This document shows positions 1-64,000 of a stretch of 64,000 bases of DNA, piece after piece. The notes under the pieces were generated by a model. The model was not told the origin of the DNA and made no database searches. It worked only from the letters and a program-made list of their open reading frames with translations. Made by a program: the position numbers and the translations under genes. Source of the DNA: Candidatus Heteroclostridium caecigallinarum (GTDB lineage: Bacteria; Bacillota; Clostridia; Christensenellales; CAG-314); contig CAJFSP010000003.1 of NCBI GenBank assembly GCA_904419725.1, positions 33,139-97,138 on the forward strand. Direction: 5' to 3'. The stretch's first letter is position 1, and the number at the start of each line of letters is the position of its first letter.

Positions 1-8
1 AGGAATCT

Positions 9-1637
9 ATGAAAAAGAAACTTTTGACAGTGCTTCTGGCGGTCGTCATGGTTTTCGGCACTTTCGGCCTTGTGGCTTGCGGAAGCGGCACCAACCCTGA
101 TGATGACTATAACTACTATGCCAGCAAGTACAATATCGAAGGAGAAATCGGCTTGTCGTCGCTGAACTATTTCGGCGTGCAGAGAATGCTGACCACGGCG
201 GGCAATTTCCTGCTTTATTTCGATACCGAAACCGGCTCTGACGCCGCCAAGAGAATCAAAGCCGTCAATGACGTGGCTGTTGAATGGGGCGTGACTATTT
301 ATCACTTTAACCCTGACCTCAGCGGCGGATTTGCAAGCAACAGCGAAGCGGCTCACGTTCCTGACCTGACCAAAGACTTCACAAACTCCGACAGCGACGA
401 CTATGACGCCGTTATAGCCGGTAGCCAGCTGGCTTTGATTCAGGAGGAACTTATCAAGATGCTCGGCCTTGATACCGACCCTGAAACTCCTGACAATCAG
501 TATCCTGATGTTGTGCCTGACAAGACTGTATTCGCGGTGGAAGGCGCGGCTCCTACTTACAGCGTGCCTAAAAGCGCGCCTGAAGAGCCTAAAGCAGGTG
601 ATTATGTAGCCCCTGAAACTACTTATAAAGCTAGTGTAACCGCTTTCAGTTATGATAAAGCGGCAGACGCAGTGAGAGCGGTTGCGCAGAGAAAACCTAG
701 TTTCGGTCAGTACGCTTCTGACGGCAGCGCGGCGAGCTGGTCTGATGTTGGCCCTGAAGGTTTCCTGACCGAAACCGTCGACACTTTTAACCCGTTTGCC
801 GACGGCAGACTGCATATGTACAACAGCGACCAGAACGTTGACGAATACACCGCAGATAAAACCGATGTGTATGTGCAACTTGCCAACTACGGTCAGTTCG
901 CTTGGCTGCTCGACCACAACGACGGTTACTTTGAAGTGTTCTTCGGCAACGCTTGGTGCGGCAACGCCCAGGCAATCGCCTTCCTGACCAACGACAGAGC
1001 CAAAGATTACGGCATTGACAAAATCTATATGATTGACTCCCGTCTTGACGGCGGTATTGTTTCCGACGCTTATGTCTGGACTGAAAATGAAGACGGTACT
1101 TCTGAATGGGTACTCACCAAAAACTTCCTGACCGGCGGCAGCAAAATGCCTTACGCCAACCTCAACACCAGGGCGGGCGACGCCACGGGCATTAAGTACA
1201 ACTTCAACTATCTGTACGGCACCTTCCTGAGAGATTATCTTGACGCCAACAAAGAAGGCGGCTATGAATCCGAATGGAACATCAGGGGTACCGCGGGCAA
1301 TGAGCTGAATATCACTTTGGGCGCAGAAGGTTCAGCGCCTGTGAAATTCACCAGAATGTGCACGCCTAACATCATGCTGTTCAATGGTGAAGGTGAAAAC
1401 ACCAGAGCCGACCTCGTGGATTTCGCTGAGGCTGAATATTCTTACACCAACACGTTCTATGACGATAACCCTGAAACCATCGCCTGGAACGAAGCGGTGA
1501 GCGCCGTGTTCGAACAGAACCCGTACGCTTATTACAGCCCGCTGGTAACGGCTGACGAAGAAGCCGCTACTTCCGAAGAAGAAGATTCTTCCGATACGGA
1601 AGCGGCCGCTCCTCCTGCAGGCGGCAGCGCTTGCTGA
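9..1637 (+). CDS. Lipoprotein, paralog A of a two-member family (two degenerate thioredoxin-fold-like modules, acidic tail, C-terminal Cys)
   Basis: 542-aa ORF. MKKKLLTVLLAVVMVFGTFGLVAC-GS is a signal peptide with a lipobox Cys. Paralog of 20414..22321: near-identical signal peptide, shared NPxDDYNYY, FFGxAWCxNxQ, TRMCxPNIM and APPAxGG..C-stop motifs. Terminator at 1781..1809. Confidence 0.85.
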   Translation: MKKKLLTVLLAVVMVFGTFGLVACGSGTNPDDDYNYYASKYNIEGEIGLSSLNYFGVQRMLTTAGNFLLYFDTETGSDAAKRIKAVNDVAVEWGVTIYHFNPDLSGGFASNSEAAHVPDLTKDFTNSDSDDYDAVIAGSQLALIQEELIKMLGLDTDPETPDNQYPDVVPDKTVFAVEGAAPTYSVPKSAPEEPKAGDYVAPETTYKASVTAFSYDKAADAVRAVAQRKPSFGQYASDGSAASWSDVGPEGFLTETVDTFNPFADGRLHMYNSDQNVDEYTADKTDVYVQLANYGQFAWLLDHNDGYFEVFFGNAWCGNAQAIAFLTNDRAKDYGIDKIYMIDSRLDGGIVSDAYVWTENEDGTSEWVLTKNFLTGGSKMPYANLNTRAGDATGIKYNFNYLYGTFLRDYLDANKEGGYESEWNIRGTAGNELNITLGAEGSAPVKFTRMCTPNIMLFNGEGENTRADLVDFAEAEYSYTNTFYDDNPETIAWNEAVSAVFEQNPYAYYSPLVTADEEAATSEEEDSSDTEAAAPPAGGSAC

Positions 1638-1780
1638 TTAACAACGTGTGACACTGCGTTGGCAGAGCCGAAGGCAAATCATACTGCTCATCTTGTATAA
1701 CATATTGTTTTCCTTAATTCAGGATTGTGTGTCATACAATTCTTTGCCGAGGCTTTGGCGGTGCGGTTAAACAAACTTAA

Positions 1781-1809
1781 AGGACGGAGAAATCCGTCCT
1801 TTATTTTTT
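1781..1809 (+). terminator. Rho-independent terminator after lipoprotein A
   Basis: aggacgga-gaaa-tccgtcct 8-bp stem followed by ttattttttt. Confidence 0.8.
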
Positions 1810-1915
1810 ATAAGCGGCATATCTCGCTTACGCTTCGATATGTCGCTTGGCTGCGGCGTTTAATAAGCGCCATATCTCGCTTACGCTTCGATATGTCGCT
1901 TGTTCAAGGCGTTTA
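1810..1915. repeat. Tandem 53-bp direct repeat, 2 copies (47/53 identical), each with an internal catatc..gatatg hairpin
   Basis: Unit 1 at 1810-1862 and unit 2 at 1863-1915: ataagcgNcatatctcgcttacgcttcgatatgtcgcttgNNNNNggcgttta. Differences are at position 8 and positions 41-45. Confidence 0.9.
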
Positions 1916-2004
1916 CAAAGTAGAACCAACCCTCAGTCACGCCGATGGCGTGACGGCTCCCTTGCAAAGGGAGCGGGGCAGTGTATTGAAAAATCAAAAG
2001 TTAA

Positions 2005-2041
2005 ATAAAAAAACGCTCCCGAAAGGGAGCGTTTTCCTTTT
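2005..2041. terminator. Bidirectional terminator (ends the minus-strand desulfidase gene; could also end a plus-strand intergenic transcript)
   Basis: aaacgctccc-gaaa-gggagcgttt 10-bp stem with A-run upstream and T-rich run downstream. Confidence 0.8.
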
Positions 2042-2043
2042 GC

Positions 2044-3333
2044 TTATTTTTTGTCTTTTTCCAGCATGATGTCGAGAATTTCTTTGTCTGTCTGAATCAT
2101 GCCCGGGTTTGCCACTCTGCTGATGTTACGGATGCAGTCTTCCGCCGTTTCGCCGCACACGCCGTCGGACACGCGCAGAACCGAGTTGTTTACGGCGAGC
2201 AGTGCGCTCATTACGCCCGCCGCCAGCGAGGTTGCCAGTTTAAGGGCGCAGCCCACTTTGCCGCCGTCGCATATCATGCCGGTTATGGTGCCCGTCATGT
2301 TGCGGATTGCCCAGGCGATTTGCTCGTCGCTGCCGCCCATGAGATAAGTTATCGCCGCCGACGCCGCCGTGGCGGAAGCCAGACTGCACGCGCACATGGC
2401 GGACAGTTTGCCTATGCTGAAATTGATGTAACTGTTGAGCAGGTGCCCGAAAGCCAGCGCCCGTATGAGCGAAAGAGGGGACGAGCCAAGTTCTTTTGCC
2501 GCCTCGCTGATTGGCAGTATCACCGCCAGACCTTTGCTGCCGGCGCCGGCGCTGCTCATGATGGTGTAAGGACAGCCGTCCAGGCGGCCTTCTATCGAAG
2601 AAGCGACTTTGAGCATGATGTTGGTCATCAGGTCGCTTTTGAGGGTTTTGCCCATTTCCTTTTGCAAGGTGGCGGAGATGCCAACGCCGCTCGGGTGGGC
2701 GAGGCTTTCGGCCGCCACGCCCTCGTTCATCCTGACGCCGTCCATGAGAAAAGCCAGGTCGCTTTCGTCGGCGGTGTCGACAAGGGCGCGTATTTCTGCC
2801 ACGGTCATCTGGGCGAGAGCGTCCATCAGCGGATTGCCCGTGGAGCCTGCCGCCGTCTCTTTGGCGAAAACGTCTTTGCCGTTTACCGACACGCGCGTCA
2901 CGTTGGTGTGGGCGTTTTGAATTTCACAGAAGCCCGTGCCGTTAGATGTGACAGCCTCGCACGCGACATACAGCGAGCGCTTGCCACGGTCTATCGTTAC
3001 GGAAACATTGCCGCTTTCGGCGAGTTTCTCCGCCGCCGCGGCCTTTTCCGCCGTAAGGTCGGCGAGGAGTTGCAGACTTTTTTTCGGGTTGGCGAGCGCG
3101 GCGCCTATCGCCGCCGCGTAGTTAAGCCCTACTTTGGAAAAGCCCGGTATGCCCACCGACATGCCGTTTTTGTATATATTTGGGTTGGTCACCACTTTAA
3201 GGCTCTTTACTTCGCCTTTGACGGCGTCAGCCGCCGTCGCCGCCGCCAACGCCACGCATACGGGTTCGGTGCAGCCGAGAGCCGGTACGACGTCCTGGCG
3301 CAAAAGTTCGCACATTTGTTGTTTTGTAAGCAT
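2044..3333 (-). CDS. UPF0597/YhaM (CyuA-type) L-cysteine desulfidase-like protein (serine dehydratase alpha-like)
   Basis: ORF 2044..3357. Start moved to ATG 3333 (GGAGGG 5 nt upstream, MLTKQQM). VVPALGCTEP, LSAMCACS and GMICDGGKVGCALK motifs match the YhaM family. Confidence 0.8.
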   Translation of the reverse strand: MLTKQQMCELLRQDVVPALGCTEPVCVALAAATAADAVKGEVKSLKVVTNPNIYKNGMSVGIPGFSKVGLNYAAAIGAALANPKKSLQLLADLTAEKAAAAEKLAESGNVSVTIDRGKRSLYVACEAVTSNGTGFCEIQNAHTNVTRVSVNGKDVFAKETAAGSTGNPLMDALAQMTVAEIRALVDTADESDLAFLMDGVRMNEGVAAESLAHPSGVGISATLQKEMGKTLKSDLMTNIMLKVASSIEGRLDGCPYTIMSSAGAGSKGLAVILPISEAAKELGSSPLSLIRALAFGHLLNSYINFSIGKLSAMCACSLASATAASAAITYLMGGSDEQIAWAIRNMTGTITGMICDGGKVGCALKLATSLAAGVMSALLAVNNSVLRVSDGVCGETAEDCIRNISRVANPGMIQTDKEILDIMLEKDKK

Positions 3334-3403
3334 TTTTCCCTCCGCGATATATATCAATTATAAAATCCGCTTTGCCGCAAGTCAAGGGGAATTGAAAAGG
3401 GCG

Positions 3404-3432
3404 CAAAAAAACGGCGTTTTGGCGCCGTTTTT
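3404..3432 (-). terminator. Terminator downstream of typA
   Basis: aacggcg/cgccgtt stem. On the minus strand it is followed by ttttttt. Confidence 0.7.
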
Positions 3433-3460
3433 GTCATGCGCGTTTCCGCGCGTATAAAAA

Positions 3461-5281
3461 TCATTTGTCGGCTTTCTGCTTGCTGAGCGCCTTCATGCGC
3501 TGTTCTTTGTTGAGTATGGTTTTGCGCAGACGTATGCTTTCCGGCGTGACCTCGACAAGTTCGTCGTCGGCGATAAACTCAAGGCACTGTTCCAGACTCA
3601 TGTTGACAGGCGGCACAAGTTTAAGCGCTTCGTCGCTGCCGCTGGCGCGGTTGTTTGTCAGCTGCTTCTTTTTGCATACGTTGACGACGAGGTCTTCTTC
3701 CCTGGAATTTTCGCCCACAACCATGCCCTGATACACTTCCACGCCCGGCCCCACGAAAAGGCGGGAGCGTTCCTGCGCGTTGAACAGGCCGTAAGCCGTG
3801 GTTACGCCGTCTTCAAAGCAGACGACGGAGCCGCGGTTGCGCTCGGGCACGTCGCCTTTGTACGGCTCATAATCCTTGAAAATATGGTTCATCACGCCGA
3901 AGCCTTTGGTGTCGGTGAGCATTTCGCTGCGGTAACCGATAAGACAGCGGGCGGGAATGTCGAATTCGAGGCGGGTGGAGCCCAGCCCGTCTGACAGCAT
4001 GTTTGTCATTTCGCCTTTGCGGGCGCCTATTTTGTTGAGCACCGCGCCGACGTACGTATCCGGTACGTCCACCACGAGATGTTCAATCGGTTCGCATTTT
4101 TTGCCGTTTATTTCCTTGAAAATTACCTTCGGGCGCGAAACCTGAAACTCATAGCCCTCACGGCGCATGTTTTCGATGAGTATTGACAGATGCAGTTCGC
4201 CCCTGCCGTAAACTTTGAAGCAGTCTGGGGTGTCGGTTTCTTCCAGGCGCATGCTGACGTTTGTTTCCACTTCTTTGAACAGCCTTGCCCTGAGATGTCT
4301 GCTGGTGACGAATTTGCCTTCCCTGCCCGCAAAAGGGCTGTTGTTGACCATGAACATCATGGAAAGGGTAGGTTCGTCTATTTTTACGAAAGGCAGCGGC
4401 TCCGGCGTTTCGACGTCGCATATCGTTTCGCCTATATTGATGTTTTCAATGCCGCTTATGGCGATGATGTCGCCTATGCTCGCCGACGAAACTTCCACGC
4501 GTTTAAGCCCCTCGAACTGATAGAGTTTGGTGACCTTGCACTGGCGTGAGTTTTCGCCGTGGCAGACGACCGCCTGCTGGCCTGAAACAATCTGCCCCCG
4601 CACGATTTTGCCTATGCCTATCCTGCCGACGTATTCGTCGTAATCTATGTTGCATATCAGCGCCTGCAAACCTCCGTCGGCGTCGCCTTCGGGAGCGGGG
4701 ATTTCTTCGAGTATGGTGTCGAGAAGGGCGTTCATATTGTCGGCGGGGGCGTCGAGGTCCAGCGTCGCCCAGCCCTGCTTGGCGCTGGCGTAAACGGTTT
4801 TGAAGTCAATCTGCTCGTCGGTGGCGCCAAGTTCGATAAACAGTTCAAGCACCTGGTTCAGGAGTTTTTCCTTGTCGCAGCCGCGGTCGGCTTTGTTGAT
4901 GACCACGATTGGCTTTTTGTTGAGGCTGAGCGCCTTTTTAAGCACATATCTGGTCTGCGGCATACAGCCTTCCACAGCGTCGATGAGCAGCAGCACGCCG
5001 TCTATCATGGACAGTATGCGCTCTACTTCGCCGCCGAAATCTGCGTGCCCCGGCGTGTCCACGATGTTTATTTTGGTGCCTTTGTAGTGAATGGCGGTGT
5101 TTTTGGCGAGAATGGTTATTCCGCGCTCTCTTTCAAGGTCGCCGCTGTCCATGACTCTGTCGGCGACGGCTTCGTTGTCGCGGAATATGCCGTTCTGTTT
5201 CAGAAGTTTGTCTACCATCGTCGTTTTGCCGTGGTCGACGTGGGCGATGATGGCGATGTTTCTTACGTCTTGTCTTATCAT
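3461..5281 (-). CDS. typA: Translational GTPase TypA/BipA
   Basis: 606 aa. [14 protein letters not shown] (G1), DTPGHADF (G3), NKADR (G4), full-length BipA-like. GGAG SD 5 nt upstream. Confidence 0.96.
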
Positions 5282-5413
5282 AATTTCTCCGTGTGTTTTA
5301 CCTTTCAGTTATACCGCCAAAACGGCGTTTAGTCAAACGTATGGCCGCCGCGCCGCCGTCATTTTGTTTACAAAAAGTCCGTTTTGCCGCATAATTAACG
5401 TCAGAGGTGTTTT

Positions 5414-6160
5414 ATGGCTTACATGACGGAAAACGGGACTAAATTCGTGCATGAAAACGAAGTGCTCTCTTACGACAGCGACAGGCAGGGCAACGTGAAA
5501 CTCTCTTCGCTGCAAAGGTGGTTTCAGGACGCCGCCGACGGGCACTGCACCCATTTCGGCTGCGATTACGTCACCCTGCGCGAAAAAATGGGAGTGGTGT
5601 TCGTGCTGGTTAAAACAAGTATAAACGTGTATAAACCCATGCGACTGATGGGCAGATATAAAGTCACGACGTGGAACAAGGGGGCAAGCGGCGTGAGATT
5701 TTACCGCGACTTCGAGATAACAGGCGAAAATGGCGAACTCTGCGCCGTGTGCGGCACGAGCTGGGTGCTGGTGTCGCCTGAAAGCAGAAAGATGGTGCGC
5801 CCCGACCACGTGACCTTTCCGGTGACTGTGTGCGGCGACGGCGTGGAAGGCGTGCGCCTCGGCAAAACAGTTATGCCGGCGGCGGAATACGTCGGCGACA
5901 AAAAGGTGATGTATACCGAAGTGGACGTAAACGGGCACCTGACAAACTGGGTCTATCCCGACATCGTGACAAATTTTTTGCCCGACATGAGCGGAAAACG
6001 CGTTGCCGAAATGGATATTTCCTATATAGGCGAGGCGTATGAGGGCGAAACCATTAAGATTTACCGCGCCTTTGACGACGGCGTTTATTATATGCGCGGC
6101 GAACACCCGCGCGGAAAATGCTTCGAGGCGCGGTGCGTGCTGAAAGATATCGAAAAATAA
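5414..6160 (+). CDS. Acyl-ACP thioesterase family protein
   Basis: 248 aa. The two hot-dog halves and size are typical of bacterial FatA/B-like acyl-ACP thioesterases. AGAGGTG SD. Confidence 0.75.
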
Positions 6161-6186
6161 AACGGGGCGTTCGCCCCGTTTTGTCG
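6159..6186 (+). terminator. Terminator after the thioesterase gene
   Basis: aacggggcg..cgccccgtt stem followed by tttt. Confidence 0.75.
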
Positions 6187-6191
6187 TTTGG

Positions 6192-6230
6192 AAAAGAGGA
6201 GCGGGATTTTTCCGCTCCTTTTGGTTTTTG
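6192..6230. terminator. Second hairpin between convergent genes (terminator for the aldehyde dehydrogenase operon)
   Basis: ggagcgg-gattttt-ccgctcc stem flanked by A-run and T-run. Confidence 0.65.
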
Positions 6231-6236
6231 CGGTAT

Positions 6237-7616
6237 TTATTTGAGAAATTTACGGATGAGTTTTTCGCTGCTTTTTTTGTAAGGCTGGTAGCGCATAGGC
6301 AGGTCGAGCCACGTCTTTTTGTCCACAATGCTTTTAGTGTGCGAAAAGGCGTCGAAACCTTCTTTGCCGTGGTAGGAGCCCATGCCGCTTTCGCCCACGC
6401 CGCCGAAGCCCATTTCGCTGGTGGCAAGGTGGATAATCGTGTCGTTTACGCAGCCGCCGCCGAATGAAAGACGGCTTGTCACGGCGTCGATACGGCTCTT
6501 GTCGCCTGAAAATATATAAAGGGCGAGCGGTTTCGGCAGGTTTTTGAGCATGTCGAAAACGTCGGAAAACTTTTTGTAAGTCATGACGGGCAGCACGGGG
6601 CCGAAAATCTCCTGACCCATGACGGCGTCGTTAAAAGTCACGTCCGTCATGACGGTGGGTTCTATCCGCAGGGTTTCGGCGTTTCCGCCGCCGCCGATGA
6701 CGACTTTGTCTTTGTCAATCAGTCCCATGACGCGGGCAAAGTGTTTTTCGTTTATTATTTTGCCGTAATCAGGGTTGTCGAGCGGAGAAGCGCCGAACTG
6801 ACTTACTATTTGCTTTTTGATTTCTTCCACGAGTTTATCTTTGATTTTTTCGTCGCAGAGGATATAGTCTGGCGCGACGCAGGTCTGGCCGCAGTTGAGA
6901 TATTTGCCGAAAACTATGCGCTTGGCGGCGAGTGGGAGTTTTGCCGTGTCGTCTACTATGCAGGGGCTTTTGCCGCCCAGTTCCAATACGGTCGGGGTGA
7001 GATGTTCCGCCGCTTTGCGCATGACTTCTTTGCCAACGCTCTGGCTGCCGGTGAAAAATATCATGTCGAATTTTTTGTCGAGCAGGGCGGAGTTCTCACG
7101 CCGTCCGCCTGTTATTACGGCGACGTATTTCTGGTCGAAACACTCTTCCACGATTTTTCTGACTATTTCGCCCGTAGCGGGTGAATAGGCGCTGGGTTTC
7201 ACGATGGCGGTGTTGCCGGCCGCTATCGCGTCGGCAAGCGGGTCGATTGTCAGCAGAAACGGATAGTTCCACGGGCTCATGATGAGCACGTTGCCGTACG
7301 GCGACGGTTTTTTGTAACTGCGCGAGGCGAACTGCGCCATAGGCGTGCGTACCCGTTTTTCTTTGGCGAATTTGCGGGTGTGCTTAATCATGTAAGTTAT
7401 TTCGGTGAGGGTCAGCCCCGTTTCGCACATAAACCCCTCAAACGCGCTTTTGCCGAGGTCTTTTGTCAGCGCTTCGGCTATTTCGTCCTCATGACTTTTT
7501 ATGCTTTCGCGCAGTTTTTTGAGAGCGTCCACCCTGAAAGACACGGGCAGGGTTTTGCCGCTTTGAAAAAATTCTTTCTGACTTTGAAGTATTTCGTCTA
7601 TATTCTGTATATTCAT
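6237..7616 (-). CDS. NAD(P)+-dependent aldehyde dehydrogenase (class-3-like)
   Basis: 459 aa. ELGGKSPCIVD (catalytic Glu), CGQTCVAPDY (catalytic Cys), FTGS motif. Confidence 0.92.
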   Translation of the reverse strand: MNIQNIDEILQSQKEFFQSGKTLPVSFRVDALKKLRESIKSHEDEIAEALTKDLGKSAFEGFMCETGLTLTEITYMIKHTRKFAKEKRVRTPMAQFASRSYKKPSPYGNVLIMSPWNYPFLLTIDPLADAIAAGNTAIVKPSAYSPATGEIVRKIVEECFDQKYVAVITGGRRENSALLDKKFDMIFFTGSQSVGKEVMRKAAEHLTPTVLELGGKSPCIVDDTAKLPLAAKRIVFGKYLNCGQTCVAPDYILCDEKIKDKLVEEIKKQIVSQFGASPLDNPDYGKIINEKHFARVMGLIDKDKVVIGGGGNAETLRIEPTVMTDVTFNDAVMGQEIFGPVLPVMTYKKFSDVFDMLKNLPKPLALYIFSGDKSRIDAVTSRLSFGGGCVNDTIIHLATSEMGFGGVGESGMGSYHGKEGFDAFSHTKSIVDKKTWLDLPMRYQPYKKSSEKLIRKFLK

Positions 7617-8827
7617 TGCTGTTCACTCCAATCCGCCACGGCGTAATAAAATCGTTCGAGTTCTTTGGCGTTCATAAGCGCCGGCACAGGGTAAAGCGGG
7701 TTGGCTTCGGCGTCGGCGTATTTTGCCATGTGAGGGATATCTTCCTTTTTAATGCCTTTGAGTTTTTCCGGTATGTTCATTTGGGCGTTGAGACTCTTTA
7801 TCGCCCCGATAAATTTTTCGGCGCCTTTTTCGTGGCTGTCGGTTTCGTCGGCTACGCCCGCCGCCACGCCCATGCGGTGCAGTTTTTTGTGGGCTTTTTT
7901 GCCGTAGGCTTCCAGCACATACGGCATCAGCACAGAGTTTGCCAGCCCGTGCGGAATATTGTACTGCCCGCCCAGCGAGTGGGCGACCGCGTGGATATAG
8001 CCGACGTATGATTTGGAAAACGCCACGCCCGCCAGATACGCCGCTTTGAGCATATTTGCGCGCGCGTCATAGTCTTTGCCGTCGTCATACGCCTTTTTTA
8101 TGTTTTGGAAAATGAGTTTTGTCGCTTCCAGCGCTTTTTGCCTCGTCTCTTTGGTGGTGGAACGCCCGATATACGCTTCCACCGCGTGTGTGAGCGCGTC
8201 CATACCGGTGGTGGCGGTGAGGCTCGGAGGCAGCGTGAAAGTAACCGACGGGTCGTGGACGGCGTACCTCGGAATCAGCGAAAAATCGTTCATCGGGTAT
8301 TTGTGGTTATGTTGGCTGTCGGTGATGACCGCCGCCAGCGTTACTTCGCTGCCCGTGCCCGCCGTGGTCGGTATGGCGACAAGCGTCGGGATTTTTCTGA
8401 TGACTTTCAAAGTGCCTTTGAGTTTGGACAGCGGCTTTTTGGGATACGCCACCCTGGCGCCTATGGCTTTGGCGCAGTCCATGGACGAACCGCCGCCGAA
8501 AGCGATGAGGCAGCCGCAGTTTTCTTGGTTGTAAAGCCCCAGCGCTTCTTCCACGTTGGCGACGGTCGGGTTTGCCCTGGTCTTGTCGTATACGACGCAT
8601 TTGACGCCGTGTTCTTCAAGCAGTTTTTCCAGCGGCGCGGTGATGCCTGCCCCGCGCAGCCCCGAGTCCGTCACCAGCATGACCGATTTGACGCCGAGTT
8701 TGTCGGTGAGAGACGCCACGTCGTTTACGCTGTGCATGATTTCGGGTTCTCTGTACGGCAGGAGCGGCAAAGCGGCGCGGAACACCGTCTGAAACGCCCT
8801 GCAGTAAAATTTTTTAAAAACGTTCAT
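7613..8827 (-). CDS. Iron-containing (group III) alcohol dehydrogenase
   Basis: 404 aa. GGGSSMDCAK and AHSLGG..IPHG metal/NAD motifs. 4-nt ATGA overlap with the downstream aldehyde dehydrogenase indicates an operon. Confidence 0.92.
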   Translation of the reverse strand: MNVFKKFYCRAFQTVFRAALPLLPYREPEIMHSVNDVASLTDKLGVKSVMLVTDSGLRGAGITAPLEKLLEEHGVKCVVYDKTRANPTVANVEEALGLYNQENCGCLIAFGGGSSMDCAKAIGARVAYPKKPLSKLKGTLKVIRKIPTLVAIPTTAGTGSEVTLAAVITDSQHNHKYPMNDFSLIPRYAVHDPSVTFTLPPSLTATTGMDALTHAVEAYIGRSTTKETRQKALEATKLIFQNIKKAYDDGKDYDARANMLKAAYLAGVAFSKSYVGYIHAVAHSLGGQYNIPHGLANSVLMPYVLEAYGKKAHKKLHRMGVAAGVADETDSHEKGAEKFIGAIKSLNAQMNIPEKLKGIKKEDIPHMAKYADAEANPLYPVPALMNAKELERFYYAVADWSEQQ

Positions 8828-8981
8828 TCTCCCGGTCTCCTTTGACGTTTATTTATTAACTATATCTTAACGTGCCCGCAAAAAGCAAGCAAAAAACCTC
8901 GCGGCGACAGTTAGTTTGATTTATAACGCAATTTGCGCATATTATAACGATTTTTATAAGGGGGAAATATTTGTTCTGCCG

Positions 8982-9010
8982 TTGACAACGGCGCCGCGCG
9001 GTGCTATCAT
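8982..9010 (+). promoter_or_regulatory. Sigma-A type promoter for the FMN riboswitch-ribU-pdxK transcript
   Basis: TTGACA (8982-8987), 17-nt spacer, extended -10 TGcTATCAT (9002-9010). The riboswitch P1 stem starts 18 nt downstream. Confidence 0.7.
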
Positions 9011-9027
9011 TTACGCAACTTAACAAA

Positions 9028-9218
9028 TATTCTTTGGGCAGGGTAAACCCGACCGGTGGTAATGCCGTTTAGAAACGGACAAGTCCGACAGCCCCAACAG
9101 CCGACACGGTGAGATTCCGTGACCGCCAGTAAAGTCTGAATGGGAAAGAATACGAAATAAGCGGCGAGGTGTATATACCGCCGCCTGACGTCGGCTTCCC
9201 CGAAAAGGGAAGTTTTTT
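9028..9218 (+). ncRNA. FMN riboswitch (RFN element) with terminator-type expression platform
   Basis: P1 tattcttt (9028-9035) pairs with aaagaata (9145-9152). Conserved RFN blocks are gggcagggtaaacccgaccggtggta, agtccg and ggtgagattccgtgaccgccagtaaagtctgaatgggaaag. Downstream hairpin cttccc-cgaaaa-gggaag plus tttttt lies at 9195-9218, just before the ORF. Confidence 0.9.
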
Positions 9219-9261
9219 GTTTTTCCGCGCCTTTTTGTCCTTTGAATAGGGGAGAAGAATC

Positions 9262-9852
9262 ATGAAAGCGAAAGAGTATTTCACAACAAAACGCATTGCC
9301 TTTATGGCGCTGTTCACCGCTCTGGTCGCGATAGCCACCTTTATCATCCAGGTGCCGTCGCCGGCGGGTCAGGGTTATATCAATGTGGGCGACACAATGA
9401 TTTTCGTGTGCGCCGCGCTGTTCGGTCCGCTGTTTTCCTTTGTGGCGGGCGGTCTCGGCAGCGCCATAGCCGACATGTTCGTGGCGCCTTATTACGCGCC
9501 CTTCACGTTTGTGGTGAAAGGGCTGGAAGGGCTTGTCGCCGCTTACATAATAAAAGGGCTGAAAAAGGTCAGGTGCCCGCGTCCGGCCGCTTATGTGACG
9601 GCGTTCGTGGCGGGCGGACTTTTGATGTCGGCGGGGTATATGCTGGTGGAAACGGTTTTGTTCAGCTGGACGCTGGGCGCGGCGAATTTTGTTTACAACC
9701 TTGTGCAGGCGGCGGTCAACATCGTGCTGGGGTTCGCGCTGACGATGGCGTTTTGCAAAATCAGGCCGATAAACAGGCTGCTCGACCTTGACGGCGGCAA
9801 TGCCGCCGGCGTGAAAGAAGGGGAAGAAAAAGATGAAAATCGCGGTGATTAA
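9262..9852 (+). CDS. ribU: ECF transporter S-component, riboflavin-type (RibU-like)
   Basis: 196 aa with about 6 TM helices and the pattern FGPxxGxxxGxxGxxxAD typical of ECF riboflavin S-components. Sits directly behind the FMN riboswitch. GGGGAGAAG SD. Confidence 0.8.
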   Translation: MKAKEYFTTKRIAFMALFTALVAIATFIIQVPSPAGQGYINVGDTMIFVCAALFGPLFSFVAGGLGSAIADMFVAPYYAPFTFVVKGLEGLVAAYIIKGLKKVRCPRPAAYVTAFVAGGLLMSAGYMLVETVLFSWTLGAANFVYNLVQAAVNIVLGFALTMAFCKIRPINRLLDLDGGNAAGVKEGEEKDENRGD

Positions 9853-10681
9853 CGATTTGTCGGGTATGGGCAGATGCTCTCTTACGGCGTCGATACCCAT
9901 TCTCAACACGTTGGGGCACACGGTTTATCCCGTGCCGACGGCGGTGCTGAGCAACCAGACGGGCTACGATAAATATACCTTTTTTGACTTTACGCCGCAC
10001 TTGAAAGAGTACGTCGGCGTGTGGAAAGACATGGGCGTGAAATTCGACTGCGTGTACAGCGGGTTTCTCTCCAACGCCGAGCAGGGCGAGATAATACTCG
10101 ACCTTTACGAAAACTGCGGCGCTCCCGGCGCGCGGCTTGTCATCGACCCGGTGATGGGCGACGACGGCGTCATGTACGACACCTTTGACGACAGACTGTG
10201 CGACGAAGTAAAAAAACTCGCCGCGACTGCCGACATCATCACCCCCAACCTTACGGAAGCCTGCATGCTGGCGGGCGTCGGTTACGATGAGTTTATCGGC
10301 GGGCTTACGGAAGAAAACTTTTACGACGCGCATTACGCCCTCGCTGAAAAGTGCGCCGCCGTCTGCAAAGGCGGCAGGGCGGTCATAACGGGCGTGACGC
10401 GCAACGAAGGCCTGCGATACGTCTATAACTTCGCCGTGTCGGCGGAAGGCGGGTTTTTTACCAAAAACAGGATGTACGGCGGGCATTATTCGGGCACGGG
10501 CGACATCACGGCGTCGATAATAACGGGCTGCCTGATGTCGGGCAGAAAACTGTCGGAAAGCGTCGGTACGGCCGCCGATTTCGTTGAGGCGGCGGTGAGA
10601 TATTCCTTCCACCATGACGTTGACAAAAACGACGGAGTGGATTTCGAGAAATTTCTGCCAATGCTTATAACGGCGGAATAA
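9833..10681 (+). CDS. pdxK: Pyridoxal/pyridoxamine kinase (ribokinase superfamily, PdxK/PdxY type)
   Basis: 282 aa. The N-terminus IAVINDLSGMGRCSLTASIPILNTLGHTVYPVPTAVLSNQTGY and the C-terminal GTGD anion-hole motif match the PdxK/PdxY family. 20-nt overlap with ribU. Confidence 0.85.
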   Translation: MKIAVINDLSGMGRCSLTASIPILNTLGHTVYPVPTAVLSNQTGYDKYTFFDFTPHLKEYVGVWKDMGVKFDCVYSGFLSNAEQGEIILDLYENCGAPGARLVIDPVMGDDGVMYDTFDDRLCDEVKKLAATADIITPNLTEACMLAGVGYDEFIGGLTEENFYDAHYALAEKCAAVCKGGRAVITGVTRNEGLRYVYNFAVSAEGGFFTKNRMYGGHYSGTGDITASIITGCLMSGRKLSESVGTAADFVEAAVRYSFHHDVDKNDGVDFEKFLPMLITAE

Positions 10682-10690
10682 ACACAAACT

Positions 10691-10723
10691 CAGCCGCGCG
10701 GAAAAAGCCGCGCGGCTTTTTCT
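10691..10723 (+). terminator. Terminator after pdxK
   Basis: agccgcgcgg-aaaaa-ccgcgcggct stem followed by ttttt. Confidence 0.85.
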
Positions 10724-10752
10724 TTGACGGATGCGGGTTTTTGTGCTAAAAT
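10724..10752 (+). promoter_or_regulatory. Promoter for the SNF transporter gene
   Basis: TTGACG, 17-nt spacer, extended -10 TGcTAAAAT. Confidence 0.6.
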
Positions 10753-10810
10753 GCAATAGCCTTTCGTTTAGACAGGCTTTTTTATTATTTTACAAAGGCA
10801 GTGTAAGATT

Positions 10811-12178
10811 ATGGCTGATTTGATGGAGCAGAAAAGCAGGGGCGCGTGGTCGTCCAAATTCGGCTTTTTGATGGCGGCGGTGGGTTCCGCCGTCGGTTTG
10901 GGAAATATATGGCGCTTTCCGTACATAGCGGGGCAGTACGGCGGCGCGCTGTTTCTTATAATTTACATCGTCGTCGTGGCGGTGCTGGGTTTTACCATGC
11001 TGACGATGGAGTTCACGATAGGGCGGTATAAAAACGCCAACGTGCTGGACGCTTTCGCCATGGGCAAAAAGAAACGCAGCCCGATAGGCTGGCTGTGTAT
11101 CTTTACGCCGTTTCTAATCGTTTCGTATTACAACGTAATAGGCGGCTGGATAATAAAATATCTCGTGGGGTACATCGGAGGCGGCTCGTTTGTGGAAAGC
11201 GGCGACTATCAGGGCGTTTTCGGCGGATTTACTTCCGACCCGCTCTGGTCGTCGGTGTTTACGGTGGTCTTTCTGGCGCTGAGCGCCGGCGTGCTTATTT
11301 TCGGCGTTAAGAAAGGTATTGAAAAAGTTTCCAAATTCCTGATGCCGGCGTTGTTTTTCATCGTGATTTTCGTGGCGATTGTGTCGCTCACGATGCCCGG
11401 GGCGGTCGAGGGGCTGAAATATCTCTTCGTGCCGAATTTCGAAAGCATGCAGGAAGCGGGTTTTCTCAATATACTCAACGCCGCCATGGGTCAGGCGTTT
11501 TTCAGCCTGTCGGTGGGCATGGGTATTTCGGTGACTTACGGCAGTTATCTCAAAAAAGACCAGAATATCCCGAAAAGCGCGGTCATAGTGTGCGTGCTTG
11601 ACACATGCGTCGCCGTGTTTGCCGGGCTCGCGATTATCCCCGCCGTGTTTTCCGTGGGCATCGAGCCGACGGAAGGCGCCGGGCTCATATTCGTCGCGCT
11701 GCCGGCAGTGTTCAAATCGCTCGGCGGTTTCGGCATAGTCGTGGCGGTGCTGTTTTTCGTGCTGGTGCTTTTCGCCGCGTGGACAAGTGCGATTTCGCTT
11801 CTGGAAGTGCTCATCGCCGCGGTGGAGGAAAAGACGCCTCTCGGCAGAAAGAGTTCCACTGCGCTGGTCGTCGGCGTTGTGCTTGTCACCAGCCTGCTGG
11901 TGTCGCTGTCGCAGGGCGGCGTTTTCGGCAACCTTGACCTTCTGACGCTGTTCGACAATATAACCAACAAAGTGCTGCTGCCTGTTACGGGCATATTGAT
12001 GTGCGTGTTTCTTGTTGCCAACATCGGCGTCAAAAACGCCCAGGAAGAACTGCTGCTCAACTGCAAACACCACTCATGGGCGAAGGTATGGGGCTTTGCA
12101 ATCAAATACGTTACGCCTCTTCTGGTGTTCTTCATATTCGTGATGGGCATACTCGGCTGGATAGGCGTGACGGTATAA
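10811..12178 (+). CDS. Sodium-dependent transporter, neurotransmitter:sodium symporter (SNF) family
   Basis: 455 aa. Hallmark GLGNIWRFPY in TM1 and about 11-12 TM helices. Confidence 0.92.
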   Translation: MADLMEQKSRGAWSSKFGFLMAAVGSAVGLGNIWRFPYIAGQYGGALFLIIYIVVVAVLGFTMLTMEFTIGRYKNANVLDAFAMGKKKRSPIGWLCIFTPFLIVSYYNVIGGWIIKYLVGYIGGGSFVESGDYQGVFGGFTSDPLWSSVFTVVFLALSAGVLIFGVKKGIEKVSKFLMPALFFIVIFVAIVSLTMPGAVEGLKYLFVPNFESMQEAGFLNILNAAMGQAFFSLSVGMGISVTYGSYLKKDQNIPKSAVIVCVLDTCVAVFAGLAIIPAVFSVGIEPTEGAGLIFVALPAVFKSLGGFGIVVAVLFFVLVLFAAWTSAISLLEVLIAAVEEKTPLGRKSSTALVVGVVLVTSLLVSLSQGGVFGNLDLLTLFDNITNKVLLPVTGILMCVFLVANIGVKNAQEELLLNCKHHSWAKVWGFAIKYVTPLLVFFIFVMGILGWIGVTV

Positions 12179-12194
12179 GAACCGCGTTAATGTT

Positions 12195-12220
12195 AAAGAC
12201 CGCTTCGGCGGTCTTTTTGT
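12195..12220 (+). terminator. Terminator after the SNF transporter
   Basis: aaagaccgc-ttcg-gcggtcttt followed by ttgtt. Confidence 0.8.
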
Positions 12221-12259
12221 TATTTACATACCGCCTGATTTGATGTAAAATAAATATGT

Positions 12260-13063
12260 ATGAGCAAAGAAGACAAAAAGGCAAAAAGAAGAAAAAAAGC
12301 CCTGTTTTACAGGATAGGCTTTCCGCTCGTCAAACTGTTTCACGGCAGGCAGAAAGTGCTGTATGAGGAAGCGGTGGACCCGGGCGAACCGGTGATATTC
12401 GTCGCCAACCACGCGCAGGCTTTCGGCCCGATATCCATGATTGTCAATTTCGACAGGACGGTGCGGCCGTGGATAGCCGCCGACGTGATGTTCAAAGAGA
12501 CGGCGGCGGATTTCGTGTTTGTGCAGTTTTTCGCGGGGAACATCAAAAAACACAAGCGCTGGAATATGTTCAAAGCGCGGTTTGTCGGCAGGGCGCTTGT
12601 GGCGATATTCGCCAACGTGGGCGGCATACCCGTGTATTTTGACAGACGTCTTATCAAAACAATGAGCGACAGCGTCGCCGTGCTGGAAGGCGGCGAGCCG
12701 CTTGTGATATTCGGCGAAACGCCGAAGCGGTTTTCGCCTTATGTGGCGGAAATCAGCGACGGGTTTCCGCAGGTGGCGCATATGTATTACAAAAAGACGG
12801 GCAGGCGCGTCAGGTTTTGCCCCGTTTACATAGCGCCCAAGTATATTTCGGTGGGCAGGGCGACGGAGTGGAACCCCGACGCCGACGTCAAAGCGGAACG
12901 CCGCCGTGTGGCGGAGTATCTCAGGGACAATATTTTGCGGCTTGCCGAGGCGCTGCCCGAGCATAAACCCATCCCTACATACACGGAGGAGTATTTCGCC
13001 GCGATAGAAGCGAAGGAAAGAGAAAAGGCGGAGCAGACGCCCGCGCCGACGGAAACCAAGTGA
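12260..13063 (+). CDS. PlsC-like acyltransferase family protein (divergent)
   Basis: 267 aa. FVANHAQAFGP resembles the NHxxxxD block but lacks the Asp. IFGETPKR resembles the FPEGTR block. No clear SD. Confidence 0.55.
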   Translation: MSKEDKKAKRRKKALFYRIGFPLVKLFHGRQKVLYEEAVDPGEPVIFVANHAQAFGPISMIVNFDRTVRPWIAADVMFKETAADFVFVQFFAGNIKKHKRWNMFKARFVGRALVAIFANVGGIPVYFDRRLIKTMSDSVAVLEGGEPLVIFGETPKRFSPYVAEISDGFPQVAHMYYKKTGRRVRFCPVYIAPKYISVGRATEWNPDADVKAERRRVAEYLRDNILRLAEALPEHKPIPTYTEEYFAAIEAKEREKAEQTPAPTETK

Positions 13064-13071
13064 GGTCCAAA

Positions 13072-15408
13072 ATGGAAGAAAAACAATTTGCACCCCTGAC
13101 CGACGCCGTGTTCGTCGAGGATTACAACAAAAAATACGCGGCAATAGAAGAGGCGGAGGCCGCCGCCCTCAAAAAGAGCGCCGAACTGGACAGGCAGCGT
13201 GACGGCGACATAATAAACATCACCAACGCGATGGAAGCCAGCAAGGTGATTATTCACGACAAAATAGCGGCTACCGACGACGAATGCAAACAGCGCCTGC
13301 GCGACGCCGACGAAAAATGCATGGCGGAACTGCGTGCCTGCGAAGGCAGAATGGCCGCCGCCAGAAGGGTGCTTGCCAAAGCCGAACAGGAATGCGAAAC
13401 CCGCCGCGACAAGGCCGCGCGCGAGTCGGAAAAATTCGCCGAGGAAATAGAAAAGAAATACAAGAGCGACACGGCGGCGGAAGAAAAACGCTACAAGGAC
13501 GTTCTCAAACAACGCGACGCCGACCTGAAAAAGCAGGCGGACGGTTTTGCCGCGCGCAAAGCCGAACTCAAAGTGTCTTACGATGCCGGCGTGGCGGAGA
13601 TAAAGGGCAAAATCGCTGACCTGCACGAATATTACAAAACGCAGGAAGAGGCGGGCGTGCAGGAACTAAACAAGGTCAAGGAAGAGTGCTTCGCCAAGAT
13701 TGCCGAAAAACAGGGCGAGTTTGACGCCGTGCAGGCCGATTACGCCGAAAAACTGAAAAACTGCGAAAAGCAGAAAATCCGTCTGCTGAAAAACGAACTG
13801 GCTCTGCACAAAAACTCATGCGAGTCTGCCATAGCCGTGCTGAAAGGCGAAATAGCCACGGCGCAGAAAGTCTATGAAATAAAGCACAACGATATTTTCA
13901 CCCAGCTGGTCAGGGAACTGACGGGGCAGCAAAGGCAACTGCGCACGCTTAAAGCGAGATATGACTTCGACAAGGCGGAAATAGGCTATGAACAGCGCGT
14001 CGCCGAGGCGAAAAACCAAAACAGAATACTTGCCGAAGACAGGGAGCACGAAGAAAAACTCACCGAGGCGGAACTTGACAGGCAGGACGGTCTGAACAAA
14101 AAATACTCGGGCGATTTCTGCGGCAATTTCGACATGGAAAGCATGCAGAAAAAAGCCCAGAGAGATTTTGACATTGCCCTTGAAGAAGAAGACAAAAACA
14201 TGCTTCTCGCCAAACTCGCCCTGGAAGCCGACAACAAGTCGATTGACTGCGACAGGGTTATCGCCGTAGCCGCCCGTGAGGCGGAACTGGCGTGCGACGA
14301 GGCGAAAGCCGAAAGAGACATAAACGCCGAAAGGGAAAAATGCCGCCACGCCAAGCAGATACTGCGCATGGACGTGTTTTCGCTGGCGTTCAAAACCGCC
14401 AACAAAAGCGAAAAACTTTTGAATAAAAGAAAACTGGAAAGAATAGAAAACGGGATAAACGGCCGCATAGAAAAGGTAAAGCAGCGCCTGGCGGACGACC
14501 TTGAGTTTATTTCGACGCTGCGCGAGTACCAGGCGGCGGAATACGACGCCGTGAAAAAGACGACGGAGTCTTTTTACGCCAAACAGAAAGAGGCGCTGGC
14601 GGCGCTTATCGACGAGGCGGAAAAAGAGGGCAGGGAAAAGGAAAAAGCCGTTTTCGCGAGGTCGCTTGCCGATACCGAAGCCAACGAGGCCGCCGCCGCC
14701 GAGTCGCTCAAAGAGCAGGCGAAATATATCGACGACATGACCGCCACGGAGGAAAACAGGGTGAGGGAGCAGGCGCAGAAAGAACTTGCCGCGCTGACGC
14801 TGTTTATCAAGGAAAGCGGCGACCTTATGGAAAAACACAACGGCATGTCGGACGAACTTACCGCCAGGGCCGACGAGCAGCGTAAAGACGCCGTGGTGGA
14901 TTTGCTGGGCATTTACGAAGGGCTTCTCGCCGATTACGACGGCGGGCTTGAAGGGGCGCGGGCGGACAACGCTAAAAATTACGACGCTTTTGCTAAGGCG
15001 TCGGTAGTGGAAAAGGAAACTTTTTTGCAGGATACCGATGACAGAAAAGAGCGCGAGGCGAAAAACTGCGGCGCCAGGCAGGCGGAAATCGGTGACAAAT
15101 ACACACAGTTTGTCAACGAGGCGGAAAAGAACAAAGCCATATCCAAAGGCATGCTGGAAGAACAGCTCAACAAGAGTTTTGACGCGCGTCAGGACAAAAA
15201 AGCGGAAAACGCCCAGCTTGTCGCCCGTAAAGCAAACGAACTCAAATCTTTTGAAAACGCCTGCAACAGGGCGGTTGCCGACGTGCGCAAGGAATGCGAC
15301 CGCAAAATAAACGAATATGAAAAACTGCGCGCCAAAGAAGAAAAATGGCTGCTCAAAAACGGCAAAGTTGACTACCGCAAAGAGTGGTGGGTCGTGGATT
15401 TCGACTGA
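13072..15408 (+). CDS. Large (about 778 aa) cytoplasmic E/K/A-rich coiled-coil protein of unknown function
   Basis: ORF 13060..15408. Preferred start is ATG 13072 (GAGGT SD 5 nt upstream). No signal peptide or TM helix. Heptad-like charged sequence throughout, ending in KEWWVVDFD. Confidence 0.7.
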   Translation: MEEKQFAPLTDAVFVEDYNKKYAAIEEAEAAALKKSAELDRQRDGDIINITNAMEASKVIIHDKIAATDDECKQRLRDADEKCMAELRACEGRMAAARRVLAKAEQECETRRDKAARESEKFAEEIEKKYKSDTAAEEKRYKDVLKQRDADLKKQADGFAARKAELKVSYDAGVAEIKGKIADLHEYYKTQEEAGVQELNKVKEECFAKIAEKQGEFDAVQADYAEKLKNCEKQKIRLLKNELALHKNSCESAIAVLKGEIATAQKVYEIKHNDIFTQLVRELTGQQRQLRTLKARYDFDKAEIGYEQRVAEAKNQNRILAEDREHEEKLTEAELDRQDGLNKKYSGDFCGNFDMESMQKKAQRDFDIALEEEDKNMLLAKLALEADNKSIDCDRVIAVAAREAELACDEAKAERDINAEREKCRHAKQILRMDVFSLAFKTANKSEKLLNKRKLERIENGINGRIEKVKQRLADDLEFISTLREYQAAEYDAVKKTTESFYAKQKEALAALIDEAEKEGREKEKAVFARSLADTEANEAAAAESLKEQAKYIDDMTATEENRVREQAQKELAALTLFIKESGDLMEKHNGMSDELTARADEQRKDAVVDLLGIYEGLLADYDGGLEGARADNAKNYDAFAKASVVEKETFLQDTDDRKEREAKNCGARQAEIGDKYTQFVNEAEKNKAISKGMLEEQLNKSFDARQDKKAENAQLVARKANELKSFENACNRAVADVRKECDRKINEYEKLRAKEEKWLLKNGKVDYRKEWWVVDFD

Positions 15409-15495
15409 CGCGGCAGGAAAACATTTGACAAAACGGCGGCGTTCGGGTATATTTTGGTTTAAGTTGACTATGCAACTTAATTTTACGGAGAACCG

Positions 15496-16314
15496 ATGAA
15501 TTTCGAACAGATTTTACAACAGATAGTAAACTGGCTCACCACCGAGGGGCTGCGCATTTTGCTGGGGCTCATCGTGTTGTTTATTCTCTTCAAGGTAATA
15601 AACATTGTGTGCCGCAAGATTGCAAAATCGCTCAACAAGCGCAATATGGACAAGGCTCTTTCGGGCGTGGTGCTGACCACGTCGAGAAAGGCGCTGAAAA
15701 TTCTGGCGTTTATATGCTTTTTGGGGTATATAGGCATTGAAACGACCAGCATCGCCGCGGCGATTGTTTCGATAGGCGTGGCGATAGGCGCCGCTTTGCA
15801 GGGCTCTCTTTCGAACATAGCGGGCGGCGTGCTGATTCTGACCACGCGGCCTTTCAAGATAGGCGATTATATCGTCATCGAGGCAAACGACGAAGAGGGC
15901 ACGGTGGAAAACATCGAGTTGTTTTACACCTACATCACCACCAACGACAACAGGGTCATCATTGTGCCGAACTCGGTGGCGTCAAGCAACACCGTCATCA
16001 ACTACTCGCTCAAAGAAAACCGCAGGGTGGACATGGTGTTTCAGGTGGCGTATGAAAACGATTTTGAAAAAGCCAAGCAAATTATTCTTGACTGCGCCCG
16101 TGACACGGGTTATATGCTGGAAGACCCCGCGCCGTTTGTGGGCGTGACGGCGCACGGCGCGAGTTCGGTTGACATAAGCGCCAGACTGTGGTGCAAAAAC
16201 GCGGATTATTGGAACCTTAAATTCGCCATGATGGAAAAGGTAAAAAAGGCGTTTGACGAAAACGGAATTTCCATTCCGTATCAGCAGATTGACGTGCATA
16301 TCGCCAACAAATGA
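15496..16314 (+). CDS. mscS: Small-conductance mechanosensitive channel (MscS family)
   Basis: 272 aa. Three N-terminal TM helices, pore-lining LQGSLSNIAGGVLILTTRPFKIGDYI, and a beta-domain. Confidence 0.9.
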   Translation: MNFEQILQQIVNWLTTEGLRILLGLIVLFILFKVINIVCRKIAKSLNKRNMDKALSGVVLTTSRKALKILAFICFLGYIGIETTSIAAAIVSIGVAIGAALQGSLSNIAGGVLILTTRPFKIGDYIVIEANDEEGTVENIELFYTYITTNDNRVIIVPNSVASSNTVINYSLKENRRVDMVFQVAYENDFEKAKQIILDCARDTGYMLEDPAPFVGVTAHGASSVDISARLWCKNADYWNLKFAMMEKVKKAFDENGISIPYQQIDVHIANK

Positions 16315-16330
16315 TAAAATAAAGAAAAGC

Positions 16331-16377
16331 GGAACTTCGGGGAGAACAGCGTTTTCACCCGAAGTTTCTTTTTTTGT
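16331..16377 (+). terminator. Terminator after mscS
   Basis: gaacttcggg..cccgaagtttc stem followed by ttttttt. Confidence 0.75.
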
Positions 16378-16465
16378 TAATAATGAAAAATAATTTACAA
16401 CTTTTACTATTTGCCTTATAATTAACGAGGTTTATTTTGTAAATAAGGCGCCACGGAGATTGCCA

Positions 16466-17572
16466 ATGAATGTTGAAGGGGTAACAAACGCCGTCGGGCT
16501 CAGGAAATTTCTGAAATTTACCGACAAACTTTATAAAGACGATAAAAACTATGTGCCGCAAATGAAAGCCGACCTTAAAAAGGTGATGAAAAAGCTGCTG
16601 CTTGACGGCGGCGGTTATACCGGGCTTATGGTGACGGAAAACGGCAGGGTGCTGGCGCGTCTCGCGTATACCGTCGCCAAGCACAAGCAGTACGGCGGCA
16701 TAGACTGCGGATTTTTTTCGCATTTCGAGTGCGTCAACGACCAAAAAGCGGCGGACATGATTCTGGACGCCATGTGCGACGACCTCAAAAAACGCGGCGT
16801 GACCCACGTTGAGGGCACTTATTTTCCGTTTGACCAGGATAACCGCAGAGGAATCCTGGTGGAAGGGTTCGACAAGCCGCCCGTGCTTTTGACGTCGTAC
16901 AACAAGCCTTATTATAAAGATTTGCTGGAAGGCTTCGGCATGGGCAAAGATTTTGACACGCTGGCTTACGCCATGACCAAGGAAACGATACCTATTGACA
17001 GGTACCGCAAAGTGTCCGACATGGCAATGAAACGTTACGGCTATTATATCGAACCGGCGGATTTTTCAAAAATCGACACGCTTGTCGAAGAAGTGGGCGA
17101 AGTCATGAAAAACGCCACCACCGACGACATTTTTCAGGACGCGCCGACCATCGAGGCGATACGGAATATAGTCGGGCAGTGGAAGAGTTTTCTTAAAGAA
17201 GAGTTCTGCCTCATGGCGCGCAGGGCGAGCGACCATAAACTAATCGGCACCGTCATCGCCGTGCCGGACTTCAATCAGGTGTTCAAAAAGATGAAGGGCA
17301 GCCTGAACCCCGTGGCGCTTGTCAAAATGCTTTATTACAAAAACAAAATAACCACCGTCAGGGGGCTTTTGCAGTATGTTTTGCCGGAATATCAGAACAG
17401 GGGCGTCGCGCTGTCGCTGTATATCGCGCTGTTTGACGAATGTGACAGGCACGGCGTAACGCTGATTGAGGCGGGCACCATGATGGAAAACAACGTCAAG
17501 CCGAACGCCGCGATAAAATCGGCAGGCGGCGTGCTTTACAAAAGATATCGTCTTTACGGCAAAAAACTTTAA
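16466..17572 (+). CDS. GNAT-fold N-acetyltransferase-like protein (long form)
   Basis: ORF 16460..17572. ATG 16466 preferred (GGAG 8 nt upstream). C-terminal YQNRGVALSLY resembles the acetyl-CoA-binding motif A. Confidence 0.65.
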   Translation: MNVEGVTNAVGLRKFLKFTDKLYKDDKNYVPQMKADLKKVMKKLLLDGGGYTGLMVTENGRVLARLAYTVAKHKQYGGIDCGFFSHFECVNDQKAADMILDAMCDDLKKRGVTHVEGTYFPFDQDNRRGILVEGFDKPPVLLTSYNKPYYKDLLEGFGMGKDFDTLAYAMTKETIPIDRYRKVSDMAMKRYGYYIEPADFSKIDTLVEEVGEVMKNATTDDIFQDAPTIEAIRNIVGQWKSFLKEEFCLMARRASDHKLIGTVIAVPDFNQVFKKMKGSLNPVALVKMLYYKNKITTVRGLLQYVLPEYQNRGVALSLYIALFDECDRHGVTLIEAGTMMENNVKPNAAIKSAGGVLYKRYRLYGKKL

Positions 17573-17589
17573 CACAACAGGGGGACTAC

Positions 17590-18756
17590 ATGATTTTGAC
17601 CGTTCTCGCCGTGCTGGTGGTCGTTTTGGCGCCGGCAGGTATAATATGGCTCACCAAAAAGGTGAAATTTCTGGGGCTTATCGGCGCGGTGGCAGTGTGC
17701 TATGTGCTGGGTCTCATCCTTGCCGTCAGCGGCCTGGGATACGACAAGGACGTTACATACGCCATAACGGAATATTCTATACCGGTGGCGATTCCGCTCA
17801 TTTTGTTTTCGTTCAATCTGTCTTCGGCGAAAAAACTCGCCAAAAAGTCGCTGCTTTCATTCGGCTTGCAGTGCGTGGCGGTCATGGTGGTCGCCTCGGC
17901 GGCGTTTTTCATCGCCAATCCGCACCTCGAAGACGCCGCGATTTTTTCGGGCATGACCACCGGGCTTTATACCGGCGGCACGCCCAATCTCAACGCCATA
18001 GGCATGGCTATGGGGCTTGACCAGGGCAGGCTGGCAATGGCTAACACGTCCGACCTTATTATCGGCGGGGTGTATTTTCTGCTTCTGCTCACCGTCATGA
18101 AGCCGATATATTCTTTCGTGCTGGACAGAAAACTCAAAAACAAAACCGCCATGGGCGTCACGGAAGAAAACGACGCCGACAGGCAGTACGCCGACGAATA
18201 TACTTTCAAAAAAGTGGACGGCTGGAAAGGCGTGGGAAGACTCGCGCTCATCATTCTGCTCGCCGTGGGGTGCCTCGGCATTTCGGCGGGGATTTCATGG
18301 ATAATAACCGGCGCCATCGCCAACGTCACCATAATCATGCTGGGCGTGACGGCGCTGGGCATAGCGTTTTCTTTCTGGAAGCCCGTCCGCGAGACCAAGG
18401 GCACGTTCCAGGCGGGGCATTATCTGATACTCATGTTTTCGCTGGCGCTCAGCATGAGCATTGACCTGTCCGCCATCGTGGACGCGTTGCTGCCTATCAT
18501 GCTGTTTATGGCTTGCGTGCAGACCGGCTGCGTGATATTGCACATGCTGCTTTGCAAACTTTGCAAAATAGATTCGCACACGGCGATGATAACCAACGTG
18601 GCGGGCGTTTACGGCCCGGCGTTCATCCCGCCGATTGCCCAGACGCTGAAAGACGAAAGCGTGCTGGTGCCGGGGCTCATCTGCGGCATAATCGGATACG
18701 CCGTGGGAAACTTTTTGGGCATAGGGCTTTCAAGCCTGCTGCTGATGTTTGTCTGA
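17590..18756 (+). CDS. Polytopic membrane protein (DUF819/YjcL-like, tentative)
   Basis: 388 aa with about 10-11 predicted TM helices. AGGGGGA SD. The family call rests on recollection of overall layout only. Confidence 0.6.
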   Translation: MILTVLAVLVVVLAPAGIIWLTKKVKFLGLIGAVAVCYVLGLILAVSGLGYDKDVTYAITEYSIPVAIPLILFSFNLSSAKKLAKKSLLSFGLQCVAVMVVASAAFFIANPHLEDAAIFSGMTTGLYTGGTPNLNAIGMAMGLDQGRLAMANTSDLIIGGVYFLLLLTVMKPIYSFVLDRKLKNKTAMGVTEENDADRQYADEYTFKKVDGWKGVGRLALIILLAVGCLGISAGISWIITGAIANVTIIMLGVTALGIAFSFWKPVRETKGTFQAGHYLILMFSLALSMSIDLSAIVDALLPIMLFMACVQTGCVILHMLLCKLCKIDSHTAMITNVAGVYGPAFIPPIAQTLKDESVLVPGLICGIIGYAVGNFLGIGLSSLLLMFV

Positions 18757-18760
18757 ATCA

Positions 18761-18796
18761 GGGCGGAAACTTTTGTTTCCGCCTTTTTTTGTTTTT
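18761..18796 (+). terminator. Terminator after the membrane protein gene
   Basis: ggcggaaac-tttt-gtttccgcc followed by ttttttt. Confidence 0.85.
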
Positions 18797-18828
18797 GCAA
18801 AAAATCGTGGCAAAAATTAAAGCCGATA

Positions 18829-18857
18829 TTGACTTCCGCAAATTAATTCTTTATAAT
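18829..18857 (+). promoter_or_regulatory. Consensus sigma-A promoter for the trx-ccdA operon
   Basis: TTGACT (18829-18834), 17-nt spacer, TATAAT (18852-18857). Confidence 0.75.
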
Positions 18858-18880
18858 ATATCGGTCAGGGAGGGCGTGAA

Positions 18881-19438
18881 ATGGAAAACAACGAAACGCA
18901 AGCCGTAAAACAAAAAACACCGCTGACAAAGCAGGAAAAAGTCAGAAGAGGGCTTCTCATCGGGATTTCTTCGCTGGTTATCGTCATCATTATTTTGGGG
19001 CTTGTCATCGGCAGTCCTTATTCTATCAAAAAGAACGACTATGAGTCTTTTGAAGCCATGACTACGGAGCATTATGACAGACCTACCGTGCTCATGATGT
19101 CAAAAAAGAGCTGTCCGTATTGCAAAAAGGTATATCCGGGTCTGTCGGAACTCAAAGACGAGTATGAAGACAGGGTCAACTTTTATTATATAGATATCCA
19201 CGACGGCGGCGAGGGGACTCAACTTTATAACAGATACAGACCGTCTGCCGGCGCGGGCAAAGACGGTGTGCCGACCGTTTGGTATTTCAGACCCAGGGCA
19301 AGCCTTGATGAAGACCTTTCGATATACGCGAAATATACCAACTATGGCGGCAAAGACGAGCTCAACACCAAGGGGCAGATTGAGGGCGTTATCCTTAAAC
19401 TGCTTGAATTGACGGAAGAAATGAAAAGCGGGGAGTGA
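18881..19438 (+). CDS. Membrane-anchored extracytoplasmic thioredoxin-like protein (CPYC active site)
   Basis: 185 aa. N-terminal TM anchor LLIGISSLVIVIIILGLVI, active site SCPYCKK, and cis-Pro loop GVPTVWYF. Confidence 0.85.
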   Translation: MENNETQAVKQKTPLTKQEKVRRGLLIGISSLVIVIIILGLVIGSPYSIKKNDYESFEAMTTEHYDRPTVLMMSKKSCPYCKKVYPGLSELKDEYEDRVNFYYIDIHDGGEGTQLYNRYRPSAGAGKDGVPTVWYFRPRASLDEDLSIYAKYTNYGGKDELNTKGQIEGVILKLLELTEEMKSGE

Positions 19439-19443
19439 ATATC

Positions 19444-20154
19444 ATGGGTATAGACATTATTTTGGAAAATCTGGGTAATCTCATCACCCAAAACTCGTGG
19501 TTGGGGCTCATCATCGCTTTTGTGGCGGGGCTTTTGACATTCTTTACCCCGTGCGGACTGTCTACCGTGCCGATGGTCATCGCTTATGTGGGCGGCACAA
19601 GTTCTACCCGCAAAAAGGCGTTTATGTATTCGGTTTTTGTGGCGCTGGGGCAGGTTGTGGTGCTGACCATTTACGGCGTTGTGCTGGCGTTTATTGGCGA
19701 AGTGTTTCCGGGCGGAATCTGGACGGTCATCTTCAATATCGTGATGGGCATACTTATGGTGGTCATGGCGTATGAAATGTGGGGGCTGACCAACATCTTC
19801 GGCAAGACGTGCGGCGCCAACATCAGGACGACCAAAAAAGGCATACTGGGCGCGTTTATAGTGGGGCTGACGGGCGTGGTGTTTTCGACGCCGTGTTCGA
19901 CGCCTGTGCTTGTCGCCATAACGGGCGTGGCGCTTACGTCGTCCACAGGCTGGATAAACACAATGCTGCTTATGCTTTTTTATTCCATCGGGTTCAGCCT
20001 GCTGGGCATTGTGTGCGGCACTTCCATAGGTTTTGTGCGCCAACTGCAAACATCGCCTAAATTTGAAAAAGCCGCCGAAATCATAAAGATAGTGCTGGGC
20101 TGCCTCATCTTTATTTTCGGCATATATCTCATTGTAAACACACTGTATTTCTGA
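19444..20154 (+). CDS. ccdA: CcdA/DsbD-family thiol:disulfide interchange membrane protein
   Basis: ORF 19435..20154. ATG 19444 preferred (GGGGAG 8 nt upstream). The two conserved TM cysteines lie in FFTPCGLSTVP and FSTPCSTPVL, within 6 TM helices. Confidence 0.88.
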   Translation: MGIDIILENLGNLITQNSWLGLIIAFVAGLLTFFTPCGLSTVPMVIAYVGGTSSTRKKAFMYSVFVALGQVVVLTIYGVVLAFIGEVFPGGIWTVIFNIVMGILMVVMAYEMWGLTNIFGKTCGANIRTTKKGILGAFIVGLTGVVFSTPCSTPVLVAITGVALTSSTGWINTMLLMLFYSIGFSLLGIVCGTSIGFVRQLQTSPKFEKAAEIIKIVLGCLIFIFGIYLIVNTLYF

Positions 20155-20167
20155 TATCAAACAGTAC

Positions 20168-20197
20168 GCGGCCGCCGCAAGGGCGGCCGTTTTTTTG
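20168..20197 (+). terminator. Terminator after ccdA
   Basis: cggccgcc-gcaag-ggcggccg followed by ttttttt. Confidence 0.85.
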
Positions 20198-20328
20198 TCC
20201 GTGACGCGGCATAAGGGGTTTTTTCATTCATATAATAGCGGAGTGGGGCAAAGCCGCCGCGATTTTCATGGCAAAATCTGCCGCATTTTTTTAACAAACT
20301 CCGCAGGCGATTTTTTTCTATTTTCCTA

Positions 20329-20357
20329 TTGACATTTCCCGTTTTGGTGAATATACT
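20329..20357 (+). promoter_or_regulatory. Promoter for lipoprotein B
   Basis: TTGACA (20329-20334), 17-nt spacer, TATACT (20352-20357). AAGGAGG SD before ATG 20414. Confidence 0.7.
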
Positions 20358-20413
20358 ATTGTCAAGATAATGTCATACATGAGCAGTATGATGAATTATT
20401 TAAGGAGGACAAT

Positions 20414-22321
20414 ATGAAAAAGAAACTTTTGACAGTGCTGTTGGCAGTTGTCATGGTTTTTGGTGTCTTCAGCCTTACGGCATGCGGCGCCAAAGAAAAT
20501 CCAGCCGACGACTACAACTACTACAGAAGTGTATATTCATCATTGAAAGATGAGGAAGACATCCGCATCCACTCGATGGTGTTTATGCAGCTTACCATGA
20601 TGCTGAGAACCCCTGGTCAGTATCTGATCTACACGGGCGGCGCATGGGACAGCAAAGCACAGGCTAACATCAAGGCCGTTAACGACATCGCCAAAGCATA
20701 TGACGTCCAGGTTTACAACCTCGACCTCAGACTCGACGGCGGTATCAGCATGGATTCAAAACTTGCCAGCAACTACAAGCAAGAAAAACTGAAAGACAAC
20801 ACTGTTGTTAATTATGCTGACGGTCTGTATGTGAACTCGAGTGCTTACAGAGACGCTTCCAGTGGTGAAGCTGTTGAAACTGTTAAGAACGGCAGCGCCA
20901 AAGTTGCTTCTATCAGAGAAGCTCTGCAGCAGTATCTTGGCACTTATGAAAGCCACGGTTTGAAGGCTCCTGAAGGTCTGACCGTTAAAGATATCCCTGA
21001 AGCGGCTCTTATTTCTCTCGATGTGACGGCTGCTCCAAGCTCCACTTCGACGACCGTTGCTCAGTACAAGATCTGGAACGACAAAGCGTCCGAGAATCCT
21101 GACAAAAAGGGTGAATATCTCCCAGGCTGGATTAACTTCACTATCTCTGACGCTGATTTGGTTGCGCTCAGTGGCCAGATTACCGCAAGCACTAATCCGC
21201 TTGTTGAGTTCGTTCTCGGCGATATCGGCTCTTTGAACCTTAAAAATGCAGCGAAGGAAGCTATTACCGGCACTGATGTTGATGTGTATGCCGCAGGCGA
21301 AGTTACCAACACTTCCACTTCTTACAACGTAACCGTTAAAGAAGGCGCTATCGGCAGCGACAGCAAAGGCCTTGAAAAAGTTATTCAGTCCATCGCTCTG
21401 ACCGTTCCTAGCTTCGGCAGCCAGATTCAGAGCGGCGGCGACCACGGCAACGGTCCTTATGACGCCAGCGGCTTTGACGCCAGCGTAATCGACTCGTTCG
21501 ACTACTTCGGCGACTACAGACTGCACATGGCGGGCGACTACGACACAGCGACCGACGGCTTCCTTGAAGGCACCGGCAGCGTGTACGAAGTTATCACTCT
21601 CCACGAATTCATTGACATCCTGAAGAACGTCAAAGAAGGTGACTTCAACGTGTTCTTCGGCGGCGCTTGGTGCCCTAACACCCAGTCCATCGCTAAAATC
21701 ACCAGCGAAATGGCTCAGGACTACGGTATCAACAGAATATTCTTCTTTGACCCTAACCTGGACGGTTCCGCTTCGGTTTACCTTGACGGTCAGTCCGTGT
21801 CCACGGGTATGAACATCAGAACCTCCAACCAGGAAGCTGTTACTGAAGGCAAACCTAGCGCATCCGCCGTTGACCAGTCCAACATGACTTTCTCCGGTCT
21901 GTACGCTTATCTGCTTGACACCATCAAAGCGGGCGGTCAGGAATATACTTCTTACTGGAACACCCAGTGGAAATCCGACATGCTGGGCAAAGGCAACAGA
22001 TACCAGCTGTTCATCAACGGCGAAATCTACACCAGAATGTGCGTTCCTAACATCATGGGCTTCACCGGTACCAGCGCGGGCGCTAAACTGGAAATCTGGA
22101 AAGAAGCCGAATATTACTGGGCTGACACTTCCGTTGCCGATTCCCCTGTAAGAATCGCTTGGGACAACGCTATCAAAGAAGTGTTTGAAGCCAATGACTA
22201 CGCGGTTTACAACCCGATTATGAGAGTTGAAGAAACTCCTGCCGCAGAAGAAGAAGACACCGGCAGTGCGTCTTCCGGCGGCAGCACCACGACGGCGCCT
22301 CCTGCGACTGGCGGTTGCTGA
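20414..22321 (+). CDS. Lipoprotein, paralog B (two thioredoxin-fold-like modules, long insertion, acidic tail, C-terminal Cys)
   Basis: 635 aa. MKKKLLTVLLAVVMVFGVFSLTAC-GA contains the lipobox. Internal duplication: YLIYTGGAWDSKAQANIKAVNDIAKAYDVQVYNLDLRLDGG versus FNVFFGGAWCPNTQSIAKITSEMAQDYGINRIFFFDPNLDGS. Ends in APPATGGC-stop. Confidence 0.88.
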   Translation: MKKKLLTVLLAVVMVFGVFSLTACGAKENPADDYNYYRSVYSSLKDEEDIRIHSMVFMQLTMMLRTPGQYLIYTGGAWDSKAQANIKAVNDIAKAYDVQVYNLDLRLDGGISMDSKLASNYKQEKLKDNTVVNYADGLYVNSSAYRDASSGEAVETVKNGSAKVASIREALQQYLGTYESHGLKAPEGLTVKDIPEAALISLDVTAAPSSTSTTVAQYKIWNDKASENPDKKGEYLPGWINFTISDADLVALSGQITASTNPLVEFVLGDIGSLNLKNAAKEAITGTDVDVYAAGEVTNTSTSYNVTVKEGAIGSDSKGLEKVIQSIALTVPSFGSQIQSGGDHGNGPYDASGFDASVIDSFDYFGDYRLHMAGDYDTATDGFLEGTGSVYEVITLHEFIDILKNVKEGDFNVFFGGAWCPNTQSIAKITSEMAQDYGINRIFFFDPNLDGSASVYLDGQSVSTGMNIRTSNQEAVTEGKPSASAVDQSNMTFSGLYAYLLDTIKAGGQEYTSYWNTQWKSDMLGKGNRYQLFINGEIYTRMCVPNIMGFTGTSAGAKLEIWKEAEYYWADTSVADSPVRIAWDNAIKEVFEANDYAVYNPIMRVEETPAAEEEDTGSASSGGSTTTAPPATGGC

Positions 22322-22377
22322 TCAGGTGACTGATTGACGAAGCCTTCTGCTCAAAGGTTTTGTCCGAACAAAATAAT

Positions 22378-22409
22378 AAGACGCGCGGAAACGCGCGTCT
22401 TTATTTTTG
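22378..22409 (+). terminator. Terminator after lipoprotein B
   Basis: aagacgcgcg-gaaa-cgcgcgtctt followed by tattttt. Confidence 0.85.
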
Positions 22410-22428
22410 CTCTTTCGCGCGGGCCGTA

Positions 22429-22457
22429 TTGACACGGCGGCGGGGAAAATATAAAAT
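22429..22457 (+). promoter_or_regulatory. Promoter immediately abutting the S-component ORF
   Basis: TTGACA (22429-22434), 17-nt spacer, TAAAAT (22452-22457). ATG 22464 lies only 6 nt after the -10 element. Confidence 0.65.
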
Positions 22458-22463
22458 ACCAGT

Positions 22464-23021
22464 ATGACAAGCGGAGAAGCGCAAGTGAAAAGCGTTGTTT
22501 TCAAGAAACAGGCGGCGTTGTTTTGTGTGATATTTGTCTGCGGGGTTATGGCGCCGCGGCTGTTTTATCTGTTCGGCGCGGGCGACTATTGTGCGGCGCT
22601 TTCGCCGATGCACATTTTCGCCCTGACGTGCGGTTTTGTGTGCGGCAGACGGTACGGCGGCGTGTGCGGGTTTCTCATGCCCGTTGCCGCGGGAGCGCTG
22701 TTCGGCGCGCCTGCCGTTTATCCGACGGCGATTGCGATGGGCTTTGAAATGCTGGCGTACGGTTATCTGACAGGGCTGCTGCGAAGTAAAATTCACTTTG
22801 CCGCGGCGCTTGCCGCCGCCATGGCGGGAGGACGCCTTTTGTATCTCGCCGTCAGGCTTCTGCTTGGAGCGATGTACGGCGGGGCGTATTCTTTGACCGA
22901 GTGGTTTGGCGAGATGTTTCTGACCGGCTGGCCGTCGATTGTATGTTCTTTCGCTGTGGTGGGAATACTGATATTTACGCTGAAAAAAGCGGGAATCGTG
23001 AGGTTTGAGGAAAATGACTGA
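22464..23021 (+). CDS. ECF-type S-component-like membrane protein, substrate unknown
   Basis: 185 aa with 5-6 TM helices. LSPMHIFALTCGFVCG and FLMPVAAG resemble vitamin S-components. The alternative start GTG 22485 has GGAG 8 nt upstream, whereas ATG 22464 would be leaderless. Confidence 0.65.
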   Translation: MTSGEAQVKSVVFKKQAALFCVIFVCGVMAPRLFYLFGAGDYCAALSPMHIFALTCGFVCGRRYGGVCGFLMPVAAGALFGAPAVYPTAIAMGFEMLAYGYLTGLLRSKIHFAAALAAAMAGGRLLYLAVRLLLGAMYGGAYSLTEWFGEMFLTGWPSIVCSFAVVGILIFTLKKAGIVRFEEND

Positions 23022-23589
23022 AATTTTCAAAAGAGCGGCGGAACTGCTGACGAAAAAAGACAAAATTATAATCGCCATTGACGGACAGTGCTGTGCGGGC
23101 AAGTCGGCGATGGCGCGGTTTATGGCGGAGAACCTCGACTGCAACGTGTTTCATCTTGACGATTTTTATCTCACTGAGGAAGAAAGGCAAAACAAAAGCA
23201 GGGGTTTTGTCAACGCCGACGTGTCGAGATTCAGGGCGGAGGTGCTGGAAAACCTCAGGGGCACGGCGCCTTTCGATTATGAAAAATACGACTGCGAAAG
23301 CGGCACGGTGAGCAAATTTGTGGTGACGGAGCAAAAGCCGCTCAACATTGTGGAGGGGGCGTATTGCCTTTGCGACGAACTTGCCGGTTATTACGACATT
23401 AAAATCTTTTTGAAAATAGACGAAGCGGAGCAGCTCAGCCGCCTTAAAAAGCGAGAGACCGACATAACTCCTTATATCGAAAAGTGGATTCCGCTGGAAA
23501 ACGATTATATCGCCGCCCAGCGGCCGCAGGACAAAGCCGATTTTGTCGGCAGGATAAGCGCTGACGGCGAGTTTATAAAAACACTTTGA
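23014..23589 (+). CDS. P-loop kinase of the uridine kinase/NRK-like family
   Basis: ORF 23005..23589. ATG 23014 preferred; it overlaps the S-component stop (AATGACTGA). Walker A is IAIDGQCCAGKSAM, followed by HLDDFYL. Confidence 0.7.
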   Translation: MTEIFKRAAELLTKKDKIIIAIDGQCCAGKSAMARFMAENLDCNVFHLDDFYLTEEERQNKSRGFVNADVSRFRAEVLENLRGTAPFDYEKYDCESGTVSKFVVTEQKPLNIVEGAYCLCDELAGYYDIKIFLKIDEAEQLSRLKKRETDITPYIEKWIPLENDYIAAQRPQDKADFVGRISADGEFIKTL

Positions 23590-23681
23590 CGCCTGAACAT
23601 ATGTTCCGGCGCGCTGACGGCGTTTCGGGGGCGTAAAGCGCGGGGAATTTTGTCATATGCGCGGCGGCGCGCTTAATAAAC

Positions 23682-23712
23682 AAAAAAAAGACGGCGAATG
23701 CCGTCTTTTTGT
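23682..23712. terminator. Bidirectional terminator between the kinase gene and asnA
   Basis: agacggc-gaat-gccgtct stem flanked by an A8 run and a T5 run. Confidence 0.85.
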
Positions 23713-23720
23713 TTACCGCT

Positions 23721-24704
23721 TCACAGCAGGATTATTCCGTTTTGAGCGCACTCTTCGCGCATTTCGTCAGGCCACAGGCTGGCCTGGACTTCGCCGATAT
23801 GGCGTTTTTGCAGCAGCAGCATGCAGAGCCTTGACTGGCCTATGCCGCCGCCCATGGTAAGCGGAAGAGTTTCGTTTATCAGCGCCCGGTGGAAAGGCAG
23901 GTTTTTGCGGTCTTCGCATTTGGCTTTTGTAAGCTGCGAGAGCAGGGCGGCTTTGTCCACCCTGATGCCCATTGATGAAATTTCAAGACCGTAGTCCAGC
24001 GCTTCGTGATAAATAAAGATATCGCCGTTAAGCGACCAGTCGTCATAGTCTGGCGCGCGTCCGTCGTGCTTGGAGCCGCTTTTCAGCAGGTCGCCGATTT
24101 GCATGATGAACACCGTTTTGTATTGTTTTGTGACAATCTGCTCGCGCTCGCGCGGGGTTTTGTCTGGATACATGTCTTCCAGCTGCTGGGTGGTGACGAA
24201 GTGGACGTCGGGACTGATTTCGGTGTGCTTTTCGCCGATTTCGTCGAGGGCGTCGTTCATGGCTTTTACCGCGCCCACGATTTTCACCACGGTGTCTTTG
24301 AGATACGCTTCGTTGCGGTCGCCGCGGGTGATGACCTTTTCCCAATCCCACTGGTCAACGTAGATGGAGTGGGTGAAATCCACGTCGTCGTCGCGCCTGA
24401 TGGCGTTCATGTCGGTGTAAAGGCCTTCGCCGGGCAAAAAGCCGTACTGACCCAGCGCCCAGCGCTTCCATTTGGCCAGCGACTGCACGACTTCCGCCGT
24501 TACGCCGCCGAGATTTTTTATGTCGAACGAAACTACTCTCTCGACGCCGTTGAGATTATCGTTGAGACCGCTGTCCGCCGTCACGAAAAGCGGGGCTGAA
24601 ATGCGTTCGAGATTGAGCGCGTCTGAAAGTTTGTGCGGGAATGTTTCTTTGATGAATCTGATGGCTTTTTCGGTGTCGCGCACCGTTTTTTGCGATTGAG
24701 TCAT
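23721..24704 (-). CDS. asnA: Aspartate--ammonia ligase (asparagine synthetase A)
   Basis: 327 aa, colinear with E. coli AsnA: SLAKWKR, VDQWDWE, APDYDDW, SSMGIRVD, GGGIGQSRL. Confidence 0.95.
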   Translation of the reverse strand: MTQSQKTVRDTEKAIRFIKETFPHKLSDALNLERISAPLFVTADSGLNDNLNGVERVVSFDIKNLGGVTAEVVQSLAKWKRWALGQYGFLPGEGLYTDMNAIRRDDDVDFTHSIYVDQWDWEKVITRGDRNEAYLKDTVVKIVGAVKAMNDALDEIGEKHTEISPDVHFVTTQQLEDMYPDKTPREREQIVTKQYKTVFIMQIGDLLKSGSKHDGRAPDYDDWSLNGDIFIYHEALDYGLEISSMGIRVDKAALLSQLTKAKCEDRKNLPFHRALINETLPLTMGGGIGQSRLCMLLLQKRHIGEVQASLWPDEMREECAQNGIILL

Positions 24705-24735
24705 AACAAAAGCCTCCGTAAAAAAATTATGTTTC

Positions 24736-24765
24736 AGTATAACACCATTGCGGGGAAAATATCAA
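24736..24765 (-). promoter_or_regulatory. Candidate asnA promoter
   Basis: On the minus strand: TTGATA, 18-nt spacer, extended -10 TGtTATACT. Confidence 0.5.
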
Positions 24766-24805
24766 TACATTGTTAAAAAAAAGTTTTGCCCGAACGGCAA
24801 AAAAG

Positions 24806-24834
24806 TTGTTATTTTGACACGGCTGATATATAAT
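24806..24834 (+). promoter_or_regulatory. Candidate patB promoter
   Basis: TTGTTA, 17-nt spacer, TATAAT. Confidence 0.5.
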
Positions 24835-24865
24835 GACAATCGCCAACAACAAAAAGAGGTGAATT

Positions 24866-26035
24866 ATGAAATACAATTTCGATGAAATAATCAACCGCAT
24901 CGGCACCGCCTCGGAAAAATGGGAGTCGGGCGGCCACGGCGGCGTGTATTTTGACAAAAACTCGCTGTCATTTTCCATCGCCGACATGGACTTCGCCCTG
25001 GCGCCGTGCATCGACAGGGCAATCAGGGACAGGCTTGACCAGAAAGTGCTGGGTTATACCGACGTCAACACGGACGACTACCGCGACGCGGTAACGGGCT
25101 GGTTCAACCGCCGTTTCGGCTGGAAAATAGACGGCAGGCTGATTTACGCCGTGGACGGCGTCATGCCGGGCGTGAGAAAGGCGATTTCCGCCCATACAGA
25201 GCCGGGCGACGGCGTTATCATACAGCAGCCGGTTTATCCGCCGTTTATGAGTTCGGTTGAGTCGCTTGGCAGAAAAATCGTGGTCAACAAACTCATTAAA
25301 GGGGACGACAACTTTTACACAATGGATTTCGACGCGCTCGAAGCGCAGCTCGCCGACAAAAACAACAAAGTCATGCTGCTGTGCAGCCCGCACAACCCTG
25401 TCGGAAGAGTGTGGACAAAAGAAGAACTCGAAACCGTTGCCGACCTGTGCCACAAACACGGCGTCGTGCTTGTTTCCGACGAAATCCACTGCGACCTGAC
25501 CAGAACCGGCGTTGTGAATATCCCTGTGGCGAAACTGCGCCCGGAATACGACATCATCACATGCGTGTCGCCGTCCAAAACCTTTAATATAGCGGGGCTG
25601 CAAGTCGCCAACATGGTGTTCACCAACATGGCGCTGCGCAAAAAGACGGCGGGACCCGGCGGCGTGCAGATGGCTAATCCTCTGTCCAAAGCGGCGCTTA
25701 TCGGCGCTTACAACGGCGGCGACGACTGGCTGGACGAGGCGAGAAAGTACATAGACGGCAACCTGGTGTTTCTCAAAGAATGGCTGGAAGCCAATCTGCC
25801 GAAAGTAAAATATCTCGTGCCGCAGGGAACCTACCTCACCTGGCTGGATATTTCCGCTTATCAGCCTGATTCGGAAAAATTCGCCAAAGACTGCGGCAGG
25901 GGCGGCATTATAGTGGAGCAGGGCGACGTCTTCGGCGAAGGCGGAAAGGGCTTTATACGCTTTAATGTCGGCACGCCGAAAGCAAACATCGCCGAAGGGC
26001 TTGCCCGCATGAAAAAGGTGATTGAGGTGTACTGA
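24866..26035 (+). CDS. patB: PLP-dependent C-S lyase (MalY/PatB cystathionine beta-lyase type aminotransferase)
   Basis: 389 aa. The N-terminus YNFDEIINRIGTASEKWE and SPSKTFNIAGL (PLP-binding Lys) are typical of the family. Confidence 0.88.
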   Translation: MKYNFDEIINRIGTASEKWESGGHGGVYFDKNSLSFSIADMDFALAPCIDRAIRDRLDQKVLGYTDVNTDDYRDAVTGWFNRRFGWKIDGRLIYAVDGVMPGVRKAISAHTEPGDGVIIQQPVYPPFMSSVESLGRKIVVNKLIKGDDNFYTMDFDALEAQLADKNNKVMLLCSPHNPVGRVWTKEELETVADLCHKHGVVLVSDEIHCDLTRTGVVNIPVAKLRPEYDIITCVSPSKTFNIAGLQVANMVFTNMALRKKTAGPGGVQMANPLSKAALIGAYNGGDDWLDEARKYIDGNLVFLKEWLEANLPKVKYLVPQGTYLTWLDISAYQPDSEKFAKDCGRGGIIVEQGDVFGEGGKGFIRFNVGTPKANIAEGLARMKKVIEVY

Positions 26036-26038
26036 TTT

Positions 26039-26965
26039 ATGTCTTTTTCAACCGTAATAATCAACACGCTGCTTCTTCTGGCGCTCGCCGTGCCGGGGTA
26101 TCTCCTCACCAAACTCAAAATGGCGGACGGCTCGGCGGTGCGCACGCTCAGCAATCTTCTGCTGTACGTCTGTATGCCTTTTATGGTGCTCAAAAGTTTT
26201 TTGACGCTGCGGTACGAAGAAGCGCTGATGGTCAACATACTTTATTCGCTGTTGTTTTCGGTGCTGGGCACCATCGCCATCATGGCGGCGGCGCTTGTCG
26301 TGTTCCGCCGAAAAGACGTGGCGGGGCGGAAGATTTATCAGCTCGCCACAATGTTTTCGAACTGCGGGTTTTTCGGCCTGCCGTTTTTGGCGGCGGTGTT
26401 TCCCGACAACGGCTATGTGATTCTTTACGCCTCGATGTATATCGTGGTGTTTAACCTGCTCACATGGACGCTGGGCGTCTACATGCTGACTGGCGACAAA
26501 AAATACGTCAGCGTAAAAAAGGCGCTGGTCAACCCCGCTTTGATATTCAGCGTTATCGGCTTTGTTTTGTTTGTGCTGAAAGTGTCGGTGCCGGAGGCGG
26601 TCATCACGTTTTCGGACTTCTGGTCGACCATGACGTCGCCCGTGGCGATGACTGTCACGGGGATGAGACTGGCGGAAATGCCGCTGAAAGCGCTGTTTTC
26701 AGATTGGAGGGCTTTTGTCGTCAGCGCGCTGAGGCTGCTTGCCGCCCCCGCGCTGATGTTGGGCATCCTTATGATTTTCGGCGTGAGCGACGCCGACCTG
26801 TTCAACGCGATGGTGATTTCCGCCGCCATGCCTGTCGCCGCTACCACGGTGGTGTTCGCCGAAATGTTCACCGACGATTCTTCCGCCGCGGTGACAACCA
26901 TGCTGCTGTCTTCCGTTCTGTGCGTGGTGTCTATACCGATTGTGGCGATGATTATGCTTATCTGA
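26039..26965 (+). CDS. AEC (auxin efflux carrier) family membrane transporter
   Basis: 308 aa with about 10 TM helices and an AEC-like N-terminus. Starts 3 nt after the patB stop. Confidence 0.8.
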   Translation: MSFSTVIINTLLLLALAVPGYLLTKLKMADGSAVRTLSNLLLYVCMPFMVLKSFLTLRYEEALMVNILYSLLFSVLGTIAIMAAALVVFRRKDVAGRKIYQLATMFSNCGFFGLPFLAAVFPDNGYVILYASMYIVVFNLLTWTLGVYMLTGDKKYVSVKKALVNPALIFSVIGFVLFVLKVSVPEAVITFSDFWSTMTSPVAMTVTGMRLAEMPLKALFSDWRAFVVSALRLLAAPALMLGILMIFGVSDADLFNAMVISAAMPVAATTVVFAEMFTDDSSAAVTTMLLSSVLCVVSIPIVAMIMLI

Positions 26966-26966
26966 T

Positions 26967-28109
26967 ATGAAAAATCTTGAAATAGCCGCCTGCGCCGCTT
27001 TCGGCGTGGAAAGCGTAACCAAAAGAGAACTCGCGAAACTCGGCATAGCCGACTGTCCCGCCGTGGACGGTCGGTTGATTTTTCGCGGGGACATGGCGGA
27101 CGTGATTGACTGCAATATAAATCTGCGCACGGCGGACAGAGTGCTTATCAAAGCCGCCGAGTTCCGCGCCGAGACGTTTGACGACCTGTTTGACGGCGTG
27201 TATTCGGTAAACTGGCGAGATTTCGCCTCCGCCGACCAGAAAATAGCCGTGGCGGTAAAAAGCGTTAAAAGCAAACTGTCGGCTCTCGGAGCGGTGCGCG
27301 GCGTCGCCAAAAAAGCCGTGGCGGAAAAACTCAAAAAAAGTTACGGCCTGACCGGCAACCTTGACGAAAGCGGCAGCGTGATGAAAATAGAAGTTTCGCT
27401 GAAAAACGACGTCGCTGCGCTGTGGCTTGACACTTCGGGCGCGGGACTGCACAAAAGGGGATACCGCGCGCTGGTGGGCGCCGCGCCGCTGAGAGAAACG
27501 CTTGCCGCCGCCGTCATAATGCTGAGTGTATGGAACCCCGACAGGGTTTTTGCCGATTTGTTCTGCGGCAGCGGCACATTGCCCATAGAGGCCGCCATGA
27601 TAGGGCTGAACATGGCGCCCTGCATGAACAGGACTTTCGACATGTGCGGCTGGAAGTTTTTTGACCGCCGAGTCTTTGACGACGCCGTGGAAAAAGCCCG
27701 AGCCGCCGTTACGCCGAGAGAACTGCGCGTTTACGGTTTCGATATAGACGAAAGCGCCGTGTCGCTGGCGAGAAAGCACGCCGAACGCTGCGGCGTGGAA
27801 AAGCACATACATTTTCAGCGGCAGGATTTCAGGGATTTTTCCTCAAAGCAGCGGTACGGCGTTATTGTGTCAAACCCGCCTTACGGCGAGCGGCTGATGA
27901 ACCAGCGAGAAGTAAGGGGGCTTTACCGCGATCTCGGCGAAAAATTCTTTTCGCTCAAAGACTGGAGCTGCGGAATCATTACCTCTTATTACGCTTTTGA
28001 AAGCGCTTTCGGCAAAAAGGCGGACAAAAACCGCAAGTTTTTCAACTCCAACATAGAGTGCAGGTTTTTTCAGTATCTCGGCGCGAAACCGCCTGAAAAG
28101 CACCAATGA
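26967..28109 (+). CDS. THUMP-domain class I SAM-dependent RNA methyltransferase (RlmL/YpsC-like)
   Basis: 380 aa. N-terminal THUMP region, DLFCGSGT SAM motif, and NPPYGERL catalytic motif. Confidence 0.88.
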   Translation: MKNLEIAACAAFGVESVTKRELAKLGIADCPAVDGRLIFRGDMADVIDCNINLRTADRVLIKAAEFRAETFDDLFDGVYSVNWRDFASADQKIAVAVKSVKSKLSALGAVRGVAKKAVAEKLKKSYGLTGNLDESGSVMKIEVSLKNDVAALWLDTSGAGLHKRGYRALVGAAPLRETLAAAVIMLSVWNPDRVFADLFCGSGTLPIEAAMIGLNMAPCMNRTFDMCGWKFFDRRVFDDAVEKARAAVTPRELRVYGFDIDESAVSLARKHAERCGVEKHIHFQRQDFRDFSSKQRYGVIVSNPPYGERLMNQREVRGLYRDLGEKFFSLKDWSCGIITSYYAFESAFGKKADKNRKFFNSNIECRFFQYLGAKPPEKHQ

Positions 28110-28150
28110 CAAAAAAAACAAGCCGCGTGAAACCACGCGGCTTTATATTA
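28110..28150. terminator. Bidirectional terminator between the methyltransferase gene and spoVG
   Basis: agccgcgtg-aaac-cacgcggct stem with A8 upstream and a T-rich run downstream. Confidence 0.8.
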
Positions 28151-28162
28151 AGTATTCAGTTT

Positions 28163-28420
28163 TCAGTTTTCTTCTTCATAGGCTTTCAGAATCGCGTCTG
28201 ACAGTTCCTGTCTGGTAGCGGCGTTGATAGGGTGGGCAATGTCTTTGTATTCGCCTTCCTTCGTCTTTTTGCTAGGCATCGCGATAAACAGATTTGTTTC
28301 GCCCTGAATGATTTTGATGTCATGCACCACAAAGCAATCGTCGATTGTCACTGATGCCACTGCTTTTAACTTGCTGTCTTCTTTATCAACTTTGCGGATG
28401 CGTACTTCTGAAATATTCAT
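28163..28420 (-). CDS. spoVG: Septation/RNA-binding protein SpoVG
   Basis: 85 aa. MNISEVRIRKV..LKAVASVTIDDCFVVHDIKIIQG..FIAMPS is a near-canonical SpoVG sequence. Confidence 0.95.
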   Translation of the reverse strand: MNISEVRIRKVDKEDSKLKAVASVTIDDCFVVHDIKIIQGETNLFIAMPSKKTKEGEYKDIAHPINAATRQELSDAILKAYEEEN

Positions 28421-28575
28421 CGGAGTAGACCTTCCTTCTTTTTGATAGTTAAATTATAGAATATTTTTTTGCTCATTTCAATATGTTTTTGAAAATTTTT
28501 TAACGATAGAAGTACGGATAAAGGGAAAAGCGCTGTTTTTCGCACAAAAAAACGCCGTGAAACATATTTTATTGT

Positions 28576-29910
28576 ATGCTTACGCTTGAAAATCTTCTCA
28601 GCCGCCGTCACGTTCATTTCATCGGTATAGGCGGCGTCAGCATGTCGGCGCTGGCGGAATATCTGCGCGCACGGGGCGTCAGGGTTACCGGATGCGACGC
28701 CGTCCGCGGCGTTTACGCCGCGCGGCTCGCGGCAAAGGGCGTTGAAATCGGCGTGCCGCGTCTTGACGGCGCTTTTGACGACTTTCCGCTGGTTATTGTC
28801 AACTCCGCCATACGGCGGGACGACCCGTCGCTTACGGAGGCGATGGCAAAGGGCTGCGACATCGCGCGCCGCGAGGAGGCGTTGGGCGCTGTTTTCAATT
28901 CCTTCGGCAAAAGCGTGGCGGTGTGCGGCACGCACGGCAAAACGACCACCGCCGCCATGATTGTCCACGGACTGATGTCGGCGGGACTTACGCCCGCGGC
29001 GTTTGTCGGCGGCGTCATGAAGGAAACGGGCGGCAATTTCGTTGACGGCAAAGATATCTGCGTGGCGGAAGCCTGCGAGTACAGGGCGGGGTTTATGACG
29101 CTTAAACCCGACATCAACTGTATGCTCAACGTGGATTACGACCACGCCGATTTTTACAGCGGCAAAGAAGCCGCCGCGCGCGCGTTCCGTGATTTCGCCG
29201 GCAACACGAAAGGGGTCAATATCGTGTGCGGCGACGACGACACGCTTAAAACTTTCGGCGGCGTTACTTTCGGCATGGGCGAGGACAATTACTATTCCGC
29301 GCGCGGCGTGTGGGGGAAAAAAGGATACTATACCTTTACTTTCACCGAGGGAGGAAAACCACGCTTCACCGCGACTCTTTCTGTGCCGGGGCTGCACAAC
29401 GTGACAAACGCTTTGTGCGCCTGCGCCGCCCTGCGCGTTCTGGGGCTGGGTCACGGAGAAATAAAAAGGGCGGTCGAAACATTTACGGGCGTGGACAGGA
29501 GATTTACCGTTTACAAGGGCAGGTTCAGCGTTGTGACGGATTACGCCCACCACCCCGCCGAGATAGCCGCCGCCCTGAAAACGGCGGGCAAATACGGGTT
29601 GGGAAAAATAAGGCTGGTGTTCCAGCCGCATACGTACACGAGAACCAGGGCGCTGTTCGGCGGGTTTCTGAAAGCGCTGGACGCCGACGAGATATATATC
29701 GTGCCGACTTACGCCGCGCGTGAAAACGCAATCGAGGGGTATGAGAGCAAAGACCTTGCCGACGCTTTGAAAAGAGAAGGAAAAACGGTGTTTTATTTTG
29801 ACGACATGGCGGCGCTTGCCGAAACGCTGAAAAGAAAAAGCGCCGACGGCGACGCCGTGATGCTGGTCGGCGCGGGCGACGTGGACGCTCTTAAAGACAT
29901 GCTTGTGTGA
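28576..29910 (+). CDS. murC: UDP-N-acetylmuramate--L-alanine ligase
   Basis: 444 aa. HFIGIGGVSMSALA, GTHGKTTT P-loop, Mur ligase C-terminal domain. Confidence 0.95.
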   Translation: MLTLENLLSRRHVHFIGIGGVSMSALAEYLRARGVRVTGCDAVRGVYAARLAAKGVEIGVPRLDGAFDDFPLVIVNSAIRRDDPSLTEAMAKGCDIARREEALGAVFNSFGKSVAVCGTHGKTTTAAMIVHGLMSAGLTPAAFVGGVMKETGGNFVDGKDICVAEACEYRAGFMTLKPDINCMLNVDYDHADFYSGKEAAARAFRDFAGNTKGVNIVCGDDDTLKTFGGVTFGMGEDNYYSARGVWGKKGYYTFTFTEGGKPRFTATLSVPGLHNVTNALCACAALRVLGLGHGEIKRAVETFTGVDRRFTVYKGRFSVVTDYAHHPAEIAAALKTAGKYGLGKIRLVFQPHTYTRTRALFGGFLKALDADEIYIVPTYAARENAIEGYESKDLADALKREGKTVFYFDDMAALAETLKRKSADGDAVMLVGAGDVDALKDMLV

Positions 29911-29936
29911 AAAAAGCCGGCGCGCCGGCTTTTTGT
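29910..29936. terminator. Bidirectional terminator between murC and the MDR gene
   Basis: aagccggcg/cgccggctt palindrome flanked by A and T runs. Confidence 0.8.
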
Positions 29937-30955
29937 CAGTCTATTCTGAATTGCGTGCAGGAGTATTTCGCTTCCGCCTCGGTCATTGCCAGCATTTTTT
30001 CCGGCAGCTCGGCGAAACGGAAAGTTTCGCCCTGAAGCCTGGCGGTGTTGACTTTTTTGGTCGCCAGCATATTGATGGCGGCGGGGAAGTTGCCGTTTGA
30101 GTTTTTGACGGAAACGATGTTCAGCTGCCTGTCGTGAATTTTGCCGAGGTCGCATTTTTCCGACGTGCGCATAAAGCCGCACAGGCATATCGTGCCGTTT
30201 TTGGCGCAGATGTCAATGGCGTCGTTGAAACTCTCCTGGCTTTCTACGATGTAAACGACTTTTTCGCACATTCTGCCGCCGGTTATGCCGCTTACGTTGT
30301 CTTTCCAACCCGCCTTTTTGACGTTGAGCGTGTAGTTGATGTTTTCTTCCGCCATTTTGGAGAGCTGCTCCTGGTTTTCGTCAAGCACGATGGCGATGCC
30401 CTGGTAATATGTGACGAGCTGCGCCAGGATATAGCCCAGTTTGTTGGCGGAAGTAATCGCCACATGGTCGCCGGGGCTGAGCCGCAGCGCGTCTATGACG
30501 TTGAGCGCCATGGAGACGTATTCGGTGAATACCGCCGTGCCGTAATGCATCTGGTCGGGGATGCGGTGCAGCAGGTTGTGCGGAACGGTTACGAAATCGC
30601 TGAAAATGCCGGGGGCGGTGTATCCCAGCACGCGCATGTTGACGCATTTTTGTTCTTCGCCCGTTTTGCAGAAATAACACTTGCCGCAAGGGACGAAACT
30701 TTCTATCACGACCCTGTCGCCTTTCTGAAAGCGTTCGTCGTTGTCGGGCAGCGCCTCGCTCACAACGCCCACGGCCTGGCGGCCGAGCGCCAGCGGAAGC
30801 GCCGTTTTGTATTTTCCGCCGAAAATGCTGAGGTCGGTGTTTGTTACGGCGGCGAGTTCTATTTTGACTTTTACGTCGTCTTTTGTCCTGACGGGTACGC
30901 TGGGCAGGTTTTCCAGCACCAGTTTTTTGGGTTTTTGAAGTATATAAGTTTTCAT
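29936..30955 (-). CDS. Medium-chain dehydrogenase/reductase (zinc-ADH superfamily) member lacking catalytic-zinc ligands
   Basis: 339 aa. The structural-zinc motif CGKCYFCKTGEEQKC is retained. The catalytic Cys/His positions read VTNTDLS and GRQAVG instead of GICGSD and GHE. Confidence 0.8.
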   Translation of the reverse strand: MKTYILQKPKKLVLENLPSVPVRTKDDVKVKIELAAVTNTDLSIFGGKYKTALPLALGRQAVGVVSEALPDNDERFQKGDRVVIESFVPCGKCYFCKTGEEQKCVNMRVLGYTAPGIFSDFVTVPHNLLHRIPDQMHYGTAVFTEYVSMALNVIDALRLSPGDHVAITSANKLGYILAQLVTYYQGIAIVLDENQEQLSKMAEENINYTLNVKKAGWKDNVSGITGGRMCEKVVYIVESQESFNDAIDICAKNGTICLCGFMRTSEKCDLGKIHDRQLNIVSVKNSNGNFPAAINMLATKKVNTARLQGETFRFAELPEKMLAMTEAEAKYSCTQFRID

Positions 30956-31050
30956 GTATTTTCCCTCTGTACAAGATTATATCAAATAGCCGCCCAAAAA
31001 TCCACAGTTTTGTCCGATTTGCGGCGACGCATAAAGTTGCGTTAAAAAAC

Positions 31051-31079
31051 TTGACAAGCGGCGAGTTTACATATATACT
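31051..31079 (+). promoter_or_regulatory. Promoter for rpmE
   Basis: TTGACA (31051-31056), 17-nt spacer, TATACT (31074-31079). Confidence 0.7.
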
Positions 31080-31111
31080 AGTTCGGCAAGATAAATTCAA
31101 GAGGTGAAATT

Positions 31112-31315
31112 ATGAAAGAAGGCATTCATCCGCAATATAGAGAAGTAGAAGTCGTTTGCGCTTGCGGCGCGACTTTCAAAACGGGTTCTACCAAAAATAC
31201 CGATGTCATCAGAGTGGAAATCTGCAACAAGTGCCACCCTTACTTTACCGGTAAACAAAAACTGGTTGACGCCGGCGGCAGAGTGGACAAATTCAAAAAG
31301 AAATACGGTATTTGA
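31112..31315 (+). CDS. rpmE: 50S ribosomal protein L31 (zinc-binding type)
   Basis: 67 aa. [23 protein letters not shown] with CxC and CxxC motifs. Confidence 0.97.
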
Positions 31316-31343
31316 GACACATATTTTTTTGAGTGAATTGGGG

Positions 31344-31378
31344 AGGTACAGGCGTCGTTTCTGTACCTTTTCGTTTTT
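31344..31378 (+). terminator. Terminator or attenuating hairpin after rpmE
   Basis: aggtacag-9 nt-ctgtacct followed by ttttcgttttt. Ends only about 10 nt before ATG 31388. Confidence 0.7.
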
Positions 31379-31387
31379 ATTTAGCGT

Positions 31388-33163
31388 ATGAGAAAAACCA
31401 ATATAGGCGGCCAGGCGCTGATTGAAGGCGTGATGATGAAGGGCACGGGCGTCGTCGCCATGGCTGTCAGAGACGAGCGCGGCAACATAAGGATGGAAAC
31501 CGCGCGCACAGGCGACAGACGCAGATGGTGGTCTTATGTGCCTGTTTTGCGCGGCGTGGTGGCGTTTTTCGACGCCATGATTAACGGAACGCGCATGCTG
31601 CTCAAATCCAGCGAAGTTTTTATCGAGGAAAACGAAAACAAAACCGCCACCGACAAAAAAGAAAAAGGCACGGGCTGGTTTATATTTTTCACGCTGCTCA
31701 TCAGCATTGCGCTGGCGGTGGGGCTGTTTTTTCTGCTGCCCAACCTGCTCACCGACCTTATCGTCAACGTGTTCGGCTGGGGGCTGAGCCCGTTTGTCAA
31801 AAACCTTATCGACGGCGTTTTGCGTCTGGCGATTTTCCTTATTTACATGGTGGCGGTAACGAGGGTCAAAGACGTCAGGCGCGTGTTTATGTATCACGGC
31901 GCCGAGCACAAGACCATCAACTGCTATGAGCACGAACTGCCGCTTACAGTGGAAAACGTGCAGAAGTCGTCGCGCATACACGACAGATGCGGCACTTCGT
32001 TTATGTTTCTGGTCATGTTCATATCGGTGCTGGTGTTTTCCTTCGTGGGGTGGAGCGACAACACCTTTCTGAGGCTGCTGCTCCGTCTGGCTCTGCTGCC
32101 TGTGGTGGCGGGGCTGTCGTACGAGGCGCTCAAACTCATGGCGAAATCGGACAGCAAATGGCTTAAACCGCTTAAAGCGCCGGGCGCGTGGCTGCAAAAA
32201 CATCTCACCACCAAAGAGCCTGACGACTCCATGGTGGAAGTGGCAATCGCCAGTTTCAACGCCGTGCTCAGAATGACGGAAGACAAGACCATTCCCGAAC
32301 AGAAGTTTCCGAAAACAATGCCGCTCAAAGAATTCAGGGACAAGGCGCTCGGCCTGTTCGAGGCGAACGGCATAGACGAGCCGAGCGACATAGACTGGAT
32401 TCTCTGCAGGGTGACTAAACTCAAAAGAAATCAGCTGAAAGACGACATAAACATTACGCCTTACATGCAGCTGAAAGCCGAAAGCATGTTCGAGCGGCGT
32501 ATCAAAGGCGAGCCGCTGCAATACATTTTGGGCGATGCCGAGTTTTTCGGCTATACTTTCAAGGTGAACAAAAACGTGCTGATTCCGCGGTTTGAAACGG
32601 AACTGCTTGTCGACAAGACGCTGCCGTACATCGGCGCGGACAGCCGTGTTCTGGACATGTGCTGCGGCAGCGGCGCGATAGGCATAACGGTCGCCCTCAA
32701 AAAGGGATGCCCGGTTACGCTCGCCGACGTCAGCGAAGGCGCTATTCGCGTGGCGAAAAGCAACGCGGCCGCTCTCGGCGCCGACGTGCGGTTTGTTTTG
32801 AGCGATATGTTTGAGAAGGTCGACGGCGTGTTTGACGTGATTATATGCAACCCGCCTTATATACCTTCCGCCGACATACAGTCGCTGGACGTCAACGTGA
32901 AAGATTACGAGCCTGTTTCGGCGCTGGACGGCGGACGGGACGGACTTGATTTTTACAGACGTATAGCGGAGCGGGCGCCCGCCGCGCTGAGTGACGGCGG
33001 CGTGCTGGCTTTGGAAATCGGCGCGGGGCAGGCGGAAGAGGTGAAACGATTAACTTCGCTTTCTTTCGACGTCGACGCGGCGTACGCCGATTATAACGGA
33101 ATCGACAGAATTTTGATTTTGAGAAAAAAGGCGGACAGCCTGACGGAGACACACGGTGTTTGA
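31388..33163 (+). CDS. prmC: Fusion protein: DUF1385 membrane domain (N-terminal, about 300 aa) + release-factor glutamine N5-methyltransferase PrmC/HemK (C-terminal, about 290 aa)
   Basis: 591-aa uninterrupted ORF. N-terminal [14 protein letters not shown] and YHGAEHK mark the DUF1385 part. The C-terminal part has [42 protein letters not shown] and ICNPPYI. Confidence 0.88.
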
Positions 33164-34226
33164 AAAACTCGAACAGATAAGCGGACGATACAAAGAACTT
33201 ACCGAACTGTGCGCCTCGCCCGACGTCATTGCCGATATGCGGCTGTGGAAAGGGTATGTCAAGGAGCGGTCGGCGATAGAGGAAACAGCCGAAACGTATG
33301 ACAGGTGGAAGCGCGCGGACTCAAACCTTGCCGAGGCGGAAGCGCTGGCGGCGGACGCCGACGGCGAACTGGCCGACATGGCGAAAGAGGAGGCCGGGCG
33401 GCTCGCCGCGGAAAAAGCCGCGCTGGAAGAGCGGTTGAAAATTCTGTTGCTGCCCAAAGACCCCAACGACGACAACAATGTCATTATAGAAATCAGGGCG
33501 GGCGCCGGCGGCGACGAGGCGGCTCTGTTCGCCGCCGACGTCAGGCGGATGTATTTCAGATACGCCGAGCGGCAGCGCTGGAAGACGGAAGAAATCAACG
33601 TGAGCGAATCGGAGCTGGGCGGAATAAAGGAAGCGACCTTTTCGGTGATGGGAAGCGGCGCGTACAGCAAACTGAAATTCGAAAGCGGCGTGCACCGCGT
33701 CCAGAGAGTGCCGGCGACGGAATCGCAGGGGAGAATACACACTTCCACCATTACGGTGGCGGTGCTGCCCGAAGTGGACGACATCGAAGTGAATATCGAT
33801 GAAAAGGACCTTAAAATAGACACTTACCGCAGTGGCGGCGCGGGCGGCCAGCACGTCAACAAGACGGAAAGCGCCATACGCATAACGCATATCCCGACCG
33901 GCATAGTGGTGGCGTGCCAGGACGAGCGCAGCCAGATTAAAAACCGCGACAAAGCCATGAAGGCGCTGCGCAGCAAACTTTACGACTTTTACCGCGAAAA
34001 AGCGGATAAAGAATATTCACAGACAAGAAAAACACAAATCGGCACGGGAGACAGGAGCGAAAGGATAAGGACGTACAACTTTCCGCAGGGCAGGGTGACC
34101 GACCACAGGATAGGTCTGACGCTTCATTCGCTGGACGCTTTTATGGACGGCGACCTGGACGAGATGATCGAGGCTTTGCGCCTTGCCGACCGTACCGCCA
34201 GATTACAGGGAAAACAAGGAGAGTAA
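33156..34226 (+). CDS. prfA: Peptide chain release factor 1
   Basis: 356 aa. [12 protein letters not shown] (PxT-type tripeptide region) and [20 protein letters not shown] (GGQ). 8-nt overlap with prmC. Confidence 0.97.
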
Positions 34227-34230
34227 ACAA

Positions 34231-35427
34231 ATGCTGGAAATTTCACAGAGAGCGAAAAACGTGTCGCCGAGCCTGACGCTCGCCATAACCGAGCAGGCCA
34301 ACAGAATGAAGGCGCAGGGCATCGACGTGGTGGGTTTCGGCGTGGGCGAGCCGGATTTTGACACGCCGTCCTATGTGGTGGACGCCGCCAAATACGCCAT
34401 GGACCGCGGAATGACGAAATACACCGCCGTGGCGGGTATGAAAGAACTCAGGGAAAACATATCCAAAAAACTCGCGGCGGACAACGGTCTTGCGTACGCG
34501 GCGGACAGAATCGTCGTTTCCAACGGCGGGAAGCAGGCGCTTTTCAACGTGTTTCAGACGATAATCGAGCCGGGCGACGAGGTTATTCTGCTGGCGCCTT
34601 ACTGGCTGTCCTATCCCGAAATGGTCAAATTCTGCGGCGGTAAGGTTGTTGCCGTGGATTTGGCGGACGACGGTTTTCAGCTCAACGTGGAAAAGATAGA
34701 AAAAGCCGTTACGGACAAAACCAAGGCAATACTGATAAACACGCCGAACAACCCGACCGGCGCGGTGTACGGCGGCGACAGCCTGCGGGCTCTTGCCGCG
34801 ATGCTTGAAAAATATCCCGACATATGGGTGATTTCCGACGAGATTTACGAAAAACTTGTTTACGACGGCGAAAAACACGTTTCTTTCGCCTCGGTTGACG
34901 GCATGTACGAGCGCACGTTTTTGGTAAACGGAATGTCCAAAGGCTATGCCATGACGGGCTGGCGCATAGGCTACACCGCTTGCCCTAGCGCGGAAACAGC
35001 CAAAGCGCTTTGCGGTCTGCAATCGCACCAGACGTCGGGCGCAAACACCATAGCGCAATACGCCAGCAGCGTGGCGCTGACAGGCGGCGGCGAGTTTATG
35101 GCGGAAATGAAGGGCATTTTCGACGGCAGGCGCAAACTTATGTACGAAGGTTTCGAGGGCGCGAAGCATGTGACCGTCAATATGCCGAAAGGCGCGTTTT
35201 ACATGATGGTGGACGTGTCCGGCACGTTCGGCAAAAGTTACAGGGGCGAAACAATAAATTCCGCGCCCGATTTCGCCGCCCTGCTCCTTAAACACGCCCA
35301 CGTCGCGGTGGTGCCGTGCGACGGTTTCGGAGCGCCTAAATACATCCGCCTGTCTTACGCCACAGGCGAAAACGAGATTAAAAAGGGCACGTCGCGCATA
35401 AAAGAGTTTCTTGAGGAAGTAAAATAA
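34231..35427 (+). CDS. aspC: Aspartate aminotransferase (class I PLP aminotransferase)
   Basis: ORF 34183..35427. ATG 34231 preferred (AAGGAGAG SD, MLEISQRAKNVSPS). SKGYAMTGWRIGY contains the PLP-binding Lys. Confidence 0.9.
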   Translation: MLEISQRAKNVSPSLTLAITEQANRMKAQGIDVVGFGVGEPDFDTPSYVVDAAKYAMDRGMTKYTAVAGMKELRENISKKLAADNGLAYAADRIVVSNGGKQALFNVFQTIIEPGDEVILLAPYWLSYPEMVKFCGGKVVAVDLADDGFQLNVEKIEKAVTDKTKAILINTPNNPTGAVYGGDSLRALAAMLEKYPDIWVISDEIYEKLVYDGEKHVSFASVDGMYERTFLVNGMSKGYAMTGWRIGYTACPSAETAKALCGLQSHQTSGANTIAQYASSVALTGGGEFMAEMKGIFDGRRKLMYEGFEGAKHVTVNMPKGAFYMMVDVSGTFGKSYRGETINSAPDFAALLLKHAHVAVVPCDGFGAPKYIRLSYATGENEIKKGTSRIKEFLEEVK

Positions 35428-35455
35428 ATTAAAACTTCAAATTTGGCAAAACCCC

Positions 35456-35483
35456 TTGAAATATCATAAATTTTTGTTACAAT
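35456..35483 (+). promoter_or_regulatory. Promoter for the mini P-loop gene
   Basis: TTGAAA, 16-nt spacer, extended -10 TGtTACAAT. Confidence 0.6.
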
Positions 35484-35507
35484 ATACCTAACAGGAGGTA
35501 CACTACT

Positions 35508-35921
35508 TTGATTAACATTATTTGCGGTGAAAAAGGTTCCGGCAAAACCAAAAAGATTCTGGATCTTGCCAACGAACGCGCTCTTAACTCCAAAGGCACC
35601 GTCGTTTTTCTGGATAAAGACGATTCTCACAAACTTTCGCTTTCTTATCAGGTTCGTCTCAACGATATGTCGGAATATCATATCGAATCGGACGACGAAC
35701 TTGTCGCATTCATAAAGGGCATGCTCGCCACCAACTACGACATCACCGATATTTTCATTGACGGCATCGTGAAAATCACGGGGCACACGGTTGACGAACT
35801 CGGCCGTTTCTTCGGCTGTCTTGAAAGGACGACGAAAGACAGGGACGTCAACGTCATCATCACTATCAGCAGGGACTGCGCCAAACTGCCTGACTTTTTG
35901 GCTAAATTCCAGCAGATTTGA
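35508..35921 (+). CDS. Small stand-alone P-loop NTPase-like protein, function unknown
   Basis: 137 aa. TTG start with AGGAGG 8 nt upstream. Walker A is CGEKGSGKT, with a Walker-B-like DIFIDGI. Has its own promoter and terminator. Confidence 0.65.
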   Translation: MINIICGEKGSGKTKKILDLANERALNSKGTVVFLDKDDSHKLSLSYQVRLNDMSEYHIESDDELVAFIKGMLATNYDITDIFIDGIVKITGHTVDELGRFFGCLERTTKDRDVNVIITISRDCAKLPDFLAKFQQI

Positions 35922-35931
35922 CACTGAAACC

Positions 35932-35960
35932 AAAGACCGCCGCCGGCGGTCTTTTTTTTC
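35932..35960 (+). terminator. Terminator after the mini P-loop gene
   Basis: aagaccgccg/cggcggtctt stem followed by tttttttt. Confidence 0.88.
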
Positions 35961-36086
35961 CGTCAAAACGCCGCTCTGTTTTGTATAATGAACGTGCGGG
36001 CATGGGCGGGCGCGCCGTCTTTTGTTGTCAAGAAACGCTTTTGGTGATACAATAACTTTATATATCGTAAAATTCGGGAGAAAAGT

Positions 36087-37094
36087 ATGGAACAGGGCAA
36101 AAAAGTCATTTTCAGCGGAATACAGCCGACGGGCAAAATCACGATAGGGAACTATCTCGGTTCGCTCAAAAACTGGATAGGCATGCAGGAAGAGTTTGAC
36201 TGTATTTTCTGCGTGGTGGATATGCACTCCATTACGGTGACGCAAGTGCCGTCGGAACTGCGCAAAAACACTTTTGACCTGCTGGCTCTGTATATGGCGT
36301 GCGGACTTTCGCCGGAAAAGAGCATACTTTTCGTGCAGTCGCACGTGCCGGCGCACGCCGAACTCACATGGGTGCTCAACACAATCGCCTATGTAGGCGA
36401 GATGAACCGCATGACGCAGTTCAAAGACAAATCCCGTAAACACGCCGACAACATAAACATGGGGCTTATGGACTACCCCGTGCTTATGGCGAGCGACATT
36501 CTGCTTTATCAGGCGGATCTTGTGCCCGTGGGCGTCGACCAGAAACAGCATGTGGAACTCGCCCGCAATCTGGCGCAGAGATTCAACAGCAGATATTCGC
36601 CGACTTTCGTGGTGCCTGACTGTTACATTCCGCCTGTCGCCGCAAAAATCACCAGTTTGCAGGACCCGACGGCAAAGATGTCAAAATCCGACCCTAACGA
36701 AAACGCCGTGGTCACCATGTTTGACGATAAAGACGCTATAACGCGCAAATTCAAAAGAGCCGTTACCGACAGCGACACGGAAATCCGCTTCGACAGGGAA
36801 AAGAAGCCGGGCGTGAGCAATTTGCTTTCGATATACTGCGGGTTTACCGGGGTTACGGAAAAAGCGGCGGAAGAAGAATTCGCCGGCAAAGGTTACGGCG
36901 AACTCAAAGCCAGGGTGGCGGAAAGCGTGATAGCGGCGCTGGAACCGATACAGCGTGAACAGAAAAGGCTTGCCGCCGACAAGGCGTATCTCGAAGCCGT
37001 GCTTAAAACGGGCGCCGAAAAGGCCGAGCGCATAGCCAACAGAACGCTGGAAAAAGTTTACAGAAAGGTTGGGTTTATCCCGAGAGCCCGCTGA
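36087..37094 (+). CDS. trpS: Tryptophan--tRNA ligase
   Basis: 335 aa. GIQPTGKITIGNYLG (HIGH-like) and KMSKS. Confidence 0.96.
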   Translation: MEQGKKVIFSGIQPTGKITIGNYLGSLKNWIGMQEEFDCIFCVVDMHSITVTQVPSELRKNTFDLLALYMACGLSPEKSILFVQSHVPAHAELTWVLNTIAYVGEMNRMTQFKDKSRKHADNINMGLMDYPVLMASDILLYQADLVPVGVDQKQHVELARNLAQRFNSRYSPTFVVPDCYIPPVAAKITSLQDPTAKMSKSDPNENAVVTMFDDKDAITRKFKRAVTDSDTEIRFDREKKPGVSNLLSIYCGFTGVTEKAAEEEFAGKGYGELKARVAESVIAALEPIQREQKRLAADKAYLEAVLKTGAEKAERIANRTLEKVYRKVGFIPRAR

Positions 37095-37978
37095 TGTTCG
37101 GATATATCAAAGTAGACAAAAACAAAATGCAGCCCGGCGAATTTGCCCTGTATCACGCGTTTTTCTGCGGAATCTGCATTTCGTCGAAAGAGCAGATAGG
37201 TTTTCGGGCCAGGATGCTCACCAACTTCGACATAGCGTTTTTCAACGTGCTGTTCCACAGTTTTCTCGGCGTGGACGTTGAAGTAAGGGACTGCCACTGC
37301 ATCACGACGCCAAAAAAACTCCGTTCCATTGTGCGGAGAGACGAACTCACCGACAGAATCGCCCTGTCAAACGTCATTTTGTCTTATCTTAACCTGATGG
37401 ACGACGTTCTCGACGAAAAAAGCCTGAAAAAAAGAGCCGCTCTCATGGCTGTCAGAAAACCGTATAAAAAAGCGGCGAAACTTTTTCCCGAAATGGACGG
37501 GGAAATCACCAGGCATTACAGGGAACTGACAACGCTCGAAGCGCAGAACTGCGGCGTGTTTGACAAAATATGCCATCCGTTTGCCGAACTGTCGAGAGTG
37601 TTTGCCAAAGTCATACTCGGCGACAAGGCTGACGTATATATACTTGATTTGTGTTACAACCTCGGCAAGTGGGTGTATCTCATCGACGCCCTTGACGACC
37701 TGGATAAAGATTTCAAAAAGGGCAGTTACAATCCGTTTATCGCCTGCATGGGCGGTTTCAGGGACGGAAAACAGTTTGTACGCGACAATATCGACGACCT
37801 TGAATTTATCTTTTACACGACGCTCAACAAAATCGCCGAAAATTTCAACGACCTGGAACTGACAAAATATTACTGCGTGCTGCGCAACGTGCTGCACATA
37901 TCCATAAGAGACAAGACCGCCGAAGTGTTCGGCAAATACATTGACAAGGAGGAATCCCCAATTGAACAATCCGTTTGA
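37094..37978 (+). CDS. DUF5685-like protein (conserved Firmicutes hypothetical)
   Basis: 294 aa. The N-terminus MFGYIKVDKNKMQPGEFALYHAFFCGIC matches my recollection of the DUF5685 N-terminus. Start overlaps the trpS stop (TGATG). Confidence 0.65.
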   Translation: MFGYIKVDKNKMQPGEFALYHAFFCGICISSKEQIGFRARMLTNFDIAFFNVLFHSFLGVDVEVRDCHCITTPKKLRSIVRRDELTDRIALSNVILSYLNLMDDVLDEKSLKKRAALMAVRKPYKKAAKLFPEMDGEITRHYRELTTLEAQNCGVFDKICHPFAELSRVFAKVILGDKADVYILDLCYNLGKWVYLIDALDDLDKDFKKGSYNPFIACMGGFRDGKQFVRDNIDDLEFIFYTTLNKIAENFNDLELTKYYCVLRNVLHISIRDKTAEVFGKYIDKEESPIEQSV

Positions 37979-38570
37979 GTTTTTCGGTCTGGACACCGAC
38001 GCCACCCAAAGGGCGCTGGACGTACGTTACGAAACGCTTAAAAAAGAATTGCAGGAGCAGCGTTTTCAGCCGGGAGAGGCGGGCGAGGACGCCGCGCGCA
38101 AACTGGGGCTTATAGATAATTATTACGCCGACGCCACCGCCGCTATAAAGGCGCGCGATCACGAGGGTAACGACGGCGCTTATATCGAGGTGGAAAACCT
38201 CATTAAAGCCAACAATCTCGGAATGGCGCAGAGCAGGCTCGACGAAATTTCGTCGCGCGACGCCGAGTGGCATTATCTGCAATCGATTATTTATTACAAG
38301 CAGAACTGGTTTCTGGAATCCAAAAAGCAGTTGGAGTTTGCCATGTCGATGGATTCTTCAAACCCTAAATACCGCGATTCTTACGACAAACTGACCAAAA
38401 TCATGGCGAGCAAAACCGTTTCGCCGGAAGAACTGCGCTCGAAGGAAGAGTCGACGCAGGGTCAGCCTGTGGGCGGCACGGGAGTGCCGACGTGCACCGG
38501 CAACTGCTGTTGCGACCTGTGCCTTGCCAATTCGTGCTGCAACTGCATGAGCAGCTGCATGCATTGCTGA
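37962..38570 (+). CDS. J-domain-like (HPD-less) protein with TPR-like helix pair and a highly Cys-rich C-terminal tail
   Basis: ORF 37941..38570. TTG 37962 preferred (AAGGAGG 9 nt upstream). NPFEFFGLDTDATQRALDVRYETLKKEL resembles J-domain helices I-II, but the HPD position reads FQPGE. Tail is TCTGNCCCDLCLANSCCNCMSSCMHC. Confidence 0.7.
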   Translation: MNNPFEFFGLDTDATQRALDVRYETLKKELQEQRFQPGEAGEDAARKLGLIDNYYADATAAIKARDHEGNDGAYIEVENLIKANNLGMAQSRLDEISSRDAEWHYLQSIIYYKQNWFLESKKQLEFAMSMDSSNPKYRDSYDKLTKIMASKTVSPEELRSKEESTQGQPVGGTGVPTCTGNCCCDLCLANSCCNCMSSCMHC

Positions 38571-38607
38571 CGCCGCCGGTATTCCTGCCGGTTCGCTGAA
38601 ATTTACG

Positions 38608-38643
38608 AAAAAAAGAGAGAAGGAATTCCTTCTCTCTTTTTTA
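38608..38643. terminator. Bidirectional terminator
   Basis: agagagaagg-aatt-ccttctctct stem flanked by A7 and T6 runs. Confidence 0.88.
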
Positions 38644-38659
38644 ACGCGCGGGGCGATTG

Positions 38660-38974
38660 TTATTCGGCGTCTTCATCGGTGGCTTCAAGCAGAAAACTTA
38701 CGGGGCGGAACCCGTCGTTGCATGAAATCATCGCCGATTTTTTGTTTTTCATCCAGCCGTTATAGATGTCTTCGCCGCCATAAGCCAGCGTCATAACGAA
38801 AGCGGACACGCTCTCCCACGCGCTATCGCAGAAATTGTCCGGCTTTTTCCAGCCGTTTGCCACAAATACCTGTCCTTCGGACATATCGCAGGCGTGCGTA
38901 ATGGGATTTTCGTATTTTTCCATCAAATCGGTGTAACGTGCCGTTTTCATTACGGTGATTTTTACTTTTTTCAT
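38660..38974 (-). CDS. Small conserved Cys-containing protein (resembles the TIGR04076 family)
   Basis: 104 aa. Conserved-looking HACD, NFCDSAW and ISCNDGFRPV blocks. The family call is from memory and tentative. Confidence 0.6.
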   Translation of the reverse strand: MKKVKITVMKTARYTDLMEKYENPITHACDMSEGQVFVANGWKKPDNFCDSAWESVSAFVMTLAYGGEDIYNGWMKNKKSAMISCNDGFRPVSFLLEATDEDAE

Positions 38975-39131
38975 TTAGCGTCAGTCCTGAAATTTATTTT
39001 CGCTTTGCGCTATTATATAACGCCCGCGCAGAAAAGTAAATAGCCGGCGGCGAAGCCGTTGGCGTTAAAGTAAACAGTCGGGGCGGACGCGCCCGTTTTG
39101 CGCCGCTGAAAGGGCGGCGGACGCCGCCGGT

Positions 39132-39368
39132 TCAGATTATGTTGTTTACCGTCCGGAAGGGATTTGTCGTTGTGGTGGTTGTGGTGGTGGACGTCCGGAA
39201 GTTGTTGTCGCAGCCGTTTCCGCAGCAGGCGTTGATTGCCCTGTTGCAGCAGCCGAACAGCATTATGCCCAGCGCCAGAAGTATGCCAGTTGTGGTGGAA
39301 AGACGGTTGTCGTTGTCCAGCACGGCGTACAGTAAAAGCAAATAAAGCAGATTGTTTGATAATGACAT
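39132..39368 (-). CDS. Small membrane protein with CC-x6-CC-x3-C cluster and a Thr8 tract
   Basis: 78 aa. GGAGG SD 7 nt upstream. Two hydrophobic segments, then GCCNRAINACCGNGCDNNFRTSTTTTTTTTNPFRT. Confidence 0.6.
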   Translation of the reverse strand: MSLSNNLLYLLLLYAVLDNDNRLSTTTGILLALGIMLFGCCNRAINACCGNGCDNNFRTSTTTTTTTTNPFRTVNNII

Positions 39369-39475
39369 AATAACGCCTCCGTTTTTACAAAACCGTTTTT
39401 TTATCTACAATATGCGACAAAATGTAAAAATGTGCGCATATTAACATTTGTTTGTGAAAAGGAGGCGTTATTATG
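39366..39475. promoter_or_regulatory. Divergent control region bracketed by a perfect 15-bp inverted repeat (SD + start codon of both genes), with an inner 8-bp inverted repeat as candidate ArsR operator
   Basis: Reverse complement of 39366-39380 equals 39461-39475 (ggaggcgttattatg). The inner inverted repeat is aatatgcg (39409-39416) and cgcatatt (39435-39442). Confidence 0.6.
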
Positions 39476-39811
39476 ACCGAACCCAGACTTCTGGACAAGC
39501 GCACGCAGAAAGAACTGTCGTATTATCTGCCCGACGCCGAAATGACGGAAAAACTCGCCGGGCTTTTCGCACTGTTCGCCGACAGGTCGAGACTGCGCAT
39601 GCTGTCGGCGCTGTCGATAAGCGAAATGTGCGTCACCGACCTTGCCTGTGTGCTTAAAATGAACCAGACCACGGTTTCGCACCAGCTGCAACTGCTCAGA
39701 AACACCGGCATGGTGGTCTGCAAGCGGCAGGGCAAGACGATTTTTTACAGACTTGCCACCGACAAAATAAACCAGGTCATGCTGTCGGGCGTGGAGTATC
39801 TGGGGTTTTGA
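39473..39811 (+). CDS. ArsR/SmtB-family metalloregulatory transcription repressor
   Basis: 112 aa. LFALFADRSRLRMLSAL, EMCVTDLAC (alpha3 Cys pair), and recognition helix TVSHQLQLLRNTGMV. Confidence 0.9.
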   Translation: MTEPRLLDKRTQKELSYYLPDAEMTEKLAGLFALFADRSRLRMLSALSISEMCVTDLACVLKMNQTTVSHQLQLLRNTGMVVCKRQGKTIFYRLATDKINQVMLSGVEYLGF

Positions 39812-39876
39812 CGGCGCGGACAAAAACGACGCAAAATGTCATTGAAATTAAAACGGCATGATGTTATAATTAAAAA

Positions 39877-41691
39877 ATGGACATAAGGGAAAAACTCGCC
39901 GAAAAAATAAAGACCCTGCCGCAGAATCCGGGGGTTTACATAATGTACGACAAGGACGGGCACGTCCTTTACGTCGGAAAGGCGAAAGTGCTTAAAAACA
40001 GGGTGAAGCAGTATTTTTACCTGACATCCAACAAGACGGAAAAAGTCAGCCTCATGATGAGCCATGTGGACGACTTCCGCTATATCATCACCAAAAGCGA
40101 AACCGACGCGCTGAGCCTTGAAAACAATCTTATCAAAAAATACAACCCGCCGTATAACATACTGCTCAAAGACGACAAGCAGTATCCTTATCTGCGGCTC
40201 ACCGCGGGCGAGGATTTTCCACGGGTGGAAATCACAAGAAAAGTACGCAAAGACAACGCCCGCTATTTCGGGCCGGTGATGGGCGGAGTGAAAGATTATC
40301 TCGAACTTGTGCGCGATATTTTTCCCATAGCCTCGTGCAAGTACGATTTTTCCAGACTGCCGAAAAACTTCCGCCCATGCCTCAACTATCACATAGGGCG
40401 GTGCGGCGCGCCGTGCGCCGGATACGTCACCAAAGAAGAGTATGCCGGCATCGTCAAAAAACTTGTGGAGTTTCTGGGCGGCGACGACAAATACGTCGTG
40501 GATATGCTCAAAAAGAAAATGGCGGACGCCAGCGAAAAGACGGAATACGAAAAAGCGCTGCTCGCCAAAAACCAACTTGACCTTGTGCTGCGGCTCAGGG
40601 AAACGAAAGTCGTCAACCTGACGCGCATTGTGGACTATGACGTGTTTAACCTCTGCTCCGACGGCAAAACCACGGTGGCGACGTATATCGGCATACGCAA
40701 GGGCAAAATTCTGGTGTGCGAAAACTATCCCGTCATAGACGTCAGTATAACCGAGGCGCAGGCGATGTCGGCGTTTTTAACGCAGTATTATTCCGCCAAC
40801 AGGGCGGAGTGCGGCAAAGTGCTTGTTGGCGTAATGCCGGAAAACAAAGAGGCGCTGGAAGAGTTTCTGAGCGCCGCCGCCGGCAAAAAAGTCAGCATAG
40901 TGTGCCCGCAGAAAGGCGACGGCCGCCAACTGACGGACATGGCGCTTAAAAACGCGTCGGACTATCTGGAAAAAAACCGTCTCCACGAAGACAGAAAATA
41001 TGCTTCGACGGTGGGCGCCGCCTATCAGTTGCAGGAACTGCTGGGGCTTAAAAAATTTCCGCGCAGAATGGAATGCTACGATATATCCAACGTGCAGGGC
41101 GTGGACAAAGTGGCGTCTATGGTGGTGTTTGTCAACGGCGAAAAACAAAACAAACTTTATCGCCGCTTCAAAATCAAGACTGTGGAGGGCGCCAACGACT
41201 TTGCCAGCATGGCGGAAGTCATAAAGCGGCGGCTGGACAAGATAGGCGACGAGCAGTTCGGCGAAAAGCCCGACCTCATAGTGATAGACGGCGGTCTTGG
41301 CCAACTGGGTTACGCCGGGCGGGTGCTTGCCGAAAGCGGACAGGACATAGAGATGATTTCGCTCGCCAAGCGCGAGGAAGAAGTTTTCACCACGGAAAGC
41401 AAGCGGTCGGTAATGCTGCCGAGGCGCAGCCACGCGCTTAACCTGCTCATCAACATCAGGGACGAGGCTCACCGTTTCGCCATAACCTATTTCCGCAGAC
41501 TGCACACCATCAACGCCTTGAAGTCGGAACTTGAAAAAATCGACGGCATAGGCGAAAAAAGGCAGAAGCAGCTGATGAAAGCCTTCCGCAATATAGAAAA
41601 CATAGAAAACGCCGACGTCGGACAACTTATCGAGGTTGGCGGACTCAATAAAAAGACGGCGCAGAACGTCTATGATTATTTTCACGCCTGA
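39877..41691 (+). CDS. uvrC: Excinuclease ABC subunit C
   Basis: 604 aa. GIY-YIG (GVYIMYD..LYVGKA), UVR domain, Endo V-like and HhH C-terminus. Confidence 0.96.
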   Translation: MDIREKLAEKIKTLPQNPGVYIMYDKDGHVLYVGKAKVLKNRVKQYFYLTSNKTEKVSLMMSHVDDFRYIITKSETDALSLENNLIKKYNPPYNILLKDDKQYPYLRLTAGEDFPRVEITRKVRKDNARYFGPVMGGVKDYLELVRDIFPIASCKYDFSRLPKNFRPCLNYHIGRCGAPCAGYVTKEEYAGIVKKLVEFLGGDDKYVVDMLKKKMADASEKTEYEKALLAKNQLDLVLRLRETKVVNLTRIVDYDVFNLCSDGKTTVATYIGIRKGKILVCENYPVIDVSITEAQAMSAFLTQYYSANRAECGKVLVGVMPENKEALEEFLSAAAGKKVSIVCPQKGDGRQLTDMALKNASDYLEKNRLHEDRKYASTVGAAYQLQELLGLKKFPRRMECYDISNVQGVDKVASMVVFVNGEKQNKLYRRFKIKTVEGANDFASMAEVIKRRLDKIGDEQFGEKPDLIVIDGGLGQLGYAGRVLAESGQDIEMISLAKREEEVFTTESKRSVMLPRRSHALNLLINIRDEAHRFAITYFRRLHTINALKSELEKIDGIGEKRQKQLMKAFRNIENIENADVGQLIEVGGLNKKTAQNVYDYFHA

Positions 41692-41699
41692 GGAGTATT

Positions 41700-42623
41700 A
41701 TGGAAAACACTTACGTCAAAAAAGAATTCACGGCGGAAGAATTCGCCCGAGACATGGAACTTGAACTTGTGCTCGACGGCGGAAAGCCCGTGAGCGTCGC
41801 TTCGCCGAACGTCAACAGAATGTGGCTGCAACTGACGGGACATTTCGAGTATTTTACCGAGGACAGGGTGCAGATTATAGGCCCAAGCGAGGCGCACTTT
41901 CTCGACAGCCGTTCGGCGGAAGAACGCGCCGCGCTTATAGACAGGCTGTTTGAAAACCCCTTTACCTGCGTTGTTTTCAGCAGGGGACTCAAAGCCGACG
42001 ACAGGTTTATCGGGCGGGCAAAAACCAACGGCGTGTCGGTGTTCCGCTCCAAACTGCCGACGTCGGAACTCATAAGCCACGTTGTGGAAAAACTCAAAGA
42101 CCTGCTGGCGCAGACGGTGCAGGAACACGGCGTGCTTATGGACATCAACGGCGTGGGCGTCATGATTTGCGGAAACAGCGGCATAGGCAAGAGCGAAATC
42201 GCTCTGGAACTGTTGCGCAGGGGGCACAGAATCGTCGCCGACGACGTTGTGGTCATAAAGCGCATAGGCGACACGGTGGAAGGCAGCGCCAACCCGCTTG
42301 TCAGAAATTTTATGGAACTGCGCGGCGTGGGGCTTGTAAACATCGTCAATCTGTGCGGCGTGGAATCCATTAAACTGACGCAGCAGGTGGAACTCATCAT
42401 TCAACTTGAAGAGTGGGACGAAAATAAAAATTACGAAAGGCTGGGCGGCGAGTCGGAGAGCAGGGAAATTCTGGGCGTGAAGATAACGCAGATGACGATT
42501 CCGGTGTCGCCGGGGCGCAACATAGCCGTTGTGGTGGAAACCGCGGCGTCGGTTTACCGTCTGCAAAAGATGGGATACAACGCCATGGACGAACTCAGCG
42601 GACGCATGAAAAACAACAAATAA
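41700..42623 (+). CDS. hprK: HPr kinase/phosphorylase
   Basis: 307 aa. GVLMDINGVGVMICGNSGIGKSEIALEL P-loop and ELRGVG signature. Confidence 0.96.
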   Translation: MENTYVKKEFTAEEFARDMELELVLDGGKPVSVASPNVNRMWLQLTGHFEYFTEDRVQIIGPSEAHFLDSRSAEERAALIDRLFENPFTCVVFSRGLKADDRFIGRAKTNGVSVFRSKLPTSELISHVVEKLKDLLAQTVQEHGVLMDINGVGVMICGNSGIGKSEIALELLRRGHRIVADDVVVIKRIGDTVEGSANPLVRNFMELRGVGLVNIVNLCGVESIKLTQQVELIIQLEEWDENKNYERLGGESESREILGVKITQMTIPVSPGRNIAVVVETAASVYRLQKMGYNAMDELSGRMKNNK

Positions 42624-42626
42624 AGC

Positions 42627-42654
42627 GAGGGACGGCGCCGCCGTCCCTTTTTTC
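42627..42654 (+). terminator. Terminator after hprK
   Basis: agggacggcg/cgccgtccct stem followed by tttttt. Confidence 0.88.
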
Positions 42655-42687
42655 ATAAACGCCGCTTCCGCAAAATATATTTATTTT

Positions 42688-43704
42688 GTGAATATAAAAG
42701 GCAAAATTGCGGCGGTTTTGTTCGCCGCGTTTATGGTAAGCGCGCCCTTCTGGGCGGTCGCCGGAACGGAAAGCGCCGTGCCCGAAGGGTACAAAGGCGT
42801 GCTGACGCTGTGGCAGGTGGACGGCTTTGAGGGAGGAAGCGGCAGCCGTTCGGCTTTTCTGAACGGCAGGGCGATTGAGTTCGAGAAGTCGCACCCCGGG
42901 GTGCTGGTAAGCGTGCAGACATACACATGTGAGCAGGTGAGGCAAAAACTGCTGGACGGCGACAGGTTTGACCTTATTTCTTTTCCCGTGGGGACGGGGC
43001 AGTACGTCAGGCGACACCTCGCCGTGTATGACGGCGCGGTGAACGTGCGTGACGATTTGCTGGAAGGCGGCAAACTCGGCGGGGACATTTACGCCGTGCC
43101 GTGGACTTTGGGCGGATACGCGCTGTGCGCGTTTGACGAAACGCTGGACGGCGGCGTCCTGACGCCGGAAACGCTCGCCGACGGAAAATACACGCTGGGC
43201 GTCGGTTTCTGGGACTACGGCAACCCGTTCGCCGCGCTGGAAACCGCTCTGCCGGGCGGCGTGAAAGTGTGGAACGGAGAAACCGCCACGTCATACGGGG
43301 CTTACGAAAGTTTTCTGTCGGGGCGGTGCGACGTTTTGCTTGCTACGCAAAGAGACATATCCAGGCTTAAACTGCGGCAGAGCCAGGGGCGGCTGGAAAG
43401 CCTTTCGGTTTATTATCTGGGCGGATACACCGACCTGACGCAATATATAGGCTACGCCGACAACGGCGGCGGAAGGGGCGACTACGCCAAGGAATTCATA
43501 CAATATCTCACTTCCGACGCGGCGCAGAAAAAACTGACCGGCATAGAGATGTTTTCGGCGGCGCTGGACATATATTCTTCGGGCATGCACGGCGAAATGC
43601 AAAGGGCGCTGGACGGACGGCTGACGTCCGTTAACGTGTTTACCGACGGCGAAATTCTGGCGCGAAAGCGCGGCGAAAGCATGGAGGCGTGGCGGCGTGA
43701 CTGA
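42688..43704 (+). CDS. Exported hypothetical protein (weak resemblance to extracellular solute-binding proteins)
   Basis: 338 aa. GTG start. N-terminal signal peptide IAAVLFAAFMVSAPFWAVAG. No strong SD. Confidence 0.55.
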   Translation: MNIKGKIAAVLFAAFMVSAPFWAVAGTESAVPEGYKGVLTLWQVDGFEGGSGSRSAFLNGRAIEFEKSHPGVLVSVQTYTCEQVRQKLLDGDRFDLISFPVGTGQYVRRHLAVYDGAVNVRDDLLEGGKLGGDIYAVPWTLGGYALCAFDETLDGGVLTPETLADGKYTLGVGFWDYGNPFAALETALPGGVKVWNGETATSYGAYESFLSGRCDVLLATQRDISRLKLRQSQGRLESLSVYYLGGYTDLTQYIGYADNGGGRGDYAKEFIQYLTSDAAQKKLTGIEMFSAALDIYSSGMHGEMQRALDGRLTSVNVFTDGEILARKRGESMEAWRRD

Positions 43705-44647
43705 CGTTTATGACAAGATAGCGGCAAACTTCGCCCACGCGCGCAAAGACGTCAGCCTGGCGTCGCTGACCACGTTCCGCATAGGCGGGCCGTGCCGCCT
43801 GTTGGTTGAGGCTTGCGATGAGGGGGAAATTTCCAAAACGCTTGATTTATGCCGTGAGTATGATGTAAAATATACAATAATGGGGAACGGTTCCGACATA
43901 CTCGCCGCCGACGACGGGTTTGACGGCGTGGCGCTGAAACTCGGCGGGAAATTCGCCCGCGTTTCGGTGAGAAACGGAAAAATCTTCGCCACGGCCGGGA
44001 CGCCGGTAAAAAGCGTTTATAACGCCGCTCTCGGCGCCGGTATGGGCGGAATGGAATTTCTGTCGGCGCTGCCGGCCAGTCTGGGCGGCGCGGTGCGGAT
44101 GAACGCCGGCTGTTTCGGCGGACAGATGTCGGACATCGTGGAGAAAGTCTGGGCTGTCGGTGAAGGCGGAAAGCGTGAGTTTTCGGGGGAAGAACTCGCT
44201 TTCGGGTACAGAAACAGCGCTTTTTGCCGTAACGGATTTGTGATAACGGCGGCGCTACTGTCTTCTTACCATTCGGCCGCTGAGCGTATAGCGGAAAAGG
44301 CGGCTTTTATGCTGGCGGAGAAAAAGCGCTCGCAGCCGGTTGAGTGTTTCAGCGCCGGCAGCGTTTTCAGAAGAGAAGGCGATGTCGTGCCCGCGCGTCT
44401 TATAGACCTTTGCGGTCTGAAAGGCTTTTGCGTGGGGGACGCCGCCGTATCGGAAAAGCACGCGGGGTTTATAATAAACAAAGGACACGCCACCTGCCGC
44501 GATGTTGTGAAACTCATCGACATCGTCGCGCGGAAAGTAAAAGCCGAGTTCGGCGTGCTGTTGCGGTTGGAAATTCAACTGCTGGGGAGTACCGATGATT
44601 TTAGGCGATTATCATACGCATACGGTGTTCAGTCACGGCAAACATAA
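43697..44647 (+). CDS. murB: UDP-N-acetylenolpyruvoylglucosamine reductase
   Basis: 316 aa. LASLTTFRIGGP, GNGSDIL, SAGSVFR. GGAGG SD before GTG 43697. The 3' end overlaps the next gene by 53 nt. Confidence 0.93.
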   Translation: MTDVYDKIAANFAHARKDVSLASLTTFRIGGPCRLLVEACDEGEISKTLDLCREYDVKYTIMGNGSDILAADDGFDGVALKLGGKFARVSVRNGKIFATAGTPVKSVYNAALGAGMGGMEFLSALPASLGGAVRMNAGCFGGQMSDIVEKVWAVGEGGKREFSGEELAFGYRNSAFCRNGFVITAALLSSYHSAAERIAEKAAFMLAEKKRSQPVECFSAGSVFRREGDVVPARLIDLCGLKGFCVGDAAVSEKHAGFIINKGHATCRDVVKLIDIVARKVKAEFGVLLRLEIQLLGSTDDFRRLSYAYGVQSRQT

Positions 44648-45350
44648 GATTGAGGACAACGCCGCCGCGGCGGCGGAAAAGGGACTGAAAGAAATTGCCA
44701 TTACCGACCACGGGCTGAGGCACGTGGCTTTCGGCATGAAACGCAACGACATACCCGAAATGCGGCGTATTATAGACAAGACTAATAGCAGACTGCCGGA
44801 GGTGCGGGTGCTGTTCGGCGTGGAGGCCAATCTGTACACAACGGAGGGCGACATCGACCTTAAACCTGCGGACAGGGAGTGTTTCGACATAATACTCGCC
44901 GGTTTTCACAAAGCCGCTCTGGCGAAAAACCCTAAGGACTGGTGGCTGTTTTACGTCTGCCCGATGTGGCAGGACAGGTTCGGATACACAAAACAGGCAA
45001 TCCAGCGCAATACGGACGCTTACGTCAAGGCGATAAAGTCGGGGCACTGCGACGTCATAACGCACCTTAACTACGGAATGAAGACCGATGTGAAACAGGT
45101 GGCGCAGGCGGCGAAAGACTACGGCGTGTGTCTGGAACTCAACGGCAAGCGCGTCAGCATGACGGACGAGGAAGTAATGACCATTGTCGACGTGGGCGCG
45201 CCGATAATAGTCAATTCCGACGCGCACAGCAAGGACAGGGTGGGCGACGTTTCGGTGCCGATGAGCGTTGTCGAAAGACTGGGCATAGACAAAAACATAA
45301 TAGTCAACTGGGAAAAACTGCCGCGGTTCGGCAGACGAGCCGCAAGATAA
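44595..45350 (+). CDS. PHP-domain metal-dependent phosphoesterase (histidinol-phosphatase-like)
   Basis: 251 aa. N-terminal DYHTHT, plus ITDHG and later His/Asp ligands (SDAHS). GGGGAG SD. Confidence 0.85.
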   Translation: MILGDYHTHTVFSHGKHKIEDNAAAAAEKGLKEIAITDHGLRHVAFGMKRNDIPEMRRIIDKTNSRLPEVRVLFGVEANLYTTEGDIDLKPADRECFDIILAGFHKAALAKNPKDWWLFYVCPMWQDRFGYTKQAIQRNTDAYVKAIKSGHCDVITHLNYGMKTDVKQVAQAAKDYGVCLELNGKRVSMTDEEVMTIVDVGAPIIVNSDAHSKDRVGDVSVPMSVVERLGIDKNIIVNWEKLPRFGRRAAR

Positions 45351-45353
45351 ACG

Positions 45354-45383
45354 GGGCGCGGAAAAATTCCGCCGCCTTTTTTA
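45354..45383 (+). terminator. Terminator after the PHP gene
   Basis: ggcgcggaa-aaa-ttccgccgcc imperfect stem followed by tttttt. Confidence 0.6.
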
Positions 45384-45464
45384 TTAAAATTTTAACCGCG
45401 CGCCCGCCGCGGTTTTTATTGAAATCGAAGCCGATGTATGTTAAACTTATATATCGGAGTTGAT

Positions 45465-46409
45465 ATGACTTTTACGCAGTCGGTAAAAAACCAGATTATA
45501 AAAAACAGCCGTAATCTCGCGCCGTGCTGCCGCGCGGTGCTCATAGGCTGTCTGATACGCACTACGGGCGGCATCGAGATAGACGCCGCCGGGTTCGGGT
45601 TTTCGCTTTCGTCGGAAAACCTCGCTCTGCTGAAATTCGCTTCCGCCGTCATTGAGAAAACTTTCGGGGCGGAGTGCCGGGTCACGCAGGAAAACGGCGT
45701 GCGGCTGAAAAACAGAAGCGTTTACCGGCTCAGCGCGCCGTCAAGCGAAAACATTCTTTACGAGTGCGGCGTGCTGTCTGTCAACGGCGACGGCAACAGA
45801 GAAATATGCGAGACCTTTCCGCGCGAACTGCTTGCCGACGACTGCTGTAAAAAAACTTTTATAACGTCGATGTTTCTGGGCTGCGGGGCTATAAGCCTCA
45901 AAGACGGATATCACTGCGAGTTTTCGCTGGGCAACGCCGCCCTGGCGGAGCAGCTGAGAAACATGCTGTGCGAGTGTTATTTCTGCCCGAAGGTTTCGAG
46001 CAGAAAAGGCGAAACCGTGTTGTATTTCAAGGGAAGCGAGCAGATAAGCGACCTTTTGGTGTATCTCGGCGCGACGCAGGCTGTTTTCGAGTTGCAGAAC
46101 ACTATTGTCGAGCGTTCGGTGAGAAACAACGCCAACAGGCAGACCAACTGCATTTCCGCCAATATCGACAAGGTGGTGGAAGCCAGCGAAAGGCAGCTCG
46201 CCGCCATAAGAACCATCGAAAACGGAATAGGGCTGGACGCCCTTCCGCCAAAACTCAAAGAGGCGGCTTTGCTGCGCAAAGAATACCCGTCGGCCAGTCT
46301 TGACGAACTGGTGGGCGTAAACGGAAGCGTCAGCAAGAGCGGGCTCAACCACAGATTCAGGAAAATTATCGAAACGGCGGGTCTGATTTCGGAAAAGAAT
46401 AAAGACTGA
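45465..46409 (+). CDS. whiA: DNA-binding sporulation/cell-division regulator WhiA
   Basis: ORF 45438..46409. ATG 45465 preferred (GGAG SD, MTFTQSVKNQI). LAGLIDADG-like degenerate repeats and a C-terminal HTH (SKSGLNHRFRKI). Confidence 0.92.
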   Translation: MTFTQSVKNQIIKNSRNLAPCCRAVLIGCLIRTTGGIEIDAAGFGFSLSSENLALLKFASAVIEKTFGAECRVTQENGVRLKNRSVYRLSAPSSENILYECGVLSVNGDGNREICETFPRELLADDCCKKTFITSMFLGCGAISLKDGYHCEFSLGNAALAEQLRNMLCECYFCPKVSSRKGETVLYFKGSEQISDLLVYLGATQAVFELQNTIVERSVRNNANRQTNCISANIDKVVEASERQLAAIRTIENGIGLDALPPKLKEAALLRKEYPSASLDELVGVNGSVSKSGLNHRFRKIIETAGLISEKNKD

Positions 46410-46445
46410 GTTTCGGTACTGATAAACACATACAAGGAGGCAAAA

Positions 46446-46694
46446 ATGAAAACGTGTGAATTCAACGTTGGCGAAAACGTGATTTACGACGCGCGCATGG
46501 CGGGCGAACTGGTGACCGCGGTATCGAAATTTTCATCCAACGTATTCATTATGGCGGGCAACGCGAGAGTCAACGCAAAAAGCATTATAGGCGTGATTTC
46601 TCTTGCGCTCAAACCGGGCGACAAAGTGGCGGTGAGCGCTCAGGGTTCCGACGAGACCCAGGCCGCCGAAACCGTCGAAAAACTTCTGGGCTGA
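46446..46694 (+). CDS. crh: HPr-family protein of Crh type (Asp at the His15 position, Ser46 retained)
   Basis: 82 aa. VIYDARMAGELV aligns with HPr GIHARPA. VNAKSIIGVISL keeps the HprK target Ser. AAGGAGG SD. Confidence 0.85.
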   Translation: MKTCEFNVGENVIYDARMAGELVTAVSKFSSNVFIMAGNARVNAKSIIGVISLALKPGDKVAVSAQGSDETQAAETVEKLLG

Positions 46695-46709
46695 AACAAC
46701 GGGGTATAG

Positions 46710-49700
46710 ATGGGAGAGTTTGTACATTTGCACCTGCACACGCAGTACAGTCTGCTGGACGGCGCGACGAAAATAGACAGTCTTTTTGACAGATGCAAAG
46801 AACTCGGCATGCCTGCCGTGGCCATTACCGACCACGGCAATATGTACGGCGCTTATCAGTTTTTTCTCAAAGGCAGGGAAAAGGGCGTCAAACCAATCAT
46901 AGGGTGCGAGTTTTATATAGTCGATGACCTGACGGTCAAAAGCGGCAAGGTGATGGGAGATTTCAATCACCTTATTTTGCTTGCGCGCGACAACAGGGGT
47001 TATAAAAGTCTGGTCAAACTCAATTCCATCGCGTTTGTGGACGGGTTTTATTACAAACCCCGCATCGATTTCAAAACGCTGAGCCAGCACGCCGACGGAC
47101 TGATATGCCTGTCGGCGTGCCTCGCGGGCGAACTGCCGCGGCTCATTATGGACGGCAGGCTTGCCGACGCCGAAAAAACCGCGCTGAAATACAAAGCGCT
47201 TTTCGGAGAGTATTACTATCTCGAATTGCAGGACCACGGCATACCCGAGCAGAAACTCGTCAACGCCCGTCTCATAGAGATGTCGAAAAAACTGGGCATT
47301 CCGCTTGTCGCCACCAACGACGTGCACTATCTCAGGCGCGAGGACGCCGAGGTGCAGGACGTGCTTATGTGCATCCAGATGCAAAAGACGCTGGACGACA
47401 AAAACCGAATGAAGTTTTCCACCGACGAGTTTTATCTCAAAAGCGGCGAAGAGATGGAGGCGCTGTTTTCCGCCGTGCCGGAGGCGCTGGCAAACACCGT
47501 AAAAATCGCCGATATGTGCGATGTCACCATTGAAAAGGAAAACTTAATCCCGAATTACGTCCCCGACAACGGGCAGACGCCGTACGACTTTCTGCGCGGC
47601 CTGATGGAAGAAGGGCTTAAAAAACGCTACGACGAAATAACGCCGGAAATCAGGGAAAGGGCGGAATACGAACTGGGCGTAATCGCCAAAATGGGGTTTG
47701 TGGAATATTATCTCATCGTTTGGGATTTCATAAATTACGCCAAAAGCATAGGCGTCAACGTGGGGCCGGGCAGGGGCAGCGGCGCCGGCAGCATAATCGC
47801 TTACGCGATAGGCATAACAAACATTGACCCGCTGCGCTTTAACCTGCTGTTCGAGCGGTTTCTCAACCCTGAAAGGGTCAGTATGCCCGATTTCGACATT
47901 GACTTTCGCGACGACAGGCGCGAGGAAATAATCGAATACGTTACCAACAAATACGGCAGAGACAAGGTCTCGCAAATCATAACTTTCGGCACGCTCAAAG
48001 CCAAAAACGCCATAAAGGACGTGGGCAGGGTGCTTAACGTGCCGTACAGCGAGCGTGACAGGGTCACGAAACTCATGACTTCCAACCTGAAATGCAACAT
48101 CGACATGGAATTCGGTTTCGTGCCGCCGGGCAAGGACTATCCCGACCCCGACCCGGAACTCAAAGAAATTTACAAAAGCGATTTGCAGATTCAAAGGGTG
48201 GTGGACATCGCCAGAGGGCTGGAAGGCATGCCGAAAAACACCTCGAAGCACGCCGCGGGCGTTGTTATATGCAGGTATGACATTTCCGACCATGTGCCGC
48301 TGCAGCGCAACGGCGAAGACATAACCACCCAGTACGATAAAAACGAGGTGGAGCAGCTGGGCATGCTCAAAATGGACTTTTTGGGTCTGCGCACGCTTAC
48401 CGATATCGCCAAGGCGATAGAACTTATTAAAGCCAACAAGGGTGTGGACATTTCTTTCGACAGAGAGACTTACGACGACCCGCAGGTGTTCGAGCTGATA
48501 TCCGGCGGCGACACCGACGCCGTGTTTCAGCTTGAAAGCCCAGGCATGAAAAAACTCATGACCAGGCTCAGGCCGAACTCGCTGGAAGACATAATAGCCG
48601 GTATCTCGCTGTTCCGTCCCGGCCCGATGGCTTCCATAGACGACTATATCGAGGGTAAAAACAACCCGGAAAAGGTCAAATACAAACACCCGCTCCTTAA
48701 ACAGACGCTGGACGTGACATACGGCTGCATGGTGTATCAGGAGCAGGTCATGAAGATTGTGCAGGACATCGCCGGGTACAGTCTGGGGCAGGCCGATATC
48801 ATAAGGCGAGTCATGTCCAAGAAAAAAGCCAGCGAGATGGCCAAGCACAAGGACTATTTCATTAACGGTCAGAAAGACAAAAACGGCAATGTCATCATCG
48901 AGGGCGCGGTTGCCAGGGGCGTCGACCCCGCGGTGGCGGAAAGCATTTTCGCCGAAATGGCGAAATTCGCCGAATACGCTTTCAACAAATCGCACGCGGC
49001 GTGCTACGCCGTCGTGGCGTACCAGACGGCGTATCTCAAAAGATATTATCCGATTGAGTTTCTGGCGGCGGTGCTCAACAACCGTATCGACAACACCGAC
49101 GAAGTCACGAAATATATAGGCTACTGCCGGGAAAAGGGCATCAAGGTGCTGCCGCCCGACATCAACGAAAGCGACGTTGAGTTTTCCGTCAAGGGCGATG
49201 AAGTGCGTTTCGGCCTGATGGCAATTAAAAACGTGGGCGAAAACGCCCTGCGCGTGATAGTGGACGAACGGAAAGCCCACGGCGCGTACACGGGGCTGGA
49301 AGACCTGCTGTCGCGGCTGCCGCTGGGCACCGTCAACAAGCGCGCGGTGGAAAGCATGATAAAGGCGGGCGTGTTCGACAGTTTCGGCGCGCGGCGCTCG
49401 CAGCTCATGGCGGTTTACGAAAAGATGATGGACATCGCCATCGCCGACCGCAAACAGAAGGAAAGCGGGCAGTTTTCCATGTTCGAGATGCTGGGCGGAG
49501 GGGGTTCTTCGGTGAAAGTGCCGCTGCCCGATATACCCGAATACGACGACAAATACAAATTCGACCTGGAAAAGGAAGTCCTCGGCATGTACGTCACGGG
49601 ACACCCGTTGCAGAATGTGGCGGAAGAAATGAAAAACTTTTCCTTCAACACCGGCGTTTTGCAGGATTTAATGGAGGAAACCGAAGAGGGCGAAGAGGGC

Positions 49701-50228
49701 GAGAGCGGTTACAGCCAGGAACTTCTGGCGCTCAACCACAGCAAAGTAACCATGGGCGGCATACTTTCCGGCGTGACCAAAAAGATAACCAAGTCGAACA
49801 ACACCATGGCCACGGCAAGGCTGGAAGACCTTTACGGCGGCATTGACCTGGTGCTGTTTTCCAGAACTTACGAAAACCTTAAAGACAGGCTTGTGAACGA
49901 CGCCATGGTGAAAATCAAAGGCACGCTGGTCATCGAGGAGGGTTACGCCCCGAAAATCAACGTGGAAGATTTGCGTGAGTGGCGCGCGGGCGAGCAGAAG
50001 CCGCAAGAGCCGCAAAAGGTTACAAAACTGTATATCAACCTGACCGATGAAAGCAAATACGACGACGTCGTGTCGGTGCTGGAAGGCTACGAAGGCGGTC
50101 TGCCCGTGGTGCTGGTCAAGGGCGGCAAAGGTTTTGCCCTTCCGCTCAAAGTCAGGGAGTGCAGGGCGCTGCATATCGAACTCGACGAACTCATAGGCGA
50201 ACAAAACGTAAAACTCGTGCAGAGGTGA
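46710..50228 (+). CDS. dnaE: DNA polymerase III alpha subunit (DnaE type)
   Basis: 1172 aa. N-terminal PHP FVHLHLHTQYSLLDG, palm PDFDIDF, and an OB fold near the C-terminus. Confidence 0.97.
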   Translation: MGEFVHLHLHTQYSLLDGATKIDSLFDRCKELGMPAVAITDHGNMYGAYQFFLKGREKGVKPIIGCEFYIVDDLTVKSGKVMGDFNHLILLARDNRGYKSLVKLNSIAFVDGFYYKPRIDFKTLSQHADGLICLSACLAGELPRLIMDGRLADAEKTALKYKALFGEYYYLELQDHGIPEQKLVNARLIEMSKKLGIPLVATNDVHYLRREDAEVQDVLMCIQMQKTLDDKNRMKFSTDEFYLKSGEEMEALFSAVPEALANTVKIADMCDVTIEKENLIPNYVPDNGQTPYDFLRGLMEEGLKKRYDEITPEIRERAEYELGVIAKMGFVEYYLIVWDFINYAKSIGVNVGPGRGSGAGSIIAYAIGITNIDPLRFNLLFERFLNPERVSMPDFDIDFRDDRREEIIEYVTNKYGRDKVSQIITFGTLKAKNAIKDVGRVLNVPYSERDRVTKLMTSNLKCNIDMEFGFVPPGKDYPDPDPELKEIYKSDLQIQRVVDIARGLEGMPKNTSKHAAGVVICRYDISDHVPLQRNGEDITTQYDKNEVEQLGMLKMDFLGLRTLTDIAKAIELIKANKGVDISFDRETYDDPQVFELISGGDTDAVFQLESPGMKKLMTRLRPNSLEDIIAGISLFRPGPMASIDDYIEGKNNPEKVKYKHPLLKQTLDVTYGCMVYQEQVMKIVQDIAGYSLGQADIIRRVMSKKKASEMAKHKDYFINGQKDKNGNVIIEGAVARGVDPAVAESIFAEMAKFAEYAFNKSHAACYAVVAYQTAYLKRYYPIEFLAAVLNNRIDNTDEVTKYIGYCREKGIKVLPPDINESDVEFSVKGDEVRFGLMAIKNVGENALRVIVDERKAHGAYTGLEDLLSRLPLGTVNKRAVESMIKAGVFDSFGARRSQLMAVYEKMMDIAIADRKQKESGQFSMFEMLGGGGSSVKVPLPDIPEYDDKYKFDLEKEVLGMYVTGHPLQNVAEEMKNFSFNTGVLQDLMEETEEGEEGESGYSQELLALNHSKVTMGGILSGVTKKITKSNNTMATARLEDLYGGIDLVLFSRTYENLKDRLVNDAMVKIKGTLVIEEGYAPKINVEDLREWRAGEQKPQEPQKVTKLYINLTDESKYDDVVSVLEGYEGGLPVVLVKGGKGFALPLKVRECRALHIELDELIGEQNVKLVQR

Positions 50229-50232
50229 AAAT

Positions 50233-50469
50233 ATGGACAACAATAATTTTGAGGCGATGGAAAACGAATATATATGCGTCAAGGCTTTGCAGCCGGGCAC
50301 GCAGATCATAGGTCTGACCAGAGGCAGCGAAACAAAAAGTCATCATACCGAAAACCTGGATAAAGGCGAAGTCATTATTTTGCAGTTTACCGAAAAGACG
50401 TCGGCAATCAAAATAAGGGGCAACGCCGAGGTTTACACAAAATACGGCATGATAAAGGCGGAAAAATAA
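50233..50469 (+). CDS. mtrB: trp RNA-binding attenuation protein (TRAP) homolog
   Basis: 78 aa. YICVKALQPGTQIIGLTRGSETKSHHTENLDKGEVIILQFTEKTSAIKIRGNAEVYTKYGMI is colinear with B. subtilis MtrB ([62 protein letters not shown]). GAGGTG SD. Confidence 0.85.
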   Translation: MDNNNFEAMENEYICVKALQPGTQIIGLTRGSETKSHHTENLDKGEVIILQFTEKTSAIKIRGNAEVYTKYGMIKAEK

Positions 50470-51273
50470 ATGAACAGAGATTTTTCGGCGGCGAACAGAA
50501 TCGTCGTCAAAGTGGGCACTTCCGCCCTTACTTACGAAACGGGCAAACTCAACTTTTACCGTATAGACAGACTGGCGCGCGACCTTTGCGACCTGAAAAA
50601 CAGGGGCAAAGAAGTGCTGCTGGTGTCGTCGGGCGCGATAGCCGCCGGCGTCAACAGACTGCACCTGCCGCAGAAACCCGACACCGTCAGCGGCAGGCAG
50701 GCAATGGCGTGCGTGGGGCAGTCGGCGCTGATGGAACTGTATAACAAGTGTTTTGCCGATTACGGCTACAACGCCGGGCAGTTTCTGCTGACCAAGGACG
50801 TGTTCGACAACGCCGAGCGCAAAAAGAACTTCCAGAACACGGTGGAAGAAATGCTCAAATACAACGTCATACCCGTCATCAACGAAAACGACTCCATCTC
50901 CATTGAGGAAATAAAGTTCGGCGACAACGACAATCTGTCGTCGCTGGTGGCGCGGCTGGTCCACGCCGACCTGCTTATTTTGCTTTCCGACATCGACGGC
51001 GTGTACGACAAAGACCCGAGAAGCAACGCCGACGCCAGACTCATCCACACGGTGGAAGATTTGTCGGCGGAAATCAAGTGCGACAAATCCGCCAAACCGG
51101 GCGCGCTGGGCACCGGCGGAATCTACACAAAAATCACCGCCTGCGCCGACGCCGCGCGCAACGGTATAGACGCCGTGGTGGCGAATTCCAAAAACATGAA
51201 CGTCATTTACGACATTCTGGAAGGCAAAGACGTCGGCACATATTTCGTGGGGGACAAGAAAAATGGACGCTAA
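50470..51273 (+). CDS. proB: Glutamate 5-kinase (short form without PUA domain)
   Basis: 267 aa. RIVVKVGTSALT, LVSSGAIAAG, NENDSI, FGDNDNLS. Confidence 0.95.
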   Translation: MNRDFSAANRIVVKVGTSALTYETGKLNFYRIDRLARDLCDLKNRGKEVLLVSSGAIAAGVNRLHLPQKPDTVSGRQAMACVGQSALMELYNKCFADYGYNAGQFLLTKDVFDNAERKKNFQNTVEEMLKYNVIPVINENDSISIEEIKFGDNDNLSSLVARLVHADLLILLSDIDGVYDKDPRSNADARLIHTVEDLSAEIKCDKSAKPGALGTGGIYTKITACADAARNGIDAVVANSKNMNVIYDILEGKDVGTYFVGDKKNGR

Positions 51274-52519
51274 ACAATATCTGGAAGAATACGGCGCGAA
51301 AGCGAGAGCGGCGGTGGTGTCGCTTGCCAACTCTCCTGTGGAGCGGCGCAACGACGCCCTTAAAAAACTGGCGGAAATAATAGAAAACAGCAAGGACGAA
51401 ATTTACGCCGTAAATAAACTCGACGTGGAATACGCGCGGGAAAAAGGCTTGTCGTCCGCCATGGTGGACAGACTTGTGCTCAACGAAAAGCGCGTTCACG
51501 ACATGACCAAGGGGCTGGAACAGCTGATTAATCTGCAAGAATACTGCAACAAGGTGGAAAGCGTGTATGAAAGACCCGACGGGCTTGTCATCAAAAAAAT
51601 TCTGGTGCCGCTGGGCGTTATAGCCATTATTTATGAATCGCGCCCGAACGTGACGGTGGACGCCGCGGGGCTTTGCATAAAGAGCGGCAACGTGTGCATT
51701 CTGCGCGGCGGCAGCGAGGCTATCAACACCAACAAACTGCTGGCATTGTACGTGCGCAGGGCGCTGGAAGAGGCGGGGCTCAGCGGCGACTCGGTGCAGC
51801 TCATACAGAACACCGACAGGGCGATAGCCAACGAACTCATGCGGCTGGATAAGTATGTGGATTTGCTCATCCCGCGCGGCAGCGCCGGGCTTATCAACGC
51901 CGTGACGCAAAACTCCACCGTGCCCGTGATACAAACGGGGGCGGGCAACTGCCATATATACGTGGAGAAGACCGCCGACCGGCAAATGGCGGTGGACATA
52001 ATAGAAAACGCCAAAATACAAAAACCGTCGGCGTGCAACTCGGTGGAAAAAATTCTGGTGGACAGGGATATACTCGCCGAATTTCTGCCTGAACTCAACG
52101 AGCGCATGAAGAAAGACGGCGTGACCGTCAAAGGGTGCGAAGAATGCCGCGCCGTTTGCGGCGATATTCTGCCCGCCACGGAAGAGGACTGGTACAAGGA
52201 ATACAACGACCTGATTCTCGCGGTGAAAGCCGTGAGCGGCATCGACGAGGCGCTTGCCAGAATCGACAAATATTCCACCAAACACTCGGAGGCAATCATC
52301 ACGGGCGACGCCGCCCTCGCGGACAAGTTTATGCGCGGGGTGGACAGCGCCGCCGTGTATCACAACGCTTCCACGCGGTTTTCCGACGGGTTCGAGTTCG
52401 GCATGGGGGCGGAAATAGGCATCAGCACGCAGAAACTGCACGCCAGGGGACCTATGGGTCTCAGGGAACTGTACACCTGCAAATACCTTGTCGAGGGCAA
52501 GGGCAACATACGCAAGTAA
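51263..52519 (+). CDS. proA: Gamma-glutamyl phosphate reductase
   Basis: 418 aa. ILRGGSEA, ACNSVEKILV (catalytic Cys), NASTRFSDGFEFG. 11-nt overlap with proB. Confidence 0.95.
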   Translation: MDAKQYLEEYGAKARAAVVSLANSPVERRNDALKKLAEIIENSKDEIYAVNKLDVEYAREKGLSSAMVDRLVLNEKRVHDMTKGLEQLINLQEYCNKVESVYERPDGLVIKKILVPLGVIAIIYESRPNVTVDAAGLCIKSGNVCILRGGSEAINTNKLLALYVRRALEEAGLSGDSVQLIQNTDRAIANELMRLDKYVDLLIPRGSAGLINAVTQNSTVPVIQTGAGNCHIYVEKTADRQMAVDIIENAKIQKPSACNSVEKILVDRDILAEFLPELNERMKKDGVTVKGCEECRAVCGDILPATEEDWYKEYNDLILAVKAVSGIDEALARIDKYSTKHSEAIITGDAALADKFMRGVDSAAVYHNASTRFSDGFEFGMGAEIGISTQKLHARGPMGLRELYTCKYLVEGKGNIRK

Positions 52520-52520
52520 T

Positions 52521-53867
52521 ATGGGCAGAAAAGTAACGCTTAAAATTTCGGCGACGGGCACGAGGGGAGAGGGCATCGCTTATCACGACGGGCTGACCTG
52601 TTTCGTGCCTTTTTGCCTGCCCGGCGAGGAGGTCGAGGCGGAAATCGTGTCATCGCGCGGCGGCGTGGCGGACGCCCGCCTTGTCAAAGTGCTGAAATCG
52701 GTCAACGGACGGGTGAAACCGCGCTGCGCTCTGTTCGGCAAGTGCGGCGGCTGCGACTTGCAGTTTATGTCGTATGAAACGCAGTTGGAATTCAAACGCC
52801 GCCTGGTGCAAAATAATCTCCGCAAAATAGGCGGAACAGACTTCGAGCCGGAAGCCGTCGTGCCCAGCGACAGGCCTTTCGGCTACCGCAACAAATTGCA
52901 GGTGCCTTTCGGCAAAATCAACGGGCAAATCGTCAGCGGATTTTACGCCGCCGGCACGCACGACATAGTGGCGGGCGGCTCGTGTCCGTTGCAGGACGGC
53001 TGGGCGGACTTGATACGCCGTGTCGTTGCCGGCTTTGCCGCCGATTGCGGCATCGGGATTTATGACGAAAAGAGCGGCAGGGGGCTTTTGCGCCACCTTG
53101 TGGCGAGATATATCGACGGGCAGCTGCTTGCCGCCGTTGTCATCAACGGCGACGAACTGCCGATGGCGGACGAACTTGAAAGGCGGGTGGCGGAGGCTTT
53201 CGACAGATACGGGCTGTTTGTCAACGTAAACAAAAAGCGCACCAACGTGATTATGGGCGGCAAGACGATTCACGTCGGCGGCATCCGTTACATCGAAAGT
53301 CAGACCTGCGGCGTGAAATACCGTTTGCAGCCCGAAAGTTTCTTTCAGATAAACGACAACGTGCGCGACAAACTGTACGCCGCCGCTTCGACGCTTGTTT
53401 CGGGCGGGGCGTGTGACAACGTGATAGACGCTTTTTCGGGCGTGGGCGTGCTTTCGGGCGTGCTGGCGAAAAGCGGGGCGAACGTGTACGGCATAGAAAT
53501 CGTGCCGCAGGCGGTGGCAGACGCCGACAGCCTTAAACAACGCAACGGAATAACCAATCTCACCAACATATGCGGCGACGTCAATGTCGAACTCGTGCGG
53601 CTTTGCCAAAGGCTGAAAGGGCAAAAAACCGCTTTGGTGTTCGACCCGCCGAGAAAAGGGCTCGCGCCCGAAACAAAGGCGGCGGCGCTGGCGGCGGAGC
53701 CTGAAAAAATCGTGTATATCAGCTGCGACAGCGCCACTCTCGCAAGGGATATAAAGGATTTGTCGGCGAAATACAAACTGGAAACGTGCCGTCCGTTCGA
53801 CATGTTTCCGCAGACGGCGGCGGTGGAAACGCTGTGCCTGCTGACCAGAAACAGACATTCCGGCTGA
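52521..53867 (+). CDS. rlmD: 23S rRNA (uracil-C5)-methyltransferase, RlmD/RumA family (TRAM + Fe-S Cys cluster + MTase)
   Basis: ORF 52488..53867. ATG 52521 preferred. TRAM N-terminus, CALFGKCGGCDLQ cluster, FFQIN, DPPRKG, YISCD. Confidence 0.88.
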   Translation: MGRKVTLKISATGTRGEGIAYHDGLTCFVPFCLPGEEVEAEIVSSRGGVADARLVKVLKSVNGRVKPRCALFGKCGGCDLQFMSYETQLEFKRRLVQNNLRKIGGTDFEPEAVVPSDRPFGYRNKLQVPFGKINGQIVSGFYAAGTHDIVAGGSCPLQDGWADLIRRVVAGFAADCGIGIYDEKSGRGLLRHLVARYIDGQLLAAVVINGDELPMADELERRVAEAFDRYGLFVNVNKKRTNVIMGGKTIHVGGIRYIESQTCGVKYRLQPESFFQINDNVRDKLYAAASTLVSGGACDNVIDAFSGVGVLSGVLAKSGANVYGIEIVPQAVADADSLKQRNGITNLTNICGDVNVELVRLCQRLKGQKTALVFDPPRKGLAPETKAAALAAEPEKIVYISCDSATLARDIKDLSAKYKLETCRPFDMFPQTAAVETLCLLTRNRHSG

Positions 53868-53908
53868 CAATATGCCAAAAGAGTTTTGCCGGACGTGTTA
53901 AAACAACG

Positions 53909-53936
53909 GAAGAGGACGCATGTCCTCTTTTTTTGT
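53909..53936 (+). terminator. Terminator after rlmD
   Basis: aagaggac-gcat-gtcctctt followed by ttttt. Confidence 0.85.
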
Positions 53937-54067
53937 ATCTTTTACCTTGCGTATTATTAGCGTGTTGAGCAACAAGCCTTCCTTCATATTGAGCATGATA
54001 CAAAGCGATTGTCGCACGCCGACGCAAAAACCGCGGCGGCGGAATGCCATCCTTGTTTTTGTCGTTT

Positions 54068-54092
54068 TTGCATAAAAATATTATTTATGCAA
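54068..54092. promoter_or_regulatory. 25-bp AT-rich palindrome upstream of argG, candidate ArgR/AhrC operator
   Basis: TTGCATAAA-aatatta-TTTATGCAA with perfect 9-bp arms, about 140 nt upstream of argG in an AT-rich promoter region. Confidence 0.45.
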
Positions 54093-54233
54093 CTATTTTT
54101 GTATATACACGGTATTTATGAGATTAAAATCAAAAAATATTCATAAAATTGTGTTAAAACGCTTGCCTTTTTTTATATATGATGTAAAATATGTACATCA
54201 AAAATCTTTCGGAACAAACAAGGAGAAAATATC

Positions 54234-55457
54234 ATGAGCGACATCAAAAAAGTTGTGCTGGCTTATTCCGGCGGACTGGATACTTCAATAATAATTCCGT
54301 GGCTTAAAGAAAACTACGACAACTGCGAAGTCATCGCCGTTGCCGGCAACGTCGGTCAGGGGCAGGAACTCAAAGGGCTGGAAGAAAAAGCCAAAAAAAC
54401 AGGCGCTTCCAAACTGTATATAGCCGACCTCACCAAAGAGTTTGTGGAAGACTATATCTTCCCTACGGTGAAAGCCGGCGCCGTTTATGAAAACCGTTAT
54501 CTTTTGGGCACGTCGTTCGCCCGCCCGGTAATCGCCAAAAAACTTGTGGAAATCGCTTTGGCGGAAGGCGCCGACGCCATATGCCACGGCTGCACCGGCA
54601 AGGGCAACGACCAGGTCAGGTTCGAACTGGCGATAAAAGCCTTTGCTCCAAATATGAAAATCATCGCTCCTTGGCGTATATGGAACATAAAATCGCGCGA
54701 CGAGGAAATCGACTACGCCATAGCGCACAACGTGGATATCCCGATAACCCGCGAAACCAACTATTCGAAAGACAAAAACCTGTGGCATCTTTCGCACGAG
54801 GGCATGGATCTGGAAGACCCGGCAAACGAGCCGATGTACGACAAGATTCTGGAACTCGGCGTAACTCCGGAAAAAGCGCCCGACAAACCTACTTACGTCA
54901 CCATCGGTTTTGAAAAAGGCGTGCCGGTGTCCATCGACGGCAAAAAGACCGAGAGCGTGGCGCTGGTGGAATATCTCAACAAAATCGGCGGCGAAAACGG
55001 CATAGGCATTGCCGATATCGTGGAAAACCGCCTTGTGGGCATGAAATCGCGCGGCGTGTATGAAACGCCGGGCGGCACCATTCTCTATCACGCCCACGAA
55101 GTGCTGGAAACGCTGTGCCTTGACAAGGAAACCCAGCACTACAAACAGCAGGTGGCTTTGAAGTTTGCCGACATAGTTTACAACGGTCAGTGGTTCACGC
55201 CGCTGCGCGAGGCGCTCTCCGCCTTTGTGGACGAAACGCAAAAGACCGTCACCGGCGAAGTGAAACTCAAACTGTACAAGGGCAACATAATCAACGCCGG
55301 CGTAACGTCGCCTTATTCGCTCTATAACGAAGACATCGCCACTTTCGGCGAAGACGACTGCTATGACCAGAAAGATTCCGCCGGGTTCATCAACCTGTTC
55401 GGCCTGCCGATAAAGGTCAGGGCGCTTATGCAGCAGAAGGTCAAAAACGGCAAATAA
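54234..55457 (+). CDS. argG: Argininosuccinate synthase
   Basis: 407 aa. [22 protein letters not shown], and full colinearity with ArgG. Confidence 0.97.
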
Positions 55458-55484
55458 TCAAAGATATTTATCAATAACGGTTCC

Positions 55485-55516
55485 GTTTTGGCATACGTCT
55501 GGGCGTATGCCAAAAC
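55485..55516 (+). other. Perfect 13-bp stem hairpin after argG (terminator-like but without a clean U-tract)
   Basis: gttttggcatacg-tctggg-cgtatgccaaaac. Confidence 0.6.
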
Positions 55517-55928
55517 TTGTTATCATAAAACTGACAATATATAAACGATAATTTTTGAAGAATGATAATTTTTTAAGAATTATCTTTTCATTAAAAACAA
55601 AAAAGCAAAAAAAAGTAGCACCCGCAAGAAGCATTATCTTCTCGCAATTGGCTGTATGCCGTGCTACATTGTTTAGTACATTTTCAAGCGACGAAAAAGT
55701 CAAGCGGAGCAAACGGACAAGACAAAAAAGAGTTTTGAGGGATTTCGCGCATTAAAATACGCTAAAAATAAAGGCAACGGCTTGTTGCCATTGCCTAAAA
55801 AGCAAAGCGACCCAACTGGATATCGGCAATTGCCTCACCGTGATTTTGTCTGAACCAGACTCACGCTTGCGATAATATTATATCGACAACTTATTAAAAA
55901 GTCAAACAGCAGATAACAGGGTGAAATC

Positions 55929-57308
55929 ATGGCTAAAATGTGGGCGGGCAGGTTCGGAAAAGAAACCGATTCCCGCGTGAACGACTTTAACTCATCGATA
56001 CGTTTCGACAGCCGCATGTACGCCCACGATATAGAGGGCAGCAAGGCGCACGCCGCAATGCTTGCCGCCAAGGGCATAATAAGCGAGGCGGACGGCAAAG
56101 CGATTGTCGGCGAACTTGAACAAATAAAAAAAGATATCCGAAGCGGTAAACTGGAAATAGACATGACCGCGGAAGACATACATATGTTTGTCGAGCAGGA
56201 ACTGACCAAACGTCTGGGCGACGTTGGCAAACGGCTGCACACGGCCCGCAGCCGCAACGACCAGGTGGCCGTCGACATCAGGATGTATCTCAGGGACGAA
56301 GTGGTTTGTATCAAAGCGCTGCTCAAAGAACTCATCGGCGCTTTGGGCGGCATAGCGGCGGACAACGTAGAAACCGTCATGCCGGGTTACACGCACCTGC
56401 AAAGGGCGCAGCCCGTAACGCTGGCGCACCACCTGTGCGCCTACGCCGAAATGTTTCTGCGCGACGCGTCGAGGCTGACCGACGCCTCAAAGCGCATGAA
56501 CCTGTGTCCGCTGGGCGCTGGGGCGCTGGCAGGCACAACGTATGACATCGACAGGGACATGACCGCAGAACTGCTGGGCTTCGACGGGCCGACGGCAAAC
56601 AGTCTGGATTCCGTTTCCGACAGGGATTTCTGCATGGAAATCGCCGCCGCCGTGAGCATAATCATGGTGCACCTTTCGAGGCTGTCGGAAGAAATAGTGC
56701 TCTGGTGCTCGTGGGAGTTCAAATTCGTGGAACTTGACGACGCTTACGCCACGGGGTCAAGCATAATGCCGCAAAAGAAAAACCCCGACGTGACGGAACT
56801 TGTCAGGGGTAAGTGCGGCAGGGCGCTGGGCGACATGACGACGCTGTTTGCCATGATGAAAAACCTGCCGCTGGCTTACAACAAGGACATGCAGGAAGAC
56901 AAAGAAGCGATTTTCGACGCCGTCGATACCGTGAAACTTTGTCTTTCGACAATCACGCCTATGCTCGCCACCATGACGGTGAACAAGGAGAACATGGCGG
57001 CGGCGGCGCGCAAAGGCTTTATCAACGCCACCGACTGCGCCGATTATCTGGTGAAAAAGGGCTTGCCTTTCCGTGACGCGTACAAGGCGACGGGCGTGCT
57101 GGTGGCGCGTTGCATCGAGCTGGGCGCCGTGCTGGAAGAACTTCCGCTGGAAGAATACAAAAAAGTGTGTCCGACATTTGACAGCGGCGTGTATGAAGCG
57201 GTAAACTTACTTAATTGTTTGAAAGGCCGCCGCACTTACGGCGGACCGGCGCCGGAACAGGTGAAAAAAGAATTGGAAAACATTAAAATATTGGCGGAGA
57301 AAATATGA
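55929..57308 (+). CDS. argH: Argininosuccinate lyase
   Basis: 459 aa. MWAGRF, TGSSIMPQKKNPD signature. Confidence 0.97.
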   Translation: MAKMWAGRFGKETDSRVNDFNSSIRFDSRMYAHDIEGSKAHAAMLAAKGIISEADGKAIVGELEQIKKDIRSGKLEIDMTAEDIHMFVEQELTKRLGDVGKRLHTARSRNDQVAVDIRMYLRDEVVCIKALLKELIGALGGIAADNVETVMPGYTHLQRAQPVTLAHHLCAYAEMFLRDASRLTDASKRMNLCPLGAGALAGTTYDIDRDMTAELLGFDGPTANSLDSVSDRDFCMEIAAAVSIIMVHLSRLSEEIVLWCSWEFKFVELDDAYATGSSIMPQKKNPDVTELVRGKCGRALGDMTTLFAMMKNLPLAYNKDMQEDKEAIFDAVDTVKLCLSTITPMLATMTVNKENMAAAARKGFINATDCADYLVKKGLPFRDAYKATGVLVARCIELGAVLEELPLEEYKKVCPTFDSGVYEAVNLLNCLKGRRTYGGPAPEQVKKELENIKILAEKI

Positions 57309-58348
57309 GCGGAAAAATAAAAGCCGGCGTGGTGGGCGCTACGGGCTACGCCGGGGCTGAACTCACGCGCCTTATGCTGGGTCATCCGTCGGCCGATGTC
57401 GCCGCGGTGAGCTCGGTAAGTTTCGAGGGACAAAAACTCAGCGACGTGTATCCCAACCTTTTGGGGCTTGCCGACCTGACGCTGGAAAACGAGGATTCGG
57501 TAATAGAAAAAAGCGACGTGGTGTTTGCCGCTTTGCCGCACGGACTCAGCGAGGAACTGGCGGTGAAATGCCTTGCGAAGGGCAAAAAACTCATTGACAT
57601 AGGCGCCGATTTCCGCCTGAAAGACCCCCTGGAATACAAACGGTGGTACGGGCTGGATTACAAACACCCCGAACTGCACGAAAAAAGCGTGTATATAATA
57701 CCGGAACTGATGAGGGATTTGTATAACGGTCAGCCTATTATAGGCAACCCCGGGTGCTATCCCACCAGCGTGGCGCTTGCGCTGGCGCCCGTCATGAAGT
57801 TTTTCGACGTGCCGGACGGCGGCGTTATTATCGACAGCAAGTCGGGCGTGACCGGGTCGGGCAGGGGGCTTACGCAGAACACGCATTTTCCCGACTGCAA
57901 CGAGGCTTTCGCCCCGTATAAAATCGCTTCGCACAGGCACACGCCGGAAATCGAGCAGACGCTGTCTTTTCTGGCGGGCAAGCGCGTCACCGTGTCTTTC
58001 ACGCCGCACCTGCTGCCGCTCAACAGGGGCATTGTTTCCACCTGTTACGTCAGCTTCGGCAAAAAGACGGATTTCGGCGAAATTTACGGCGCTTATACGG
58101 AGTTTTATAAAAATGAAAAATTCGTCAGGGTGCTGCCGCGCGGTATGACGGCAAACCTCAAAAACGTGCGCATGAGCAATTTCTGCGATATTTCGCTGCA
58201 CTATGACGAAAGAACAAACCGTCTCATCGCCGTGGGCGCCATCGACAACATGGTCAAGGGCGCGGCGGGGCAGGCGATTCAGAACATGAACATAATGTTC
58301 GGCATTGCCGAGGACGAAGGACTTCGTCTGGCGGCGCCGGCGTTTTAG
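57305..58348 (+). CDS. argC: N-acetyl-gamma-glutamyl-phosphate reductase
   Basis: 347 aa. GATGYAG, GNPGCYPT (catalytic Cys). ATGA overlap with argH. Confidence 0.96.
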   Translation: MSGKIKAGVVGATGYAGAELTRLMLGHPSADVAAVSSVSFEGQKLSDVYPNLLGLADLTLENEDSVIEKSDVVFAALPHGLSEELAVKCLAKGKKLIDIGADFRLKDPLEYKRWYGLDYKHPELHEKSVYIIPELMRDLYNGQPIIGNPGCYPTSVALALAPVMKFFDVPDGGVIIDSKSGVTGSGRGLTQNTHFPDCNEAFAPYKIASHRHTPEIEQTLSFLAGKRVTVSFTPHLLPLNRGIVSTCYVSFGKKTDFGEIYGAYTEFYKNEKFVRVLPRGMTANLKNVRMSNFCDISLHYDERTNRLIAVGAIDNMVKGAAGQAIQNMNIMFGIAEDEGLRLAAPAF

Positions 58349-58356
58349 GAGTATAT

Positions 58357-59577
58357 ATGGATTTTGTCTGGAAAGACGGGGGCGTTTGCGCTCCCAAGGG
58401 TTTCAAAGCGAGCGGAGTGCACTGCGGCATAAGGAAAAACAAGACCAAAAAAGACCTGGCGCTGATTGTCGCCGACAAGCCTTGTTCCGCCGCCGCCGTG
58501 TACACGACAAATAAAGTTTACGGCGCGCCCATCGTCGTGACGAGAGAACATCTCAAAAACGGCTTGGCAAAAGCCGTCATCTGCAACAGCGGCAACGCCA
58601 ATACCTGCAACGCCGACGGCGTGGCAAAAGCCAACGCCATGGCGGAACTGGTGGAGCGTTTTGCCGGGGTGGATAAAAACGACGTCATCGTGGCGTCGAC
58701 CGGGGTAATCGGGCAGGTGCTGCCGCTGGAACCGATAGAGAGCGGCATGAGAAGCCTGGTGGACGGTTTGTCTTATAGCGGGAGCGGCGACGCCGCCGAG
58801 GCTATAATGACGACTGACACGGTGAAGAAAGAATTTGCCCTGTCTTATGAAACGGAAGGCAAAACGGTGACCATAGGCGCCATGGCGAAGGGCAGCGGAA
58901 TGATTCACCCCAATATGGCGACTCTTTTGTGCTTCGTGACAACCGACGCGGCGGTTTCGTCCGCCATGCTGGACGCCGCCCTGCGCGAGGCGGTGGCGGA
59001 CACGCTCAACATGGTGAGCATAGACGGCGACACTTCCACAAACGACATGCTGTCGGTCATGGCGTCGGGCGAGGCGGGCAACGCCGAAATAACCCAAAAA
59101 GACGAAAGTTACGCGATGTTCGTCGGCGCTTTGACTGAGCTGCTGACAAAGGTGTCGCGCGGCATAGCCAAAGACGGCGAGGGCGCCACAAAACTCATGG
59201 AGTGCGTGGTTAAAGGCGCGCCAGACAAGGCGTGCGCCAAAAGGATTGCCAAAAGCGTCATCACTTCGTCGCTGCTTAAAGCGGCGGTGTTCGCTTCCGA
59301 CGCCAACTGGGGCAGGATTCTCTGCGCGATAGGCTACGCCGAAGGCGACTTCGACGTGTCGAAAATCTCGGTGGACATTTCTTCCGCAAACGGCAGCGTG
59401 CGAGTGTGCGAAAACGGCTCGGGCGTGGATTTCAGCGAGGAGCAGGCAACGAAAGTGCTTGACCGGGACGAATTTACAATCACCGTCAACCTGTTTGACG
59501 GAAGCGCGGAAGCGACGGCGTGGGGCTGTGACCTGACGTACGATTACGTTAAAATAAACGCCGATTACCGCACCTGA
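58357..59577 (+). CDS. argJ: Bifunctional ornithine acetyltransferase / N-acetylglutamate synthase
   Basis: 406 aa. Autoprocessing site HPNMATLLCF and the C-terminus DLTYDYVKINADYRT. Confidence 0.96.
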   Translation: MDFVWKDGGVCAPKGFKASGVHCGIRKNKTKKDLALIVADKPCSAAAVYTTNKVYGAPIVVTREHLKNGLAKAVICNSGNANTCNADGVAKANAMAELVERFAGVDKNDVIVASTGVIGQVLPLEPIESGMRSLVDGLSYSGSGDAAEAIMTTDTVKKEFALSYETEGKTVTIGAMAKGSGMIHPNMATLLCFVTTDAAVSSAMLDAALREAVADTLNMVSIDGDTSTNDMLSVMASGEAGNAEITQKDESYAMFVGALTELLTKVSRGIAKDGEGATKLMECVVKGAPDKACAKRIAKSVITSSLLKAAVFASDANWGRILCAIGYAEGDFDVSKISVDISSANGSVRVCENGSGVDFSEEQATKVLDRDEFTITVNLFDGSAEATAWGCDLTYDYVKINADYRT

Positions 59578-59588
59578 CGGAGTTTAAT

Positions 59589-60449
59589 ATGGATAACGCT
59601 CAAAAGGCGAAAGTGCTTGTAGACGCCTTGCCTTATATTAAAAAATACTACGACAAAACAATCGTCATCAAATACGGCGGCAACGCCATGACTAGCGAAC
59701 ATCTCAAAGAAGCCGTCATGCGCGACGTGGTGCTGCTGCAATCGGTGGGCGTTAAAGTCGTGCTGGTGCACGGCGGCGGTCCCGAAATCAACGAAACGTT
59801 GGACAAAATGAACATGCGGTCGGCTTTCGTGAACGGGCTGAGATACACCGATAAAGACACCGCCGAGGTAGTGCGCATGGTGCTGGCGGGCAAGGTCAAC
59901 AAAAGCCTTGTCAGCCGCATAAACTCGCTTGACGGCAGCGCGATAGGACTGTGCGGCATAGACGGCAATATGCTGGAAGTCAGCAAAAAGACTGAGGACG
60001 GCGTGGATTACGGCTATGTCGGCGAAATTCAAAAGGTCAACGCCAAAGCCATAGTCAACTGTCTGAGCGACGGTTATATACCCGTCATCGCCACCATAGC
60101 GGCTGACAGGGAAGGCAATGTGTACAACATCAATGCCGACACCGCCGCCGCGCACATAGCGGCGGAACTCAAAGCGGAAAACCTCATTATGCTGACGGAT
60201 ATCGCGGGACTGCTCAAAAACAAAGACGACCCCGCCACGCTGATACCGAAAGTGTATGTCAGCGACGTGCCTTATCTCAAAAAGCAGGGCATAATATCCG
60301 GCGGCATGATTCCCAAAATCGACGGCTGCGTTGAGGCGGTGCGCCGCGGCGTCAGACAGGCGACTGTCATCGACGGCCGCATAGAGCACTCGATACTCAT
60401 CGAAATGCTGTCAAACGAAGGTATCGGCACGCTGTTTACGCAGGAATAA
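59589..60449 (+). CDS. argB: Acetylglutamate kinase
   Basis: 286 aa. VIKYGGNAM, VLVHGGGP, NINADTAA. Confidence 0.96.
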   Translation: MDNAQKAKVLVDALPYIKKYYDKTIVIKYGGNAMTSEHLKEAVMRDVVLLQSVGVKVVLVHGGGPEINETLDKMNMRSAFVNGLRYTDKDTAEVVRMVLAGKVNKSLVSRINSLDGSAIGLCGIDGNMLEVSKKTEDGVDYGYVGEIQKVNAKAIVNCLSDGYIPVIATIAADREGNVYNINADTAAAHIAAELKAENLIMLTDIAGLLKNKDDPATLIPKVYVSDVPYLKKQGIISGGMIPKIDGCVEAVRRGVRQATVIDGRIEHSILIEMLSNEGIGTLFTQE

Positions 60450-60464
60450 TTCACGGGTGGACAT

Positions 60465-61631
60465 ATGAGCATATTTCAGGACGACAAAGACTATATAATC
60501 GGGACGTACAAACGCTTTCCGCTGGTTCTGGTCAAAGGAAACGGCGCGGAAGTTTACGACGACAAAGGCGGCCGCTACATCGACCTCACCAGCGGCATAG
60601 GCGTCAATTCGCTGGGCTTTTGCGACGCCGGGTGGGTGAGCGCCGTGTCGGGGCAGGCGGCGGTTTTGCAGCATACCTCCAACCTTTATTATACTTTGCC
60701 TCAAATCGAGGCGGCAAAGACGCTGACGACGGCGACGGGGTATAAAAAGGCGTTTTTCTGTAATTCGGGCGCGGAAGCGAACGAGTGCGCCATTAAAATC
60801 GCCAGAAAATACAGTTTCGACAAATACGGCAGGGGCAGGCATAAAATCATTACCCTGACCGATTCTTTCCACGGCAGGACGATGACCACACTGACCGCCA
60901 CGGGGCAGGAAGTGTTTCACAACTTTTTCTTTCCATTTGCCGAGGGATTCGAGTATTGCCCCGCCGGCGACGCCGCCGCGCTGGAAAAAGCGCTTACCGA
61001 CGACACCTGCGCAGTGATGCTGGAATTCGTGCAGGGCGAGGGCGGCGTGAAAGAACTGGACAGGGCGTTTGTGGACGCCGTGTTTGAACTTTGCGGAAAA
61101 AAAGACGTGCTTGTCATCGCCGACGAAGTTCAGAGCGGCGTGGGCAGGACGGGCAGGCTTCTGACGTCGCAGGTGTTCGGCGTGAAGCCCGATATAACCA
61201 CCCTCGCCAAAGGGCTTGGCGGCGGGTTGCCTGTGGGCGCCGTGCTGGTTAGCGAAAAAACGGCGGATGTTTTGGGTTATTCTCACCACGGCACGACTTT
61301 CGGCGGAAACCCCGTGGTCATGGCGGGCGTAAACGCCGTGCTCGAAAGAGTTAACGACGACGCGTTTCTCGCCGCCGTGCGTGAAAAGGGCGACTACATG
61401 AGAGAGCGTCTTAGCGGGCGCAGACACGTGGAGGAAGTTACCGGCATCGGCATGATGGTGGGGCTTAAACTCAAAGACGCGACCGCCGCCGAAGTAGTGG
61501 CGAAAGGTATCGAAAAAGGCGTGCTTATGCTCACCGCCAAAGACAGGGTGCGTTTGCTGCCGCCGCTGAACATAGACATGAAACTGCTTGCCGAAGCGAT
61601 GGACGTCGCGGCGGCCATTCTTGACGAATAA
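60465..61631 (+). CDS. argD: Acetylornithine aminotransferase
   Basis: 388 aa. FCNSGAEANE, DEVQSGVGRTG, TLAKGLGGG (PLP-binding Lys). Confidence 0.95.
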   Translation: MSIFQDDKDYIIGTYKRFPLVLVKGNGAEVYDDKGGRYIDLTSGIGVNSLGFCDAGWVSAVSGQAAVLQHTSNLYYTLPQIEAAKTLTTATGYKKAFFCNSGAEANECAIKIARKYSFDKYGRGRHKIITLTDSFHGRTMTTLTATGQEVFHNFFFPFAEGFEYCPAGDAAALEKALTDDTCAVMLEFVQGEGGVKELDRAFVDAVFELCGKKDVLVIADEVQSGVGRTGRLLTSQVFGVKPDITTLAKGLGGGLPVGAVLVSEKTADVLGYSHHGTTFGGNPVVMAGVNAVLERVNDDAFLAAVREKGDYMRERLSGRRHVEEVTGIGMMVGLKLKDATAAEVVAKGIEKGVLMLTAKDRVRLLPPLNIDMKLLAEAMDVAAAILDE

Positions 61632-61642
61632 GGAGAAGAAAA

Positions 61643-62551
61643 ATGAAACATTTGCTTAAACTGCTGGACGTCAGCGAAAAGGAAATTCTGGAAATACTCA
61701 ACCTTGCCGACCAGCTCAAATACGAGCGCAAACACGGCATTCCGCACAGACACCTGGAAGGCAAATCGCTTGGCATGATTTTTCAGAAAGCGTCGACAAG
61801 AACAAGGCTGTCTTTCGAAACGGGCATGTATCAGCTTGGCGGTCAGGCGCTGTTTCTCAGCAACAGGGACCTGCAAATCGGCAGGGGAGAGCCCGTCCAG
61901 GACACGGCAAGGGTGATGTCGAGATATCTCGACGGAATAATGATAAGGACTTTCGCGCAGCAGGAAGTGGAAGATCTGGCCAAATACGGCACCATTCCCG
62001 TCATTAACGGTCTGACCGATTTCTGCCATCCGTGCCAGATACTCGCCGACCTCATGACGGTGAGAGAAAAGAAAGGGTCTTTCGCCGGGCTTAAAGCCTG
62101 TTTCATAGGCGACGGCAACAATATGGCGAACTCGCTCATAGTGGGCTGCCTTAAAGTGGGCATGAAGTTTTCCATCGCCTGCCCGGACGGCTACCGACCT
62201 GACAGCCGCGTGTTGGATTTCGCCAAGGATTACGGCGACAAATTCACTCTGACAGACAACGTGCTCGAAGCCGCCGCCGACGCCGACGTGGTCATCACCG
62301 ACGTGTGGGCGTCTATGGGGCAGGAAGACGAAAAAGCCAAGCGCGAAGCCGCTTTCAAGGGATATCAGGTGAACGACGGCGTCATGAAAGCCGCCCGCGG
62401 CGACGCCATGGTGCTGCACTGCCTGCCCGCCCACAGGGAAGAAGAAATCACCGCCAAGGTTTTCGAAGAGCACGCCGACGAGATTTTCGAGGAAGCGGAA
62501 AACAGATTGCACGCGCAAAAGGCCGTTATGGTCAAGTTGATGAAGGACTGA
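61643..62551 (+). CDS. argF: Ornithine carbamoyltransferase
   Basis: 302 aa. STRTRLSFE, HPCQILADL, HCLPA. Confidence 0.96.
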   Translation: MKHLLKLLDVSEKEILEILNLADQLKYERKHGIPHRHLEGKSLGMIFQKASTRTRLSFETGMYQLGGQALFLSNRDLQIGRGEPVQDTARVMSRYLDGIMIRTFAQQEVEDLAKYGTIPVINGLTDFCHPCQILADLMTVREKKGSFAGLKACFIGDGNNMANSLIVGCLKVGMKFSIACPDGYRPDSRVLDFAKDYGDKFTLTDNVLEAAADADVVITDVWASMGQEDEKAKREAAFKGYQVNDGVMKAARGDAMVLHCLPAHREEEITAKVFEEHADEIFEEAENRLHAQKAVMVKLMKD

Positions 62552-62554
62552 CAT

Positions 62555-63034
62555 ATGGCTGAAATTTCCTTCCGTTTCGCTCAAAAGGGGGACGGCGAGC
62601 TGGTGCTGAATTTCATAAAAGGGCTGGCGGCATATGAAAACATGTCGGAGCGCGTCGTTGCCACGCCGTCGCTGCTGGAAGAATGGCTGTTCGAAAAAGG
62701 CACGGCAAAGGTGCTTATCGGTTCCGCGAATGGCGCGGACGTGGGGTTCGCGCTGTTTTTCGACAACTTTTCCACCTTTCTCGGCAGGGCGGGGATATAT
62801 CTGGAAGACCTGTTTGTTCTGCCCGGACACAGGGGCAAAGGTTACGGAAAGGCGTTTCTCAAAAAACTGGCTTCCATCGCCGTGGAAAGCGGCCGCGGCA
62901 GGCTGGATTGGGCGTGTCTCGACTGGAACAAAAGCAGCATAGATTTTTATAAAGCCATGGGAGCGGAGGCGCTCGACGACTGGACGACGTACCGTCTGGA
63001 AGGAGAAACGCTTCTGCGCATGGCGAAAAAATAA
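62555..63034 (+). CDS. GNAT-family N-acetyltransferase (diamine/SSAT-like)
   Basis: 159 aa. LFVLPGHRGKGYGKAFL is GNAT motif A. Starts 3 nt after the argF stop. Confidence 0.85.
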   Translation: MAEISFRFAQKGDGELVLNFIKGLAAYENMSERVVATPSLLEEWLFEKGTAKVLIGSANGADVGFALFFDNFSTFLGRAGIYLEDLFVLPGHRGKGYGKAFLKKLASIAVESGRGRLDWACLDWNKSSIDFYKAMGAEALDDWTTYRLEGETLLRMAKK

Positions 63035-63039
63035 AAACA

Positions 63040-63073
63040 AAAAGCGGAGCGTCGCTCCGCTTTTTGTTTTTTT
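63040..63073. terminator. Bidirectional terminator closing the arg cluster
   Basis: gcggagc-gtc-gctccgc stem flanked by an A-rich run and ttttttgttttttt. Confidence 0.85.
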
Positions 63074-63150
63074 GGGGGGACAAGTGTGTTGTACGGGGGT
63101 CATGACTTTGACCTCGGAATGATTATTGACGGTCAACGGTTTTTTATACC

Positions 63151-63609
63151 TCAGAGATAATATTTCAGCGCGTCAAGTTTATCTTCCTCGAAACGCAGCA
63201 GTTCTTTGGCAAGGTCAAGGCAGCAGTCGTCGGCAAGCGGCGAGCGTTTGAGCAGCCGCGCGAGGTCAATCACGCCCATTGTGGTGCCTTTAATCGTCAT
63301 TTCGGCAATTCTGGCGTTATCGGCGCGTATGAGTTTGAGTCTGATGGAAGTTTCCACGAAAAATCTGCTGACGCCGCCCGGTTCTTTGATTTCGGCGCCG
63401 TTCAGCGCCGCCGTCTGCCTGACCCTGTTTATAAATTCGTCGTATTTCGCCGCCTGCCCGGTCAGCAGGTCTTTGAAAGATTTGTCTTTGACGTATTTCA
63501 ACGTGACTTTTGTGGAGTGCGCCGCCATGGCGGCGTTGGACATTACGCCGCCCAGCACTTTTTTCCGCTCCGCCGTTTTGTTTATTGCCGCTGTTTGTTT
63601 AGTCGTCAT
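63151..63609 (-). CDS. Hypothetical helical protein
   Basis: 152-aa ORF with plausible coding composition. Start overlaps the stop of a 30-codon upstream ORF. I recognise no family. Confidence 0.55.
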   Translation of the reverse strand: MTTKQTAAINKTAERKKVLGGVMSNAAMAAHSTKVTLKYVKDKSFKDLLTGQAAKYDEFINRVRQTAALNGAEIKEPGGVSRFFVETSIRLKLIRADNARIAEMTIKGTTMGVIDLARLLKRSPLADDCCLDLAKELLRFEEDKLDALKYYL

Positions 63610-63691
63610 ACTGTTCTTCTCCTGATAAATCCAAAAATGAGTTGAGCCATTCGGCTGTTTCCTCGTCGGGTACGGTGATTTTGATGTTCAT
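63599..63691 (-). CDS. Candidate 30-aa acidic micro-ORF translationally coupled to 63151..63609
   Basis: Found by manual reading of the minus strand: GAAGGAG SD, 5 nt, then ATG; MNIKITVPDEETAEWLNSFLDLSGEEQYDD-stop. TATGACGACTAA overlaps the downstream ATG. Below the ORF-track length cutoff. Confidence 0.35.
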   Translation of the reverse strand: MNIKITVPDEETAEWLNSFLDLSGEEQYDD

Positions 63692-63757
63692 CTTTGCTCC
63701 TTCTGACAAAATTGTGCCCTCGCGGCGTTTTTTTATACCGTCCGCCGCCCGATAAAG

Positions 63758-63786
63758 TTGACAGCCGTTGTTTTTTGTGGTAAATT
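63758..63786 (+). promoter_or_regulatory. Promoter for the rplU operon, followed by a leader of about 75 nt
   Basis: TTGACA (63758-63763), 17-nt spacer, TAAATT (63781-63786). GAGGAGG SD before ATG 63866. Confidence 0.65.
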
Positions 63787-63865
63787 GTCATACGAGCCGC
63801 ATAGTAAAGGTACCTAAGAGCCTTGCGCCACCTGAATAGCGAGACTGGGAAGAGGAGGTAAAAAA

Positions 63866-64000
63866 ATGTACGCAATCGTAGAAAACGGAGGCAAACAGTA
63901 CAAAGTGGAAAAAGACCAGGTTCTGTCCATCGAGTACGACAAGTCTGCCGAAGTCGGTTCGGAAATCGCTCTTGACTGCATCATGGTTGCCGACGGCGAA
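63866..64000 (+). CDS. rplU: 50S ribosomal protein L21 (5' fragment, runs off the window)
   Basis: MYAIVENGGKQYKVEKDQVLSIEY is a canonical L21 N-terminus. 45 codons visible with no stop. Confidence 0.93.
   Translation, partial: MYAIVENGGKQYKVEKDQVLSIEYDKSAEVGSEIALDCIMVADGE

What the first reader, a model, noticed from the sequence alone, without database searches (positions are those of the whole stretch)
18829..22321. Membrane thioredoxin + CcdA reductant-import operon placed directly upstream of the monothiol lipoprotein
A consensus promoter (18829..18857) drives a TM-anchored CPYC thioredoxin (18881..19438). It is translationally coupled to a CcdA/DsbD-type electron-transfer membrane protein (19444..20154).

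After a terminator, lipoprotein B follows with its own strong promoter.

No cytochrome c maturation or sporulation StoA/ResA-type neighbours are visible, so the client of this reducing pathway is not obvious. The adjacent lipoprotein with a monothiol Trx-like site and terminal Cys is a natural candidate substrate or partner. This is a hypothesis only.
Basis: inference. Interest (0 to 1): 0.55.

Follow-up and report, generated by a model that had tools for sequence, protein, structure and literature searches.

The report
Membrane thioredoxin–CcdA beside three-cysteine lipoprotein
An ordinary two-gene system that passes reducing power out of the cell sits next to the gene for an uncharacterised surface lipoprotein with a thioredoxin-like single-cysteine site and a flexible tail ending in a cysteine. 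That lipoprotein may be the system's client and may help these gut anaerobes handle cystine, but neither point is proven.

Summary
A terminator-bounded two-gene unit (promoter 18829-18857; TM-anchored CPYC thioredoxin 18881-19438; CcdA 19444-20154) lies upstream of a separately transcribed lipoprotein gene, lipB (20414-22321).

The pair is an ordinary CcdA/extracytoplasmic-thioredoxin module. It exports reducing power; it does not import it.

LipB has no Pfam or NCBIfam match. It belongs to a large unannotated superfamily of secreted Gram-positive proteins with two thioredoxin-like domains and a WCxN[T/S] single-cysteine site. LipB's narrow gut-Clostridia clade adds a Cys two residues before the cis-proline and a disordered tail ending in Cys.

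In all seven lineages where this trx-ccdA could be examined, a family member lies within about 1.5 kb. However:
- the region is a conserved housekeeping synteny block;
- which paralog is adjacent varies;
- most paralogs are unlinked;
- outgroup trx-ccdA cassettes have no such neighbour.

Other contexts point to cysteine or cystine metabolism: TcyP-like cystine transporters, PatB C-S lyase and CyuA-like proteins. Where the Cys tail is missing, the adjacent gene encodes a separate anchored protein ending in Cys.

The client/partner hypothesis is plausible and partly supported, not shown.

The parts
18760..18785 (+). Intrinsic terminator of the upstream DUF819 membrane-protein gene (17590-18756). 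It isolates trx-ccdA from upstream transcription.
   Evidence: 11-pair stem followed by a T-run. PF05684, 107 bits.
18829..18857 (+). Sigma-70-type promoter of trx-ccdA (TTGACT-17-TATAAT).
   Evidence: 11 of 12 matches. This is a consensus match only; activity was not tested.
18881..19438 (+). Membrane-anchored extracytoplasmic thioredoxin, 185 aa. TM helix at residues 25-43 (18953-19009). CPYC at residues 78-81 (19112-19123). cis-Pro in GVPT.
   Evidence: Profile match to the solved thioredoxin-domain protein 3gnj, E=1.6e-11. The clade-specific juxtamembrane motif GSPYSIKKN is invariant.
19444..20154 (+). CcdA (DsbD transmembrane-domain family), 236 aa. Conserved redox cysteines C37 (19552-19554) and C151 (19894-19896), both in TPC motifs.
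   Evidence: PF02683, 51.9 bits against a cut-off of 27.1.; homologues are 236 aa.
20168..20190 (+). Intrinsic terminator ending the trx-ccdA unit.
   Evidence: 9-pair stem with 8 GC pairs, followed by a T-run.
20329..20413 (+). lipB promoter (TTGACA-17-TATACT, 20329-20357) and 56-nt leader, with the perfect palindrome TCATAC-N7-GTATGA at 20373-20391. The module is conserved across lineages far better than the coding sequence.
   Evidence: Identity is 80-98% for the module, 52-75% for the CDS and 42-53% for the distal intergenic DNA. No Rfam match. The RNA fold is not significant.
20414..22321 (+). Lipoprotein B, 635 aa. Signal peptide and lipobox are residues 1-24. A Cys-less thioredoxin-like N-domain spans about residues 50-180. 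A clade-specific beta-rich insertion spans about 198-313. The thioredoxin-like C-domain spans about 390-595.
   Evidence: AF2 pLDDT 81, pTM 0.78. All Foldseek hits are thioredoxin-fold proteins.
21671..21673 (+). Codon of Cys420 in the WCPNT motif. It occupies the position of the nucleophilic Cys of a CxxC site; the second Cys is replaced by Thr.
   Evidence: It aligns with the WCGPC site of thioredoxins. Of 100 distant relatives, 91 carry WCx[NDY][TS] and only 1 carries WCxxC.
22040..22042 (+). Codon of Cys543 in MCVP, two residues before the predicted cis-proline.
   Evidence: Across the superfamily this Cys co-occurs with a C-terminal Cys (Fisher p=6e-6).
22229..22318 (+). Disordered acidic/Ser/Pro-rich C-terminal tail (residues 606-635) ending in ...ATGGC. 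Cys635 is the last residue (22316-22318).
   Evidence: pLDDT about 30; 133 of 137 core family proteins end in Cys; the tail is encoded as a separate protein in some relatives.
22378..22401 (+). Terminator of lipB.
   Evidence: 10-pair stem followed by a T-run.
9..1637 (+). Lipoprotein A, a 542-aa paralog with the same signal peptide, WCGNA, MCTP and a ...GGSAC end. It lies 17 kb from trx-ccdA.
2044..3357 (-). SDH_alpha-only protein of 437 aa, convergent with lipA. Its architecture resembles CyuA/YhaM L-cysteine desulfidases. This is context, not shown to be part of the system.
   Evidence: PF03313, E=4.5e-45. The same family lies next to a family paralog in L002, L007, L009 and L011. The CyuA assignment rests on domain architecture and on a remembered motif, not on a test.
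24866..26035 (+). PatB-family C-S lyase, 2.5 kb downstream of lipB. This is context, not shown to be part of the system.
   Evidence: TIGR04350, 359.6 bits against a cut-off of 340.

Best explanation
Shown:
- trx-ccdA is a self-contained, terminator-bounded bicistron.
- It encodes the two parts of a standard extracytoplasmic reducing pathway. CcdA relays electrons from cytoplasmic thioredoxin across the membrane through its two TPC cysteines. A type-II membrane-anchored thioredoxin (CPYC) receives them outside.
- lipB is a separate transcription unit with its own conserved promoter.
- LipB is a lipid-anchored protein built of two thioredoxin-like domains, the first without Cys and the second with a CxxT site.
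- In its clade LipB also has a Cys next to the cis-proline loop and a roughly 30-residue disordered tail ending in Cys.

Inferred:
- Cys420 attacks an extracellular disulfide. On context evidence the most likely substrate is cystine or a related low-molecular-weight sulfur compound.
- The mixed disulfide is resolved by the tail Cys635, and/or by Cys543, acting as a tethered second thiol.
- The resulting protein disulfide is reduced by the membrane thioredoxin, which CcdA recharges.

On this reading the lipoprotein family is the terminal client of the trx-ccdA module. Any paralog could serve, not specifically LipB.
For: Module identity:
-.

Linkage:
- A family member lies within about 1.5 kb of this trx-ccdA in 7 of 7 lineages, despite rearrangements.
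- The CPYC thioredoxin type, with its invariant GSPYSIKKN motif, was found only in the lipoprotein-bearing clade.
- Outgroup cassettes carry a ResA-like CEPC thioredoxin and have no lipoprotein neighbour.

Redox capability of the lipoprotein:
- Thioredoxin fold.
- The nucleophilic Cys is conserved across 295 superfamily representatives.
- The two extra cysteines co-vary (p=6e-6).
- 133 of 137 core proteins end in Cys.
- In relatives lacking the tail, the adjacent gene encodes a separate anchored low-complexity protein whose only Cys is its last residue: L032 3356-3931 and L031 6146-6937.

Sulfur-amino-acid context:
- TcyP-like cystine transporter genes lie 15-20 nt upstream of three-Cys relatives (L029, L036). 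L036 sits within a NifS-NifU-CysK / Rrf2 / MetH cluster.
- PatB C-S lyase occurs in L032 and in the window.
- CyuA-like genes lie next to paralogs.
Against: - lipB has its own promoter, and a terminator separates it from ccdA.
- The conserved lipB palindrome is absent from the trx promoter, so there is no sign of co-regulation.
- The whole region is a conserved housekeeping synteny block within a narrow clade, so adjacency could be inherited rather than selected.
- Which paralog is adjacent varies, and most paralogs are unlinked.
- Three-Cys relatives at TcyP loci have no ccdA within 8-10 kb.
- The superfamily mostly has a single Cys and no linked reductase.
- Cys-Cys distances in the model could not be read.
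- There is no experimental data of any kind.
- The cystine link rests on four contexts outside the window's clade.
Confidence: 0.42

Rival explanations
1. The adjacency is inherited synteny. trx-ccdA is a general-purpose extracytoplasmic reductase of this clade, serving other, unseen clients: exported proteins with cysteines, a StoA-like sporulation role, or surface Msr encoded elsewhere. The lipoproteins work independently of it.
For: - Separate promoters and terminators.
- A conserved block of unrelated housekeeping genes surrounds both.
- trx-ccdA cassettes without any lipoprotein neighbour occur in other Clostridia.
- Most lipoprotein paralogs are unlinked.
- S. pneumoniae has a ccdA2-etrx2 bicistron with no client gene beside it (PMC3914529).
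Against: - A family member stays within about 1.5 kb in 7 of 7 lineages, even where gene order changed (L002, L007, L016).
- The diverged CPYC thioredoxin type is confined to the lipoprotein clade.
- No alternative client is visible in the window.
Confidence: 0.33
2. The lipoprotein is a PDI/DsbC-like surface isomerase, holdase or thiol-protecting factor for other exported proteins, and has nothing to do with small-molecule sulfur. trx-ccdA keeps its single active-site Cys reduced, as DsbD does for DsbC/DsbG.
For: - Tandem thioredoxin-like domains, with PDI and ERp57 among the whole-protein Foldseek hits.
- CxxS/T sites can support isomerisation (established knowledge of PDI variants).
- The superfamily occurs on S-layer-anchored and wall-associated proteins.
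- Several paralogs per genome, some with no sulfur-metabolism context.
Against: - Recurrent operon-like pairing with SDF/TcyP-type transporters and Cys/Met genes in four independent contexts.
- The tethered terminal-Cys module has no counterpart in PDI or DsbC.
Confidence: 0.15
3. The family is a set of abundant, diversifying surface lipoproteins (adhesins or antigens) that use a thioredoxin-like scaffold. The terminal Cys serves covalent attachment or oligomerisation rather than catalysis.
For: - The signal peptide and first 24 nt are invariant, and the ribosome-binding context is strong.
- The central regions are highly variable and insertion-prone, with lengths from 476 to 1101 aa.
- Coding regions have been exchanged between loci.
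Against: - The active-site Cys, cis-Pro and several polar residues are strictly conserved across paralogs and in distant phyla.
- Transporter and metabolic gene contexts.
Confidence: 0.07

Closest known systems
Streptococcus pneumoniae CcdA1-Etrx1-MsrAB2 and CcdA2-Etrx2 (PMC3914529); S. gordonii CcdA/SdbB-MsrAB pathway (PMC7034828)
   Same: CcdA is paired with a surface-tethered thioredoxin in a Gram-positive bacterium without cytochrome c maturation genes nearby. Electrons flow cytoplasmic Trx -> CcdA -> surface Trx -> surface client. One of the streptococcal pairs is likewise a bicistron with no client gene in the operon.
   Different: - Here the thioredoxin is anchored by a TM helix, not a lipid.
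- Gene order is trx-ccdA.
- The candidate client is not a methionine sulfoxide reductase. It is an unannotated tandem thioredoxin-like lipoprotein transcribed from its own promoter.
- No functional data exist.
Bacillus subtilis CcdA-ResA and CcdA-StoA (established knowledge)
   Same: A membrane-anchored extracytoplasmic thioredoxin-like protein is reduced by CcdA. The outgroup cassettes even carry ResA's CEPC motif.
   Different: The window has no resB/resC or cytochrome c genes and no sporulation PBP context. The active site is CPYC, and the thioredoxin has a clade-specific insertion and C-terminal extension.
E. coli DsbD -> DsbC/DsbG (established knowledge)
   Same: A membrane electron relay keeps a thioredoxin-fold protein on the outside reduced, so that it can act on other thiols or disulfides.
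   Different: DsbC and DsbG are CxxC homodimers in a diderm periplasm. Here the downstream protein has a CxxT site plus a remote and a tail cysteine, and it is lipid-anchored on a monoderm surface.
PedC/BrcD bacteriocin-accessory thioredoxins (TIGR01295; PDB 1zma)
   Same: 1zma is the best structural match of the LipB C-domain (probability 0.99, E=3e-3). Some superfamily members show faint TIGR01295 similarity. The pattern '...WC...(I/V)Y(F/Y)(F/I)D...' is shared.
   Different: LipB gives no TIGR01295 hit at E<=0.1. It has CxxT rather than CxxC, a large insertion, a tandem arrangement and no bacteriocin genes.
SoxY carrier arm of the Sox sulfur-oxidation system (PMC5336275)
   Same: A cysteine on a flexible glycine-rich terminal peptide serves as a tethered thiol that carries covalently bound sulfur species between active sites. 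This is a functional analogy only.
   Different: The folds are unrelated, and SoxY is periplasmic in sulfur oxidisers. The resemblance is limited to a Gly-rich terminal Cys arm and has not been tested.

Membership tests
CcdA / DsbD transmembrane domain (PF02683) | Profile match above the curated threshold over the whole domain | tested here: met
   51.9 bits against a cut-off of 27.1, covering profile positions 2-215 of 219. PF13386 also scores above its cut-off.
CcdA / DsbD transmembrane domain (PF02683) | Two conserved redox cysteines in Pro-Cys motifs within transmembrane helices | tested here: met
   FTPC37GLS and STPC151STP, each inside a hydrophobic segment.
CcdA / DsbD transmembrane domain (PF02683) | Transfers electrons from cytoplasmic thioredoxin to an extracytoplasmic partner | not testable with these tools
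   Needs redox-state assays in mutants.
Extracytoplasmic membrane-tethered thioredoxins (ResA/StoA/Etrx type) | Thioredoxin fold with a CxxC site and a cis-proline | tested here: met
   CPYC at residues 78-81 and GVPT. Profile match to the solved thioredoxin-domain protein 3gnj, E=1.6e-11. Pfam thioredoxin models score just under their cut-offs.
Extracytoplasmic membrane-tethered thioredoxins (ResA/StoA/Etrx type) | N-terminal anchor that places the domain outside the cell | tested here: met
   A single TM helix at residues 25-43 with KQEKVRR on its N-terminal side. The topology is inferred from the positive-inside rule.
Extracytoplasmic membrane-tethered thioredoxins (ResA/StoA/Etrx type) | Genetic pairing with ccdA | tested here: met
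   A 5-nt gap in the window. The pairing is kept in every relative and in the outgroups.
Etrx-type operon with the client encoded in the operon (ccdA1-etrx1-msrAB2) | Client gene co-transcribed with ccdA and trx | tested here: not met
   A terminator at 20168-20190 and an independent promoter at 20329-20357 separate lipB from ccdA.
Etrx-type operon with the client encoded in the operon (ccdA1-etrx1-msrAB2) | Client is a methionine sulfoxide reductase | tested here: not met
   The window has no MsrA or MsrB motif. LipB has no Pfam or NCBIfam hit.
Cytochrome c maturation system II / ResA context | resB/resC (CcsB/CcsA) genes or CxxCH apocytochromes nearby | tested here: not met
   No CxxCH in window ORFs. 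No such Pfam families within +/-10 kb of the syntenic loci. The rest of the genome was not seen.
Bacterial lipoprotein | Signal peptide ending in a lipobox [LVI][ASTVI][GAS]C | tested here: met
   MKKKLLTVLLAVVMVFGVFSLTAC24, invariant across the family. Lipidation itself cannot be tested here.
Thioredoxin-fold superfamily (LipB domains) | beta-alpha-beta-alpha-beta ... beta-beta-alpha topology, with the active-site Cys at the N-terminus of helix 1 and a cis-Pro loop | tested here: met
   - AF2 secondary structure for both domains.
- All Foldseek hits are thioredoxin-fold proteins: probability up to 0.99, TM up to 0.64-0.68 on the target, but E no better than 3e-3.
- WCPN aligns with WCGPC and MCVP with MSIP of thioredoxins (E=0.23, weak).
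Thioredoxin-fold superfamily (LipB domains) | Dithiol CxxC active site | tested here: not met
   C-P-N-T. Of 100 distant relatives, 91 have WCx[NDY][TS] and only 1 has WCxxC.
PedC/BrcD disulfide isomerase (TIGR01295) | Profile match above the cut-off (120 bits) | tested here: not met
   LipB has no hit at E<=0.1. Relatives score about 16-19 bits.
Unannotated tandem thioredoxin-like superfamily (defined here) | Two thioredoxin-like modules about 210-310 residues apart in a secreted protein, the second carrying WCxN[T/S] | tested here: met
   295 representatives with E<=1e-3 and 207 with E<=1e-10. LipB residues about 68-110 and 410-450 are the two cores.

The most novel reading that the evidence does not exclude
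The lipoproteins and their wider superfamily are a previously unrecognised class of cell-surface 'tethered-thiol' disulfide reductases or carriers. A CxxT thioredoxin-like domain would work with a cysteine on a flexible terminal arm, which is either fused or encoded by the neighbouring gene. Together they would capture and reduce extracellular cystine, or related disulfide or persulfide compounds, for uptake by TcyP-type or other SDF transporters. In this gut-Clostridia clade the CcdA-thioredoxin pair would recharge them, giving a complete electron path from the cytoplasm to an external nutrient disulfide.
Probability: 0.2. Interest if true: 0.8.

Novelty: new variant of a known kind. Interest (0 to 1): 0.58.

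Why it matters
CcdA-thioredoxin pairs are common in anaerobic Firmicutes that have no cytochromes c, and their clients there are mostly unknown. This locus offers a concrete, testable candidate client.

It also exposes a large protein family with no database annotation: 295 cluster representatives in Clostridia, Paenibacillus S-layer proteins and actinobacterial-type wall proteins. The family has a conserved exposed cysteine on the cell surface.

If the link to cystine uptake holds, it would explain how strict gut anaerobes that depend on cysteine obtain it from the oxidised form outside the cell. It would also add a new mechanism, a tethered terminal thiol, to extracytoplasmic redox biology.

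Tried and rejected
- **Known RNA element in the lipB leader or the intergenic regions.** Rfam gave only sub-threshold terminator-like hits. The leader hairpin is no more stable than shuffled sequence (z=-1.0). A promoter or operator is the more likely reading.
- **Gene conversion as the cause of the invariant signal peptide.** Rejected: beyond the first 24 nt the codons differ synonymously between paralogs.
- **Shared operator between the trx and lipB promoters.** The palindrome is unique to the lipB-type promoter.
- **Specific relatedness of the membrane thioredoxin to the lipoprotein domains.** hhalign aligns the active sites, but with only 7% probability.
- **PedC/BrcD membership.** Not met.
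- **Cytochrome c, Msr or StoA clients in the window.** None found.
- **Wider sampling.**
  - The metagenome scan with the thioredoxin profile returned only two loci, one essentially identical to the window.
  - The genome scan keyed on the signal peptide found only four MAGs.
  - tblastn of two superfamily members against plasmids found nothing.
- **Organism name.** Cluster look-ups gave none. Related MAGs are labelled uncultured Clostridia or Christensenellaceae from animal guts.
- **Cys-Cys distances in the AF2 models.** Coordinates are not returned, so these could not be read.
- **SDF transporters of L032 and L034.** They are not TcyP-like, so the cystine reading does not extend to them automatically.

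Full report
**The observation**

- The promoter scan finds TTGACT-17-TATAAT at 18829-18857 and TTGACA-17-TATACT at 20329-20357, each 11 of 12 matches.
- Strong terminator hairpins lie at 18760-18785, 20168-20190 and 22378-22401.
- trx (18881-19438) and ccdA (19444-20154) therefore form a terminator-bounded two-gene unit. lipB (20414-22321) is a separate unit.
- The trx stop and the ccdA ATG are 5 nt apart, with GGGGAG 8 nt upstream of the ATG. Homologues are 236 aa, which supports that start. Coupling is plausible but not shown.

**The pair**

*CcdA*
- It matches PF02683 above threshold (51.9 vs 27.1 bits).
- It keeps both Pro-Cys redox cysteines, C37 and C151, inside hydrophobic segments.

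*The thioredoxin*
- It has one TM helix (residues 25-43) with positive charges on its N-terminal side.
- CPYC provides its only two cysteines, and there is a GVPT cis-proline motif.
- Pfam thioredoxin models fall just under their cut-offs. A family profile matches solved thioredoxin-domain proteins: 3gnj (E=1.6e-11), 5um7 and YkuV.

This is the known CcdA / extracytoplasmic-thioredoxin reducing pathway. It moves reducing power outward, so 'import' in the finding's title is a slip.

The window has no CxxCH, MsrA or MsrB motifs. No cytochrome c biogenesis families lie within 10 kb in the syntenic loci.

**The lipoprotein**

LipB has no Pfam or NCBIfam match. A paralog, LipA, lies at 9-1637.

Alignment of 24-50 homologues shows:
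- an invariant signal peptide and lipobox (MKKKLLTVLLAVVMVFGVFSLTAC);
- invariant C420 in WC[PGH]N[TAS]Q;
- invariant C543 in MCxP;
- a terminal Cys after an acidic/Ser/Pro-rich tail. Of 137 core proteins, 133 end in Cys.

An AlphaFold model (pLDDT 81, pTM 0.78) shows two beta-alpha-beta-alpha-beta-type domains, a LipB-specific beta-rich insertion and a disordered tail.

Foldseek returns only thioredoxin-fold proteins, both for the whole protein and for the C-domain alone. These include PDI/ERp57, thioredoxins and the PedC-like 1zma at probability 0.99. E-values are modest, 3e-3 at best.

A profile-versus-PDB search aligns WCPN with the WCGPC site and MCVP with the cis-proline loop of thioredoxins. 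This match is weak (E=0.23).

LipB is thus a tandem thioredoxin-like lipoprotein. Its first domain has lost the cysteine. Its second has a CxxT site, a Cys two residues before the cis-proline and a Cys-tipped flexible tail.

**A wider, unannotated superfamily**

A full HMM search of 1.84 billion representatives found 295 proteins at E<=1e-3 and 207 at E<=1e-10.

Beyond the core lipoproteins these are secreted proteins of 450-2300 aa with the same tandem module. They include:
- Paenibacillus proteins with three SLH domains;
- actinobacterial-type proteins with Ig-like domains;
- other lipoproteins.

Of 100 distant representatives:
- 91 carry WCx[NDY][TS] and only one carries WCxxC;
- 44 have a single cysteine in the whole protein, and in 41 of those it is the motif Cys.

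Pfam and NCBIfam annotate only their anchoring domains. The cis-Pro-adjacent Cys and a C-terminal Cys occur in a minority and go together: 13 of 18 versus 18 of 105, Fisher p=6e-6.

**The neighbourhood test**

The core family is confined to a narrow lineage of uncultured gut Clostridia/Christensenellaceae-like MAGs, with 2-4 or more paralogs each. The CPYC thioredoxin type was found only in that lineage.

trx-ccdA contexts were recovered for seven lineages, with Trx identity to the window of 46-100%.
- Five have a family member immediately downstream of ccdA: window/L019, L012, L015, L001/L025 and L002.
- Two have one upstream, separated by a fructose-bisphosphate aldolase gene: L007 and L016.

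The evidence is weakened in four ways:
- The whole 20-kb region is a conserved block of unrelated housekeeping genes: SNF transporter, MscS, DUF819, AsnA, aminotransferase, RlmL, SpoVG and a Mur ligase.
- A distance tree shows the LipB type downstream of ccdA in four lineages but at another locus in L002. There the ccdA-adjacent gene belongs to a different paralog group.
- Most paralogs have no trx-ccdA within 10 kb.
- The nearest outgroup CcdA homologues (42-47% identity) keep a TM-thioredoxin partner with a ResA-like CEPC motif but have no lipoprotein neighbour.

**What the lipoproteins might do**

Three independent hints point to sulfur amino acids.

*In-clade neighbours*
- A paralog is repeatedly next to a 437-441-aa SDH_alpha-only protein: window 2044-3357, L002, L007, L009 and L011. 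Its architecture and a remembered PALGCTEP motif resemble CyuA/YhaM cysteine desulfidases. This is a lead, not a test.
- A PatB-family C-S lyase that scores above its NCBIfam cut-off lies 2.5 kb downstream of lipB.

*Distant three-Cys relatives*
- They sit 15-20 nt downstream of an SDF transporter whose best annotated relatives are 'L-cystine transporter' (40-44% identity, E about 1e-65; L029).
- The L036 transporter is 60% identical to that of L029 and lies inside a NifS-NifU-CysK / Rrf2 / MetH cluster.

*Other relatives*
- Two further relatives follow a different SDF subfamily, preceded by a PatB lyase or another PLP enzyme (L032, L034).

One Paenibacillus context shows none of these metabolic or transporter genes.

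**The terminal cysteine is a module**

In two relatives whose tandem-thioredoxin protein lacks the Cys tail, the gene immediately upstream encodes an anchored, low-complexity, acidic-tailed protein. Its only cysteine is its last residue.
- L032 3356-3931 ends ...EEPEIC.
- L031 6146-6937 ends ...SDEDC.

Among 491 ORFs in all fetched DNA, 30 end in Cys:
- 23 are family members;
- 3 are these tail proteins (2 distinct);
- the rest are unrelated Cys-rich ORFs. That gives a background of about 1%.

Fused here and separate elsewhere, the tail behaves like a dedicated tethered thiol. This recalls C-terminal shuttle cysteines and the SoxY carrier arm (PMC5336275). The resemblance is by analogy only.

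**Most likely mechanism**

Shown: the parts and their arrangement.

Inferred:
- Cys420 attacks an external disulfide, with cystine the leading candidate.
- The tail Cys and/or Cys543 resolves the mixed disulfide.
- The membrane thioredoxin reduces the resulting protein disulfide.
- CcdA recharges the thioredoxin from the cytoplasm.

I put the partner relationship at roughly 0.4 and the cystine-specific reading at roughly 0.2.

The main rival, at about 0.33, is that adjacency is inherited synteny and the pair serves other clients. A PDI/DsbC-like protein-folding role and a surface-antigen role are less likely.

**Comparison with known systems**

The closest systems are the streptococcal CcdA-Etrx(-MsrAB) pathways (PMC3914529; PMC7034828), B. 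subtilis CcdA-ResA/StoA, and DsbD-DsbC/G.

The electron-relay logic is the same. The differences are:
- the candidate client family, which is new, unannotated, CxxT-type and has a tail Cys;
- the TM rather than lipid anchor of the thioredoxin;
- the independent transcription of the client gene.

It does not qualify as an Etrx-type three-gene operon, a ResA/cytochrome c system or a PedC/BrcD protein, because defining features were tested and not met.

**Verdict**

The trx-ccdA pair is ordinary. The neighbouring lipoprotein is not: it opens onto a sizeable uncharacterised family with a plausible, testable role in extracellular thiol-disulfide chemistry.

I rate it a new variant of a known kind, with interest 0.58.

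Noticed in passing
window 20329-20413; also L012, L019, L025-27, L001, L002 (19894-19955), L015, L011: The promoter and 56-nt leader of the lipoprotein gene downstream of ccdA are 80-98% identical across lineages. The coding sequences are only 52-75% identical and the distal intergenic DNA 42-53%. The module contains the unique perfect palindrome TCATAC-N7-GTATGA. There is no Rfam match and the RNA fold is not significant, so it is probably an operator for an unknown regulator.
   Followed up: partly
window 9-83 and 20414-20488; all lipoprotein loci: The 24-residue signal peptide and lipobox are invariant between paralogs that are only about 35% identical overall. The first 24 nt (ATGAAAAAGAAACTTTTGACAGT...) are identical at the DNA level everywhere, and the ribosome-binding context TATAGGAGGA is shared. 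Later codons differ synonymously, so selection acts on the peptide and on translation initiation rather than through gene conversion.
   Followed up: partly
window 9-1637 (+) and 2044-3357 (-); L002, L007, L009, L011: A second family member (LipA) lies next to an SDH_alpha-only protein of 437 aa with CyuA/YhaM-like architecture. The same pairing recurs in four related genomes, sometimes with a fructose-bisphosphate aldolase gene between the two.
   Followed up: partly
L002 (10001-11938 and 19956-21386) versus L001 and L009: The coding regions at the ccdA-downstream locus and at the SDH_alpha/aldolase locus are swapped between two genomes, while the conserved promoter stays in place. This suggests recombination between paralogs through their conserved ends.
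   Followed up: partly
P0165-P0275 (e.g. P0167, P0169, P0172: Paenibacillus SLH proteins; P0185, P0206, P0221: actinobacterial type): A large unannotated superfamily of secreted proteins carries a tandem thioredoxin-like module with a WCxN[T/S] site. In 41 of 100 distant representatives this Cys is the only cysteine in the protein. Pfam and NCBIfam recognise only the anchoring domains.
   Followed up: partly
L032 3356-3931; L031 6146-6937: These are separate small anchored low-complexity proteins whose only cysteine is the last residue, after an acidic run. Each is encoded immediately upstream of a tandem-thioredoxin gene that lacks the Cys tail, so it looks like a split version of the fused tail seen in the window.
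   Followed up: partly
L029 8584-11704; L036 5891-10983: TcyP-like L-cystine transporter genes are followed within 15-20 nt by three-Cys family members. In L036 a second tandem-thioredoxin lipoprotein with collagen-like repeats follows, and the surrounding genes are NifS, NifU, CysK, Rrf2, MTHFR, MetH and a Cys/Met PLP enzyme.
   Followed up: partly
window 24866-26035 and 26039-26965: A PatB-family C-S lyase (above the NCBIfam cut-off) is followed by an AEC-family (auxin efflux carrier type) membrane transporter. Both are conserved in the synteny block downstream of lipB.
   Followed up: partly
window 13060-15408: A 782-aa protein rich in Glu, Lys and Ala, apparently coiled-coil. Its syntenic homologues (779-780 aa in L012, L015, L025) have no Pfam hit. 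It is conserved upstream of the MscS-like gene. Function unknown.
   Followed up: no
window 22464-23021 and 23005-23589: An ECF-transporter S-component-like membrane protein overlaps by 17 nt a small P-loop nucleoside/uridine-kinase-like protein. This is possibly a vitamin or nucleoside salvage pair directly downstream of lipB.
   Followed up: no
L021 7525-8717; L024 7462-8690: Outgroup Clostridia carry TM-thioredoxin (CEPC, the ResA motif) plus CcdA cassettes with no cytochrome c genes nearby. Their neighbours are a CDGSH iron-sulfur protein in L021 and an SBF/ACR3-like transporter in L024. The clients are likewise unknown.
   Followed up: no
window 37941-38570: A 209-aa ORF with a very cysteine-rich C-terminus: three CxxC motifs in the last 20 residues, ending ...SCCNCMSSCMHC. 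Not examined.
   Followed up: no
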